In this document: in pieces, positions 1-64,000 of the stretch
Position numbering within the stretch: the stretch's first letter is position 1
Layout of the letters: every line of letters begins with the position of its first letter
Assembly: GCA_964577595.1 (NCBI GenBank)
Contig: CAZNZK010000001.1
Location: 208,144-272,143, forward strand
DNA length: 64,000 bases
Direction: 5' to 3'
From: an uncultured Candidatus Saccharibacteria bacterium
GTDB lineage: Bacteria; Patescibacteriota; Minisyncoccia; Phycocordibacterales; JAKAEA01
Notes under the pieces: generated by a model
What the model was told of the DNA's origin: nothing
The model's input: only the letters and a program-made list of their open reading frames with translations
Databases searched by the model: none
Program-made: the position numbers and the translations under genes

Positions 1-8551: not shown

Positions 8552-9457
8552 TGTTTCCACAGCAGAATTGGCAGTCACGGCAGTAGAAACCGAAACTCCG
8601 AGACTTTTTAAAATGCCGGCGGCGTCGGCCCTTGCGGCAGTTAAATCCTGCGTTGCTGTTTGTAATTTTGCCCGAGCATCCTTTAGGGCGGCGGTATTTG
8701 TCCCTAGTTGTGTTTGGTTGCCCTGGTCGGGTGTTAAGTTGATAACTTCAGCCTGGGCCGCTACCGCCTGCGTTTGGGCATCGGAAACCTTCGCCGTGAA
8801 ATCGGCCATGGCGGATTGGTTGGCGGCGGAAACGGTGGAACTTGCCAGACGGGTCTGCAATTTAGCGCCGAGAGTCGTCATCATGGTAACCAAGTTTTCC
8901 ACTCGGTCAACGGCGGCGATAATGCTGGTTTGAGGCACCACCAACGCGTAGATGCGGTAGGAACCGGTTATGGACTGGCGCTCGGTGCGAATTTCAGCCG
9001 TAGAAGTGGCAGAAGCAAACGAATTCTGAAGCGTGGTAAGCGCGGCGATTTCGTTCTGAATTTCCGTTTGTAAACTCGTTTTTTCACCGGCGGACACTTT
9101 TATCATACTGTTGATGCGGGTATTTAATTTCTGCAATGCGTCAATGCGATTGCGAATTTCCACGTCGGCGACATTGATTTGGCCCGTCATGCCGGCGGTG
9201 CTTGATGCCGTCCGGCCCGCATATACGCCCGCCCGCGGCCGGGTGGACGTAGACGAGCTGAACATTCTTTTGGAGCCTTGAAATTCAGGATGACCGGAAA
9301 CAACCGCGGAGGCATTCACGCCGGCGCCAGAGCCCGTAGTAACATCGGCAGTTGCGCCGATGCCGACAGTTGCGGCGGAGGCGATAGTTCCACTAAGCGC
9401 GAGACCGATGGCGGAACCAACAAAGCCGGCCACCATAATTTTTTGTGAAAAATTCAT
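8540..9457 (-). CDS. Secreted hypothetical protein (signal peptide, coiled-coil rich, Ala/Thr/Gln-rich).
   Basis: N-terminal hydrophobic segment; 305 aa; low-complexity helical composition. Confidence 0.6.
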   Translation of the reverse strand: MNFSQKIMVAGFVGSAIGLALSGTIASAATVGIGATADVTTGSGAGVNASAVVSGHPEFQGSKRMFSSSTSTRPRAGVYAGRTASSTAGMTGQINVADVEIRNRIDALQKLNTRINSMIKVSAGEKTSLQTEIQNEIAALTTLQNSFASATSTAEIRTERQSITGSYRIYALVVPQTSIIAAVDRVENLVTMMTTLGAKLQTRLASSTVSAANQSAMADFTAKVSDAQTQAVAAQAEVINLTPDQGNQTQLGTNTAALKDARAKLQTATQDLTAARADAAGILKSLGVSVSTAVTANSAVETSGQ

Positions 9458-9480
9458 AGATATATAATTACGCGAATAAA

Positions 9481-9774
9481 TTACTGGGCACTGGCCTGCA
9501 TGCTCTGGTTAACCGTGGCGGAATCGTCATTAAGCCCCTGCATCTGACCGTTAATGGAGGCGGCATCCTGGCCCAAGGCGGCATTGGAAGAATCGCTTGA
9601 GGAGGTGGTCAGCCCGCTTTCAGACGCGGCCGTTTGTGAAGCTGGGGCTGGCATGGTGGTTTCCGTGGAAACAGGAGCAGACGACCCCCCGCCCAATGAA
9701 CCAAGGTACCAGATACCGAGGACAATGATAATGATCACAATGACCGCCATGACGATTTTGCTGGTAGTTGACAT
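9481..9774 (-). CDS. Small membrane-anchored hypothetical protein.
   Basis: N-terminal transmembrane helix IVMAVIVIIIIVLGIWYL, then a Ser/Thr-rich tail. Confidence 0.5.
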   Translation of the reverse strand: MSTTSKIVMAVIVIIIIVLGIWYLGSLGGGSSAPVSTETTMPAPASQTAASESGLTTSSSDSSNAALGQDAASINGQMQGLNDDSATVNQSMQASAQ

Positions 9775-9829
9775 GATTAATTAAAATTAGGATTAATGAA
9801 CAACGACACACCTTAAATAGTACAGGGTA

Positions 9830-11053
9830 TTATTCGTAGCGCAAGGCCTCAATGGGGTTAAGATTGGCCGCACGCCGAGCCGGATAATAGCCGAAAGCAA
9901 TGCCAATAACTGCGCACACGCCAAATGCCAGGAATATTGACGGGATGGAAATTGCGGCGTTTAAGAGGCCAGTAGCACTCACCAAGAGAGCTATGCCGCA
10001 ACCCAGGATGATACCGATCACTCCGCCGACAAACGTCAGCAGAATTGATTCCATCAAGAACTGCTTGTTGATGTCGCTGCGCTTGGCGCCAATAGCTTTG
10101 CGTAGACCGATTTCGCGGGTGCGCTCGGTGACGGTGGTAAGCATCATATTCATAATGCCGATGCCTCCAACGAGGAGTGAAATACCAGCCACTGAGGCAA
10201 GCAGAATAGTGAGCGTGGTGGTAACACTTGAAGCCGTAGAAAGAATGTCGGCCTGATTCACAATACTGAAATCGGCATTGGCGGGGTTAGTGATTTTGTG
10301 TTGAGCTAGAAGAATGGTGGTGGCGTCATTTTGAACTTGTGTCATAGCCGCTGCACTGGCCGCTTGAATATTAATGTCGCTGACGTATTGGTTTCCAGTC
10401 ATAAAAAGCTGAGCATCCTGAAGCGGAATATAGACGCGGTCATCGGTATTGCCAATATTACTGCCACCCTTACTCGCGGCGACGCCAATAACGGTGAATT
10501 CCATGCCTTTGATGGTAACAACCTGCCCTACGGGCTCACTACCGTCGGTGAAGAGGTCGGCGGCAGTTGTGGGGCCAAGCACTGCGACGCGAGCCAAACT
10601 ACTGGCCTGCTGATCGGTAAAAAAAGTGCCGTCGGGAATACTGAGATTACGCACTGTGGTATACGCCGCAACAGTGCCGTCAATGGTGGTATTAGTGTTG
10701 TTGGCACCCACAACTACCTGCTGGCGACTAGTGACTTCCGGAGCAACGGCGGTAACATTGGCCACTTGGCTGGTAATAGCCGTGGCGTCGGCGGCGGTGA
10801 GGCTTTGAGCACTGCCGCGGCCGGCTGAAGCTCCAGCGCCAATAACACGAGCGGCGGAAGGGGTAACCACAAGGAGATTTGAGCCGAGCGATTGAATAGA
10901 CGACTGAATGGAGCCGCTGGCACCATTACCCACCGCGATCATCGCGATAACGGAAGCAATGCCGATAACAATACCCAGAACAGTTAGGCCGGAACGCACT
11001 TTATTAGAAAGGAGCGCGGCGGTTGTCTCGTGAAAAAGATCTTTGGTGTTCAT
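9830..11053 (-). CDS. ABC transporter permease, MacB/FtsX family.
   Basis: N-terminal TM, large periplasmic domain, C-terminal FtsX-like 3-TM module (ERTREIGLRKAIGA motif). Start overlaps the stop of the upstream ATPase (operon). Confidence 0.85.
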   Translation of the reverse strand: MNTKDLFHETTAALLSNKVRSGLTVLGIVIGIASVIAMIAVGNGASGSIQSSIQSLGSNLLVVTPSAARVIGAGASAGRGSAQSLTAADATAITSQVANVTAVAPEVTSRQQVVVGANNTNTTIDGTVAAYTTVRNLSIPDGTFFTDQQASSLARVAVLGPTTAADLFTDGSEPVGQVVTIKGMEFTVIGVAASKGGSNIGNTDDRVYIPLQDAQLFMTGNQYVSDINIQAASAAAMTQVQNDATTILLAQHKITNPANADFSIVNQADILSTASSVTTTLTILLASVAGISLLVGGIGIMNMMLTTVTERTREIGLRKAIGAKRSDINKQFLMESILLTFVGGVIGIILGCGIALLVSATGLLNAAISIPSIFLAFGVCAVIGIAFGYYPARRAANLNPIEALRYE

Positions 11054-11778
11054 GAGGTTTTTGTTAACAGATTTTTATCTATGACCTTTTTGTGTTTGTT
11101 GGGACTATCGTCCACAATAACCCCGTCTCGAATATGAATAATGCGGTCGGCGTGCGCGGCAATATCGGGCTCGTGGGTAATAAGCACAATAGTACGCTTC
11201 TGCTCTTCATTGAGCCGCTGAAATGTGCCCATGACGATTTCGCCGGTGCGGGTATCTAAGTTGCCGGTGGGCTCGTCGGCCATAATGAGCGCGGGATTAT
11301 TCACCAGAGCGCGGGCGATAGCCACACGCTGTATCTGCCCGCCGGAAAGTTGGTTGGAAAAATGTTGCCAGCGGTTTTCGGGTAAGCCGGCGGCAATGAG
11401 CGCCTGGCCGGCTCGGCGCTCCCGCTCTTCCTCGCTCACCGCTCCGCTATACATAAGTGGCAAAAGAACATTACGCATAACCGTGGCCCGCGAAAGAAGG
11501 TTGAATGATTGAAATACGAAGCCGATTTTTTGAGAACGAATGCCGGCGAGCTCGTCATCGGTCATTTTAGAAACATCGTGTTCGTCTAAAATATACGTGC
11601 CAGATGTCGGCGTATCCAAGCATCCTAAAATATGCATAAGCGTAGATTTTCCAGAACCGGATGGCCCCATAATAGCTACAAACTCGCCATCATGAATAGT
11701 GAACGAGACGTTGTCTAGTGCCCGCGTTTCTGTATCGCCGTTGCGATATATTTTAACGATATTTTTACAAACGATCAT
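11050..11778 (-). CDS. ABC transporter ATP-binding protein (MacB/LolD-like). The track ORF is over-extended; true start at MIVCKNIVK.
   Basis: Walker [10 protein letters not shown], signature [15 protein letters not shown], Walker [13 protein letters not shown]. Confidence 0.85.
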
Positions 11779-11779
11779 A

Positions 11780-13651
11780 CTAGAAAGCTCTAATAGCCGC
11801 CGCTCCGCCACCAGCTCGGGCGGCTCCACCTCCACCAAGAGCGCCGAAACCTCCACCCCCAAAGCCACCCGCGGCGCGCGTAGTAGCCGCTGCTGCGGGT
11901 GACGCCGTGGCGCCTCCCCCAGCGGATGTTTGGGTAATAATGAAATCCCCTTCGTTAACACCAGAAAGAATCTCTGTTTGGGTGCCATTGGTTAAGCCGA
12001 CAGTGACCGTAACATTTTGCGGCTTAGTGGCGGTGGTTACTTGCCCAGCTGCCGTGGCAATACCCGGCAACTCCTGCACATACGAACCTCGGCCGCCCGC
12101 GAGGCTTTTAACTGCCGCGCTAGCAATGATAATGGTATTGCTGTGCGACTGCGTAATAATGTTCGCGGTCACACTCATACCGGGCTTGATTTCCGTCAAA
12201 GTAGTTTGAAAATTCTGCTCAAAATTTTGAGCTGTTGTGGTAGCTAGCGTAGAAGAAGCGGTGCGACGGCCACCAGATGCTCCCCCATTTCCGCCTAGAA
12301 ACTGGGCAAATCCTTGCGTGCTGGTCGCGAGTGCTAATTTTACGTCGTAATCAACCACACCTGAGCTAACGGTACCGACCAGCGACATTTGCGAAACAGT
12401 GGCGGGAATAGTGATGTTGGGCAAAGCGCTAAAGGTTAGCGTCGCCAAATCGCCAACATGCACCGTAGCCGCATCAACTTCATTGAGTGAAATGTCAGCG
12501 ATTTTTTGAGTGGTGGTGAGTGTGGCCACGGCGGTTGAACCACCAGCAATAGCGCCCACTTGCACACCAACTGAACCCACCTGGCCCGCAAACGGAGCGG
12601 TAACACGAGTGTCGGCGTAATTATTCTGGGCGGTTTGGAGCGACACTTGGGCATTATCAAGACTGGCCTGAGCGCTTGTTACATCAGCATTGGTTGGGGG
12701 TGCGGTATTAACATTGTAATTAGTTTGCGCCGTAAGAAGCGACTGGTTGCTGGAGGTAACGCTGGCGATTTGCGCGTCTATATTTTGCAGAGCCGAAGCG
12801 ACGGTAGACTTAAAAGCACTGACGTTACTGGAATATTTGGTGTACTGGGCCGAGACATTATAGACGCTATTGGAAAGGTCATTGAGAAAATTGGCCATAT
12901 ATTGCAGATTGGTCAGCGTTAGCGAAACGTGCGGTGTGAGGTTGGTTGTGCTTGCCTGCAAAGAAAGCGAACTTGCATCAGCCTGCCAAACCGGCATAAG
13001 AGTGTTGAGTTCGGCACGTTCACCATTAACTTTTGCCACCAGCGCTATGTCGGTAGGAGCAAAAGTTACTAAATTACCATTGGAATCTAAAAAGCTTAGA
13101 GAAAACGAGGGGTCAATGTTGGCGCCGGTAAACATCGTGTCAACATCGGTGCGAAGTGTGCTGTTGGTTTGCGTATAAGCACTGATGAGCTCTGTTACAA
13201 GCGATTGTGTGGCATTAGTGACCGAGGCCTGATTGGCGGCAACCTGTTCGGGAGTTAGGCCGTCTACCACCTTTTCATAGCTCGCTTCCGCGCTTTCCAA
13301 ATTAGCCTTAGCTTGCTGGAGAGAAAGTAGGGCGCTGCGATCATCAAGCACGGCTAATGTCTGGCCAACGGCGACCATATCGCCAGGAGCCACCAAAACA
13401 GCCATCACTTGGCCACCACTGCCTTGTGGCGTGACACTAATTTGATTAACCCCCTGCACCTGACCAGTACCGCTTACTGTTTGTGAAATAGTGCCAAGCC
13501 GAGCCGCCGCAAGCGTGTAGGAAGGTACAATAACCTTACCAGCGCCAGTCGCAATAGCAGCGCCTTCCAGAATAACCGCCACCACAATAACACTACTGAT
13601 GATTTTATGGGCCCGAGCATAAGAAAATATTTTTGAAAAGAATTTTTTCAT
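11780..13651 (-). CDS. HlyD/MacA-family periplasmic adaptor subunit (long, 623 aa) with a Gly-rich C-terminal tail.
   Basis: N-terminal TM. Lipoyl-like VAPGDMVAVGQTLAVLD. Long coiled-coil-like middle. Immediately upstream of the ATPase and permease (2-nt gap). Confidence 0.7.
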   Translation of the reverse strand: MKKFFSKIFSYARAHKIISSVIVVAVILEGAAIATGAGKVIVPSYTLAAARLGTISQTVSGTGQVQGVNQISVTPQGSGGQVMAVLVAPGDMVAVGQTLAVLDDRSALLSLQQAKANLESAEASYEKVVDGLTPEQVAANQASVTNATQSLVTELISAYTQTNSTLRTDVDTMFTGANIDPSFSLSFLDSNGNLVTFAPTDIALVAKVNGERAELNTLMPVWQADASSLSLQASTTNLTPHVSLTLTNLQYMANFLNDLSNSVYNVSAQYTKYSSNVSAFKSTVASALQNIDAQIASVTSSNQSLLTAQTNYNVNTAPPTNADVTSAQASLDNAQVSLQTAQNNYADTRVTAPFAGQVGSVGVQVGAIAGGSTAVATLTTTQKIADISLNEVDAATVHVGDLATLTFSALPNITIPATVSQMSLVGTVSSGVVDYDVKLALATSTQGFAQFLGGNGGASGGRRTASSTLATTTAQNFEQNFQTTLTEIKPGMSVTANIITQSHSNTIIIASAAVKSLAGGRGSYVQELPGIATAAGQVTTATKPQNVTVTVGLTNGTQTEILSGVNEGDFIITQTSAGGGATASPAAAATTRAAGGFGGGGFGALGGGGAARAGGGAAAIRAF

Positions 13652-13674
13652 GGCAAAACGATTATTATAAATAT

Positions 13675-14088
13675 TTATTGTTGCGATGGCGGTGGCGGCA
13701 ACAGGCGAATAATACTGGCTATGATTTCACCCTGAGTATTGGGCACACCAATAACAGCGATATTTTGGCCGATCTGTAAAGAAATGGTGGATGAAGCAGT
13801 ATTCATCATGCCAGCAGGAACCAAAACAATTTTATCTACCCCATCATGCGCGTCATGAATTGTTACCGTGCTCGTAGCGTCCCGAACCGCGCTTATTGCG
13901 GTAATAACACCTGCCGCACCGTGGTCATTTAAAAGCCGCATGGGCGGTGTGCCATGAAAATGTTCCCATTCGTCGGAATATTCCGCCTGATGATAACCAA
14001 CCATAACACCGGCGCGGAAGGCCAATAAAACTACTACCAGACCGGCAATACCGACGATTATCCAAATAATAGTTTTAGAAGGATGCAT
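13675..14088 (-). CDS. Hypothetical membrane protein.
   Basis: N-terminal TM IIWIIVGIAGLVVVLLAF. No motif recognised. Confidence 0.5.
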   Translation of the reverse strand: MHPSKTIIWIIVGIAGLVVVLLAFRAGVMVGYHQAEYSDEWEHFHGTPPMRLLNDHGAAGVITAISAVRDATSTVTIHDAHDGVDKIVLVPAGMMNTASSTISLQIGQNIAVIGVPNTQGEIIASIIRLLPPPPSQQ

Positions 14089-14099
14089 ATACGATAATT

Positions 14100-14516
14100 T
14101 TAATAGGCAACGCGCGTGTATCGCTTACTGAAACCAATAACTTTTTCGGCCGACCACAACACCACACCGATAGCCACCGCCGCAACCGCTAAAGTGGTTG
14201 CCGGTAAAGATTCACCAATAGACGTGAGAATTTCACTCAAATGAGCCAAAAGAAGCGAAGGGTTGGTGCTTGCCAATGCCCAGAATTGGTTAAGATATGT
14301 TCCCAAGCCCGACGTAGCCGCTTCTTTGTAAAAGAAAATGCCAGCCGTGGCCAAGCCAGCTGTCGCAACAGCGGCAACACACGACCACGCCAAAAGAGCG
14401 CGGCGCACAATATGGCGTGCTTTTTCTAAATCAACACGACGAAGAATGCGCATCAGTAAGCCGGCGGGTGGTGCCAGTCGTTCGGCACAAAGAATAGTAA
14501 CCTGATTTTCTTTCAT
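14100..14516 (-). CDS. Hypothetical membrane protein, putative anti-sigma factor by position downstream of the ECF sigma.
   Basis: Immediately follows the sigma factor gene. Central TM segments. Context-based call only. Confidence 0.4.
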   Translation of the reverse strand: MKENQVTILCAERLAPPAGLLMRILRRVDLEKARHIVRRALLAWSCVAAVATAGLATAGIFFYKEAATSGLGTYLNQFWALASTNPSLLLAHLSEILTSIGESLPATTLAVAAVAIGVVLWSAEKVIGFSKRYTRVAY

Positions 14517-14570
14517 GATTGTAGCTATATGAGCATTATACGCGAGGGCTTGGCGTTTGGGTGCATTTTT

Positions 14571-15152
14571 CTAACGCCGCCCTTCCATAAAGCGTCGCAA
14601 AAGGGCGACAGCCCGGCGGTAATGACTCTTGACCGTATTAGCCGACTTGTTAAGTGTTTCAGCTATTTCGCGAAAGGTTAGCTGACTATCTAGACGTAAA
14701 AGCACCACAGCTCGATATTCAGGCGGCAAAGAATCCAGACCGGCGGTTAATTTTTCCTTCGTCAGTCGTTCATCAAAACGCTCCGACGCCGGCGACTCGT
14801 CGGCCACCACCGTCTCTTCAAAACTAGTACCGCCCTGCCCATCATCCAGCTCGGAAAAAGCAACTGGCCGCTTTTTCTTGAGCCAATCCAGAGCAGTATT
14901 TTTGGCGATAGTAAAAAGCCAGGTACGAAAATTGCGCGATGTGTCAAAACGCCCAAGATTTTTCCATACTTTAACAAAAACCTCCTGAACAATATCCTCA
15001 GCCTCGCCACCATAGCCAACGTAGCGGGCTACAAAACTATACACAGCAGAAAGATGTGCGTTTACGAGCTCGGAAAAAGCTTTTTGGTCACCGGCACGAT
15101 AACGAATAATGCGAGATGCGTCATTGTTGGCATCAGTAGTTGAAATTTTCAT
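14571..15152 (-). CDS. RNA polymerase ECF-type sigma-70 family factor.
   Basis: Region 2 RYRAGDQKAFSELV..DIVQEVFVKVW. Region 4 LTFREIAETLNKSANTVKSHYRRAV. Confidence 0.8.
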   Translation of the reverse strand: MKISTTDANNDASRIIRYRAGDQKAFSELVNAHLSAVYSFVARYVGYGGEAEDIVQEVFVKVWKNLGRFDTSRNFRTWLFTIAKNTALDWLKKKRPVAFSELDDGQGGTSFEETVVADESPASERFDERLTKEKLTAGLDSLPPEYRAVVLLRLDSQLTFREIAETLNKSANTVKSHYRRAVALLRRFMEGRR

Positions 15153-16455
15153 AATGAATATGACGATGTGGTACACCAAGCGCTTTCAGAGCCACTATGG
15201 CTTTTTTCATCATTATTGGCGGCCCGCACAAATACACGTCACGCTCGGCCACATCGGGCACCAACTCGGTAATGGCGACGGCGTCAATAAAGCCATGGCG
15301 ACTGCCTGGTACGTGCTCATCAGAAACGAAGGTCGTTACGGCTACACGCTTGGCAAGCGCTATTCTGTCAAATTCTGGAAGAAATGCCAGTTCGGATTCG
15401 GCGCGCACGGCAAAGAGGACTGCCGCATCGGTCCCGGCCAGCAAGGTGTCAACTAGCGCGCGAATAGGCGTCACGCCGATACCGCCCGCCAAAAACAGAA
15501 ATTTTTTAGTGGCGGCGTGCCGCAGAGTAAAACCGCCGAGCGGCCCATCTAGCACTACCCGCGTGCCTGGTAGAATTTTCGGCACTTCATTAGTAAAATC
15601 CCCTACCCCCTTCATGGAAAAACGCAGATTTTTACCATTTGGCCCCGCGGAAAAAGAAAATGGATGCGTGTACCAATGGTCGCGTGTCAAAAACGTTACG
15701 TTGGCATACTGGCCGGCTTCAAAATAGAATTTTTCCATATTTTGACCGGTAATGTAGACCGACCACACTGTGGGTGTCTCTTGCACCACTTTCTCCACGT
15801 AAAAACGGTGCCGCGCGAAAAGCCACAGCGGCCGCAAAAAGCGATAGAGCAACACCAAGCCAAACACAAAAAAGTTTATAACGAGCCAATAATAAAGACC
15901 GACACCGCTTGAAACGTCAGCAGTGTTTATTTGATGTGAAAAAGCCAAAACAATGGCGACATACACAAGGAGGTGCACAAAATACCAGGTTTCGTAACAT
16001 AATTTTTTACGAATAATGGCCAATGAGATACCGACCATAATAATAAGAATACATAGAGCCAAAAACGCCTTGAACACGTCGTCCCAGCTGGTGAGGAAGG
16101 TCAAAAACTGCCCCCACGTTGCCGAAACACTAAAAACGCCCGTACCAAGAGCGCTATAGCCGAGCGACAAAGCAATGGGATGAAAAACCAAGAGGCCAAG
16201 CGCCGCAAAGCCGAGCTTGCGATGATAGCGATTGAGCTTATCAAAGCCATAGTTGCGTTCCAAAAGCTGAACGCGGCCAATGAGTACCAGTTGCGTTAAA
16301 ATGAAAAATTCTCCAAGCAATCCCGCCAAACGTCCGCCGGCAATAAAAATTTCCGGCAATGAGCCGGTTATATATGTATGCGAGCCCAACAACCACAAAC
16401 CAAGAATAACCGTCAGGTTAATGAGCCATAGAATCAATAAAATATGCTTTTTCAT
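15133..16455 (-). CDS. Ferric-reductase-like transmembrane protein with FAD/NAD(P)-binding domain (NOX/FRE-like oxidoreductase).
   Basis: About 6 N-terminal TM helices with His residues. HPFSFS FAD-binding motif. GGIGVTP NAD-binding motif. Overlaps the cytochrome b5 gene stop (operon). Confidence 0.75.
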   Translation of the reverse strand: MKKHILLILWLINLTVILGLWLLGSHTYITGSLPEIFIAGGRLAGLLGEFFILTQLVLIGRVQLLERNYGFDKLNRYHRKLGFAALGLLVFHPIALSLGYSALGTGVFSVSATWGQFLTFLTSWDDVFKAFLALCILIIMVGISLAIIRKKLCYETWYFVHLLVYVAIVLAFSHQINTADVSSGVGLYYWLVINFFVFGLVLLYRFLRPLWLFARHRFYVEKVVQETPTVWSVYITGQNMEKFYFEAGQYANVTFLTRDHWYTHPFSFSAGPNGKNLRFSMKGVGDFTNEVPKILPGTRVVLDGPLGGFTLRHAATKKFLFLAGGIGVTPIRALVDTLLAGTDAAVLFAVRAESELAFLPEFDRIALAKRVAVTTFVSDEHVPGSRHGFIDAVAITELVPDVAERDVYLCGPPIMMKKAIVALKALGVPHRHIHYENFNY

Positions 16456-16862
16456 TACTGCGCCAGCGTACCAATTTTATACTGCGGTGCTACAGTATTT
16501 TCCACATTTTGGGCGGCGTGCGTTGGTACGGAATGAAAAAGAGCTGAAGCGTCTTTACCGCAACCGCGCAAAATTGCTCGACCACCCGGATGTATGGGAA
16601 TAAACGTGGTGACATCATACACATTTCCATCAATAGCCAGCCAGCAACTCGTCGCAGTGGAGTGTTGGGCAATTTGGGCTAAGGTATACGTGTTGGCAGC
16701 TGGTGTGGAAGATGCTGTTATGGGAGTGCTTGTCGCTATCGGCGTGGGCGTTACGGCGGTTGGTACACCAGAAGACCCTTGATACCCAGCAGTTGCCCAT
16801 ACCGCCAAAGCAATAATCACCAGCGCCAAAATTACCAATGCAGGAATATAAGGTTTTTTCAT
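16455..16862 (-). CDS. Cytochrome b5-like haem-binding domain protein (secreted or membrane-anchored).
   Basis: CWLAIDGNVYDVT..HPGG..LRGCGKDA..F matches the cyt b5 HPGG motif. N-terminal TM or signal peptide. Confidence 0.75.
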   Translation of the reverse strand: MKKPYIPALVILALVIIALAVWATAGYQGSSGVPTAVTPTPIATSTPITASSTPAANTYTLAQIAQHSTATSCWLAIDGNVYDVTTFIPIHPGGRAILRGCGKDASALFHSVPTHAAQNVENTVAPQYKIGTLAQ

Positions 16863-17029
16863 AGTGGATATGTATTTATACGACTAAAATTACCGTTAGG
16901 ATGCCGTAGTATAACAGATTTTCATTTTGAGAAAAAACGGGCAAGAAAAAAGCGCGTTCTCCCCACAAATACAAATGGGAGAAACGCGCTACCAAAGTTG
17001 GCGGATGAGGCCCTTTGGCTTTTTGTTAC

Positions 17030-17962
17030 TTAGTGACGTCCGCCACCACCGCTACGGGAACCGCCGCCAGTGTTGCACACCGGAGCCTGCCGACAAATTG
17101 GAGTCGAGACACACACAGGCGCAAGACGACACGGGGGAGCCGGCGGGCAATAGCTCACCGGCCGCACAGGCGCACAGTAAGAAACTGAGCGATAGGATGG
17201 CTGAGCGCAGGACTGGTTGTAACCGCCGCTACTGCGCCCGCCGCCTATGGAAAGCCCACCAAGATTCAAGTTAATGTTGTTACCGTTGAGGTAACTGCTG
17301 GTGTAGCCGCCATTATTGACGCCGGCATTGTAACCGGCACTGCTATCGCATGGCTGGGGATAGCTTGCGGGATACGTGGGCGAATAGGCCGCCTGCACGG
17401 GCACATCGCACTGCGATGACGCCCAGGGCCTGGGAGGCAAATACGCCACCGTCTGATTCGGCTGAGACACGTACACCGTCGCCGCCCCGCCTTGCGACTG
17501 CCACTGAATGGAAGAAGCTTGCGGGGCTTGGGTTGCCGCCGGTGCTACCTGCGCATACTGCGACCGCTGCTGACTGGCGCTTTGGAGATGATCAATCCGG
17601 GTGGAAAGTTCATCAACCTTGCGCTCCAACGCGGAGAGCTGCTGGCCCTGCGCATCCTGTTTGTCCTGGACTGTCTTCAGCCCGTTACCAACGGAACCGA
17701 TTTGACCTTCCAATTTGGACTCGTTTTCCTGGAGCTTGTTGAGCATTTCAGCAAGCTGCAGGTCGGCGGCCGAAGTGGCCGGAGCAGGGGTGAAAGCCGG
17801 GGCTTCAATGCGCTTGATGGGTTCGGGCTGGGCCGGCACAGTTGCTGGCGCACAGCCGTCGCAGGGGGGTTTGTAATAGGACGGACCATCCGCCATCACA
17901 TTCCCCGAGGCGGCCGCAATGGCCGCGCACACGATGGTGCTGACAAAGAACTTCGTGGTCAT
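17030..17962 (-). CDS. Secreted hypothetical protein with a coiled-coil middle and a Cys/Pro-rich C-terminus.
   Basis: Signal peptide. Heptad-like LNKLQENESKLEGQIGS. Repeated CxP motifs at the C-terminus. Confidence 0.55.
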   Translation of the reverse strand: MTTKFFVSTIVCAAIAAASGNVMADGPSYYKPPCDGCAPATVPAQPEPIKRIEAPAFTPAPATSAADLQLAEMLNKLQENESKLEGQIGSVGNGLKTVQDKQDAQGQQLSALERKVDELSTRIDHLQSASQQRSQYAQVAPAATQAPQASSIQWQSQGGAATVYVSQPNQTVAYLPPRPWASSQCDVPVQAAYSPTYPASYPQPCDSSAGYNAGVNNGGYTSSYLNGNNINLNLGGLSIGGGRSSGGYNQSCAQPSYRSVSYCAPVRPVSYCPPAPPCRLAPVCVSTPICRQAPVCNTGGGSRSGGGGRH

Positions 17963-18060
17963 TGTAGGCTCCTTTCAAAAAAAGCTGTTGTGACCGTACT
18001 GAAGTAATTATAGCACACCTAACTATTCTGTCAAGGCCGTGGTGGCCCTTTAAAATGGCT

Positions 18061-18213
18061 CTATTGAATAGGATTTTTGCCCTGAATGAGCCTGATGAGA
18101 ATGAGAATAATAGCCAATACCAAAAGAATATGGATGAAACCGCCCAGGGTATAGGAGCTAATTAAACCAACGAGCCAAAGCACAAAAAGAATTACGGCGA
18201 TGGTAATAAGCAT
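18061..18213 (-). CDS. Small (50-aa) lmo0937-family-like membrane protein. Not in the ORF track (under 60 aa).
   Basis: Manual translation gives MLITIAVILFVLWLVGLISSYTLGGFIHILLVLAIILILIRLIQGKNPIQ*. This resembles the conserved small two-helix protein family. Confidence 0.5.
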   Translation of the reverse strand: MLITIAVILFVLWLVGLISSYTLGGFIHILLVLAIILILIRLIQGKNPIQ

Positions 18214-18319
18214 AGTATGAAGGGTTAGTTGTTAATACTATGTTCAATGATGCCACGAGAGTTGATTGCTTACAAGTCCTACTATGCTATACTTTGCTGG
18301 CGCTTTGTCCTAGTGCAAT

Positions 18320-19831
18320 ATGTCATTAATTCGCAAAGCTAAAAAGCTCCGTGTGCTCTTTGTTGCCCCTGAGGCAGCCCCCTTCATTAAAGTAGGGGGT
18401 CTCGGAGAGGTTTTTCGTGCCCTGCCAAAATCATTGCGGGCGCTCGGTTGTGATGCTCGCGTTATTATCCCCCGCTATGCCGCCATTCCGGCTGAAAAAT
18501 TTCCAATGGACGTGCTTATCGCCGGCTTGAGCGTCTCAAGCGGCCCAGCCGGTAAGGAAATAATTTGCAATATTAAACAGCACATCGACGCCGACGGTAC
18601 CCCCACCTATTTTTTAGAAAATCAAGAATATTACGAACAGCGTGGCAGTGTCTATGGTTACGATGATGACGCCGCCCGCTGGGCGCTTCTGGCTCGAGGC
18701 ACACTAGAATTTGTACGTCGCAATGAAGACTGGCGACCCGATGTTATTGTGGGTGCCGACTGGCAAGGTGGTCTTTTGCCCGACCTCATAAAAACAACTT
18801 ACAAGGACGATCCTGTCCTTTCAAAAATCGCTACGGTCTTTTCCATTCACAATCTTTACTTCCAAGGAATGTTCAACCACCGCTTTGTGAACGATATGGA
18901 TTTTGACGACGGTAAATCCCCTATTCCTGATATCACCGATCCAAATCTCCTTAAAAAAACCAACTTCATGCGCCGCGGTATCCGCTATGCTGATGCTATC
19001 AATACCGTTTCGCCCACCTACGCCAAGGAAATTACCACCCCCGACTACGGCGAGCTTATGGACAACATCCTCTCCGAACGCCGCTCGCGCCTTTTCGGTA
19101 TTTTAAACGGCATTGACTACAATTATTGTAATCCACAAACAAATCCCAACGTCGTCCATAAATACAGCGCCAAAGATTTGAGCAATCGCGCAAAAAATAA
19201 AGCCGTTCTTCAGGAAAAATTCAACTTGGAGAAGGACCCGACCATGCCTGTTATCGGCATCGTTTCGCGTCTTAATGACCAAAAGGGCTTTGATCTCTTG
19301 GTGGATATGCTTGAGCCGCTCCTGGCCAATTGCCGCTTCCAACTGGTGGTGGTTGGCACAGGCGAAAGTAAATTCCTTTCGTTCTTCACTGAAATAGATA
19401 AAAAATATCCTCAGGTAGCTACTCATCTCTCTTTTGACGCCGATTTGCCCCACGTCGTATATGCTGGCGCCGACATTATTTTGATCCCGTCAAAATTTGA
19501 ACCGTGCGGCCTGACGCAAATGGAAGCGATGCGCTATGGCGCCCTACCCCTTGTGCGCAAAACCGGCGGCTTAGCCGACAGCGTAGAAAATTACAACCCC
19601 GCTACACAAACAGGCACCGGCTTCGTCTTTGAAAAATTTGATAAATATGAATTTTTTGTGGCTATTGTCCGCGCCTTGGAAAACTACAAATATCCGGGAG
19701 CCTGGGAAAAAACCCAAAAACGCGCCATGTCACAGAATTTTTCTTGGGACGAATCAGCTCAAAAATATTTTGATCTATTCAAGAAAGCTATTGGTTTTAA
19801 ACAGGAAGTAAAGCAGGAAGACAACCAATAA
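18320..19831 (+). CDS. glgA: Glycogen/starch synthase (ADP-glucose type, GT5).
   Basis: N-terminal FVAPEAAPFIKVGGLGEV. C-terminal GT-B motifs PSKFEPCGLTQMEAMRYGALP. Confidence 0.85.
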   Translation: MSLIRKAKKLRVLFVAPEAAPFIKVGGLGEVFRALPKSLRALGCDARVIIPRYAAIPAEKFPMDVLIAGLSVSSGPAGKEIICNIKQHIDADGTPTYFLENQEYYEQRGSVYGYDDDAARWALLARGTLEFVRRNEDWRPDVIVGADWQGGLLPDLIKTTYKDDPVLSKIATVFSIHNLYFQGMFNHRFVNDMDFDDGKSPIPDITDPNLLKKTNFMRRGIRYADAINTVSPTYAKEITTPDYGELMDNILSERRSRLFGILNGIDYNYCNPQTNPNVVHKYSAKDLSNRAKNKAVLQEKFNLEKDPTMPVIGIVSRLNDQKGFDLLVDMLEPLLANCRFQLVVVGTGESKFLSFFTEIDKKYPQVATHLSFDADLPHVVYAGADIILIPSKFEPCGLTQMEAMRYGALPLVRKTGGLADSVENYNPATQTGTGFVFEKFDKYEFFVAIVRALENYKYPGAWEKTQKRAMSQNFSWDESAQKYFDLFKKAIGFKQEVKQEDNQ

Positions 19832-19835
19832 AAAA

Positions 19836-21332
19836 ATGCGCTGGGCAAACTTTTTACACCTCTACCAGCCCGCGGATCAACAGCCAGACATCCTAGAAGC
19901 GGTAGTTGTGCAATCCTACAGACCCCTCCTTCAACACATACAAGAAAATAAAAACGTCCGATTAACCTTGAACGTGACCGGCGCACTCTTGGAGCTTTTT
20001 GATAAATATGGTTACCGCGATCTCATTGAAATATTGCGAGAAGTGGGTAGGGAGGGGCGCGTAGAATTTACTGGTTCGGCAAAATACCACGCTCTACTCC
20101 CCTTCCTGGAAGAATCTGAAATTATTCGACAAATAAAAATAAACGACGAAACAATGCGCTTTTTTCTTGAGGATGCCTACATGCCAGTGGGCTTTTTTCC
20201 GCCGGAAATGGCATACAAAGAAGCACTCGCGCCAATTGTGGAAAAACTCGGCTTCAAGTGGATTATTTTAGACGAAATCGCCTTTAACGGACATGCTCAG
20301 GGGGTTGATTATACAAAACTCTATAAAATCACCGGTTCAAATTTGCACGTTTTTTTCCGCGAACGCAGGACGAGCAACCTTATCATGAGTGCAATGGTTC
20401 GCTCAGCCGATTCACTTCGGGAAACAATGAAGGCAGATCTGACGAGCGACCGCTATCTTATTACCGCCATGGATGGCGAAACATTTGGCCACCACCGACC
20501 GGGTCTTGAAAAGATGTTATTTGAGATTTTTTCTGCTCCCGACTTTAACTTTGTAACCATCTCTGATCTTTTAAAACACTATGCGGGCACAGAGGTTGGA
20601 GTTGCACCCATCCAATCAACATGGGCGTCAAGTCCACTGGATATTGAACGTAATGTTCAGTTTTTATCATGGCACGACCCTGTAAATATTATCCATGGCT
20701 GGCAATGGGAACTTTTATACTTAGCCCTCGCAGAAGTCCACACACTTCCACAAAATACTCCGGGCTACAACGAAATTCGAAAGAAATTAGACGTAGCCCT
20801 CGCAAGCGACCATCTTTGGTGGGCATCAGCCAAACCGTGGTGGAGTATTGAGATGATTGAAGATGGTGCCTTTCGACTCCTGGATACTCTCCGTTCAATT
20901 CCAGGCATAACCTCTGATAAAATCGCCTCGGCGAGCAATTTGTACGAACATATTGTTTCTACTGCCTTTCAATGGAAACGCTCCGGCAAAATTTATCAAA
21001 TGATGCAGGAGCAGGATTCGCGGATACGTATACCTTTCAAAGACCGAACGGTGGGTCAAGGCGGTGCTGAAGAGGGGGTCTATCACGCATTCATGGATAT
21101 GCTGAGCGATGTGGAAAAAAAAGCGGTTACAAAAAGAGAGTATGAAAAAGCTATTCTTTGGCGAGACGCTCGTTACAAACTTGAAAACAAGCTTGATATT
21201 TACGATACAGTAGCGGCTATTGATCTATTGCGGCTAGAAATCCCCAACGTTGATGTCGAGAAAATTATTGAACAATATAAAGAAAAATACCGCCACCTGC
21301 GCGGTGGCCAGCCTGAGCAGCGCGGCGCTTAA
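19836..21332 (+). CDS. Glycoside hydrolase family 57-like protein (alpha-glucan processing), adjacent to glgA.
   Basis: N-terminal FLHLYQP (the GH57 HQP-like motif). Size and position next to glgA with a 4-nt gap. Confidence 0.65.
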   Translation: MRWANFLHLYQPADQQPDILEAVVVQSYRPLLQHIQENKNVRLTLNVTGALLELFDKYGYRDLIEILREVGREGRVEFTGSAKYHALLPFLEESEIIRQIKINDETMRFFLEDAYMPVGFFPPEMAYKEALAPIVEKLGFKWIILDEIAFNGHAQGVDYTKLYKITGSNLHVFFRERRTSNLIMSAMVRSADSLRETMKADLTSDRYLITAMDGETFGHHRPGLEKMLFEIFSAPDFNFVTISDLLKHYAGTEVGVAPIQSTWASSPLDIERNVQFLSWHDPVNIIHGWQWELLYLALAEVHTLPQNTPGYNEIRKKLDVALASDHLWWASAKPWWSIEMIEDGAFRLLDTLRSIPGITSDKIASASNLYEHIVSTAFQWKRSGKIYQMMQEQDSRIRIPFKDRTVGQGGAEEGVYHAFMDMLSDVEKKAVTKREYEKAILWRDARYKLENKLDIYDTVAAIDLLRLEIPNVDVEKIIEQYKEKYRHLRGGQPEQRGA

Positions 21333-21335
21333 AAA

Positions 21336-22286
21336 TTAGGATTTAAACAACGCCAAGAATTTGAGCGGGTCAATAGAAACGCCGGCAATTTTAATGGAAA
21401 GATGGAGGTGTGGCCCTTCGGAGTAGCCAGTTTCGCCGGAAAGGCCGAGAAGTTGGCCGCGTTGTACCACCTGCCCCGGCTTCACGTCTATTTCAGAAAG
21501 ATGCATATAGAGCGACTGCACGCCCACACCGTGATCAAGCACTATAGTATTGCCATACGCCGTGAATGGTTCGGCGATTTTCACGATACCACGATTGATT
21601 GCATATACCGGAGTACCGGGAGCAGCGGCAAAGTCGGTACCTTCGTGCGTAATGGCCACCGCCCCACTGTCGCGCGTAATGCCAAATTTGTCGGTGACGG
21701 TTGGTGAAGCAACGGGAAAACGGAACGGCTCGCTCCAGAGCGCGGTGCTTGTTGACGTGACAGCTTTCAGTGTCGCATTTTCCTGACTAAGAACTGAAAC
21801 TAAATTTTCTTGATTAGCCACGCTATTACCACCTAGTTGAGCTGGCACGGGTAAATATTCCTGCGGTCGTGGACGCGTTGAAATTTGAAAATCAACAGAA
21901 AGCGTGACACCGACCCGAAGCGTAACCGTGATTGTAGAGGTTCCTGGCATTTGCGAAAGAGGCACGCCATAAAAGGCCACCAGACGGCCATCATAAGGAG
22001 CAAAATGGAGCGGCGTGGCACTTCGGCCCTGCCACAAAACAGCACCGCGAATAGCCGCTGGCGTACTCGTGCCAAAAAGAATGAATTCTACCGGCTCACC
22101 CTGTAGAATCTTTCCTGCCGCGGGTGCAAAAGAAAGAGAGAGGGGCGTCGGTACTAAACTTCGGGTTATAAAAAACCCAAAAATAATTCCCAGTACCAAA
22201 CCCCCGAGCAAGCCGAGGGTGATGAGCTGATTTTTAAAAGTATCCGGCGCTGGCGGTGGATTTTTTTTCTTGTGGCGCTTACTCAC
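21336..22286 (-). CDS. M23-family peptidoglycan DD-metalloendopeptidase with an N-terminal TM.
   Basis: C-terminal HxxxD...GxSGxTG..PHLHLS M23 motifs (LDHGVGVQSLYMHLS, GLSGETGYSEGPHLHLSI). Confidence 0.85.
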   Translation of the reverse strand: MSKRHKKKNPPPAPDTFKNQLITLGLLGGLVLGIIFGFFITRSLVPTPLSLSFAPAAGKILQGEPVEFILFGTSTPAAIRGAVLWQGRSATPLHFAPYDGRLVAFYGVPLSQMPGTSTITVTLRVGVTLSVDFQISTRPRPQEYLPVPAQLGGNSVANQENLVSVLSQENATLKAVTSTSTALWSEPFRFPVASPTVTDKFGITRDSGAVAITHEGTDFAAAPGTPVYAINRGIVKIAEPFTAYGNTIVLDHGVGVQSLYMHLSEIDVKPGQVVQRGQLLGLSGETGYSEGPHLHLSIKIAGVSIDPLKFLALFKS

Positions 22287-22405
22287 ACCTATAGTATACG
22301 CTATTGGATTTTTGCCTTTGTGTATAAAAAAGCCCGCGGCCTGTGCAATTGCGACAGACCACGGGCAGGTGTGGAGACAAAGAAAGGACTAGAATTGACG
22401 GGGAG

Positions 22406-23185
22406 TTACGCGACGACGGCGTGCCGACACTTGCGGAAGGCGCCGTAAGCACCTAGGCCCACCAACATAGAGATGCCGCTCCACACAGACGCAGGAAGCG
22501 GTGTGGGGCTACCCGTGCCGACGACGACCGTCATGTTGTCGGAGGCGAGGAGTGAATCGGCGTTCTGGTTGGCGCCGCGAAAGACATCCAACTGGAAAGT
22601 GTAGGTGTTATTGGCGTTCATGTCGTAAAACGACGCGAGCGGAAAGTCACCGAAGTTGGGATTTTCCGACTGCTGAACACCCCACTGCCCCGCACTCTCA
22701 GGCGTCGTCTTGCCGGCACTTCCCCAGCCCGAATCGTCGCCCCAGTAGGTAAGCGGGTTAATCGTCACCGTGTTGCCACCGATGTCGGTAATGGTCAGGG
22801 CGGCGCTAATGTCGGCCAACGTCAGCAAACCAACGCCACTCGGCTGGAGGTCAATGGAAAACTCATAATTCCACGCCGCCCGATTGGCAGCCGACGGCCC
22901 GCCGGAAGTGACCGCAGTTTCGGCGCCGGTAACCACATTGTAGGTACTGGTCGGCGAATCAATGACCGCCGGATTCTGCCGGTACTTGGCCCGCAAACCG
23001 AGCTCAATACCGCCGTTGTTGACGACGGTGAATCCGCCATTCGGATTTCCACTGCCGTCATACCAGCCGGGGTCAGCCGAACTGGTCGGCGATGCCAAAC
23101 TCGCGTCGTAGACCGTCGCCGCAAAGAGGGGCGAAGCGCCCAAGACAAACGCGGCCAAGATACCAAAACCGAGGTGCAGCTTCAT
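22406..23185 (-). CDS. Secreted protein with a PEP-CTERM-like C-terminal sorting tail.
   Basis: Signal peptide MKLHLGFGILAAFVLGASPLFA. C-terminus PTPLPASVWSGISMLVGLGAYGAFRKCR (Pro-rich motif, TM helix, basic cluster). Confidence 0.55.
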   Translation of the reverse strand: MKLHLGFGILAAFVLGASPLFAATVYDASLASPTSSADPGWYDGSGNPNGGFTVVNNGGIELGLRAKYRQNPAVIDSPTSTYNVVTGAETAVTSGGPSAANRAAWNYEFSIDLQPSGVGLLTLADISAALTITDIGGNTVTINPLTYWGDDSGWGSAGKTTPESAGQWGVQQSENPNFGDFPLASFYDMNANNTYTFQLDVFRGANQNADSLLASDNMTVVVGTGSPTPLPASVWSGISMLVGLGAYGAFRKCRHAVVA

Positions 23186-23328
23186 AAGAAGCCTCCAAAA
23201 AAAAAGAATCCCACAGATGTGCATCGAAACGCTCGACCCACAATCATGTATTGAAGAACAAAAACCCCATAGGGAGTAATGCTGTCACAATATATAACAC
23301 CTTTTCAAAATTCGGTCAATCCCCGCTT

Positions 23329-23916
23329 CTAGTATAGAAAAGGTATGAGGCGTTTAGTTCTTTTAAGATACGCCGGATACTGCTCTGGGAATTGAGAGAG
23401 CATTAATTGTTCTTCAATGTGGGCGCTAAACACAAAATAGACCGCACTACCCAGAACTACCAAAAACCACACCGTACTTGAGGAAAAGGCCGAGCCAAGG
23501 GCCGCCAGCAAGATACCCGAATAGATAGGATGCCGGATAAAACGATATGGACCGCTCGTCACAAGCTCGGGCTCTTGCCGCACTGTCATGGGCATGCCCC
23601 AGTTGCGACCAAGGTGCACTCGCGCCCAAATAGCCAAGCCGAGGCCCGCCGCGCAAAGCAGAACACCAAGAACGTTGAGTGTTGGCCCGAAGACAACCGC
23701 GCTCGAGCTATCAAAAAAATGTCTAACGGACTGAAACTGCAGAATAAAAATGATAATCACCATAATCAATAACCGGGGGATCCAGAAACTGCGCAATCGG
23801 CTATAACCCTTTACGCTCTTTTTTGCTTGGAGCGCCGAAACAAACCAATAGATGATAAAAAGGAGCCAAAAAATGACAATTATTTGGGTAAGAATTTGCG
23901 TGAGCATGGTGGTCAT
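23329..23916 (-). CDS. Isoprenylcysteine carboxyl methyltransferase (ICMT)/phospholipid methyltransferase family membrane protein.
   Basis: Multi-TM. LGRNW...SGPYRFIRHPIYSG motif. Confidence 0.75.
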   Translation of the reverse strand: MTTMLTQILTQIIVIFWLLFIIYWFVSALQAKKSVKGYSRLRSFWIPRLLIMVIIIFILQFQSVRHFFDSSSAVVFGPTLNVLGVLLCAAGLGLAIWARVHLGRNWGMPMTVRQEPELVTSGPYRFIRHPIYSGILLAALGSAFSSSTVWFLVVLGSAVYFVFSAHIEEQLMLSQFPEQYPAYLKRTKRLIPFLY

Positions 23917-23919
23917 GTG

Positions 23920-24558
23920 TTAAAGGCTAAAATCATGGCTTTCTCCCGCTTTCATGCCCGTAAAAGTAATGCCGTGCTCGCTGAAAATCTTTGGCAAAAT
24001 GGTATTCACAAGAGTAGAACTATTCATAGCATCATGCACTGGAAAGGCCTGTTTTGGCTTCACTGCTAATGCGTAACGGATGGCATCAGGAATTTTACAC
24101 CACGGCCCGGCCACCGGCAAAGCCAAAATCTCCACCACTACGCCCGGCTGATGAAAAGAATCCCCTGGAAAAAAGAGCGCCCCATCAATGAGATAGCCCG
24201 TGTTTTGCACCTGGCCAATTTCTTCAAAAATCTCCTCATGCCTACCGTCAAAAGCGGCAAAAGCCACACCCGTAACATCTAGCGTGCTAGCACCCTCAAG
24301 AACCGTGTAGGAGATTTTCAACGCGTCTAGCTTTTTACCTACACCGGAATTAGTAATAACAATCGCCTTGGGATTGTGCGTAAGAACTTCCTGTACCGAC
24401 TCAGTGTGGAAGTGGTCGCCATGTTCATGGGTAATGAGCACCACATCAATACCCGTGAGCGTGTTTTGCTCGGTGGAATAGGAGCCGGGATCCGTTAAAA
24501 TAGTCAGCCCGCTGGTTTTGATAAGGAGGCAACAATGGCCGATTTTTTTAATGGTCAT
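23920..24558 (-). CDS. MBL-fold metallo-hydrolase.
   Basis: LITHEHGDHF (HxHxDH motif). Confidence 0.8.
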   Translation of the reverse strand: MTIKKIGHCCLLIKTSGLTILTDPGSYSTEQNTLTGIDVVLITHEHGDHFHTESVQEVLTHNPKAIVITNSGVGKKLDALKISYTVLEGASTLDVTGVAFAAFDGRHEEIFEEIGQVQNTGYLIDGALFFPGDSFHQPGVVVEILALPVAGPWCKIPDAIRYALAVKPKQAFPVHDAMNSSTLVNTILPKIFSEHGITFTGMKAGESHDFSL

Positions 24559-24659
24559 ATGACAATAATAACACGAGGGGAGGACGAATGGTTACAATAA
24601 ACCATGAAAAAATCCCCTTGGCATTAAAACCGCGGAGACTTTTTCCAAAATGGCGAGTA

Positions 24660-24872
24660 TTACATCTGTGAACCCTTCGGCTTCATGGCCGCGGCCACAA
24701 TCAAATAGAGGGCACTCAAACCAACAAGCCCGTACACGATTGCTGAAATCATGGAACCAACACCAAAAATTGAATCAACCACATTATAGCCAACCGAGAC
24801 CAAACCCCAGTTCAAGCCGCCGATGATGACGAGGATGAACGCAATCCAACCCAACGTGCTCATTTGCTTCAT
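24660..24872 (-). CDS. DUF378-family small membrane protein.
   Basis: GGLNWGLV...YGLVGLSALY pattern typical of DUF378. Two TM helices. Confidence 0.7.
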   Translation of the reverse strand: MKQMSTLGWIAFILVIIGGLNWGLVSVGYNVVDSIFGVGSMISAIVYGLVGLSALYLIVAAAMKPKGSQM

Positions 24873-24957
24873 AGTGATGAGATATTAGAAATAATGCCTG
24901 ACTGTTTAATTATACCGCTTCCACAGTGATGTAAAAGCGACCTGTGTATAACTCAAT

Positions 24958-25000
24958 TTTAAGAAAAAGCCCCGCGCCTTATAAAAAGAAACGGGGCGGA
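24958..25000 (-). terminator. Putative rho-independent terminator downstream of the 25028..25594 gene.
   Basis: gccccg/cggggc stem. On the minus strand it is followed by TTTTTCTTAAAATT. Confidence 0.35.
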
Positions 25001-25027
25001 CTATAAAAACAATTGACCAAAGCACGA

Positions 25028-25594
25028 TCAGGTGGCAGCGAAATTGATGATGGACACAATAGAAGTACGGTCTAGACGCAGTTCGTGTACAGTCGAAACA
25101 TTTAAAACACAAATGATGGCGGCACAACGGTCACCCTGTTCGGTCAACAAACTCACGAACTCCTTCAAAGGGAGAATGTCTTCGGGGCGTAAAACGTCCT
25201 TAATCATTGCCCACCCTCGACCATCCCCTCGGGCGGAAAACTTAGGATGCTTCAGCGTGAGCACCTCTTCCTGGCTCACCCGAGAAAGTACCCGGCATCC
25301 GCGTTCATAGAATGTCTCAAGAACGCGTGTGATGGGTGTGCTATTGCCGGGCAATGCGCAAAAACCAGCCAAGTTAGTACAACACGCAGCGTGGTTAATG
25401 AGCGTTGCGAGACCCCGAGCAACTTGCCCACAAAGATCGAGGTGATTCTCAAAAGGGCTGGGATTCCACGTAAACCCGGATTCGTGAGGTTGGTAGACAC
25501 TAAACCACGTGAGCAAATCCAAACCGGTAGAATACTTAGGCTGTCCATGTTGCTCCGGCACACAACAAAGTCCATCTTGTAGATGTGCGGTCAT
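25028..25594 (-). CDS. Hypothetical Cys-containing protein. Strand choice is uncertain.
   Basis: Longest ORF in the region from the internal Met MTAHLQ. Competing plus-strand ORFs are shorter. No motif recognised. Confidence 0.35.
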   Translation of the reverse strand: MTAHLQDGLCCVPEQHGQPKYSTGLDLLTWFSVYQPHESGFTWNPSPFENHLDLCGQVARGLATLINHAACCTNLAGFCALPGNSTPITRVLETFYERGCRVLSRVSQEEVLTLKHPKFSARGDGRGWAMIKDVLRPEDILPLKEFVSLLTEQGDRCAAIICVLNVSTVHELRLDRTSIVSIINFAAT

Positions 25595-25800
25595 GTAAAC
25601 TCTCCTTTTGTTAAAAATCAATGTGCAAACACGAATCTCGACTTCCTGACCAACAATAGCGCGCGTGACAGAAGGAGTAAAGGCACAAAAGCCCCGCACA
25701 CATTGACTTTACTGTTAAAATGACCTACAATACAGGCAGGTGGCTTCTTTGCATGTTGCACGGAAGCGCATATAGGTAGGCCACTTTTGGAGAACACACA

Positions 25801-26058
25801 ATGCTCATCAACAAGAAAAACGAATGGGGAATGAAACTGATGTGGGCGCTCATTATTAGCCTGGCACTTCCCCTCCTCTACAAAACCATTGTTGTCGGGT
25901 GGGCGGAAACGCTGCTCGCCGTCCAGAGAGCGGAAAGTTATGCATTCTGGGCCGTACCAATTTTGTTCGCACTCATCATCACTAGTTATCACTGGGGTAC
26001 CTACGAAAAGGCCAGCGAGTTCTTCCGGGAAATCTGGAACGACTTCTTGGCAAAATAA
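25801..26058 (+). CDS. Small two-TM membrane protein.
   Basis: Hydrophobic helices LMWALIISLALPLLY and AVPILFALIITSY. Followed by a strong terminator. Confidence 0.45.
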   Translation: MLINKKNEWGMKLMWALIISLALPLLYKTIVVGWAETLLAVQRAESYAFWAVPILFALIITSYHWGTYEKASEFFREIWNDFLAK

Positions 26059-26084
26059 CGGCAACGTCGCCCCACACAAGCAAA

Positions 26085-26115
26085 ACGCCGACCTCACGAG
26101 AGGCGGCGTTTTTTC
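26085..26115 (+). terminator. Rho-independent terminator (acgccgacctc...gaggcggcgt followed by T6).
   Basis: About 10-bp GC-rich stem with one bulge, followed by ttttttctt. Confidence 0.5.
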
Positions 26116-26163
26116 TTGCCTACGGTAATTAAGGTTGGACCCCTCAGTAACCGGTGCCTGACC

Positions 26164-26379
26164 CTAGTTGTCCGGCGTGGCGGCCCACGTTTTGTTGAAA
26201 TCGGCCTGCCATTTTTTCATCATTGGGTCATCTTTCGGCGCCTTTTTCACATCCGCGGCCATTTTAGGATGAGCCTTTTCCAAATGCTTCATACCCACGC
26301 TCATCATCTCCTCGGGAGTATTGGCTGAAAGCTTCGTGTCGCATCCCCCACCCATCTGTTTGCACGTAAGTGTTTTCAT
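26164..26379 (-). CDS. DUF1059-family small protein.
   Basis: MKTLTCKQMGGGCD...EEMM..HL..AHP pattern typical of DUF1059. Confidence 0.65.
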   Translation of the reverse strand: MKTLTCKQMGGGCDTKLSANTPEEMMSVGMKHLEKAHPKMAADVKKAPKDDPMMKKWQADFNKTWAATPDN

Positions 26380-26610
26380 ATGTTTTTATGATTATTTTAT
26401 AAAGACCAAGACAATAGTATAGCGAACTCACACCGCTTGACGCAATTACCGTTCTTTGCTATAATCTACGGGTAACTTCATATCTCCAGTGTTTCGTTGC
26501 CTGAGCCCAGTCCTACAATAAGCGCTCAACAATCGTGGCGTAAGCCTTCCAAAACCCTCGAGAGGCAGCCACGATTTATTCTTAACGGCTTCAGGTTATA
26601 GGCCCCGTTT

Positions 26611-27888
26611 GTGGGCCTTATAAGCAGTATGTATAACAACACTCCAGGCCGCTCATCCGGCTCGCATTCTTCGTTTAATAAACCAATATCGCGCGGGCCT
26701 TCTTTCGGCTCACGCGGTTCATATAACCCTCGTTTTAGCGGGGCGCCTAGCCGTGGTCGCTTCCCTGCTCGCCGTATCGCGCCTCGCATTGACGTCTCCC
26801 GCTACATTAATAAGAGCGCTGTGCCTGTGGCACCAACTGCACCCTATGTGCCCGAGCACGCCTTCGATGATTTTGCCATTACTGAAAAACTCAAGGCTAA
26901 TATTATAACTAAGGGCTACACCACCCCTACCCCCATCCAGGATAAATCCATTCCTGTGGTTTTGGCTGGCTCCGACATTGTTGGCATTGCCAACACGGGC
27001 ACCGGTAAAACTGCCGCCTTTTTGATTCCGCTTATTAATAAAGTACTGCTCAACCCACGTGAACTGGTGCTCATTGTGGTGCCGACCCGCGAGCTTGCTA
27101 TGCAAATTGACGAGGAGCTCAAAGGCTTTACCAAAGGCCTCGGCCTCCACTCTGTTGTTTGCGTCGGTGGAGCATCCATTACTATGCAATTGCGGGCGCT
27201 GCGCCTCTTCAATAACTTCGTTATTGGCACACCTGGCCGCATTAAGGACCTTATTGACCGTCGCGCCCTCAACTTGGCCGGTTTCAAAACCGCCGTTTTA
27301 GACGAAGCCGACCGCATGCTGGACATGGGCTTCGTCAACGACATGCGCCGTATGATGGGCCAAATGCCAAAGGAAAAACAAACCCTTTTCTTCTCTGCAA
27401 CTATGTCGCCGGAAGTTGAAGGACTTATCAAAGAATTCCTCCGCAACCCGGTGCGCATTTCCACCAAAACCGGCACCACCGCCAAAAACGTTGAGCAAGA
27501 CGTTGTTCGCGTTGCCCCCGGCCGCGACAAGCTTGATACTCTCCACGACCTTCTCAAAGGCCCCGGCTATGAGCGCGTTTTGATTTTCGGCCGCACCAAG
27601 CACGGTGTGGAACGCCTCTCCCGCACCCTCGTTGAGCGCGGCTTCCTCTCAGCTTCTATTCACGGCAATAAAAGCCAGCCTCAGCGCGAGCGCGCCCTGG
27701 CCGACTTCAAAAATAACCGCGCTAAAATCCTCGTCGCCACCGACGTTGCCGCTCGTGGCCTCGACATTAACGACATCACCCACGTCATCAACTACGACCT
27801 GCCTGCCACCCACGACGACTACATCCACCGCATCGGCCGCACCGGCCGCGGTAATAAGAAAGGCAAAGCCCTTACGTTCGTAGAGTAA
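26611..27888 (+). CDS. DEAD-box ATP-dependent RNA helicase with an about 80-aa N-terminal Arg/Gly/Ser-rich extension.
   Basis: Q-motif, AxTGTGKT, PTRELA, DEAD (VLDEADRMLDMGF), SAT, HRIGRTGR motifs. Confidence 0.85.
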   Translation: MGLISSMYNNTPGRSSGSHSSFNKPISRGPSFGSRGSYNPRFSGAPSRGRFPARRIAPRIDVSRYINKSAVPVAPTAPYVPEHAFDDFAITEKLKANIITKGYTTPTPIQDKSIPVVLAGSDIVGIANTGTGKTAAFLIPLINKVLLNPRELVLIVVPTRELAMQIDEELKGFTKGLGLHSVVCVGGASITMQLRALRLFNNFVIGTPGRIKDLIDRRALNLAGFKTAVLDEADRMLDMGFVNDMRRMMGQMPKEKQTLFFSATMSPEVEGLIKEFLRNPVRISTKTGTTAKNVEQDVVRVAPGRDKLDTLHDLLKGPGYERVLIFGRTKHGVERLSRTLVERGFLSASIHGNKSQPQRERALADFKNNRAKILVATDVAARGLDINDITHVINYDLPATHDDYIHRIGRTGRGNKKGKALTFVE

Positions 27889-27909
27889 TTAACCGGGGTC
27901 AGGCACCGG

Positions 27910-29640
27910 TTATTCGGCCTTCTGCTCTTCTATTGCCTCATCAACTTCGTCCAGGTCAACTTCAATCGCTTCCTTAATTTCTTTTTCAGCCTTCGTTAAA
28001 ATTCTATCGTGCCGTAGATTTTGGAGGATTTCCAAATGTTTTTCTAAGCGCTTCTTCAAAAGAAGTAGTACTTTTGAGGTGCCATCTTTGAGCAAGACAC
28101 TTCGTATCCTAATACCGCTCTCTGAATTGGCATGATGGCGGCCCAGGAAATATGCCGCGAGAAGAAGGACGATGAGAATGAGCAGGGCAATAATTCCGAA
28201 ATTAAGCGCCACAAACGTGTGCGAGCCAATAGTGATCAACAATTGCGATGTGGCTGTGGTGTAGAGACGCGCCGACGACACTTTTGCATTGCCGGAGCCG
28301 GCTTCGGCCCACACGGTGTAATCGCCAGCCGCCAACGGACTGGTTGCCACAGAAAAGCTGGAATCGGAACCAGAGGTTGTTTGTAGGGCAACTGGGTTGT
28401 CAAAATTATGCTTCACATTGATAGTGATAGTGGTATTGGGACTCTGCGCAACGCCGCTAATAAGAAGCGGCTGGTTCGCAGGAACAATTCTGGGCAATGC
28501 GCTAAGCTGTGGCACCAGAATGGCGGTGGCGTGGAAACTACCCGAGGCCGAAGCACTATTGCCCGCCCGGTCAACAGCCACCAATTTCACGGTGTTGTCA
28601 CCGGAGGCATCAAACGGCAGAGCATAACTGCCGCCCGCAAAGTCGGCAGCGGAAATCGTTTTTACCAAAGCATCATTTATATAAATATCGTAGTGGTCAA
28701 TGCCGGAGGTTATGTCCTGAACCTGAGCGCTCATAGTGAGCACTTTAGCAGTATCGTCATAAGAAAATACTGCGTTGTTTTCCTGCGGAGCGGTGGTGTC
28801 TATTCTGGCGATATACGTACTTACTGGCCCCCAAGCATTTTCGTTATGAGCGCGGATTTTGAAATACCAAACTCCGTCCGCCAAGTCGGTAACGGTTTTC
28901 TGAGTAGTGGCAGGATTATAAATAACGTGCGGCACGCCACTGGTTGTGTTATCAATCGTCGTTTGTACCTCATCTACGCCATCAGGAAGAACCCATTGGA
29001 ATTCTGGACTACTGTTGTTATACCATTGGTCCTGGTTAGGATGAGTAGGTGAAGAAATCTGTAGTGCGAGGGCATCGGAGGAAGTGGTTGGGGGCGGAGG
29101 CGTTGGAGCCACTGGCGCGACAGGCGCCACTGGCGTGGGAGCCGCGCTCGGCCCAATAGTAAGCGCCACCCCTTTTTGACCATTAAGAACATTGGTGCCC
29201 AAGCCGTCGTTGGCCCGCACCGCATCGTCACTAGAAAAAACCAAATTGGCCTGGCCGGCCTGTTTTGCCCTGACTAAAATAGCCACAACGGCGCCGCTTG
29301 CGCCAGTGTAGCCGGGAGTAGGCACTCCTCCATTAAACGTAATGGTGCCTGCCGTGTTTGAAAATGTCGGATTCTGCACCCACAAAGAGAAAATGGAACT
29401 TGCACTGTTTACCGAAACAACACTCAAGAGGGCCGCTGGAAAATTAATTGTTGCCTGCGCATTATTTATAGCTACGCCTTGAGAATCTACCGTCACTAAT
29501 AATGTGGCAGTGTCGCCCGGCGCGAGCGTTGTTACGTTTGAGGCAATTTGCAGAGTGGCGGCGTGCACGCTACCGTATCCTAAAAAGAATACGCCGAGCG
29601 AAATTAGTGCACTACCATATAGTATTTTATTTTTTAACAT
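27910..29640 (-). CDS. Membrane-anchored surface protein: signal peptide, cohesin-like domain, Ig/FN3-like domains, C-terminal TM helix and charged cytoplasmic coiled tail.
   Basis: The N-terminal domain (ATLQIASNVTTLAPGDTATLLVTVDS...ATINFPAALLSVVSV...ITFNGG...AILVRAKQAGQANLVF) follows the type-I cohesin pattern (PGDTV..V......YD...L......G..F......G.FATI.AKV). It is paralogous to the downstream gene. C-terminal TM IIALLILIVLLLAAYFL. Confidence 0.65.
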   Translation of the reverse strand: MLKNKILYGSALISLGVFFLGYGSVHAATLQIASNVTTLAPGDTATLLVTVDSQGVAINNAQATINFPAALLSVVSVNSASSIFSLWVQNPTFSNTAGTITFNGGVPTPGYTGASGAVVAILVRAKQAGQANLVFSSDDAVRANDGLGTNVLNGQKGVALTIGPSAAPTPVAPVAPVAPTPPPPTTSSDALALQISSPTHPNQDQWYNNSSPEFQWVLPDGVDEVQTTIDNTTSGVPHVIYNPATTQKTVTDLADGVWYFKIRAHNENAWGPVSTYIARIDTTAPQENNAVFSYDDTAKVLTMSAQVQDITSGIDHYDIYINDALVKTISAADFAGGSYALPFDASGDNTVKLVAVDRAGNSASASGSFHATAILVPQLSALPRIVPANQPLLISGVAQSPNTTITINVKHNFDNPVALQTTSGSDSSFSVATSPLAAGDYTVWAEAGSGNAKVSSARLYTTATSQLLITIGSHTFVALNFGIIALLILIVLLLAAYFLGRHHANSESGIRIRSVLLKDGTSKVLLLLKKRLEKHLEILQNLRHDRILTKAEKEIKEAIEVDLDEVDEAIEEQKAE

Positions 29641-30292
29641 ACTTTTTGTAGCGGAACCAAAGAGCCACGCTTACCAAGCAGAGCACACCAACGGCCGATA
29701 GTAGAATAAGTATATCATTTTGCTCATGGGCAGATTGGGGAGATGTTTGGCTTGTAGCGTTAGTGGTTGGCAAAGGCACAACAATTCCCGGGCTCTGCCG
29801 ATTAACCGCAATGGCGATCGGCTGAGCCGTGACGTTCTCCTCGGTGCCCTGTCCATTATTAAGATAGACCGCGCCATTAGTTAACGACATTTGCACTGTG
29901 CCCGCCACGGCGGGTTTAATGCGCAAGCGAAAAAGGAGACCCTCGTGGTTAAACCCTCCGGGAATGCCGCCCGTAAAACTCACACTCGCCGTATCTGGGC
30001 TGTAATGGGGGGAAGTAGGCCAGAGACTTAAAAGAGACTTAGCTGTATCCGCCTCAACTGAAAGCTGGTCGCCGGCTATCCCCCCAAAATCAACAGAACC
30101 CTGTACGACGTTGAGATTTTGCGATTGAGGATCAACGCGAACTTCAACGATAGTGGCGGTATCTCCTGACACGGTATTCGGTACGACATTGAAAGTGATA
30201 AGAGCGGCCCGCGCGTCATGTGGCGAAACAAGTGCGCACAAGGCCGCAATTCCGATTACAAAAAAAGAAAAAAGTGAGTTACGCATGGTCAT
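29627..30292 (-). CDS. Membrane-anchored cohesin-like domain protein (signal peptide, single cohesin-like domain, C-terminal TM anchor).
   Basis: ALITFNVVPNTVSGDTATIVEVRVDP...VSFTGGIPGG...LLFRLRIKPAVAGTVQMSL cohesin-like pattern. C-terminal TM ILILLSAVGVLCLVSVALWF plus KKYVKK. Confidence 0.65.
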   Translation of the reverse strand: MTMRNSLFSFFVIGIAALCALVSPHDARAALITFNVVPNTVSGDTATIVEVRVDPQSQNLNVVQGSVDFGGIAGDQLSVEADTAKSLLSLWPTSPHYSPDTASVSFTGGIPGGFNHEGLLFRLRIKPAVAGTVQMSLTNGAVYLNNGQGTEENVTAQPIAIAVNRQSPGIVVPLPTTNATSQTSPQSAHEQNDILILLSAVGVLCLVSVALWFRYKKYVKK

Positions 30293-30298
30293 ACAACG

Positions 30299-33200
30299 TT
30301 AGTCTTTTAGCGCAAGGGCTGTGTCTGTCCATTCATAGAGCATAATTGAAAAGTCTATGGAATCGACCTTGTTGTCGTGGTTAATATCTACCGAAGAATT
30401 TTTATATGGAGCCTTTGTTCCCCAAAATGCCAGGAGGATGGAGAAATCAATCGCGTCTACTCTGCCATCATGGTTAAAGTCGGATGTTGTCAATTTAGAA
30501 TTCACTAAATTAGGAGTGGCGACTACCAGGTTGCCCCCTCCACCTCCTCCCCCTCCTCCACCGCCACCTCCACCACCTCCTCCCCCGCCGCCATTAGTAG
30601 AAACGGGAGCGGTTGCGGTGAATGACTGGTCGGCCGTAGAAAAGCTGGAGCCAAATTGGACATTTAAATGAAACCAATAATTTCCGGCATTTGGCACCGT
30701 GGAATTGAGCGTTGTGTCAAAATTTTGACCGGGCTGGATAAGCTTGGCATTCTGGCCGTCAAAAATGTCGGCGCTACCGCACGAGCCCACCTCTGAACTG
30801 GTGACGCACCAGTTATATGTGTATTCAGATTGGGCCTGGCCTTCGTTGGTTATTCTAATCGCCGTGGAAATATTCGGAGTGGTTAGGCTCGGGAAACTCT
30901 GGATGAGGACTTGCGCTGGCGAGCCCGGCGTCGCGCTTACCACACCAGAAGGTGTGCCTTGATTGATGGCATTTTTAGCAATCACTCGGAAATTATACGC
31001 AACGTCGTTGGAAAGGCTCGTCACTGTTGTGGCAGGCGTAGTTCCTACTCCATCATCAAATATGGCCCAGGTGCCACCCGTAGCTAATTCGTATTCAACA
31101 ATGTAGTCGGCGATTGAGGAGCCCCCATCAGAAACGGGCGCTGACCAAGAAAGACCAATGCTACTGTCGGCGACTGTGGCTGTGAGGTTTTGCGGCGCGC
31201 TTGGAATACTTGCGGGCGTAATGGAGTTACTTGTTCCCGATGATGTACTCGTGCCTTCCGCGTTAGTGGCGCTAACGGTAAATGTATATGGTGTGCCGTT
31301 AGTGAGGCCGGTGACCGTGGCTACCGTAGAACCGCTCATGGCACTATGCAAGCCATCGTTGGAAGTAACCGTGTAATACAGGATGGTTGAGCCGCCGTTG
31401 AACGACGGGGCCGACCACGAAACAGTGGCGCTCGTATCGCCGGTCACGGCCGCAACGTTGGTCGGAGCGTTTGGAACGGTCGCCGGCGTTGTTGCGTTGC
31501 TGGAGAGTGAGGAGGTGCTTGTGCCAACCGAGTTCGTGGCAGTCACCGTAAAGGTGTAAGTGGTGCCGTTAATGAGGCCAGTGACGGTGATGGGCGAAGC
31601 GCCGCCCGAAGCAGTGTGACCATCGTTGGAAGTAACGGTGTATGAGGTGACCGTGGCGCCGCCAGTATTGCTTGGCGGAGTGAAGGTGACCGTGGCATTG
31701 CCATTTCCGCTAGTGGCAGTGACGCTCGTCGGCGCGTCGGGAACAGTAGCAGGCACGACTGAATTACTTGTACCTGAGGACGTACTGGTTCCAACAGCGT
31801 TGCTGGCGGTGACCGTGAACGTGTAGGTGGTGCCATTAGTGAGGCCGGTGATTGTTATAGGCGACGAGCCACCGGTTGCGGTGAATCCTCCGACATTTGA
31901 AGAAACCGTGTATGTCGTGATGGCCGAGCCGCCAGTGTTGCCAGGCGCTGTGAAAGTAATTGTGGCTTGGCCGTTGCCACCGGTGGCTGTGCCGATCGTC
32001 GGCGCATTCGGAATGGTAGCCGGCGTTACTGAATTAGTGGTGGCTGAAGGCGTGCTCGTACCAGCTGAGTTTGAGGCGGTCACCGTAAACGTATACGTGG
32101 TGCCATTAGTGAGGCCGGTGATTGTTATAGGCGAGGAACCACCCGTTGCCGTGTGCCCGTCGTTGGAAGTGACGGTGTAGTAAGAAATCGTGGATCCCCC
32201 ATTATTTCCGGGAGCCGAGAACGTGATAGTGGCTTGGCCATTTCCTCCGGTTGCCGTGCCAACAGAAGGCGCATTCGGAACTGTGGCCGGAGTGACCGAG
32301 CCACTAGCAGACGAGGCAGTGCTCGTGCCTGCAGAATTGGTGGCGGTAACCGTGAACGTGTATGCAGTGCCGTTGGTAAGGCCGGTGACGGTGATTGGAG
32401 ATGAACCGCCATTTGCCGTGTGGCCGTCGTTTGAGGTAACCGTATAGGTAGTGATTACGGAGCCACCGTTATTTCCGGGCGCGGTGAATGTGACGAGCAC
32501 CTGACCATTACCGCTCGTGACCGAACCGATTGTGGGCGCATCAGGAATAGTCGCTGAAGTGACTGAATTACTGGTGGCCGAAGCGGTACTCGTGCCCACG
32601 GAGTTGGTCGCGGTAACCGTGAACGTGTAGGTCGTGCCGTTGGTGAGGCCGGTCACCGTAATCGGCGAGGAACCGCCGGTTGCGCTGTGGCCGTCGTTAG
32701 AAGTGACGGTGTAGTACGAAATTGTTGCCCCTCCATTATTTCCGGGAGCCGAGAACGTGATGGTAGCCTGACCATTGCCGGAAGTGGCGGTACCTATGCT
32801 TGGAGCATTAGGAACAGTAGCTGGCGTGGCCGAATTAGAAGCGCTTGAAGCCGTACTCGTACCAGCGGAGTTGGAAGCCGTCACCGTAAAAGTATACGAC
32901 GTGCCGTTGGTGAGGCCGGTCACCGTAATCGGCGAGGAACCACCCGTTGCGCTGTGGCCGTCGTTGGAACTAACCGTGTAATAAGAAACGCTCGCGCCGC
33001 CGTTATTTCCGGGAGCCGTAAACGCGACGGTGACCTGACCATTTCCGGCAGTGGCGGGGCCAATTGTCGGCGCGTCGGGAACCGTTGCTGGCGTAACTGA
33101 ATTACTTGCGGCGGAAACAGTGCTTGTTCCTACTCCGTTGGTAGCCGTTACGGTAAATGTGTATGTAATACCGTTGGTGAGGCCGGTCACCGTAATCGGC

Positions 33201-36200
33201 GAGGAACCGCCCGTTGCGCTGTGGCCATCGTTTGAGGTGACGGTATAATACGAAATTGTTGAGCCGCCATAATTTACCGGTCCGGAGAAAGAGATTGTGG
33301 CCTCGCCAGGACTTTGTGTTGCCGTGCCAATGGTTGGAGCGTCAGGAACAGTCGCTGGCGTCACTGAATTTGAAACCGAAGAAGCGGTGCTTGTGCCGGC
33401 CGCATTCGTGGCAGTCACCGTAAACGTATAGGTGGTGCCATTCGTCAGGCCAGTAATTGTTACGGGCGAAGAACCGCCCGTGGCAGTGTGACCATCGTTG
33501 GAACTAACTGTGTAATAAGAAACTGTGGCCCCTCCATTATTTCCGGGAGCCGTAAAAGTAATGGTTGCTTGCCCGTTTCCGGAAGTAGCCGTGCCGATAG
33601 TTGGCGCATTCGGAGCCATGGCAGGAGTGACCGAGTTAGTCACGCTGGAAGCAGTGCTGGTACCCACGGCATTACTTGCTGAGACGGTGAATGTGTAGGT
33701 CGTACCGTTAGTGAGGCCGGTTATTGTTATAGGTGACGAACCGCCCGTGGCAGTGTGACCGTCATTAGAAGTGACAGTATATGAAGCCACAGTGGCTCCC
33801 CCATTATTTCCGAGTGTCGAGAACGAAATCGTGGCCTGCCCGTTTCCGCCAGCGGCAGTCACACCGCTAGGAGCATCTGGAACTGTAGCTGGCGTAACTG
33901 AATTTGAAACGGAAGAAGATGTACTGGTGCCCACACTATTAGTAGCGGTAACTGTGAATGTGTAGGTTGTACCGTTACTTAGTCCCGTAATAGTAATTGG
34001 GGATGAACCGCCGGTTGCCGTAAATCCGCCAATGTTTGAACTGACTGTGTAATACGTAATTGTGGAGCCTCCATTATTTCCGGGGGCCGAGAAAGAAATG
34101 GTAGCCTGACCATTGCCGCCAGTGGCGGGCCCAATTGTCGGCGCGTCGGGAACCGTTGTCGGCGTCACTGAATTTGAAACTGAAGAAGCTGTACTTGTGC
34201 CAACCGCGTTCGTAGCGGTCACCGTAAACGTATAGACCACACCATTAGTGAGGCCGGTCACCGTAATCGGCGAGGAACCGCCGGTTGCGCTGTGGCCGTC
34301 GTTGGAAGTGACGGTGTAGTACGAAATTGTTGAGCCGCCATAATTTACCGGTCTGGAGAAAGAGATTGTGGCTTCGCCAGGAGCTTCTGTTGCCGTTCCG
34401 ATGGTTGGAGCGTCAGGCGTCGTGGCCGGCACGACTGAACCGCTTGTGCCAGAAGGAGTACTTGTGCCAGCACCATTGGTCGCGGTCACCGTGAATGTGT
34501 AGGTCGCGCCGTTGGTGAGACCGGTAATGGTGATTGGTGAATTACCACCCGTCGCGGTGTGCGGTACGTCGGTCAGGGAATTGGAAGTGACGGTGTAATA
34601 GGTGATATTTGAACCATTGTTATTTGGCGCAGTGAACGTGACGGTGGCTTGGCCAGTGCCAGCAGTGGCAGAGACATTAGTTGGAAAATCTGGAGCCGCG
34701 GCGGGCATGACCGAATTACTTGTTCCCGATGAGGTGCTGGTGCCCACCGCATTGGTCGCGGTCACCGTAAACGTGTAGGTCGCGCCGTTGGTGAGACCGG
34801 TAATGGTGATTGGCGAATTACCACCCATCATAGTATGCGGTACATCGCTCAAGGAACTTGAGGTAACCGTGTAATACGAAATTGTTGAGCCGCCGTAATT
34901 TACCGGCCCGGAGAAAGAGATTGTGGCTTCACCAGGAGCTTCTGTTGCTGTTCCAATAGTTGGCGCGTCTGGAATGCTAATAGGTGTGACCGAATTACTT
35001 GTTCCCGATGAGGTGCTGGTGCCCACCGCATTGGTCGCGGTCACCGTAAACGTGTAGGTCGCGCCGTTGGTGAGACCGGTAATGGTGATTGGTGAAGTGC
35101 CACCAGTCGCGGTGTGCGGTACGTCGGTCATGGAGTTGGAAGTGACGGTGTAATACGAAATTGTTGAGCCGTTATTGGCTGGCGCGGTGAAGGTGACAGT
35201 GGCCTCGCCAGGACTTTGTGTTGCCGTTCCGATCGTCGGCGCGTCAGGAGAGGTAGCCGGCATGACCGAATTACTTGTTCCCGATGAGGTGCTGGTGCCC
35301 ACCGCATTGGTCGCGGTCACCGTAAACGTATAGACCACACCATTAGTGAGGCCGGTCACCGTAATCGGCGAGGAACCGCCGGTTGCGCTGTGGCCATCGT
35401 TTGAGGTAACCGTGTAGTACGAAATTGTTGAGCCGCCATAATTTACTGGTCCGGAGAAAGAGATTGTGGCTTCACCAGGAGCTTCTGTTGCTGTTCCAAT
35501 AGTTGGCGCGTCTGGAATGCTAATAGGTGTGACCGAATTACTCGATAACGAAGCACTGCTTGTGCCGATGCTATTTGTCGCGGTGACGGTGAAATAATAC
35601 GTTAGACCATTCGTAAGGCCCGTAATAACTATGGGCGATGCCCCACCAGTAATGCTATGCAAACCATCAGTAGAAGTGACGGTGTATGAAGTTATCGTCG
35701 AATAGCCATCATTAACGGGTGCGGTAAAAGTAACAATGGCTTCGCCAGGAGCTTCTGTCGCCGTTCCAATGATTGGCGCGTCCGGAGCGGTAGCGGGAGT
35801 GATTGGGAGTGAGGAAAGTGAGGGAGTGCTTGTTCCTACGCCGTTTGTCGCAGTGACGGTGAAGGTGTAGGTTGAGCCGTAGGTCAAGCCACTAATAGTT
35901 ATCGGTGAAGTGCCTCCACTCATAGTATGCGGAACATCACTCGTGGAATTGGAGGTTACGGTGTAGTACGAAATAGTGGAGCCGTTGCTGTTTGGATATG
36001 AAAAAGTAATCGTGGCTCCATCATCATTTCTGACTGCCGAAATAATTATCGGTTGGTCGGGAACGGTAGCTGGCATCACTGAAAGACTCGAACCTGAAGC
36101 GGTGCTCGTGCCAACCGAGTTGGTAGCAGTAACAGAGAAAGTGTACGTCGCGCCGTTAATCAAACCACCGATAGTGATGGGCGAAGCGCCTCCACTCATG

Positions 36201-39200
36201 GTATGCGGAGTATCACCCAAGGAGCTGGACGTCACGGTGTAGTACGAAATTGCGGAACCATTGTTGGCCGGTGTAGTGAACGTAATAGTAGCTGTGCCAG
36301 GACCCCCAGTAGCGGAGGTGATGACGGGAGCGTCTGGAGCAATAGCTGGCATCACGGAACCACTCGTGTTTGACATGGTACTGGTACCAACGCCATTGGT
36401 CGCAGTAACGGTGAACGTGTAGTTAACACCATTAGTAAGATTAATAATTGTAATTGGTGATGAGCCGCCGTACGCCGTGTCACCGTAATTAGAGGTGACG
36501 GTGTAATACGAAATAGTGGAGCCGTTATTGGCCGGTGTAGTAAAAGTGATGGTTGCCGAACCGGGGCCGCCAGTAGCGGAGGTGATGACGGGAGCGTCTG
36601 GAGTTGTGGCGGGCATAACAGAACCACTAGTGTTTGACATGGTGCTTGTGCCAGCAGAATTCGTGGCCGTCACCGTGAACGTGTAGTTAATACCATTGGT
36701 GAGATTGGTAATTGTAATTGGCGACGAACCACCGATTGCCGTGTCACCGTAATTAGAGGTGACGGTGTAATACGAAATAGTGGAGCCGTTATTGGCCGGT
36801 GTAGTAAAAGTGATGGTTGCCGAACCGGGGCCGCCAGTAGCGGAGGTGATGACGGGAGCATCGGGAACGGTGGCCGGCATCACGGAGTTGCTCGTGACCG
36901 AAGCCGTGCTGGTGCCGGTGGCATTAGTTGCTGTTACGGTAAAAGTGTATAGGACGCCATTAGTTAGGCCATAGATCGTAATTGGTGAATTACTGCCGGT
37001 TATTGTATGTGACACGTCGGCTAAAGAACTGGAAGTGACGGTGTAATAAGTGATAGCAGAACCACCAAGATTAGTCGGCGCTGTGAAAGTGATGGTAGCT
37101 TGGCCATTACCACCAACCGCGACAACGTTCGTCGGCGACCCTGAAACAGTTTGATAATCAAGATACGCATAAGTAGAGCTCGGAACAATATCCCAAATTG
37201 GCGTGGCAAAATCCCAGTTGGAATATGTGGCGAGCAACATCATTGAGTTGTTACTCTCGCTGTTCATACCGGAAGGATCCACAGCACCAGTGCCAAGACC
37301 GTTGTTGTGGAGCTTTCCAGAAGTGTCCGTATCCCAATAATCGGAAACATAGGTGCCGCCAGCACTGCCGGTCATACCGCCGACGTTGCGTACTCCCACC
37401 GTAGTACCATTCGCGCCGGCGCTACCGGTGCCACCCGCTCCACTACCGGTGCCAGTAGCACCACCCGCACCACCGAGAGCGGCAAGAGTGCTTGTGCCTG
37501 AAGGCGCGCCAATTGAATACGCGTTCGTAACCGTTGCAGTGTTGCTACCCATCAGGCCGCCGATGTATGCATTACCGCCGTTGCCGCCAGTGCCACCATT
37601 CAAACCGGCGCCAGCGGTACCCAATGTACTTCCGCCACCTTTAGCACCACCGGCGCCACCCTGGCCACCGTTGCCGCCTTTAGCGGCCAGGCCAGCAGTT
37701 GAGCTCGCGGTTCCTAATGCATAGGCATTAGTGATAGTTCCCGTATTTGTGCCGATTAAACCTCCGGCATACACATCACCGCCCGCGCCACCGTTGCCGC
37801 CGTTAGAACCATTCGTGGCCGGGCCACCGTTGCCGGTAGCGCCGGAGCCACCAACACCACCGTTGCCTCCTATGCCGCCAGTGGCGCCAACAATTCCATT
37901 GCCTCCAATCACCTTCACATTACCGGAAGCATAACTGGTGCTAATACTACCCGTTGAAATATTTCCGCCAACGAGCCCGCCGCCGTAGCTGAAGCCGCCA
38001 GTACCACCATTACCCTCTGTTACCACGCCACCACCAGTACCGCCAATGCCACCGCCACCTGTTCCGCCATTGCCACCAGTGCCAGCTACCCCAGCAAGAC
38101 CAGCCGCGCCACCGTTGCCGCCAACAATGGTAACGTTCCCCGCCGACCAGGAATATTGAATTATGCCCGCGGTGTAGTTATAACCGACTAGTCCCCCAGC
38201 GTAGGCCGCGCCGCCGTTGCCAGCCGCGGCAGTTGCTCCTTCTGCGCCACCCGTGCCACCAGCACCCGTTGCGCCGCCGTTGCCACCGACGCCACCTATA
38301 CCACCCGCGCCTCCGGCACCGCCGGTTGAACCATTAGCATTTACTGCTCCGATAGCATATGTCGTATATAAAGTACCTAAGTTATAGCCAGTAAAGCCTC
38401 CGGCATACGTGATACCGCCGTTAGTACCAGCGGTTCTACCCCCTGCCTGACCACCATTACTACCGTTGCTTGCGGAAGCGGCTGTGGTGGTACCTATACC
38501 ACCAGTGCCGCCAGCACCGCCAGCACCGCCAGCACCAGCAGTCGCCGTTACTGTTCCTAATGCATAAGAATCTTTAATAATCATGCCGGTAAAATTTTCT
38601 CCGGCAAAACCACCACCATAGACGATGCCAGCTGTGCCTGCGGCACCACCTGTTCCTCCAACGCCACCCTGGCCACCCACACCAACCGTGCCAACAAAAC
38701 CAGAAACGCCATTGCCACCAACACCGCCAGTACCGCCAGTGCCAGCAGTACCTGTGGCGTTATTAGTTGAATAAGAGTTGATCTCAATAAAACCATCGTT
38801 ATAACCAACAAAACCTCCTATATATAGAGCACCTCCCACGGCATTCGTGGCAGCAGAACCGCCGGTACCACCGCCACCGCCGATACCAACACTTCCAGCC
38901 GCGCCGCCGGTGCCGCCAGTACCTCCCGTGCCGCCGTTGCCGGCAATTCCAGTAACCGTTTGCCCAATAGCATAACTGGTGAGCGTTGTGTTTGTCGTGT
39001 CAATATTATTTCCAATCAGACCGCCGACATATGCCGCGCCGCCGGCGCCGGAAGCGCCTCCGTTGCCGCCCAATCCTCCCGCATGACCACCGACTCCCAA
39101 CGAGCCGTCACCACCCGTGCCGCCGTTACCGCCGGCGGCACCGTTGTTACCTATTGCCGTAACAGAACCGGCCGCGTACGAACTAATAATGACACCGTTG

Positions 39201-42200
39201 GCCGCGTTGTTAGCAACAAGGCCACCAGCATAAGCAACACCAGCGTTTCCACCGACGCCGCCCACGCCACCAGAAGCGGCCGTACCACCTGAAAGTGCTC
39301 CGCCAGTAGCGCCGCCCGTGCCACCAACGCCAGCCGTGCCCGCAGTGCCGCTAGTTGACGTGGCATTCCCTGTTGCATACGAAGTGTTTTCAATAATACC
39401 GGCGTTGGAACCGATTAATCCTCCCGCATAACTCGTGCCACCAGTGCTGGAAGTGCCACCAGTGCCGCCCGTGCCACCCTTGTTCAAAGATCCACCAAGA
39501 CCGCCAATAACCCCAGTAACTCCATTACCCGAAGAGCCGCCCGTGGCCACAACATTCTCGGTGGAATGACTACCAATAATAGAGAGATCCGTGTTTGCAC
39601 TCGCGCTTGTTTGGCCTATTAAGCCTCCGGCATAAGCGTTGCCACCAGCACCACTCGTACCACCAGCGAGCGTCCCGCCACCGGCAAATGCACCAGCACC
39701 GGCTCCAGAATATCCAGCACTACCACCCTGGCCGCCCTGACCACCCTTTGCTGAGACAATATTAGTTGTAGAGGTTGCGGCGGAATTCTGATAATTGCCA
39801 GTTCCACTTGTGACACTGCTGTACCCTACCAAGCCACCAGCATCAGCTTCACCACCTGCACCGCCGTTGCCGCCGACGCCACCGTTACCGCCAAGGGAAC
39901 TTCCTGTGCTACTGGCTGCATTACCGCCAACGTTTCCAATACTGCCAATTCCTCCAGTTGAACTGGCAAAACCAATCGCAAATGAATTTATAAAATTATT
40001 AATGCCGGTAGTGAACCTATTATTACCGATTAAACCTCCGGCGTAAGCGTTGCCACCCACGGCAGCCGCGACCGCGGCGGGACCGCTCACTCCAGTTACT
40101 GTTGTAGTTGAAAGACCGGCACTACCTGAAGAACCGGCCGTGCCGGCATTTCCTCCTAATGCTGAAACGTTGCCGAGAGCATAATCATTTAAAAAGTTGC
40201 CTGTGCCGGCTGCAAAACTACTGAAGCCTACGAGGCCACCAGCATCGGCTTCACCACCGACCCCAGCCACGCCGCCCAAAGCACCAGTCGATCCCACGTG
40301 CCCCGTTGTGCCATAAAAACCACTACCGCCGTTGCCACCAGTGCCACCGTTGCCACCGTTGCCGCCGACAATCGAGACTGTTCCAGTCGCGTAAGAATTT
40401 ACGACCTGGATAGTAAGTGCCGCTCCAGAAATAGTTCCTACTAAGCCACCGCCAAACACAACACCACCAGCTCCGCCTATTCCACCTGGAAACCCAGCAG
40501 CCGCCGTTCCACTTGAGGTTGTTGTTCCGGAAGTACCACCAGCGCCACCGTTGCCGCCAAGACCGCCGTTGCCACCCGTCATAAAAATAGTAACTAAAGA
40601 ATATGACGACTGCTGAATGACGCCCAAATCGTTACCGATAAGCCCTCCGAATTCTAACGTCCCAGAGTTGCCACCGTTGCCACCGATGAGTCCGACACCG
40701 CCGACGCTACTGCCAGCTCCCGCGCCACCATTGCCGCCGTTGCCACCAATACCGCCAGTTTGCTCAACACCCGTGATTGTCAGAGATTGCGAATACGAAG
40801 AAGAAACTGTTGCGGAACTATAGCCTAATAGTCCGCCAACAATAGCACCGTTTGTTGCCCCTCCGACAGCAGCTGTTGTACCGCCGACACCGCCGACACC
40901 GCCACTCACAACCGCCGAGCCGCCGTTGCCGGCATTACCGGCATTACCAGTGCCGCCGGTATTAATATAAATATTTCCCGCTCCGGAAATCGGATCAACA
41001 CTCGTCCACGAAGCAACGACGTCTGCCACCGTATAGCCCGCCAATCCACCAGCATATACAATTCCGGAAGCGCCACCAGCGCCGGCGTTAGAGCCAGCCG
41101 CTCCTCTATTAGCAACTCCACTAATACCGTTTGATCCATTTTGACCGGAGCCTCCGGCAATGTTAAGAGTTGTTTCGGAATACGATCCGTTCACTACGCC
41201 AGTACTGTAACCTACGAGCCCACCGGCATATACTGACCCGCCAGCGCCACCGGCACCGCCAGCGCCGGCAAGACCGCTCAAGCCGGTACCAGTTCCAATG
41301 CCACCTGTGCCTCCCTGAACAGATGCCCCACCGGCACCACCAGTAGCAGTGACCGTTCCCGACACGGCATACGAGTTGCTAATAGTCCCCGTTATATTTT
41401 GTCCGACGAGACCGCCGGCTTGCACTGCTGTTGCTGGTGGGCCAACACCGCTGGCACCAGGACCGCCCGCTCCACCGACGCCGCCAATGCCACCAGTTTG
41501 GTTGACACCGGCAGAACCATCACCGGCATTACCACCAATGCCACCCTGGCCGCCAATGCCACCAGTGGTTGAAGCATTCGCCATCGCATACGAATTATTA
41601 ATAATCGCTCCGGCTCCGGTATTTATTCCCACCAAACCACCAATGTTGACCGCGCCACCCGTGCCACCAAGGAATCCGGCACCGCCAGCTGCTGTGGTTG
41701 AGGCGGATAAAAATGCCCCGGAAGCGCCAGCGTTGCCGCCCGCACCACCAATACCACCGCTACCAACATTCGCCGTTACCATACCGAGAATATGATAGTC
41801 ATATTGCAGAGTACCTGAATTTGATCCAATCAAACCGCCGGTATAATTAACGCCACCGTTGTTGCCAGCTACCCCGTTGCCGCCAATGCCGCCTATAAAC
41901 TGGCCGTTACCGGCACCGCCAATACCTCCGGAACCGCTGTTGCCACCATTTCCTGAAGTTCCCGTAACAGCTCCGGTAGAATATGAACTGTCAATTTCGC
42001 CGGAAGTCACGAATCCAACCAGACCTCCCACGTAGACCGTGCCACCGAGACCGCCGGCAATTCCGGTGCCACCGTTGCCACCTGGATTATTAGCCCCAAG
42101 TCCACCCTTACCACCGTTACCTCCAATGCCAGCGTTACCAGCGGAGATGGAAACGGTTCCGGTGGCATAGGCATTACTGATAAAAATATTTGTGTTGGTA

Positions 42201-45200
42201 AATCCTACCAATCCTCCACCGTAAGCAAAACCTCCTGCGCCGCCACCGGCGCCGTTGCCGCCGTTGCCGCCCGACATTGTGGTTGTGGCGGTTGTGGTAC
42301 CGTCTCCACCTAAGGCACCGAAACTTCCCGTTCCACCAACCTGCCCTATAACTAAAATATTTCCCGTGGAAGAGGCGTTGCTAATAGTATCTCCGGTACC
42401 GCCAATATATCCAAAAAGACCGCCGACATATGTATAGGAACTGGCTGCGCCACCGGCACCACCCGCGCCGCCGTTGCCGCCCAAAGCTCCAACAGTTCCG
42501 TTAATCGCTGTACCACCGGTGCCACCCGTGCCGCCCGTCGCGTAAACATTGCTCGTTGAATAAACAGCATTAAATAAAAGATCATTGGTAGTATTGTTGT
42601 AGCCGGCGATACCTCCAACGTACACCGCCCCGGTTATACCACCACCACCGCCAGTACCGCCGGTGCCATTTCTACCTCCCAACCCACCAGCCGGACCGCC
42701 CGTGCCGCCCGTTCCACCCGTGCCACCGCCCGCGCCCAAAACCGCATTGATAGTTCCATTCTGGCTATTTGATGACAAAATATCTCCGTTGTCTTGACCG
42801 GCTAAACCTCCCATATATAGAGCACCACCGGTGCCACCCGTGCCGCCGGCACCGGCCGCACCACCGCTATGACCGTTGAGTCCTAATGTTCCATCACCAC
42901 CGTTTCCTCCTTGGCCAGCAGCAGCACCGGGTGTTCCATCTGCCGTCATACTGCCAACCACTATCACTGAAGAATTTATAATGACTCCCGGATTATCACC
43001 GGTAAGTCCTCCTATATATGTAGCGCCACCAACGCCGCCGTTGCCACCAGTGTTACCAGCACCTCCTGTGCCGCCAATAGCAGCACCGGAAGCTCCAGCC
43101 TTACCACCCGTGCCGCCAGCACCGGCCGTACCGCCATTAACTGAAATAGTAGTAACGGTGTACGTAACGCCACTAATGATACCCGTATTTGAACCGGTCA
43201 CCCCACCACCATACGCCGCGCCGCCGTTGCCGCCCGCACCACCAATGCCACCGGCACCACCGATAAATCCTGAGGTGCTTGTGGCATTTCCTCCGGCGCC
43301 ACCAGTACCACCATAACCTCCGAGGCCCCCAGTTGAATAAATTCCTCCCGTATTATTTGCCGTGCCTATTGTTGATCCAGCAACGCCGTTCCAAGCAACA
43401 ACACCACCAACATAGGTGGCCCCACCGTTGCCGCCAAGACCACCAACAACAGCGGCTTCGGATACTCCGTTGATACCCGTTCCGCTCGTGCCGCCATTTC
43501 CAGCATTACCGCCATAACCGCCGGTGCCACCGGTTGATGTAGCATTCCCCATCGCATAAGAATCAACACCCACCAACCCCAAGTTGTTTGCTATCAAACC
43601 ACCCGAGTAACTCGCGCCGCCCGTGCCGCCAGCACCGCCAATGTTGCCGGCACCACCGACAACTCCACCACCGGAGGAATTACCACCATTAGCGCCGGGA
43701 GCACCAGGAGCGCCAGTGCCGCCGGTTGAGCTTGCTGTCCCTAGTGCATATGAAAAATTTTGAACAATACCGTTGGCGCTGTTTTGCCCCAGCAAACCTC
43801 CGGCGTAGGCAGGGCCGCCAGCACGAGCAGTAATCAAAGCGCCAGTATCAAGCGCGCCGTTGGCACCGCCAGCCATACCAGTTGACCCACTACCACCAAG
43901 ACCGCCGGAACCAGGCGCGCCACCAGTACCACCGAGCGCGGAAACATTTCCTGTCGCATACGAATGATCAATAACGCCCGTGCTCAGCGCTACTAAACCC
44001 CCAGCGTAAGCGGTTCCGCCAAGACCACCGATCGCGCCGCCAGTGCCACCAGTGGCTCCAACGCCACCAGCACCGCCAGTGCCACCGTTTCCAGCATTGC
44101 CCGCTACTGATGTTACCGTCGCGGCGGCATAAGAATTTGCTTGAATAAAACCAGCTACGTTATTTCCCACCCCACCACCTGCATATGAAAACGCTCCCAG
44201 GCCTCCGGTGCCACCAGTGCCGCCGGCACCACCAAGAGCCCCACTGCCACCAATACCGCCGGCACCGCCGGTAGCTCCGTTGCCACCAGAACCAGCGGTA
44301 GCGGTTACGGAACCGGCAGAGATATATGAATTGGTAATTGTTGAAGAGTTGTATCCGGCAATACCTCCGCCATAAGCCGCGGCTCCGGCACCACCCGTAC
44401 CGCCCTGCACTCCGGAAGCGCCAACTTGACTCGCGCCTCCCGTAGAACCATTACCGGCTGCTCCGGCAGCTGCTCCGGGTTGGCCAGAAACTGAAAGAGC
44501 AATAACCGTGGTTGACGCGGTTGAGCTGGCAATAATAGTGGTGTTATATCCCACCAATCCACCAGCGTAAGCAATAGCACCAGTACCACCAGTACCGCCA
44601 GTGCCACCCGCCGCGGCAGTAGCAGCAATAGTTCCGGTAGTGGTGCCGGCCCCGCCACCCGCGCCACCTAAACCAGGAATACCTGAGGTTGACGTGACAT
44701 TTCCAATAAAATTATTTCCACCCTGGACGATGCCGGCACTATCTCCAATAAGCCCGCCGGCGTAAGATACGCCGGCAGTGCCGCCCGTTCCACCACTGCC
44801 ACCGACACCGCCGATAGAGTTGGTACCGCCAGCTCCGCCACTGCCACCATTGCCAGCATTGCCACCCTGACCACCGTTCGCAATTATGGATCCAGTTGAT
44901 GAGGCTGTTGTTACTGTGCCGGCAACAAAGTTTCCGATTACTCCTCCACTGAAGGCGTTGCCACCCGTGCCGCCGCCAAGACCACCCAGCCCGGCGCCGC
45001 CGGTAGTTGACGTTGCCGTTCCACCAGCTCCGCCATTACCACCAACGCCACCCGCGCCGCCGTTCGCGGTTATGGTGCCAATTGAATATGAACTTAGAAT
45101 ATCTCCGTTATTTTGATCACCGACAACTCCGCCAACATATGCAACACCGCCAGTTAAGCCGGCGCTACCAGCAACACCGGACGTGCTCGTCGTTCCCACA

Positions 45201-48200
45201 CCACCATTTGCTCCGGCACCACCAGCTCCGGCTGTGCCTGTGAGGTTCGCCAAAAAATAACTACTCGTAATAGTTGGCCCTGAGTTGTAACCGGTAATTC
45301 CGCCAGCGTAAATAATCGCGCCGATAATCGCCGTGCCGGCAGCACCAGGCGTGCCACCAGTGCCGCCAGGCCCCGCGCCGCCGACACCGGCAGCGCCACC
45401 CGCTCCGGCTATTCCGGAAATATTTCCCGTCGTATGATAGCTGTTCGTAATAATATTGGTATTATTGCCGGATATTCCTCCTATATATAGAACGCCAGCG
45501 GCGCCGCCCGTGCCGCCACCGACGCCAGCATAGCCGAGCAAGCTCGCCGCGCCCGTTCCTCCGGTGCCACCGGTGCCACCATTAGCCGAGAGTGCATTTT
45601 GAGAAAATGAGTTTTGAATGGTTCCCGTATTGCTTCCGACAAGCGCGCCCGCGTAAGTTGCTGTTCCGTTAGCGGAACCTCCCGTGCCTGAAGTGCCACC
45701 CGTGCCGTTTGCGGCGCCGGATGTGCCTTTAGCACCGCCAATTCCGCCCGTGCCACCCATGCCACCATTGCCGCCCGTCACCGTAACAAGCCCCGCAGTG
45801 GAATCAGCCATACTAATAAGTCCCGCGTTTAATCCCACGAGACCACCGGCATATGCAGCGCCACCAACGGCACCGTTCGCCGCATTGCCGCCATTGCCGC
45901 CGCTCGCCGCCGTACCACCCTGGCCGCCCGCGCCGCCATTGCTACCATTCTTACCAGCAGATCCTGTGGCCGTTACGGCACCGCTTGCATATACAGTACT
46001 TGTTGCCCCGGTGATAATTCCATCAGCACTATTTTGCGCTACTAAGCCTCCGGCATAAGCAATAGCTCCAGCACCACCAATGGCACCGGCGCCACCGCCT
46101 AGGGCAGTCGCTGTTGATGCGGCCGCACTGGTACTGGCCATGCCACCGGCAGATGCATTACCCGCAATGCCGGCAAGTGACTGCACCGTGCCGGTAGCGT
46201 ACGAACCGGTCTCAATAGTTCCTAAATTGTTTGCCACCAAGCCACCGGCAAATGAGTTGCCACCCGCGCCGCCAACAGCACCGTTGCCGCCTGCACCGCC
46301 AGTAGCAGCCACGTTGCTGTTACCACCCTGCCCGCCCGTACCGGCAATTCCCGCCACGCCGCCAGCGCCACCATAGGCCGTAACATTTCCAGTTGCCGCG
46401 GAAGCCATAATCGTGCCAGTGTTGAGCCAGCCAATCAAGCCGCCGACATAGCTAATGCCACCAGCACCGGGAATACCAACACTGCCTCCACCACCGCCTG
46501 TTCCCGTGCCGAAGTTCATACCACCATTGCCACCGTTACCACTGGCGCCGCCCGCGCCGCCGCTACCAATAACCGCAACCGTGCTCAACGCGTTCGTGAT
46601 ACTACCTTGTGCAGACCACCCAACCAGACCTCCAATATAAACGACGCCACCAGTGGCACCGGCATTCGTTGGCGTCGTGCCTCCCACACCGCCAGTGTTA
46701 GCAAAACCAGCCGGAGTATCACCGCCGTTACTCGCGTTTCCTTCAGTACCGCCCGCGCCGCCCGCGCCAGTTACTGTTCCAGAGATATTAATATTTGAAA
46801 TTGTTCCGGCGTTATAGGCGACCAGGCCGCCGACATAAATGTTGCTACCCGCGGTACCGGCAGAGTTGTTATTACCAGGAGTGCTTGTCGCCACGGCTGC
46901 GGCATTAGCGGTACTCAAGCCCGGCGTGCCTGTCGCCGAAATAAGTAAATTTGCCAGAGTGAGATTTTGAATGTTACTGCTGTTATATCCAAAAAGACCG
47001 GCGTAGGTTATGGAGCTTGAAGCAATAAATAAGTTGCTGACCGTAAATCCATTACCATTGAAATTTCCCGTGAAGCTTGTCGTGTTATTTCCTATCGGCA
47101 CAAAACCACTGCTTGAATTCCAGGATGAAGTCACGGTCGCGTCAACACTGCTGTTAAGCTGGTAAGAACTCGTCAGGTTGGTTTTGACCCCCTGCAAGCC
47201 ATAGACGTCATAAATTATATACGGATCATTCGTTGAGCCGATACCGGTGTACCTTCTAAACGTACCGGCATTGATGGCAAAATTATTGCCGACGGAAAAA
47301 TAGTTGTTGGCAGGATTCCCGACCGTGAGAGTAGCAAAGTAGGTGCCGGAGTTTTGAATAAAATTGTTTGTAATCGCCAGGTTGGCGTTCTGGTTGATGC
47401 TTCCGGCGAAGCCGTTTATGGAGAATGAACTGATAGTTGAAGAAGCATCAATTGTCACAATGGAGGAAGCGATTCCGGAGTTTCCATCAAAAATGACCGT
47501 AGTTGTGGTACCAGGCGCATTCACGGTGCTGGTGAAAGTGGCACCGGAGGAAGTCGCCCAGTGAGTGCCACCGACATCCGACCAAAGCCCCGTGCCATTA
47601 ACCCAATAAGCAGTAGCCGGAGGAGTCACCGGGTCAACGATGTAGTCAATGTCTATGTTTCCGGAAATTCGCAAATCAAAAAGGTCGGTCGGTGTTTGCA
47701 AGTCGGGCATCAGAATCCGATACTTTCCTTCCTGATTAATTTGAAATGTTGCGTGGAGCGCGTCGCCTTCCGTAGTACTTCCTTCGGCGTCAGTATATAC
47801 CGGGTACACGGTTATTGAACCCGTCTGGCTCGCATCGTCCGCTTTGGCATAGAGTGTGACGTCGTTTGTGTTGTTCAAAATTTGATCAAACGTGACCCGG
47901 ACAGATTGGCCGGAAGCGATGGTAGCGTAGTTTCCATCTTGCGCCTGCACGAGGCTATAAATATCACCGATCGGGTTAAGATTCGCGTCCAACTGCAAGG
48001 CTTTGGAAATGTAAATAATTTGAAATGTTTGAGTTGAAAGGTGCGGCACAATCCACTGAAGGTGATCAATGTACCCATTGCCATCTTCATCAAGCGCGGT
48101 AAATTGCATTGGTTGACCGCCATTGTTCGCCCAATTTATTTTAATTTGATTTTCTTGACCCACTTTAAAGAGTTCTGGAATAGTAATGGTGACCGGTACG

Positions 48201-48850
48201 TTAATCATAGGAGTGAGCGCTTCTTGTTCGGGCGTTGCTGAAATCGTCACCAGCTTTCCGTCGCTGGTTAATTGCTCAACAATAGTTGGAGTTGAGCTTA
48301 CTACATCAGCTGTTGAAGTTGCCGTAGATGTTGCGTCACTCGCAGAAGCCGAAATGCCTAATGGGTCGGTGGTGGTCGCTGATGAATCACCGCCACCAGT
48401 TGTTGTTGAAGTACCCGTAGGTGATGAAGTGTCTGGAGTTGAAGTTGCTACATCTGAGACGGGGAGAGTGACAGATTCGGACGTGGTCGCCATGGTTGTG
48501 GGGGGAGGCACATCTTCAACCGGTGTGGTATTTTGGCTGCCAGTATCACTAGTTGTCACGTTTGTACCCGTATCATCAGCGGTCGCATCGGCAGTCGGAG
48601 TAGGCGTGCTGAGACTACTACTATCTGCTGAGTCAGACGAAGTGTCGGGTGTGGTAACTGCCGGCGTTGCAGTCGTAGGATCAGGGGTAGCGGCAGGTGT
48701 CGCAGTGCTCGTATCAGTATCCGCTGTGGTATCGGTGCTAGGAGCAACCGCGTCATCAGCCAAGCTCCTGAGAGGGAAAAAACCGGCACAGAGAAAAATC
48801 ACAAGTATGACAAAAAATATCTTGATGGTGTGATTGAATCGTGATGACAT
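30299..48850 (-). CDS. Giant (6183-aa) secreted surface fibre protein with, in order: signal peptide, Thr/Ser/Asp-rich linker, N-terminal globular region, about 49 GLUG-motif/Gly-rich repeats, 23 FN3-like repeats, a roughly 110-aa domain, Gly22, and a C-terminal dockerin-like domain.
   Basis: Single uninterrupted ORF of 18,552 nt. Signal peptide MSSRFNHTIKIFFVILVIFLCAGFFPLRSLA. Recurrent Y[AVI]GG[LIV][VI]G.N.G.I.NSYA units separated by GGxGG tracts. Repeated about 90-aa PDAPTIGTAT...TYTFTVTATN units. Dockerin DFNHDGRVDAIDFSILL...DINHDNKVDSIDFSIML. Confidence 0.85.
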   Translation of the reverse strand: MSSRFNHTIKIFFVILVIFLCAGFFPLRSLADDAVAPSTDTTADTDTSTATPAATPDPTTATPAVTTPDTSSDSADSSSLSTPTPTADATADDTGTNVTTSDTGSQNTTPVEDVPPPTTMATTSESVTLPVSDVATSTPDTSSPTGTSTTTGGGDSSATTTDPLGISASASDATSTATSTADVVSSTPTIVEQLTSDGKLVTISATPEQEALTPMINVPVTITIPELFKVGQENQIKINWANNGGQPMQFTALDEDGNGYIDHLQWIVPHLSTQTFQIIYISKALQLDANLNPIGDIYSLVQAQDGNYATIASGQSVRVTFDQILNNTNDVTLYAKADDASQTGSITVYPVYTDAEGSTTEGDALHATFQINQEGKYRILMPDLQTPTDLFDLRISGNIDIDYIVDPVTPPATAYWVNGTGLWSDVGGTHWATSSGATFTSTVNAPGTTTTVIFDGNSGIASSIVTIDASSTISSFSINGFAGSINQNANLAITNNFIQNSGTYFATLTVGNPANNYFSVGNNFAINAGTFRRYTGIGSTNDPYIIYDVYGLQGVKTNLTSSYQLNSSVDATVTSSWNSSSGFVPIGNNTTSFTGNFNGNGFTVSNLFIASSSITYAGLFGYNSSNIQNLTLANLLISATGTPGLSTANAAAVATSTPGNNNSAGTAGSNIYVGGLVAYNAGTISNINISGTVTGAGGAGGTEGNASNGGDTPAGFANTGGVGGTTPTNAGATGGVVYIGGLVGWSAQGSITNALSTVAVIGSGGAGGASGNGGNGGMNFGTGTGGGGGSVGIPGAGGISYVGGLIGWLNTGTIMASAATGNVTAYGGAGGVAGIAGTGGQGGNSNVAATGGAGGNGAVGGAGGNSFAGGLVANNLGTIETGSYATGTVQSLAGIAGNASAGGMASTSAAASTATALGGGAGAIGGAGAIAYAGGLVAQNSADGIITGATSTVYASGAVTATGSAGKNGSNGGAGGQGGTAASGGNGGNAANGAVGGAAYAGGLVGLNAGLISMADSTAGLVTVTGGNGGMGGTGGIGGAKGTSGAANGTGGTSGTGGSANGTATYAGALVGSNTGTIQNSFSQNALSANGGTGGTGGTGAASLLGYAGVGGGTGGAAGVLYIGGISGNNTNIITNSYHTTGNISGIAGAGGAAGVGGAGPGGTGGTPGAAGTAIIGAIIYAGGITGYNSGPTITSSYFLANLTGTAGAGGAGANGGVGTTSTSGVAGSAGLTGGVAYVGGVVGDQNNGDILSSYSIGTITANGGAGGVGGNGGAGGTATSTTGGAGLGGLGGGTGGNAFSGGVIGNFVAGTVTTASSTGSIIANGGQGGNAGNGGSGGAGGTNSIGGVGGSGGTGGTAGVSYAGGLIGDSAGIVQGGNNFIGNVTSTSGIPGLGGAGGGAGTTTGTIAATAAAGGTGGTGGTGAIAYAGGLVGYNTTIIASSTASTTVIALSVSGQPGAAAGAAGNGSTGGASQVGASGVQGGTGGAGAAAYGGGIAGYNSSTITNSYISAGSVTATAGSGGNGATGGAGGIGGSGALGGAGGTGGTGGLGAFSYAGGGVGNNVAGFIQANSYAAATVTSVAGNAGNGGTGGAGGVGATGGTGGAIGGLGGTAYAGGLVALSTGVIDHSYATGNVSALGGTGGAPGSGGLGGSGSTGMAGGANGALDTGALITARAGGPAYAGGLLGQNSANGIVQNFSYALGTASSTGGTGAPGAPGANGGNSSGGGVVGGAGNIGGAGGTGGASYSGGLIANNLGLVGVDSYAMGNATSTGGTGGYGGNAGNGGTSGTGINGVSEAAVVGGLGGNGGATYVGGVVAWNGVAGSTIGTANNTGGIYSTGGLGGYGGTGGAGGNATSTSGFIGGAGGIGGAGGNGGAAYGGGVTGSNTGIISGVTYTVTTISVNGGTAGAGGTGGKAGASGAAIGGTGGAGNTGGNGGVGGATYIGGLTGDNPGVIINSSVIVVGSMTADGTPGAAAGQGGNGGDGTLGLNGHSGGAAGAGGTGGTGGALYMGGLAGQDNGDILSSNSQNGTINAVLGAGGGTGGTGGTGGPAGGLGGRNGTGGTGGGGGITGAVYVGGIAGYNNTTNDLLFNAVYSTSNVYATGGTGGTGGTAINGTVGALGGNGGAGGAGGAASSYTYVGGLFGYIGGTGDTISNASSTGNILVIGQVGGTGSFGALGGDGTTTATTTMSGGNGGNGAGGGAGGFAYGGGLVGFTNTNIFISNAYATGTVSISAGNAGIGGNGGKGGLGANNPGGNGGTGIAGGLGGTVYVGGLVGFVTSGEIDSSYSTGAVTGTSGNGGNSGSGGIGGAGNGQFIGGIGGNGVAGNNGGVNYTGGLIGSNSGTLQYDYHILGMVTANVGSGGIGGAGGNAGASGAFLSASTTAAGGAGFLGGTGGAVNIGGLVGINTGAGAIINNSYAMANASTTGGIGGQGGIGGNAGDGSAGVNQTGGIGGVGGAGGPGASGVGPPATAVQAGGLVGQNITGTISNSYAVSGTVTATGGAGGASVQGGTGGIGTGTGLSGLAGAGGAGGAGGSVYAGGLVGYSTGVVNGSYSETTLNIAGGSGQNGSNGISGVANRGAAGSNAGAGGASGIVYAGGLAGYTVADVVASWTSVDPISGAGNIYINTGGTGNAGNAGNGGSAVVSGGVGGVGGTTAAVGGATNGAIVGGLLGYSSATVSSSYSQSLTITGVEQTGGIGGNGGNGGAGAGSSVGGVGLIGGNGGNSGTLEFGGLIGNDLGVIQQSSYSLVTIFMTGGNGGLGGNGGAGGTSGTTTSSGTAAAGFPGGIGGAGGVVFGGGLVGTISGAALTIQVVNSYATGTVSIVGGNGGNGGTGGNGGSGFYGTTGHVGSTGALGGVAGVGGEADAGGLVGFSSFAAGTGNFLNDYALGNVSALGGNAGTAGSSGSAGLSTTTVTGVSGPAAVAAAVGGNAYAGGLIGNNRFTTGINNFINSFAIGFASSTGGIGSIGNVGGNAASSTGSSLGGNGGVGGNGGAGGEADAGGLVGYSSVTSGTGNYQNSAATSTTNIVSAKGGQGGQGGSAGYSGAGAGAFAGGGTLAGGTSGAGGNAYAGGLIGQTSASANTDLSIIGSHSTENVVATGGSSGNGVTGVIGGLGGSLNKGGTGGTGGTSSTGGTSYAGGLIGSNAGIIENTSYATGNATSTSGTAGTAGVGGTGGATGGALSGGTAASGGVGGVGGNAGVAYAGGLVANNAANGVIISSYAAGSVTAIGNNGAAGGNGGTGGDGSLGVGGHAGGLGGNGGASGAGGAAYVGGLIGNNIDTTNTTLTSYAIGQTVTGIAGNGGTGGTGGTGGAAGSVGIGGGGGTGGSAATNAVGGALYIGGFVGYNDGFIEINSYSTNNATGTAGTGGTGGVGGNGVSGFVGTVGVGGQGGVGGTGGAAGTAGIVYGGGFAGENFTGMIIKDSYALGTVTATAGAGGAGGAGGTGGIGTTTAASASNGSNGGQAGGRTAGTNGGITYAGGFTGYNLGTLYTTYAIGAVNANGSTGGAGGAGGIGGVGGNGGATGAGGTGGAEGATAAAGNGGAAYAGGLVGYNYTAGIIQYSWSAGNVTIVGGNGGAAGLAGVAGTGGNGGTGGGGIGGTGGGVVTEGNGGTGGFSYGGGLVGGNISTGSISTSYASGNVKVIGGNGIVGATGGIGGNGGVGGSGATGNGGPATNGSNGGNGGAGGDVYAGGLIGTNTGTITNAYALGTASSTAGLAAKGGNGGQGGAGGAKGGGSTLGTAGAGLNGGTGGNGGNAYIGGLMGSNTATVTNAYSIGAPSGTSTLAALGGAGGATGTGSGAGGTGSAGANGTTVGVRNVGGMTGSAGGTYVSDYWDTDTSGKLHNNGLGTGAVDPSGMNSESNNSMMLLATYSNWDFATPIWDIVPSSTYAYLDYQTVSGSPTNVVAVGGNGQATITFTAPTNLGGSAITYYTVTSSSLADVSHTITGSNSPITIYGLTNGVLYTFTVTATNATGTSTASVTSNSVMPATVPDAPVITSATGGPGSATITFTTPANNGSTISYYTVTSNYGDTAIGGSSPITITNLTNGINYTFTVTATNSAGTSTMSNTSGSVMPATTPDAPVITSATGGPGSATITFTTPANNGSTISYYTVTSNYGDTAYGGSSPITIINLTNGVNYTFTVTATNGVGTSTMSNTSGSVMPAIAPDAPVITSATGGPGTATITFTTPANNGSAISYYTVTSSSLGDTPHTMSGGASPITIGGLINGATYTFSVTATNSVGTSTASGSSLSVMPATVPDQPIIISAVRNDDGATITFSYPNSNGSTISYYTVTSNSTSDVPHTMSGGTSPITISGLTYGSTYTFTVTATNGVGTSTPSLSSLPITPATAPDAPIIGTATEAPGEAIVTFTAPVNDGYSTITSYTVTSTDGLHSITGGASPIVITGLTNGLTYYFTVTATNSIGTSSASLSSNSVTPISIPDAPTIGTATEAPGEATISFSGPVNYGGSTISYYTVTSNDGHSATGGSSPITVTGLTNGVVYTFTVTATNAVGTSTSSGTSNSVMPATSPDAPTIGTATQSPGEATVTFTAPANNGSTISYYTVTSNSMTDVPHTATGGTSPITITGLTNGATYTFTVTATNAVGTSTSSGTSNSVTPISIPDAPTIGTATEAPGEATISFSGPVNYGGSTISYYTVTSSSLSDVPHTMMGGNSPITITGLTNGATYTFTVTATNAVGTSTSSGTSNSVMPAAAPDFPTNVSATAGTGQATVTFTAPNNNGSNITYYTVTSNSLTDVPHTATGGNSPITITGLTNGATYTFTVTATNGAGTSTPSGTSGSVVPATTPDAPTIGTATEAPGEATISFSRPVNYGGSTISYYTVTSNDGHSATGGSSPITVTGLTNGVVYTFTVTATNAVGTSTASSVSNSVTPTTVPDAPTIGPATGGNGQATISFSAPGNNGGSTITYYTVSSNIGGFTATGGSSPITITGLSNGTTYTFTVTATNSVGTSTSSSVSNSVTPATVPDAPSGVTAAGGNGQATISFSTLGNNGGATVASYTVTSNDGHTATGGSSPITITGLTNGTTYTFTVSASNAVGTSTASSVTNSVTPAMAPNAPTIGTATSGNGQATITFTAPGNNGGATVSYYTVSSNDGHTATGGSSPVTITGLTNGTTYTFTVTATNAAGTSTASSVSNSVTPATVPDAPTIGTATQSPGEATISFSGPVNYGGSTISYYTVTSNDGHSATGGSSPITVTGLTNGITYTFTVTATNGVGTSTVSAASNSVTPATVPDAPTIGPATAGNGQVTVAFTAPGNNGGASVSYYTVSSNDGHSATGGSSPITVTGLTNGTSYTFTVTASNSAGTSTASSASNSATPATVPNAPSIGTATSGNGQATITFSAPGNNGGATISYYTVTSNDGHSATGGSSPITVTGLTNGTTYTFTVTATNSVGTSTASATSNSVTSATIPDAPTIGSVTSGNGQVLVTFTAPGNNGGSVITTYTVTSNDGHTANGGSSPITVTGLTNGTAYTFTVTATNSAGTSTASSASGSVTPATVPNAPSVGTATGGNGQATITFSAPGNNGGSTISYYTVTSNDGHTATGGSSPITITGLTNGTTYTFTVTASNSAGTSTPSATTNSVTPATIPNAPTIGTATGGNGQATITFTAPGNTGGSAITTYTVSSNVGGFTATGGSSPITITGLTNGTTYTFTVTASNAVGTSTSSGTSNSVVPATVPDAPTSVTATSGNGNATVTFTPPSNTGGATVTSYTVTSNDGHTASGGASPITVTGLINGTTYTFTVTATNSVGTSTSSLSSNATTPATVPNAPTNVAAVTGDTSATVSWSAPSFNGGSTILYYTVTSNDGLHSAMSGSTVATVTGLTNGTPYTFTVSATNAEGTSTSSGTSNSITPASIPSAPQNLTATVADSSIGLSWSAPVSDGGSSIADYIVEYELATGGTWAIFDDGVGTTPATTVTSLSNDVAYNFRVIAKNAINQGTPSGVVSATPGSPAQVLIQSFPSLTTPNISTAIRITNEGQAQSEYTYNWCVTSSEVGSCGSADIFDGQNAKLIQPGQNFDTTLNSTVPNAGNYWFHLNVQFGSSFSTADQSFTATAPVSTNGGGGGGGGGGGGGGGGGGGGNLVVATPNLVNSKLTTSDFNHDGRVDAIDFSILLAFWGTKAPYKNSSVDINHDNKVDSIDFSIMLYEWTDTALALKD
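30929..37208 (-). repeat. Tandem array of 23 in-frame FN3-like repeats (about 270 nt each) within the giant gene.
   Basis: 23 successive units counted from the protein (PDAP/PNAP ... TYTFTVTATN ... SNSVTPATV). Several adjacent units are nearly identical at the amino-acid level. Confidence 0.8.
37410..47070 (-). repeat. About 49 degenerate GLUG-motif plus Gly-rich repeats (about 66 aa each) within the giant gene.
   Basis: Counted occurrences of the Y.GG[LIV].G.N.G.I core in the translation. Extreme GGN codon bias produces CCN-rich proline shadow ORFs on the opposite strand. Confidence 0.75.
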
Positions 48851-49028
48851 GGAACAAGTAGAAAAAGAGAGAACCGTACTGGTAATAATAGCGGTAAAAC
48901 CACTAAACTTAAATAGAAAATTGAAGCATTTCTGTTGATAACTTTGCCTTCCTCACAAAAAAAGTTGGTCTTTTTCAAAATTTCCCCAAAATAGTATTGA
49001 ATAAAAATTAAATACGTGTCACAATACC

Positions 49029-49051
49029 AAGTGTCGGGTTATCCGACACTT
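49029..49051. promoter_or_regulatory. Perfect 9-bp inverted repeat (aagtgtcgg gttat ccgacactt) in the divergent intergenic region between the giant gene and the wHTH regulator. Candidate operator.
   Basis: Read directly from the sequence. It sits 12 nt upstream of the regulator start codon and within the upstream region of the giant gene. Confidence 0.4.
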
Positions 49052-49062
49052 TATTTTTCTCC

Positions 49063-49470
49063 ATGTTTACGAAAGAACAAAAAAATATTTTAGGAATTTC
49101 CGTAAAAGAAAATAAAGTGTTAGCTTCGCTGAAAAAGAGCAAAAGTATTTTTACGTTGAGTAAAAATGTAAAAATTCCCCGCGCTTCTCTCTACCCTATC
49201 ATTCAAAAACTCTTTCAACGCGGCTTTATCCGATCTAAGAGCGTTGGCAATAGATTCCATTTTCAAGCCATTTCTAAGGAAAATCTCAGCGAAATGTTGG
49301 CAAAAATTGCCATAGAATTACGCGAGTCAATTGAGCCGGCAAAGATCGTTCTACAAAAGCCAGAAATACTAACTAAGATTGAAATTCCCCCAACGCCAGC
49401 GTTGCCCCCCACTGTTACCGCCCCTAAACCAAAAAAAATATCAACATGGTTGAAATCTATTTTTAAGTAG
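49063..49470 (+). CDS. Putative winged-helix transcriptional regulator (TrmB/MarR-like HTH), divergent from the giant gene.
   Basis: N-terminal ILGISVKENKVLASLKKSKSIFTLSKNVKIPRASLYPIIQKLFQRGFI resembles a wHTH. Low GC. No strong motif match. Confidence 0.45.
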   Translation: MFTKEQKNILGISVKENKVLASLKKSKSIFTLSKNVKIPRASLYPIIQKLFQRGFIRSKSVGNRFHFQAISKENLSEMLAKIAIELRESIEPAKIVLQKPEILTKIEIPPTPALPPTVTAPKPKKISTWLKSIFK

Positions 49471-49474
49471 CATG

Positions 49475-49726
49475 TTAAAAACTGCCCAGTAATTTCTCTT
49501 TTTGAGCCTTAGTTAGAGCCTTTATTTCTCCCTCGCGCCTGAAAGCGGCCGTTCTAGTGGCGCATTTTTCCGTATATACAAGCACAACCGGCTGGCGGCT
49601 TCTTGTGTATTTTGCTCCGCCCGCCAATAAACCATTGTGCTGTTTAAGCCGCTTCTCTATGTTTGGAGTGATGCCCGTATATAAACTACCATCGGCACAG
49701 CGAACTATGTACGCGTAATAGTCCAT
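49475..49726 (-). CDS. GIY-YIG nuclease family protein (UPF0213-type).
   Basis: YYAYIVRCADGSLYTGIT...RL.QHN motif. Confidence 0.8.
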   Translation of the reverse strand: MDYYAYIVRCADGSLYTGITPNIEKRLKQHNGLLAGGAKYTRSRQPVVLVYTEKCATRTAAFRREGEIKALTKAQKEKLLGSF

Positions 49727-49738
49727 TGACTGCCGCTA

Positions 49739-50323
49739 TTAGCTAACGAGCACCGCCGTCACCACAAGACGATCGTTATAGGTACCGGTCTGCGGCAAAT
49801 AGGTGCCATAGCAGGTAATAATTTTAAGAAGCGGCTGGCCGCTGTCGGCGAAAATCTGGCCGCTGGGAAAAGCGCTGACGCTGTAAATATCGAGAGAAGT
49901 AACTTTAAAATGAGAGACGCCACCAAGCACATTGGTTACGTAAATATCGTCGCCAGCAACCAGGGTGTGGAGATTTTTAAAAACGCCGGGAATAGCGGCA
50001 CCGTTATCAACGTGGCCGTCAATTACCGCACTGCCTATGCCGCCAACCACGGGCCCACGGTCATACCAACCGGCCTGCACGAAATTGTGTGGCACATCAA
50101 GTGCACCAGCCGGAGTAATATCAACAGGCACAATTGAAGCCCGCTTGCCAATTTGCGGAATGAAAAGCGAGGCCGGAGCGCCGGCTACGGGCCCGATAGT
50201 AGCCGGCGTATTTTGGGCATAAGCCGGAGAAATGGTTAGAAAAAAGCCGCCGAAAGCCACGGATGTGGTAACGACGAGCACAAGTGAAGTGCGAGCGATA
50301 CTGGCGCGAAATGAAAGTTGCAT
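49739..50323 (-). CDS. Sortase-family transpeptidase (class E/F-like) with an N-terminal TM.
   Basis: His region GSAVIDGHVD. Catalytic-Cys context LLKIITCYG (TLxTC-like). Followed by conserved R (NDRLVV). Confidence 0.7.
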   Translation of the reverse strand: MQLSFRASIARTSLVLVVTTSVAFGGFFLTISPAYAQNTPATIGPVAGAPASLFIPQIGKRASIVPVDITPAGALDVPHNFVQAGWYDRGPVVGGIGSAVIDGHVDNGAAIPGVFKNLHTLVAGDDIYVTNVLGGVSHFKVTSLDIYSVSAFPSGQIFADSGQPLLKIITCYGTYLPQTGTYNDRLVVTAVLVS

Positions 50324-50418
50324 AAGAGTTGAAATATGGCTTAAATAAAAGGTTTTTAAACGAATACAAAGATATTTTAGCACGAAAAAATAGGTGTGTA
50401 AAGGGCTTCGGTTCGAAA

Positions 50419-51903
50419 TTATTTCTCCAAATCTAACACCTCGTCAATGCGGATTTTGGCGACGAAATCGGGGACGTGGCTGACGAGAATCATGGCGCCG
50501 GCGAAAGTATTGAGGGCCTCCGCAATAACAGGCAAATGGCGGAAGTTGATATGGTTGGTGGGCTCGTCTAAAATGAGGAGGCCGGGCTTTTGCAAAACGA
50601 GGCGGGCGAAAGCCACCAAGCCTTTTTGACCCTCAGAAAGATTACCAATTTTTGTATGAATCATGTCGCCAGTAATAAGAAAACCAGCGGCCACCGAGCG
50701 CAATTCCTGTTCAATAATTCGCCCTTCAACCGTGCGCAAAACGCCTTCAAGCGACTGGTACACTGTGTCCTCAAAATTCAGAGTTGAAAAATCTTGGCGA
50801 TAATAGCCGATACGAATGCCATCCTGGACCATCGTGCCCTCGGCATGGCCAGAAGCGAGCGCTTCCAAGAGGGTTGTTTTACCAATGCCATTCGGCCCGC
50901 GCAACAAGAGGTGCTGATTTTTCTTAATCGGCATATTCACTTTTCTTTTGACCGGCTTATGATTCTTAAAAATTGTAAATGAGGAAATTTTCATAACCTC
51001 ACCAAAAACGTCCTTTTGAGCTGGGATAGTAAAAGGGCGAATGGCTTTGTCTTCCTTGCGCACGTCCACCTTTGCCTCCTCAAGCTCATCGGCTTTGTCG
51101 CGCATACGCTTAGCCACTAAGCGCATCTGGCCACCCTTATTGGCAAAAAAGTTGGCCTTGTCTTTATTTTCTTGAATTTCCTTGGCCAGCTGAGCATTTT
51201 TGCGATTTTCCTTTTCCATACGCGCGGTGATTTGCTCGCGGACGTCAAAATAGTTGCCCACATACTGCTCAATTTTTTTGGTGAACACGTCCAAATAAAG
51301 CACGCCGTCAGTGAAAGAATTTAAAAAATCAGCATCGTGCGAAATAACCATACAGCTTTTTCTATAGGCCTTCAAAAACGCCGTGAGGTGTGTAATGCCG
51401 GCAGCGTCTAAGTTATTCGTCGGTTCATCAAGCAAAAGAAGGTCAGGGTCGGCAATAAGTGCCGAGGCCAGCAAAAGCCGCGCTTGCTGACCGCCAGAAA
51501 ACGACTTCACCGTGCGCTCGTGCAATTTTTCATGGCCTTTCAAATTAACCACTTCAAGCACATCGTCAATGCGCGGGTCAATGTCGTACACCTTCCCTGC
51601 TTGAGCGCCTTCCATAGCCTTTTCAAAAAATGCCCGCACCGTAAGCCCCATTTCATCGCGTGGAATGACCTGCCGGGCTATGGCAATGCTTATACCCTTC
51701 GTAATATGCACCTCACCTGCTTCAGGCCTTAGAAGGCCCAAAATGAGCTGAAAAAGGGTGCTTTTGCCGGCACCATTCTGACCCATGATGGTTATTTTGC
51801 TCCCCCGCCGTACGTTAAAATCAACCCCATTAAGAAGCTGGCGATTCACCCCATATTCAAAACTCACCCCCTCAAAGCGGAGTATCGTGGCATCAGCGGA
51901 CAT
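50419..51903 (-). CDS. ABC-F family ATPase (two tandem ABC domains, no TMD; EttA/Uup-like translation factor).
   Basis: Two Walker A motifs (GQNGAGKST, GPNGIGKTT) and two signature motifs (FSGGQQARL, LSEGQKGLV), with a charged linker. Confidence 0.85.
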   Translation of the reverse strand: MSADATILRFEGVSFEYGVNRQLLNGVDFNVRRGSKITIMGQNGAGKSTLFQLILGLLRPEAGEVHITKGISIAIARQVIPRDEMGLTVRAFFEKAMEGAQAGKVYDIDPRIDDVLEVVNLKGHEKLHERTVKSFSGGQQARLLLASALIADPDLLLLDEPTNNLDAAGITHLTAFLKAYRKSCMVISHDADFLNSFTDGVLYLDVFTKKIEQYVGNYFDVREQITARMEKENRKNAQLAKEIQENKDKANFFANKGGQMRLVAKRMRDKADELEEAKVDVRKEDKAIRPFTIPAQKDVFGEVMKISSFTIFKNHKPVKRKVNMPIKKNQHLLLRGPNGIGKTTLLEALASGHAEGTMVQDGIRIGYYRQDFSTLNFEDTVYQSLEGVLRTVEGRIIEQELRSVAAGFLITGDMIHTKIGNLSEGQKGLVAFARLVLQKPGLLILDEPTNHINFRHLPVIAEALNTFAGAMILVSHVPDFVAKIRIDEVLDLEK

Positions 51904-51944
51904 AGGAACTCTAGAGTAGCGTCTTCTGACCGAAAAGGAAAGCT

Positions 51945-52541
51945 CTAACTAAGCGCCTTGTATACCTGCATGCCAAGGATGGAGCCGAGAATTGGCGCGA
52001 GAATATAGACCCAGCTGAAGGAATTCAGGGCGAGCGCAACTGCCGGGTTGAGAATGCCAGCCGAGCCGGCAATGCCCGCGATGAGTGCGCCTAGAGTGAG
52101 CGAGCCGCCGATAACCAAGCCACTTGCCGCAGGCGCTACTTTGCCGTACATAACCGAAGCGATGCCAAAGGTAAAGAGGAATGTGCCGATAGTTTCGGCC
52201 ACAAAGGGGATCAGCGTGAAGGCGCTGGTGGCCCCAGTAACATGAAAATTGAAAACAAGCGTTCCAACCGCGAGGGCGATTGCGGCGCCAAAAAACTGGA
52301 AAACAATGTAGCCAATGGCGTCTTTGAGGGAAATCTTTTTAATGGAAAGCGCGCCGAGAGTAACTGCCGGGTTAATGTGGCAACCAGAAATTGCCCCAAT
52401 GCTGTACACACAGAGGCCCAGCGCCAAGCCAGCAATAACCGGCACCGCAAGCGGGCTACCCGCGCCCGCGACAACTCCAAGAAACACCGCAAAAGCCAGA
52501 GCAAACGTACCGATACTTTCCGCAATATATTTTTTCATCAT
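51945..52541 (-). CDS. MIP-family aquaporin/glycerol facilitator.
   Basis: Two NPA boxes: SGCHINPAVTLG and GILNPAVALA. Six TM segments. Confidence 0.8.
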   Translation of the reverse strand: MMKKYIAESIGTFALAFAVFLGVVAGAGSPLAVPVIAGLALGLCVYSIGAISGCHINPAVTLGALSIKKISLKDAIGYIVFQFFGAAIALAVGTLVFNFHVTGATSAFTLIPFVAETIGTFLFTFGIASVMYGKVAPAASGLVIGGSLTLGALIAGIAGSAGILNPAVALALNSFSWVYILAPILGSILGMQVYKALS

Positions 52542-52600
52542 AAGGAAATGGTACTAGCGACTAATGAGATAAGTATAGCATCACGACCTGAAAATCAAAC

Positions 52601-53302
52601 CTAATTCTTCACACATACGCCGCCGACGTCGCCAAAGGGCAAGTGGGAGCCAGGCGTAGGTGCACATTGGTACCCGGCGCCGCACACTGGCGCATTGAGC
52701 ATGTTGCCGCCACAACGCCCGCCGGGAGCGGCAGTAGAGCCGGTACTCGTGGTAGTTGCCGTACTCGTCGCCACAGGAATTTCCACAAGCACTCCGCCTT
52801 GTACGTTCAAATATTTTGTGACGCCAAGCGAAGGCGCGGCCGTCATTGGCTCGTCAGGATTTCTATCGGCGTAATTTACAATGAGCTTGCCGCCAGCAAT
52901 TTCGGTACTTTGTGGAGCAATTCTGTCACCAAGAAGAACGGCATTCGTACCCTTGTAGCCATCGCCAGTCACCAGTGCCGCCACTACGTAAAAGAACGTG
53001 CCACTTCCGCCGCTGTTTTGCGTGAGAATAAAAGCGGTGTCGGCCAAACCATCGCCATTTAAATCCCCCGTCGCTTCATTGCCAAAAAATTGCGTGACCA
53101 CTTTTGAAGCCGAGCCTGGCGCGGCCGGGGTTTCCGCATAGCCATTCACGAGCGTCACCGGCTGGCCGTCAATAGTATATGTGGCATTTTTGTAATCAGT
53201 CACAACAGGCCCAATACTTGTATTCGGACGGCTTGAATACCAAATAACAATACCGACAACAATGAGCGCAATGATACCTACAATAATGTATGTTTTTTTC
53301 AT
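52601..53302 (-). CDS. Secreted or membrane-anchored hypothetical protein with an FG-GAP-like DLNGDGLAD motif and a Cys-rich C-terminus.
   Basis: N-terminal TM IIVGIIALIVVGIVIWY. Cys cluster RCGGNMLNAPVCGAGYQCAP...GGVCV. Confidence 0.55.
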   Translation of the reverse strand: MKKTYIIVGIIALIVVGIVIWYSSRPNTSIGPVVTDYKNATYTIDGQPVTLVNGYAETPAAPGSASKVVTQFFGNEATGDLNGDGLADTAFILTQNSGGSGTFFYVVAALVTGDGYKGTNAVLLGDRIAPQSTEIAGGKLIVNYADRNPDEPMTAAPSLGVTKYLNVQGGVLVEIPVATSTATTTSTGSTAAPGGRCGGNMLNAPVCGAGYQCAPTPGSHLPFGDVGGVCVKN

Positions 53303-53577
53303 TAGTGTGAATTAGAATTAGTTGATGTTGACATACCGGCGGCGTTATTACACGCATTCTCGCATACCTGTTCTTTTGAGGAATTCTCCCCCGTCCCCGA
53401 CTCGTCGTAGACAGTTTGACAAAGCTCCACGCAATCGTTTACTGCATTAATTTGCGTTTGACTCGGGAGGTTAGCGCCAGCACTCGTAGCCCCGCCCTGC
53501 TGGCGCAAAGCTATTTCCACACCCAGTATAATGAGGATAATGACTATTATTAAAATGAAGAGTTGGTTCTTTGACAT
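53302..53577 (-). CDS. Small secreted Cys-rich protein.
   Basis: N-terminal TM LFILIIVIILIILGV. Four or more Cys in the C-terminal half. Start overlaps the upstream gene stop. Confidence 0.45.
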   Translation of the reverse strand: MSKNQLFILIIVIILIILGVEIALRQQGGATSAGANLPSQTQINAVNDCVELCQTVYDESGTGENSSKEQVCENACNNAAGMSTSTNSNSH

Positions 53578-53595
53578 ATACTACTTTAAAAAGTT

Positions 53596-53916
53596 TTAAA
53601 GATCTACAATTCTTATACAGCGAGCAATAATCATAAAAGCATACGCCCATAAAAACGGAAGCCATAACGGCATGATGCCTAGAAGCGTTCGCCGAGTGAA
53701 TGTTTCTACTCCAGTTGAAATGAAGAAGTATTCTGAAAGAAAGAGCGCAATGAAACCGAAGATGAGAAAAAATATGTCATTTTTCTGTTTTTTGACTGCT
53801 AGGGTGAGTAAAATGAGCACAACATACAGACTAGCTAAAATCAAATCATTTTGAATCAGCGGTATCAGCGCGATCATGGCCGCGATTACTACTGCGTATG
53901 CGAGGATTTTTATCAT
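53596..53916 (-). CDS. Hypothetical multi-TM membrane protein (trimmed to the internal Met MIKILAY).
   Basis: Three hydrophobic helices. Trimmed so it does not overlap the upstream ORF. Confidence 0.4.
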   Translation of the reverse strand: MIKILAYAVVIAAMIALIPLIQNDLILASLYVVLILLTLAVKKQKNDIFFLIFGFIALFLSEYFFISTGVETFTRRTLLGIMPLWLPFLWAYAFMIIARCIRIVDL

Positions 53917-53917
53917 T

Positions 53918-54313
53918 TTACTTTTGATATTCCCATTCGCCACCTCTATAATCGGCCACATGCTCTCCGTCAATCTTTCCATCGGGGTAGTATTCGGTTG
54001 CATGAATAGATGCAGTGACTCCTGTCCGTGGCGAGAGAGTTCTACTCTTATAGTCCTCTATATCTTTTATTCTTTGAAAATTATACTCGACAGTACCTCC
54101 ATTTTCTTGAGTGACCTCTATTTCATATATTTTGAAACCGTGTTCGTCGGTTTCCACCCGTAACTCCTTGAAAGGCTTTCCTTGGAGCAGTTTTTCAAAC
54201 ACAGCTTTAATCTCTTCTACTGAAGGAGTTTTTTCTTGATTGCCTTCGGCTCCTAAAGAAAGATTATTGGGTGGTTGTTCCATCATTGGGAATAGTCTAA
54301 CATATCGCCGCAT
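53918..54313 (-). CDS. Hypothetical protein.
   Basis: 131-aa ORF. No motif recognised. Confidence 0.4.
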   Translation of the reverse strand: MRRYVRLFPMMEQPPNNLSLGAEGNQEKTPSVEEIKAVFEKLLQGKPFKELRVETDEHGFKIYEIEVTQENGGTVEYNFQRIKDIEDYKSRTLSPRTGVTASIHATEYYPDGKIDGEHVADYRGGEWEYQK

Positions 54314-54714
54314 AAGAATTATGTACCGTGAAATTTTCCGAAGGCCTTTTTGTGACTATACAGAATTTCGCGAAAAAGATGTCAAGAAAGAGTGTTTTTT
54401 AAAAAAGTTGGCGTAGGACGCCTTCACTTGGGCCTAAAAAAGAAACACGAACGTATGCAGAAAAATGCATATGTTCATGTGTGGTGAAATGTGGCAGACG
54501 AGGGCTTCATATAAGCGTTTTAAAAATCTGCAATTGGCAAAAAACGTGAAAAAGCTGTTTTATGAGCGTTTTTCTGTAGGTGCCCCAAAAGACGCGTTTG
54601 AAAATATCTCGGAAAGTGAGAACGTCCTTATTATTAGGCGAAAGTATTTTTCGAAAGCGTGCCCTATCTCCTCCAGCTGAGAAAAGTACTTTCGCCGAAA
54701 AGTGGTACCCCATT

Positions 54715-56472
54715 CTAGCTCTCGCGCTTACCGTGCATGAGCATGTCTACGGCGTGTTCCATACTGCCGGCGACGATAATTTCGCCGCCGTTAACGAAGC
54801 AGATTTCATCGGCGTTGCTGATGGTGTTAAGGCGGTGAGCGATAATAACTTTAGTGGTGCTGGCCGGCAACTTCTTCAAGATTTCTTCAAGCAATTGCTC
54901 GGTGACGGTATCAATGTTGGCGGTGGCTTCATCAAGAATAAGAATTTCCGGCTTGTAGAGCACAGCGCGAATAAAGGCGATGAGCTGTTTTTGGCCCAAA
55001 CTAATACCGTCGCCGCTCGTGGTTACGACAGTGTCGAGGCCCTGTTCAAAACGCGCGAGCAAGTTGGAAAGGCCGGCCTGCTCCAAGGTTTCGCGCAATT
55101 GTTCGTTGCTGGATTCTTTGTAAGCGTCGTTACCATAGACAACATTGTCGCGAACCGTGCCGGTAAAAAGGAATGGCTCCTGTAAAATAAAACCGATCTT
55201 TTTAGTGCGCTCGGCCGGCGTGTAGGCGCGAATGTCTTTGCCATCCAAAAATACCGTGCCTTCGGTAGGGTCGTAGAGGCGGGCCATGAGCGATGCAGTG
55301 GTAGTTTTACCCCCACCCGTGGGACCAACAAGCGCGTAGGTTTTGCCCTTCTCCAGCTTGAGATTTATTTTATGCAGAACGCGAGTGCCTTCCGGGTAGA
55401 CGAACGACACGTTTTTAAATTCCATCAAAAAACGTGAGCTCGCTTGCGGCGCGTCAATAATCGGCATATCGGAATCAAGCACGAGCACTTCGGAAATGCG
55501 ATCCAGGCCGGCGAGGGCCGTTTGAAGAGAAGTCCACACCGAGGCGAGTTGTTGGAGGGGGTTGTAGAAGTTGGTGACATAGAGCAAGAAGCCAATGAGC
55601 AAGCCCACCGTAAGCTGGCCGGCGGAAATGAGGTAAATACCGTAGGAAAGCACAATGAGCTGGCCGAGGTTGGCGGCCAAAGTGTAGAGCGGCGTAAAAA
55701 TGTTGTTGGCCAAGCCAGCCCGAACGCCAGCCTTGAAATTGCGCTGATTAGCCCCGCTAAATTTTTGGCGGAAATAATCAAGGCGATTAAACGCGACCAC
55801 CACTTTGAAATTTTGAATGTTTTCCTGAATTTCCGCGCTTAAGCCGCCCAAGCTCTGCAAAGCCGTCAGGTTTTTACGCTTAACCCAACTGGAAAGCGCA
55901 CGAGTAATAATGAAAACAATGAGCGCCGGCACCAGCGCCGCCGCGCCGAGGCGAATATTGAGCGCCAACAGGAAAATGCCCGCGCCGAGAATCAAAAAGA
56001 AATTGCGCATAAATTGCATCAGGGCCTGCGAGAAAAACTGATTGAGCTGATCAGTGTCGTTATTGATGCGGGAAATGAGGTCACCAGCTTTATTTTGATT
56101 GAAAAAGGCTACCGGTAATTCCTGCAGTTTCGTAAACACAGCATTGCGCAAATTGAAAAGCACGTGGCGGCCAACCGTACCCATGCGCAGGGTTTGAATA
56201 TAGCTGGAAACAAGGCCGGCAATATAGACCAGAGCCAGAAGGCCGGAATACATTAAAACGCCCTGGAAATCGTGCGTTTGAACGAAGTGGTCTATGGTGT
56301 AGCCGATAATAAGCGGTGCCACCAAAGCCGAGCCGGACGTGATGAAAATGGCGATAAAAGCCACAATAAGGTTGTTCCGCTCCCCCGCCAAAAAAGGCAC
56401 GATTCTTTTAATGGCGAGTGCGATGCTCGTTTTGCGCTCGTGTTTTGCGGTTTGATTAAGCTCGTACTTCAT
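54715..56472 (-). CDS. ABC exporter fused permease/ATPase (MsbA-like), partner 2 of a heterodimeric pair.
   Basis: 6-TM domain plus NBD with Walker A GPTGGGKTT, signature LSGGQKQ (ISLGQKQLIAF variant), Walker B ILILDEATANID. Confidence 0.85.
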   Translation of the reverse strand: MKYELNQTAKHERKTSIALAIKRIVPFLAGERNNLIVAFIAIFITSGSALVAPLIIGYTIDHFVQTHDFQGVLMYSGLLALVYIAGLVSSYIQTLRMGTVGRHVLFNLRNAVFTKLQELPVAFFNQNKAGDLISRINNDTDQLNQFFSQALMQFMRNFFLILGAGIFLLALNIRLGAAALVPALIVFIITRALSSWVKRKNLTALQSLGGLSAEIQENIQNFKVVVAFNRLDYFRQKFSGANQRNFKAGVRAGLANNIFTPLYTLAANLGQLIVLSYGIYLISAGQLTVGLLIGFLLYVTNFYNPLQQLASVWTSLQTALAGLDRISEVLVLDSDMPIIDAPQASSRFLMEFKNVSFVYPEGTRVLHKINLKLEKGKTYALVGPTGGGKTTTASLMARLYDPTEGTVFLDGKDIRAYTPAERTKKIGFILQEPFLFTGTVRDNVVYGNDAYKESSNEQLRETLEQAGLSNLLARFEQGLDTVVTTSGDGISLGQKQLIAFIRAVLYKPEILILDEATANIDTVTEQLLEEILKKLPASTTKVIIAHRLNTISNADEICFVNGGEIIVAGSMEHAVDMLMHGKRES

Positions 56473-58183
56473 AATTGTTGGTGCTTTGCTGTGAATTAAA
56501 AATTTGCACGTATTCCGGCGAGCTTGCCATGAGCTCCTGATGCGTGCCCCGCGCCAAAATTTCGCCTTCCATCAGCAGAATGATTTGGTCGTAGTTTTCA
56601 ACCGGCGCGATTTTCTGGGTTACGGAAATGAGCGTGAGGCCCGGATAATTTTTGGCCACATTGCCGAGAATTTTTCGTTCGGTGTTGCCATCGACGCGCG
56701 CGGTGAAATCATCCAAAAGCAACACTTTTGGATTAAGCGCCAAAGCCCGGGCCAGCATGATGCGCTGTTTTTGGCCGCCGGAAAGGCTGGTGCCACGCTC
56801 ACTGGCAATGGTGTCCAACCCTTTCGGCAAAGCGCTGACGAAATCGGCAAGCTCGGCCGTAGCAATGGCTTTTTTAAGATCGTCGTCCTTCACCGTATTA
56901 CTGAAAGCGATGTTTTCACGAAGCGACAAATTAAACATACTGCTGTCCTGAAAAACGAAACCAACCTGCGAGTGTAATGTCTCCTTGCTGTAGGCGTCAA
57001 TATCCTTGCCATCATATTGCACCACACCGGAAATTGGCGGCAGAAGACCGATGAGTAAATAGAGCAATTGCGTTTTGCCGGCGGCTGTTGGGCCGATGAT
57101 GGCCGTTTTTGTACCTGCCTTAACCACGAAAGAAACATCTTTAAGAATATTTTTCTGACCGATAGTGAGCGTGACATTTTCAAAGGCCACGTCGCCATGC
57201 AAGCGGACCTTGTGAGTGCCGCTATCCTTGCGGGGCGGAGCATTAAGCACTTGGCCGATACGCGCGTAGGAAGCCGTGGCCTGAGCGATAACGTTGCTCA
57301 TGAAGCCGAGAATTAAAATCGGCAAAATGAGAATGATGAGATAGTTATTGAAAGCGCTGAAATTGCCCAGAGTCATCGTGCCGTTGATAACATAGTGGCC
57401 GCCGAGCACCAAAATAATGAGCGTAGCCAGGTTGGTACAAAACGTGATGACCGGAATAAGCGTGGCGAAAAGTCGCAAAATACTCATACCAATACTCATT
57501 GCTTCGTTATTGGCTCCTAGAAATTTTTGATATTCGTAGTGGCGAGAATTAAGCAAGCGAATAAGCGCGGCACCTAAAATACTTTCGTTAATGACTTTAT
57601 TCAAGCGGTCAATGGCCTCCTGCGAGCGGGTAAAAAGCTTGCGCACCCGCTTCAACACCACATAGAACGTTCCGCCGATAATAGGGACTATCACCAGCAC
57701 CGCCAATGCGAGCCGCCAATCGATGAGCAGAAGAAGCACGCTCGCGCCGACAATCAGAAAAATTGAAGAAATGATGGAAGCCACCGCTTGCGACACGAAG
57801 TTTTTGACCGCATCCACGTCGGAAGTGAGATTGGTTAAAAGCTTGGCCGGCGTCACCTGCTGTATATAGGAGTAATCCTGCAACGAAACGCGTGCCGTGA
57901 GCTTACTGCGCAAGTCGCGAGCTACCCGCTCGGCCGCAAAGGTTTGCACCACGCTCTGTAAATAGGTGAATATGAAAATTGCCGCGGCAATAAGCGCGAA
58001 TTCCGTCACTACGGCGCTCAACACAAAACCGCCCTTTGTATACGTATCAATTGCGCTCCCGATAATTTTCGGCACCCACAGGGTGAGCGCGTTAGCGGCG
58101 ATAGTCAAAACCACCAACGCACTGATGATGGCCGCGTTCTGTTTTAAGAGACCGATGAGTCCTGTGGAATTTTTCTCCGGCAT
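56456..58183 (-). CDS. ABC exporter fused permease/ATPase, partner 1. Overlaps the downstream partner by 17 nt.
   Basis: 6-TM domain. Walker A GPTAAGKTQ, signature LSGGQKQRIMLARAL, Walker B LLLDDFTARVD. Confidence 0.85.
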   Translation of the reverse strand: MPEKNSTGLIGLLKQNAAIISALVVLTIAANALTLWVPKIIGSAIDTYTKGGFVLSAVVTEFALIAAAIFIFTYLQSVVQTFAAERVARDLRSKLTARVSLQDYSYIQQVTPAKLLTNLTSDVDAVKNFVSQAVASIISSIFLIVGASVLLLLIDWRLALAVLVIVPIIGGTFYVVLKRVRKLFTRSQEAIDRLNKVINESILGAALIRLLNSRHYEYQKFLGANNEAMSIGMSILRLFATLIPVITFCTNLATLIILVLGGHYVINGTMTLGNFSAFNNYLIILILPILILGFMSNVIAQATASYARIGQVLNAPPRKDSGTHKVRLHGDVAFENVTLTIGQKNILKDVSFVVKAGTKTAIIGPTAAGKTQLLYLLIGLLPPISGVVQYDGKDIDAYSKETLHSQVGFVFQDSSMFNLSLRENIAFSNTVKDDDLKKAIATAELADFVSALPKGLDTIASERGTSLSGGQKQRIMLARALALNPKVLLLDDFTARVDGNTERKILGNVAKNYPGLTLISVTQKIAPVENYDQIILLMEGEILARGTHQELMASSPEYVQIFNSQQSTNNYEVRA

Positions 58184-58223
58184 CAGAAAGAGAGTATACC
58201 AGAATTATTGCCAAAAATCTTGG

Positions 58224-58781
58224 CTATTTTCTCATCCACATCGGCTTCTTTTTTGCGATTTTCGCATAAACAGCGCAACTCGGCACATGGGCGCCACGCA
58301 GATAGCCAATACTCATGAGAAATTCATTAACGATTTCCCCGCCCGTAAATTTGAAAGTCTTTTTAAACAGCTTTACCCAGCCTTCTTTTGAGAGCCCGTG
58401 GTTATGTTCAAGCCATTTTTGAAATGAACCATATTCTTTCTGAAGAGCCAGTATCGCCTTGGCATTCTCAATGGCCGCATTAATTTTGAGGCGATTGCGA
58501 ATAATGCCCGCATCATTCATAAGCCGCTTCCGGTTGGCAGCGGTATACGCCGCCACTTTTTTTATATTGAAATTATCATAGGCCGCCCTGAACGCGTCCT
58601 GCTTTTTCAAAATAGTTTCCCAACTTAAGCCGGCCTGATTTATTTCCAACACTAGGCGGCCAAAAAGTTCATTGTCGTCGTGTATAGGAAAACCATACTG
58701 CAAATCGTGATACGCCTTATGCAAAGCCTTTCTTGGCTCCAGCATATTTTCAATTGCATCGCAGTATGACATTTCAATCAC
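58224..58781 (-). CDS. tag: DNA-3-methyladenine glycosylase I.
   Basis: YHD.EWG.P..DD..LFE.L.LE..QAGLSW.TIL.K motif (AYHDLQYGFPIHDDNELFGRLVLEINQAGLSWETILKK). Cys/His zinc-site residues at the C-terminus. Confidence 0.85.
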   Translation of the reverse strand: MIEMSYCDAIENMLEPRKALHKAYHDLQYGFPIHDDNELFGRLVLEINQAGLSWETILKKQDAFRAAYDNFNIKKVAAYTAANRKRLMNDAGIIRNRLKINAAIENAKAILALQKEYGSFQKWLEHNHGLSKEGWVKLFKKTFKFTGGEIVNEFLMSIGYLRGAHVPSCAVYAKIAKKKPMWMRK

Positions 58782-59254
58782 GCCGTCGCCTCCATTTTAG
58801 CCAGAATACGATTAACCGTTTTCCAGGTGCGGCTGGTAATTGCCTTGCCGTGAGCACGCTCCAGGTCAACCATGAATTGGGGAGTTTTCGCGCCCTCCAA
58901 ATTAATAGCACTGCACAATTCAGGCCGCCGATCCTTGAAAAAAGTAATCAGCAAATAATTGGGCTTTTTGTCCTCCACGCCCTTATACGGATTTTTCTTC
59001 ACCAGCGCCTCAAGTTCTACCCGGCTGCGCACAATGGCAATTCGGCTAAAACCGAGTTTGAGAGGCATTTCTTTTTCTATTTTCGCTTCAAGCGTCGCGG
59101 CATTAGCGCTCCCCGACTCAAATATCACATTGCCACTGGCAATCACCGGATGCACATTTTTAAACCCCAGCCCTTTTAAAAGGCCAGCAAGTTTTTCCCC
59201 AGTCATATTCGGATTCCCCGGGCCAATGCCCCGCAACAACGCGACGTAGTTCAT
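58778..59254 (-). CDS. DUF1697-family protein.
   Basis: N-terminal LLRGIGPGN..M...L..LL..LGF.NV...IASGNVIF pattern typical of DUF1697. Confidence 0.7.
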   Translation of the reverse strand: MNYVALLRGIGPGNPNMTGEKLAGLLKGLGFKNVHPVIASGNVIFESGSANAATLEAKIEKEMPLKLGFSRIAIVRSRVELEALVKKNPYKGVEDKKPNYLLITFFKDRRPELCSAINLEGAKTPQFMVDLERAHGKAITSRTWKTVNRILAKMEATA

Positions 59255-59276
59255 GCAGAAAAATCTGCTTATTTGA

Positions 59277-59438
59277 AGGCGAAAGCCAGCAACACGATAG
59301 TTAGAGCATTAAGAATCACCAATACCGCGACGAGTGTTGTTTTTGACCCGACCGCATTGGGATTGATTAATATAAAAACCGTGTAAATTATTGCAACAAT
59401 CGCTGCTCCCAAAAAGTTTCCTTTTATCATATATTTAT
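59277..59438 (-). CDS. Possible 53-aa two-TM membrane peptide (not in the ORF track).
   Basis: Manual translation gives MIKGNFLGAAIVAIIYTVFILINPNAVGSKTTLVAVLVILNALTIVLLAFAFK*. Purely hydrophobic, so it could be fortuitous. Confidence 0.3.
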
Positions 59439-59516
59439 AATGACACTTATAAACCCGCCAACCTTACAGGAAGTATAGCAGACTTACCGAGAGTATTCTG
59501 TGCTAGTATAGCGCCC

Positions 59517-60809
59517 ATGGAAGACACACTCTGGGATGTGGCTGTAGTTGGCGGCGGGCCGGCCGGCATGATGGCAGCTGGGCGGGCGGCGGAAAAAGGC
59601 GCTAAGGTCATTTTGCTGGAAAAAAATGAGTCCCTCGGAAAGAAACTGCTCATAACCGGAGGAGGGCGTTGCAATGTCACCAATGCCGAGGAGGATACGC
59701 GGAAACTTCTTGAGCAATTTAAGGATGCCGGAAAATTTCTTTTTTCGGCTTTTTCGCAATGGGGCGTACCAAATACGCTCCGCTTTTTTCACACCAGAGA
59801 TATGCCAACAAAAGTTGAAAAGGGATTGCGGGTTTTCCCCGTAACCAACCGCTCCCAGTCGGTATGGGATGTGCTGGTGGGGTATATTCGGAAAAATAAC
59901 GTGGTTATTCTTTCACAGTCTCCGGTTACCGGCATTGCCACCGAGAGCGCCGCAAACGAAAATGCCGGCACAAACGGCAAAAAAGTAATCGGTGTTATTT
60001 TAAAGAATAAAAAGGTAATCCGCGCCAACTCGGTGATTATTGCCACCGGGGGCACATCCCGCCCGGAAACGGGTTCCACCGGCGATGCCTATGCGTGGCT
60101 CAGAAAAATTGGCCACACCGTTATAGAGCCAGAGCCTTCTCTGGTGCCCCTTAAAGTTAAGGATGCCTGGGCAAAGCGCCTGGCGGGAGTAAGCTTAACC
60201 GATATAAAACTGACCCTTTTCCAAAATGACGTGAAGCAGGATACGAAAAAAGGCAAAATTCTCTTCACCCACATTGGCATAAGCGGCCCAACGATACTTA
60301 ATATGAGCAAGGATGTCGGTGAACTTTTGAAATATGGCGACGTAACCGTTTCGCTGGACATCCTCCCCACCCTTGACTATGGCCAGCTCAACCTCCGCCT
60401 GCAGGAGCTTTTCAAGGAGCACGACAAAAAGAAATTAAAAAATGCTCTCGGCGGTTTGGTGCCCTCGGCCATCATTGATATCGTCGTTGAGCTCTCCAGC
60501 ATCAACCCCGACGCCTCGTGCAATAGCGTCAGCCGCGACGAGCGCCTCCGGCTGGTGAAAGTATTAAAAGACATTCCCATTCACATTGACTCCCTCTTGG
60601 GAGTGGAGAAAGCCATCATAACCAGCGGCGGCGTCATCCTTGATGAAGTTGATTTTAAAACGATGCGCTCTCGCCTATTCCCCAACCTCTACCTCGTCGG
60701 CGATATTCTCAATATTGACCGCCCCTCCGGCGGCTATAGCCTGCAACTCTGCTGGACCACCGGCTTTGTGGCCGGAGAACATGCCGGGCCAACGCTAAAA
60801 CACTTATAA
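59517..60809 (+). CDS. HI0933/BaiN-family FAD-dependent oxidoreductase (aminoacetone-oxidase-like flavoprotein). True start at the internal Met MEDTLWDV.
   Basis: Dinucleotide-binding DVAVVGGGPAGMMAA. GGGRCNVTN motif diagnostic of the HI0933 family. Confidence 0.8.
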   Translation: MEDTLWDVAVVGGGPAGMMAAGRAAEKGAKVILLEKNESLGKKLLITGGGRCNVTNAEEDTRKLLEQFKDAGKFLFSAFSQWGVPNTLRFFHTRDMPTKVEKGLRVFPVTNRSQSVWDVLVGYIRKNNVVILSQSPVTGIATESAANENAGTNGKKVIGVILKNKKVIRANSVIIATGGTSRPETGSTGDAYAWLRKIGHTVIEPEPSLVPLKVKDAWAKRLAGVSLTDIKLTLFQNDVKQDTKKGKILFTHIGISGPTILNMSKDVGELLKYGDVTVSLDILPTLDYGQLNLRLQELFKEHDKKKLKNALGGLVPSAIIDIVVELSSINPDASCNSVSRDERLRLVKVLKDIPIHIDSLLGVEKAIITSGGVILDEVDFKTMRSRLFPNLYLVGDILNIDRPSGGYSLQLCWTTGFVAGEHAGPTLKHL

Positions 60810-61292
60810 AATTTTCTCTGGTTTTAAATTTTCCTGAAGCATCGTGAGTAACTTCTCAACCGGTCTACGATTAGGAGGTAAGTTGGTAGGCAAAAACCAT
60901 TGTGCCTCAATGATTTCTATATTGTCAATCTTGAAATCAAACGACGCAACAGACGAATAGAATACAGCCACAGTATCTCTCTTATGTTCCATTATGTTTT
61001 TATATTCTCCAATGTTCTTAATAGCGTCTAAACGTATACCCACTTCTTCAAAAACCTCTCGTCGAATAGCTGTTTCCCAACTTTCGTTTCTCTTAACTCC
61101 CCCGCCAGGAACAGTCCATAGTTTGTGAGCATAACCAAGCCGAGTCAATAAAAAATGCCCACGACATTCAATAAGACATTTCACTCCGCGTGTTTGTGGC
61201 CGAAAAATATACCAATAGAGTCTTCGAAAAGGATTAATGAGGGTATACCACGTGCGAATACAAATCTTGTACATAGTGTGAATATACCACAT
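60804..61292 (-). CDS. NUDIX hydrolase.
   Basis: Nudix box GGGVKRNESWETAIRREVFEEVGIRL. Confidence 0.8.
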   Translation of the reverse strand: MWYIHTMYKICIRTWYTLINPFRRLYWYIFRPQTRGVKCLIECRGHFLLTRLGYAHKLWTVPGGGVKRNESWETAIRREVFEEVGIRLDAIKNIGEYKNIMEHKRDTVAVFYSSVASFDFKIDNIEIIEAQWFLPTNLPPNRRPVEKLLTMLQENLKPEKIL

Positions 61293-61302
61293 CTAAATTT
61301 AC

Positions 61303-61340
61303 GGGCTGGCCGTGTTGGACGGTATCCGAACTATTTAAAG
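61303..61340. repeat. Intergenic repeat copy A (GGGCTGGCCGTGTTGGACGGTATCCGAACTATTTAAAG).
   Basis: Shares at least 30 of 34 nt with the copy at 62703..62740. Occupies the whole gap between one gene's stop and the next gene's start. Confidence 0.5.
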
Positions 61341-62038
61341 CCAACCTGAGCTGAAAATCTACGAATAGCACCGATTGCCATGCCTTGTTCAGGCGTCGCA
61401 ACAGTTTCCAAATTCTTCAGCATTTCATTGAGCGTTTTTAGAGAATTTACATTTTCGACAGCAGGAAGTTGTGGAAATAGGTCTTTTTTCATATTCACGT
61501 ATTCAGATACCAGAAATGGCATGAAATCTGGGTCTTTTCTCACAATTTTTTTGATTGCCACGAAACACATACAAATCACAAAACTCAGCTTATCACTAGG
61601 ATCCTTTTTAGTACGCTTCGGGTCATACACCATCTTCCCCTTTTGAATTGGCGTTTTTCCAAAGAGAACAATCGCCCCATCATCAACCCGAGAAGACGAC
61701 AACGGGCAGAAAAAATAATCCACCTGTAAAAGCCCGGCTGGTGTATCATAAATAACCAAGGAATAATTTCCACCAAGCGGGAAATTTTGCTGTGCCTCGT
61801 GGCATATCAGAATTGTTCCGAAACGCTTGTATATTTCAAACCGATTTTTAATGGACTCTTGAATTTCGTCATCTTTGAAAGTAACCCAGACATCGATGTC
61901 ACTCAACGCATCCCCATCGCCCCTAGCGAGAGAGCCGAACACGTGCCCCTCTAGAGCCTTATCGGTGAAGAAATTAGTAATTACAGAAAGCGTTTGCTCA
62001 CGCGTCTCAATCAGTTTTTTACTCAGTTCTGGTTTCAT
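61331..62038 (-). CDS. Nucleotidyltransferase-fold protein resembling ANT/Lnu-type antibiotic nucleotidyltransferases.
   Basis: GHVFGSLARGDGDALSDIDVWVTF, the minimal NTase motif hGS..xG.....SDhDh. Similar to LinB-type N-termini by eye. Confidence 0.6.
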   Translation of the reverse strand: MKPELSKKLIETREQTLSVITNFFTDKALEGHVFGSLARGDGDALSDIDVWVTFKDDEIQESIKNRFEIYKRFGTILICHEAQQNFPLGGNYSLVIYDTPAGLLQVDYFFCPLSSSRVDDGAIVLFGKTPIQKGKMVYDPKRTKKDPSDKLSFVICMCFVAIKKIVRKDPDFMPFLVSEYVNMKKDLFPQLPAVENVNSLKTLNEMLKNLETVATPEQGMAIGAIRRFSAQVGFK

Positions 62039-62050
62039 AAATTTTAATGT

Positions 62051-62680
62051 CTACACAATGCCCTGCCACACAATATTAATGTCATGCGTTTTCTGCCACT
62101 GTTCTTTCATTATGTTTCTTAATTCTTGGTGCTGAGGATACCCTCTATCAATCTCTCCAGCCATTAAATCGGCACACGTCTCATTGAGCAATACTGATAA
62201 CGCTTCTTTTTTGTCGTTATATTTTGCGTCGCCGAGTTTCTTTGCATCACCACCAAATTTATACCATGTATAAAAATGCCAAAGCTCGTGCATGGCTATT
62301 TGGTTAGCGTTCTTTTTTGTGGATACGTAAAAGAAGTTTTGATCGATATTGTATGGATATCTGCCGGTGATAGTCACAAAAGCAGTAATATTGTTTTCAA
62401 TTTTTACATCGAACACCTCTTCAGCCCTCTTTTCATATGCTTCGGCTACCGTGTCCCAATTACCCTGAAGTTGTGCCACTACCGCGCTCATCTCAATATT
62501 ATTGTCTTGAATATATTTTCTCACGAACTCCCGTACCTTTTCCTTGTTAGTAATATCAGACGTGAACGCCAAAAGCGCCTCATATGTTTTTGTCTTATTT
62601 GGTGAGTTTTGAGAACCTGCCCCTTTTGAAAGAAGACACTCTATATCCTTATTTTCGTCGTAGGTAAAATGGATTTTCAT
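62051..62680 (-). CDS. Hypothetical protein with an HExxH motif (possible zinc metallopeptidase-like). The track ORF used a TTG start inside the upstream repeat; the ATG start is at 62680.
   Basis: NANQIAMHELWHFYTWYKF contains HELWH. No further family assignment. Confidence 0.45.
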   Translation of the reverse strand: MKIHFTYDENKDIECLLSKGAGSQNSPNKTKTYEALLAFTSDITNKEKVREFVRKYIQDNNIEMSAVVAQLQGNWDTVAEAYEKRAEEVFDVKIENNITAFVTITGRYPYNIDQNFFYVSTKKNANQIAMHELWHFYTWYKFGGDAKKLGDAKYNDKKEALSVLLNETCADLMAGEIDRGYPQHQELRNIMKEQWQKTHDINIVWQGIV

Positions 62681-62702
62681 AAAATATACTGTGAAAAAGT
62701 GG

Positions 62703-62740
62703 GGGCTGGCCGCGTGGGACGGTATCCGAACTATTTTAAG
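62703..62740. repeat. Intergenic repeat copy B (GGGCTGGCCGCGTGGGACGGTATCCGAACTATTTTAAG).
   Basis: Near-identical to copy A, and in the same position relative to the gene start. Confidence 0.5.
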
Positions 62741-62751
62741 CAACGAATCCT

Positions 62752-63165
62752 CTATTTGAGCCCGCTTTTAATATATTCCAAGATCATTTCAACGTCTTTT
62801 AAATGCTTTGGTTTATTATACGCCTTCTTAAATTTTATAGTATCGTCAAGACTGGCGAATGGAATGTCTTTAATAATATCTGCCTGACCACGAAGTTCGG
62901 AAAATGTCGGATTGAAATCTTTGCAATTTACATCAAGATATAGTTCTATATTGTCTTTTTTTAAATAAACCTGCCCAATTTTTTCATACGTCCAGGGTAT
63001 TTGTTCCCAATGTTCATTTTTACTCTTTTCAAAAAGTTTTGGGGTAACAACGATATCTATGTCATTCGTCATTCGTAACCCCCGTGCGACAATGGGGCCG
63101 CTGCCGACGATCACATATTGATCTGGTGGAAAATTAAGTTTTTTTATTTCTTCAAAAATTTTCAT
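62752..63165 (-). CDS. Small nucleotidyltransferase-fold protein (hypothetical).
   Basis: YVIVGSGPIVARGLRMTNDIDIVV fits the GS...D.D NTase signature. Confidence 0.5.
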   Translation of the reverse strand: MKIFEEIKKLNFPPDQYVIVGSGPIVARGLRMTNDIDIVVTPKLFEKSKNEHWEQIPWTYEKIGQVYLKKDNIELYLDVNCKDFNPTFSELRGQADIIKDIPFASLDDTIKFKKAYNKPKHLKDVEMILEYIKSGLK

Positions 63166-63172
63166 TGTTGGT

Positions 63173-63200
63173 CGGCTGGCCGTGTGGTACGAAGTTGGAA
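63173..63200. repeat. Intergenic repeat copy C (degenerate: GGCTGGCCGTGTGGTACGAAGTTGGAAC).
   Basis: The first 12 nt are identical to copies A and B; the rest is about 60% identical. Same inter-gene position. Confidence 0.4.
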
Positions 63201-63202
63201 CT

Positions 63203-63985
63203 TTACTCGCCAGTGATGGGGAAAATCGCTCCAGACCCTTTCGTTAACTCTTCGACTATATTTTTGTTTCCGGCTATAAGATTAGTATTTTTATAGTCAT
63301 ATGAAGTACTTCCAATATTGGCCACAATACCACCCGCCTCCGAAACAAGCAGGCTTCCTGGGGCAAAATCATAATCTTTACCAAATGGATCAAAACATAT
63401 TCTGGCCTCTATCTTCCCGGTAGCAACTAAGACAAACTCGTAGCCTGAACTTATTGTCTGGAGCAGGAGTGATTTAGCTCTTACCTTATTTCGGATTTCC
63501 ACATTTTGTGGTTTAGTCTGATTAGTTTCCAACGCCACAACAGATTGATTTACTGGACGACTGCTTACACTAATCTTTTCTCCATTTTTAAAAGCACCAA
63601 CACCCTTTTCCGCGTGATACATGATGTCGTTTACAAAATCATAGATTGCTGAGAAAATCACTTGACCATCCTGAATCAAAGCCACCATGGTTGTGCAAAA
63701 TGGAGTACCTCGCACAAAATGCATCGTCCCGTCAATTGGATCAACGAGCCAGAGTTTCTTGGCATCACGACTTCCCCCAAACTCCTCACCAGCAAATTCA
63801 ATGGAGGGGTCTATTTTCTTAAATTCTTCAGCAAGATATGTTTCTACTTTACGATCAAGTTCCGTAACCACATTATGTGGAGACGAGTCTTTTTGAGCGG
63901 CTATTTCCACCTTTCCCCAAAAAGGCAGTGTAATGTCTCTCGTTGAACGAATAATGGGTAAAACTTTTTGAGCAATATTTTTCAT
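63203..63985 (-). CDS. Inositol monophosphatase/CysQ-family phosphatase.
   Basis: WLVDPIDGTMHFVRG (DPIDGT motif). WDhAAG-like region ...DFAPGSLLVSEAGG. Confidence 0.8.
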   Translation of the reverse strand: MKNIAQKVLPIIRSTRDITLPFWGKVEIAAQKDSSPHNVVTELDRKVETYLAEEFKKIDPSIEFAGEEFGGSRDAKKLWLVDPIDGTMHFVRGTPFCTTMVALIQDGQVIFSAIYDFVNDIMYHAEKGVGAFKNGEKISVSSRPVNQSVVALETNQTKPQNVEIRNKVRAKSLLLQTISSGYEFVLVATGKIEARICFDPFGKDYDFAPGSLLVSEAGGIVANIGSTSYDYKNTNLIAGNKNIVEELTKGSGAIFPITGE

Positions 63986-64000
63986 ATCTTTAGAATTTCA

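Follow-up and report, generated by a model that had tools for sequence, protein, structure and literature searches.

A 28-nt repeat between five low-GC genes of a Candidatus Saccharibacteria genome is probably one arm of a mobile-element attachment site

The 28-nt repeat that lies between five low-GC genes in a 64-kb stretch of Saccharibacteria DNA (the window) is probably the element-side ('P-arm', attP-type) half of an attachment site of small integrative elements, and the five genes therefore look like an imported cargo array. In this genome and two others, a ~5.7-kb integrated element sits at a tRNA gene's 3' end, and the same repeat element marks its distal boundary. Such elements, which carry a large serine recombinase (LSR) and a G2P-type rolling-circle replication protein (Rep), are widespread in CPR/Patescibacteria, and their insertion exactly at the 3' terminus of the tRNA gene is shown here. 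We conclude that the locus is a cassette-type array with a serine-recombinase/tRNA basis, and not an integron, a promoter or an operator.

Results

The five genes at 60804-63985 have a GC content of 0.398 compared with 0.508 in the remaining window, in agreement with the AT-richness recorded when the sequence was first read by itself. Three of the four gaps between them are filled by the repeat. Along the gene strand, the locus contains:

63203..63985, minus strand: cassette gene 1, inositol-monophosphatase family (IMPase), 260 aa (Pfam Inositol_P, E 1.2e-46)
63174..63201, minus strand: repeat copy 1, canonical form; gene strand 63201->63174 = GTTCCAACTTCGTACCACACGGCCAGCC
62752..63165, minus strand: cassette gene 2, 137-aa protein, no Pfam family
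62704..62731, minus strand: repeat copy 2, variant 5' half; gene strand 62731->62704 = GTTCGGATACCGTCCCACGCGGCCAGCC
62051..62680, minus strand: cassette gene 3a, HExxH protein, 209 aa, weak DUF5700 match
61331..62038, minus strand: cassette gene 3b, nucleotidyltransferase-domain protein, 235 aa (Pfam NTP_transf_2/Polbeta, E 4e-6)
61304..61331, minus strand: repeat copy 3, variant 5' half; gene strand 61331->61304 = GTTCGGATACCGTCCAACACGGCCAGCC
60804..61292, minus strand: NUDIX hydrolase gene, last unit (Pfam NUDIX, E 2e-15)
59269..59430, minus strand: gene for a small membrane protein (MIKGNFLGAAIV...), the anchor conserved on the downstream side of the array locus, with homologues in L015 and L008

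The three same-strand copies are the only ones in the window, where none is expected by chance, and they confirm the shared intergenic element described by the sequence-only reading. That reading had assigned it a uniform length of 30-40 nt; the conserved unit is instead 28 nt with sharp edges (GTTCCAACNTCGTNCCANNCGGCCAGCN, read along the gene strand), with a conserved, A-rich flank of 6 nt upstream of it, and the array sites have the form GTTCC..GGCCAGCC. The conserved A at -6 falls outside the expected ~25-bp half-site and was counted against the attP-arm reading. Copy 1, earlier called degenerate, turned out to have the family's canonical sequence, which recurs unchanged in Saccharibacteria and Minisyncoccia genomes and in distant CPR genomes, while copies 2 and 3 carry a rarer 5' variant; the GTTCGGAT/GTTCGAAT subtype of copy 2 is also present in L008 and L019. 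Each copy is closely fitted to its neighboring genes: copy 1 lies 1 nt past the IMPase stop codon and 8 nt ahead of the next ATG, the first G of copy 2 completes an in-frame TAG (the called stop codon is 20 nt upstream), and the first G of copy 3 is used in the TAG stop codon of the nucleotidyltransferase gene. The 12-nt gap between the HExxH-like and nucleotidyltransferase genes is without a repeat, and these two genes form one unit. No repeat follows the NUDIX gene, down to a position-weight-matrix score of 12, and the end of this gene overlaps a convergent HI0933-like gene. A possible fourth copy, strongly diverged, is located past the window end (L001 7998-8025, ~window 64014-64041), 28 nt upstream of the IMPase start; the match is weak (17/28, <3 bits by position weight matrix), and it keeps the 5' GTTCGAGC, the 3' CAGCC and the A6 flank. 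Together with two variants ~1.3-2.9 kb ahead of the window start, the three copies in the window make this a low-copy repeat and not one that is ubiquitous at promoters.

The cargo itself is varied. The 137-aa protein has 61 homologues, of which those named are mostly from CPR bacteria, and in three other CPR genomes its homologues had no flanking repeat. The HExxH protein matches DUF5700, a putative Zn peptidase, too weakly (E 1.9e-4) to pass the Pfam cutoff. The anchor-gene homologue comes directly downstream of the last repeat in both L015 (Adlerbacteria) and L008 (UBA6033). Neither a recombinase gene nor a tRNA was found near the window array (8 kb upstream, 12.7 kb downstream), which was counted against the proposed explanation, and the ~33 kb annotated (these two flanks and window 1-13.1 kb) contained no IntI-like integrase.

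A pattern scan for the repeat gave matches in 8 CPR genomes and 11 metagenome contigs, and a relaxed scan revealed same-orientation arrays of 5-12 copies, spaced 300-2200 bp apart, each unit holding roughly one small gene unrelated to the others; the families encoded include NUDIX, HAD, DJ-1, SET, methyltransferase and ASCH. The cassette-type layout proposed from the window is borne out by these loci, and related genomes have the same flanking anchor gene and different cassettes. The same gene-plus-repeat unit occurs in differing contexts, with homology stopping at the repeat; single-gene units recur across arrays, and one is duplicated inside an array. The repeats are ~90-100% conserved, while the flanking cassette genes have diverged to ~70%. 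In three of four shared-cassette pairs, homology breaks off at positions 20-28, at or inside the 3' portion of the repeat, and position 28 co-varies with the bases after it. One shared-cassette pair, L008_4767 vs L019_4695, has repeats that differ from position 6 onward and was counted against the explanation. Between L009 and L018, one junction is precise and the other end imprecise. The repeat is co-oriented with most genes, in 25 of 52 cases is no more than 5 nt from the stop codon that precedes it, and is followed by the next start 3-50 nt downstream. Arrays in L002, L015 and L028 begin 0.8-1.3 kb downstream of tRNA-Gln, and the pyrG-tRNA-Gln neighborhood of the L002 array is the site of an intact element in L038. 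In L005 and L028, the cassettes are on the far side of the native flank downstream of the tRNA and do not separate tRNA from flank; this placement was likewise counted against the explanation, as was the absence of LSR or Rep remnants from every array locus. No pseudogenised cores were found either.

The integrated elements provide the link between the repeat and a recombinase. In the window, the element involves:

2074..3126, plus strand: G2P/Phage_CRI-type rolling-circle replication protein by domain annotation, in the same element as the LSR
3137..4618, plus strand: LSR (Pfam Resolvase+Recombinase+Zn_ribbon_recom)
4591..4665, minus strand: tRNA-Val(CAC), integration target (attB-side arm), 3' end TACCGCCCAC

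The three elements target tRNA-Val (the window, L033), tRNA-Gln (L038) and tRNA-Lys (L039). All three have the Rep and LSR pair, with the 3' end of the LSR gene overlapping the tRNA (tRNA-Val in the window), and all three have a repeat-family element 5.55-5.87 kb away on the tRNA strand. Only a ~2.8-kb core and the repeat are conserved between elements, the middle being variable cargo, and in L038 and L033 the intact elements have degenerate repeat copies behind them. The window LSR matches solved SPbeta integrase structures (E 1e-12), and the window Rep is 73% identical to a Saccharibacteria homologue that adjoins a canonical repeat. A more likely replication origin than the repeat is a distinct 28-nt palindrome located immediately ahead of Rep. 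The LSR at 3137..4618 is a candidate for the enzyme class that acts on the repeat family; it is 57 kb from the array and belongs to a tRNA-Val-specific element, which was also counted against the explanation. The canonical array copy and the copy that bounds the L038 element have identical sequences.

The distance from the T-loop motif to the end is 23 nt in the tRNAs (GTTCGAAT..) and 28 nt in the repeats (GTTCCAAC..), such that the repeat carries the two end motifs of the tRNA segment with 5 bp more between them. In serine integrases, the zinc-ribbon motif occupies attP half-site positions 16-24 and is 5 bp nearer the center in attB (Rutherford et al. 2013, PMC3783163). Judged by sequence, the offset between repeat and tRNA is this published attP vs attB geometry, and the T-loop-to-3'-end segment has the appearance of the attB-type (host-side) half-site. 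The repeat shares its 3' end with that of its own tRNA over 10 nt for Val (TACCGCCCAC, which is the 3' part of two variant repeats, L033 6623-6650 and 5039-5066), 6 nt for Lys (CGCACA) and 4 nt for Gln (CAGC); the core of only 4 nt in the tRNA-Gln element was counted against the explanation. The relation is directly displayed by one occupied/empty site pair (n=1): in L028 tRNA-Gln precedes a conserved downstream sequence, in L005 the 28-nt repeat precedes the same sequence, and their alignment has a 5-nt gap directly after the T-loop motif.

Discussion

We propose that crossover takes place at repeat positions ~24-27, and that integration would leave the repeat as the distal boundary of the insert. 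The window block could then be understood as a short cargo array consisting of IMPase, the 137-aa protein, HExxH plus nucleotidyltransferase, and NUDIX, in which the first three units would each end in a half-site directly past the stop codon. A recombinase supplied in trans might add or remove units singly, by analogy with tycheposon and SCC composite islands, and single-gene units may have accumulated in this way. The same islands suggest that the enzyme for the window array could be a tRNA-Gln-targeting relative and not the tRNA-Val-targeting copy at 3137-4618. Two further points count against the explanation. No recognisable second, inverted half-site was found downstream of the repeats. 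Classical LSRs are not known to employ attL a second time as attB, and serial accumulation of single-gene units is therefore outside textbook serine-integrase behavior.

Several alternatives were weighed against a mobile attachment-site arm. It is unlikely that the repeats are inert scars of whole elements that inserted serially at a tRNA and later lost their recombinase and replication cores, leaving cargo genes between old boundary sites as single-gene units that were never mobile themselves. Tycheposon islands accrete likewise, with scattered partial tRNAs (10.1101/2020.12.28.424599), and both the degenerate copies behind intact elements and the lack of any recombinase in the arrays would fit. 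However, compact units with intact ORFs and abutting stop codons, repeats better conserved than the genes beside them, units that recur and duplicate, and the missing pseudogenised cores all argue against decay. Since Rep gene and repeat co-occur at a conserved distance in three genomes, Rep instead of the serine recombinase might recognise the repeat as a nick or termination site; replication from one copy to the next would free a single-stranded circle of one unit, and the unequal ends of L009 and L018 are reminiscent of one-ended rolling-circle events. This is very improbable given the palindrome as the likelier origin, and a nick site offers no rationale for the +5-bp relation and tRNA-matched sequence that a serine-integrase half-site predicts.

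Slimmer still are the chances of an RNA-level intercistronic signal (3'-end, processing or stability) or of a DNA-level promoter or operator shared by the small genes. The orientation of the repeat, directly past stops and shortly ahead of the next start, would suit either, and some of the genes downstream carry extended -10 boxes of their own and appear leaderless. Yet the repeat shows no structure, its alignment lacks base-pair covariation, Rfam has no match, and the copies contain neither a sigma-70-like match nor a terminator. The repeat also occurs beside antisense genes and ahead of ordinary terminators, and such a signal leaves unexplained the tRNA-matched 3' ends, the LSR-element boundaries and the occupied/empty pair. 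The shared promoter or operator suggested by the sequence-only reading is not supported, given the stop-codon abutment, the antisense and terminator contexts and the missing sigma-70-like match. Its integron-like alternative fares no better: an array of single-ORF units, each with a recombination site at its 3' end that overlaps the stop codon, is what an integron would show, but a true attC-type system with a tyrosine recombinase outside the sequence examined is scarcely credible, as the 28-nt unit (attC, 55-141 nt) forms no attC-like hairpin from an imperfect inverted repeat on either strand (folding z -1.0 to +0.2) and all annotated contexts are devoid of a tyrosine recombinase. What stands of that interpretation is the cassette-type array.

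Comparison with known systems places the locus among several of them. Like REP/BIME and CRISPR repeats, the unit is short (~28 nt), conserved, intergenic and past stop codons; unlike them, it is non-palindromic, occurs few times per genome, and has no RAYT or cas genes in view, and the 'spacers', compared with those of CRISPR, are whole genes. Integrons share the arrays of mostly co-oriented single-ORF units, the site at the unit 3' end that often provides the stop codon, its array-specific homogenisation and a cargo of diverse small accessory enzymes. They differ in their attC hairpin, tyrosine integrase and attI/Pc platform, none of which was found here, whereas the present site is 28-34 nt, conserved in sequence and not in structure, and linked to tRNA. 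The att sites of LSRs (A118/LI integrase, SPbeta, phiC31, Bxb1) similarly have a distal ~8-9-bp motif and an inner region leading to a short crossover core, the distal motif of the element-side arm is 5 bp farther from the center than that of the host-side arm (PMC3783163), and the LSR gene adjoins the target, at the other end of the insert. In contrast to those sites, the host-side arm here is the T-loop-to-3'-end of a tRNA gene, a second (inverted) arm is not recognisable, an A-rich flank is conserved beyond the expected half-site, and direct-repeat arrays reach 12 copies without a neighboring recombinase.

SCCmec/SCC elements, mobilised by the large serine recombinases CcrAB/CcrC, likewise have a conserved gene as target and insert at its 3' end, and SCC islands comprise tandem elements and recombinase-less pseudo-elements that lie between directly repeated integration sites and are mobilised in trans. 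Their target is rlmH and not a tRNA, their units span 3-60 kb and are not single genes, and their recombinase subfamily is different. The tycheposons of Prochlorococcus differ in host phylum (CPR here), in having primase/helicase modules and plain partial tRNAs where we find a G2P/Phage_CRI rolling-circle Rep and attP-type arms, and in lacking the regular one-gene units. They nevertheless combine a small integration module, a replication module and variable cargo in the same manner, have their insertion sites at the 3' ends of particular tRNA genes, use an LSR in a minority of cases, and, as integrations recur, displace older material into an island in which att-derived repeats are retained (Hackl et al., 10.1101/2020.12.28.424599).

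Results

The repeat and the array genes in the window

The features needed here are the following.
60804-63985, minus strand: low-GC array of five genes (IMPase, 137-aa protein, HExxH protein, nucleotidyltransferase, NUDIX)
63174-63201, minus strand: canonical copy of the 28-nt intergenic repeat
62704-62731, minus strand: variant copy
61304-61331, minus strand: variant copy
Repeat in short form: GTTCNNAYNTCGTNCCANNC..CAGC

Direct reading of the region confirmed the intergenic element that the sequence-only reading had described: its three copies are real and are the sole copies in the 64-kb window. A 33-nt consensus has two exact matches there, compared to 0 in shuffles, and its 14-nt left part has three, compared to 0.4. 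The copy at 63174-63201, which had been taken for degenerate, is in fact the canonical sequence and is identical in several distant genomes. The other two carry a rarer 5' variant (GTTCGGATACC), which in L008 (UBA6033) and L019, two of the compared loci, also appears as GTTCGGAT, GTTCGAAT or GTTCTAAT. The block also proved as AT-rich as had been claimed, with a GC content of 0.398 in 60804-63985 and 0.508 elsewhere in the window. All five genes lie on the minus strand. Pfam supports the IMPase (E 1e-46), the NUDIX protein (E 2e-15) and the nucleotidyltransferase domain (E 4e-6), gives weak support to a DUF5700/HExxH peptidase, and returned no family for the 137-aa protein. At 62731-62754 (minus strand), the gene for the latter ends in a TAG, and a second in-frame TAG exactly seven codons on uses the first G of the repeat. 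The ORF may thus originally have reached the repeat, as the nucleotidyltransferase gene does.

The surroundings of the array hold several further features. Upstream and beyond the window end, the context in L001 (the stretch running past it) resembles a defence island. Encoded at L001 4383-7472 are a regulator of the HTH_XRE type, a 562-aa protein whose Pfam matches to phosphoribosyltransferase and SLOG/LOG-like domains are weak and below threshold, and a protein of 215 aa that has a MarR/IclR-like winged helix at its C terminus. The IMPase gene is preceded by 580 nt of GC-rich intergenic sequence (L001 7475-8053, approximately window 63986-64564), in which the hairpin GTGGCTCA(A/T)TTGGTGGAAATGAGCCAC occurs twice, at L001 7483-7505 and 7802-7824; this hairpin is present nowhere else in the window or the loci. 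The intergenic region has no Rfam match and might serve the array as promoter or platform, or encode an ncRNA. Farther away, positions 30299-48850 (minus strand) form a single ORF of 6183 aa with two repeat regimes, namely about 20 tandem domain repeats of ~267 nt (89 aa) at 31.2-37.1 kb and a long Gly-rich region with 9-nt periodicity at 37.4-47 kb; its product looks like a giant surface protein.

Arrays of the same unit in other CPR loci

A degenerate pattern fitting all three window copies was scanned against one genome per species and matched 17 contigs, eight of them from Patescibacteria/CPR (Minisyncoccia, Saccharibacteria, Berkelbacteria, Adlerbacteria and UBA6033); the rest are GC-rich chance matches. 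A stricter pattern recovered 11 metagenome contigs, and two patterns scanned against viral contigs matched no copies. Alignments define a unit of 28 nt with sharp boundaries, which reads GTTCC[A/C]AC[N]TCGT[A/C]CCA[C/G][A/G]CGGCCAGC[C/T/A] on the gene strand. The six bases 5' of it are conserved and A-rich (A at -6 in 50 of 57 copies, G at -1 in 33 of 57) and frequently provide the stop codon of the upstream gene. A same-strand ORF ends at most 150 nt upstream of the repeat in 52 of 58 distinct copies, and within 5 nt in 25 of these 52.

A relaxed scan revealed same-orientation arrays with 9-12 copies in L002 and L024, 10 in L021, 9 in L019, 5 in L008 and 3-4 in L015 (Adlerbacteria). Copies are spaced 300-2200 bp apart, typically with one small gene per unit, and antisense genes are present in a few units. 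The cassettes encode small enzymes that are unrelated to one another, among them ASCH, Asp/Glu racemase, SET, methyltransferase, SRPBCC, NUDIX, DJ-1/PfpI, HAD, YbjQ and AEP-like proteins, but no recombinases. The cassette-array layout proposed for the window is borne out by these compact, mostly co-oriented single-ORF units, whose content varies between relatives. Such variability had been named as a test of the proposal: the window, L015 and L008 have the same small membrane-protein gene downstream of the last repeat, and their cassettes differ.

Shared units occur in differing contexts, and the repeat is where homology stops. L009 and L018, two related Saccharibacteria loci, have the upstream gene and the repeat in common and diverge exactly after nt 28. 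Here a kinase and glyoxalase segment (L009 1396-2370, compared with L018 104-340) takes the place of the 5' portion of a gene for a 91-aa membrane protein; on the left it joins exactly at the 3' end of the repeat and on the right inside the gene, making this a one-sided precise event. L008 carries one gene-plus-repeat unit twice and shares a downstream cassette with L021, where identity of the repeats begins only at position 20. The break-at-repeat pattern does not hold for one pair (L008_4767 and L019_4695). Long contigs with homologues of the 137-aa protein (L030-L032) or of an SRPBCC cassette protein (L034-L037) contain no canonical repeats, and one degenerate copy is present in L036; the association of the cassette genes with the repeat is therefore not obligatory.

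The arrays in L002, L015 and L028 start 0.8-1.3 kb downstream of a tRNA-Gln gene on the same strand. Next to some arrays, a conserved element of ~190 nt lies directly after tRNA-Gln (L028 1225-1420; L005 5455-5640, sense orientation; L015 620-790); it is absent from the window, L001 and L002. It re-uses the 5' acceptor strand, T-stem and 3' acceptor strand of tRNA-Gln, replaces the D and anticodon arms by one hairpin, and has a ~110-nt insertion after the T-loop with the core GGATTCGAATGCCGGAGCG...GTGAGGCTGTGCCCAGAG. The L005 and L028 versions are 82% identical. The element has no Rfam match, and no similarity was found between it and the GC-rich region that precedes the IMPase gene; it may be an ncRNA resembling a tRNA, or an insertion relic.

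Alternative readings of the repeat

The cassette-like layout had invited comparison with integrons. An attC site is an imperfect inverted repeat (R''-L''...L'-R', 55-141 nt), one strand of which forms a bulged hairpin. When either strand of the 28-nt unit, or of contexts of 57-65 nt, was folded as DNA, the result was no better than for shuffles (z -1.0 to +0.2), so the suggested attC-like hairpin did not materialize. Mutual information across 43 distinct copies shows subfamily haplotypes only, with no Watson-Crick covariation. Lacking both folding and covariation, the repeat is neither attC-like nor a structured RNA. Rfam 15 gave chance-level matches only for window 60500-64000 (E up to 10), and only chance-level matches and tRNAs for L001, L002, L005, L015 and L028 (E up to 1-5). 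In an integron, an IntI-type tyrosine recombinase with attI and Pc adjoins the first cassette. The search for such an integrase was likewise negative, with no Phage_integrase-type protein among the Pfam assignments for the array's flanks (8 kb on the upstream and 12.7 kb on the downstream side) or for window 1-13.1 kb. The array mechanism is not an integron. The other proposal, that the repeats are a shared promoter or operator, is not supported: a consensus scan calls no sigma-70-like promoter and no terminators at the repeats, and folds and covariation show no operator dyad symmetry. Promoter hexamers (-35/-10) or a dyad operator would be expected at a constant distance before each gene start. 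The distance from the repeat to the next start is variable (3 to 150 nt), and the upstream stop lies at most 5 nt away in 25 of 52 copies.

Several other candidates were rejected. Against a dif/Xer-type site stand the lack of dyad symmetry and, by inspection, the lack of likeness to dif consensus sequences. CRISPR, DNA-uptake sequences and REP/BIME elements are excluded by copy number, spacing and the lack of a palindrome. Translation of the repeat as a readthrough peptide would fit the two differences between the window's variant copies, which are synonymous in one frame, but in copy 1 of the window the stop codon is in a different frame, and other variants are non-synonymous.

A serine-recombinase element that ends in the repeat

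The genome of the window also carries an integrated element of ~5.9 kb at tRNA-Val (GC 0.42), which spans window 909-4665 and ~1.3 kb before the window start (6623-12592 of L033, the contig around the window start). Positions 909-4618 encode 283-aa and 76-aa proteins, a Phage_CRI/G2P-type rolling-circle replication protein (Rep; ORF 2074-3126) and a large serine recombinase (LSR), which matches solved SPbeta integrase structures and whose 3' end overlaps the 3' end of tRNA-Val. Two variant repeats, GTTCCAACTTCGAACCA[A/T]ACCGCCCACT, lie ~1.3-2.9 kb before the window start on the strand of tRNA-Val. Their 5' part agrees with that of the canonical repeat at 16 of 17 positions, and tRNA-Val has at its 3' end exactly the sequence of their 3' part, TACCGCCCAC.

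L017, a locus with a canonical repeat, encodes a Rep 73% identical to that of the window at the same distance and orientation. We predicted that Rep homologues elsewhere would have an LSR as neighbour, together with a tRNA matching the local repeat at its 3' end, and two further contigs were consistent with this. In L038, the source contig of L017, Rep is followed by an LSR overlapping tRNA-Gln, with a canonical repeat 5.79 kb away; in L039 the LSR that follows it overlaps tRNA-Lys, and the variant GTTCCAACTTCGTACCACAACCCGCACA lies at a distance of 5.55 kb. The corresponding distance in the window's genome is 5.87 kb. In three independent elements, the LSR thus lies beside the tRNA at one end of the inserted DNA, and the repeat, as the putative att site, is 5.55-5.87 kb off. 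Only the repeat and a ~2.8-kb core (a small ORF, Rep, LSR and a 28-nt palindrome upstream of Rep) are conserved among the three, the middle being variable cargo; the repeat is thus the conserved distal end of the element. Intact elements have one further unit and repeat beyond this end, and the pyrG-tRNA-Gln neighbourhood holds an array in L002 and an intact element in L038.

Beyond the distal repeat of the tRNA-Val element are a gene for a 491-aa secreted-looking protein and the second repeat, followed by RhuM and TGT genes. Within the element, a 460-nt non-coding stretch between the 283-aa and 550-aa genes (L033 8376-8836, approximately window 449-909) contains long inverted repeats (CGTTCCGGCCGC...CCCGCAGCGGTTTC / GAAACCGCTGCGGG...GCGGCCGGAACC). 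Together with the palindrome just upstream of Rep (L033 9966-9993), whose conservation extends to L038 and L039, they are candidates for the single-strand and double-strand rolling-circle origins.

Geometry of the putative attachment half-sites

The 3' end of each repeat and that of its own tRNA share identity blocks of 10 nt (Val), 6 nt (Lys, CGCACA) and 4 nt (Gln, CAGC), the tRNA-Gln overlap being shorter than predicted. The L005/L028 pair has a 6-nt block that continues into the common downstream flank, and repeat positions 24-27 are common to all of these blocks. In every pair, the tRNA measures 23 nt from the T-loop (GTTCGAAT or GTTCGAGT) to the second nucleotide after the discriminator, and the repeat measures 28 nt from its T-loop-like start (GTTCCAAC, variant GTTCGAAT) to the shared 3' core. 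For serine integrases, the distal motif, which is that of the zinc-ribbon domain, occupies half-site positions 16-24 in attP; in attB it is 5 bp closer to the crossover (Rutherford et al. 2013, PMC3783163). All tRNA/repeat pairs follow this 5-bp rule (23 and 28 nt), and setting the crossover at repeat positions 25-26 puts GTTCCAAC at positions 17-24 of the half-site and the GTTCGAAT of the tRNA at 12-19. L028 represents an empty site, in which an intact tRNA-Gln precedes conserved downstream sequence, and L005 an occupied one, in which GTTCGAACGTCGTTCAGGAGTCGCAGCA precedes the same downstream sequence; an unbiased local alignment of the two places a 5-nt gap directly after the T-loop motif.

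The repeat was rejected as a plain tRNA 3' fragment, since it has no colinear T-arm and acceptor fold or alignment, and the tRNA-Gln genes of L002, L015 and L028 differ from it. This reading was refined to a putative tRNA-like arm with an additional 5 bp. The att sites of LSRs comprise two half-sites arranged in imperfect dyad symmetry about a central dinucleotide. No conserved or inverted motif that could be the second half-site was found in the 20-70 nt downstream of the repeats or tRNAs, and the sites appear strongly asymmetric.

Discussion

We consider it probable that the repeat is an attachment half-site of an LSR. Because of the 5-bp geometry and the empty and occupied sites in L028 and L005, we read it as the putative element-side half-site (P arm) of a site whose host-side half-site (B arm) would be the 3' part of a tRNA gene. 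In the best explanation of the array, the five low-GC genes would be imported cargo units bounded by the P arm of a family of tRNA-targeting serine-recombinase elements that is widespread in CPR bacteria. Since the units are compact, the repeats are far more conserved than the cassette genes, and units are shared and duplicated between and within arrays, we consider that single units may have been mobilised in trans, and favor this over a mere decay of complete elements. More tentatively, and with rather less than even confidence, we propose an integron-like gene capture in CPR bacteria that would employ an LSR instead of IntI. Single-gene cassettes, each with a ~34-bp attP-type half-site, would be inserted and excised in trans at tRNA-linked loci by the recombinase of a small rolling-circle integrative element, and exchanged across CPR classes (Saccharibacteria, Minisyncoccia, Adlerbacteria, Berkelbacteria).

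Several observations weigh against an LSR-based origin of the arrays. The window's array has no recombinase or tRNA nearby (no LSR in the flanking 8 kb on the upstream and 12.7 kb on the downstream side), no array locus contains LSR or Rep remnants, and the second half-site is not recognisable. Textbook LSRs do not re-use attL, which we count as a further difficulty. In addition, the cassettes of L005 and L028 lie past the native downstream flank of the tRNA.

CPR/Patescibacteria have tiny genomes and few recognised mobile elements, and their route of accessory-gene gain is therefore unclear. The repeat offers a sequence handle on one such route: a searchable 28-nt signature, a ~5.7-kb serine-recombinase/rolling-circle element targeting tRNA genes, and, at a fixed locus, arrays whose small enzyme genes vary from one relative to another. 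Should single units be mobile, the arrays would constitute a second, mechanistically independent solution to the integron problem, and the recombinase would be a natural serine integrase acting on a strongly asymmetric site with a tRNA as its host arm, which is of interest for integrase engineering. For annotation, the repeat accounts for spurious ORFs and peptides translated from it, and the five low-GC genes can be flagged as horizontally acquired cargo.

Searches of the accessible literature for CPR integrons, cassette arrays and serine-recombinase elements found no description of this element family or of such arrays. The closest described behaviours are those of the SCC composite islands of staphylococci and the tycheposon islands of Prochlorococcus. 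In the latter, older material is displaced inward as one tRNA integration follows another, and the islands are strewn with partial tRNAs (10.1101/2020.12.28.424599). The elements studied here have a tycheposon-like layout, with an integrase, a replication module and cargo, insertion at tRNA 3' ends, att repeats at the flanks and island remnants, a likeness that is one of functional analogy and not of family membership.
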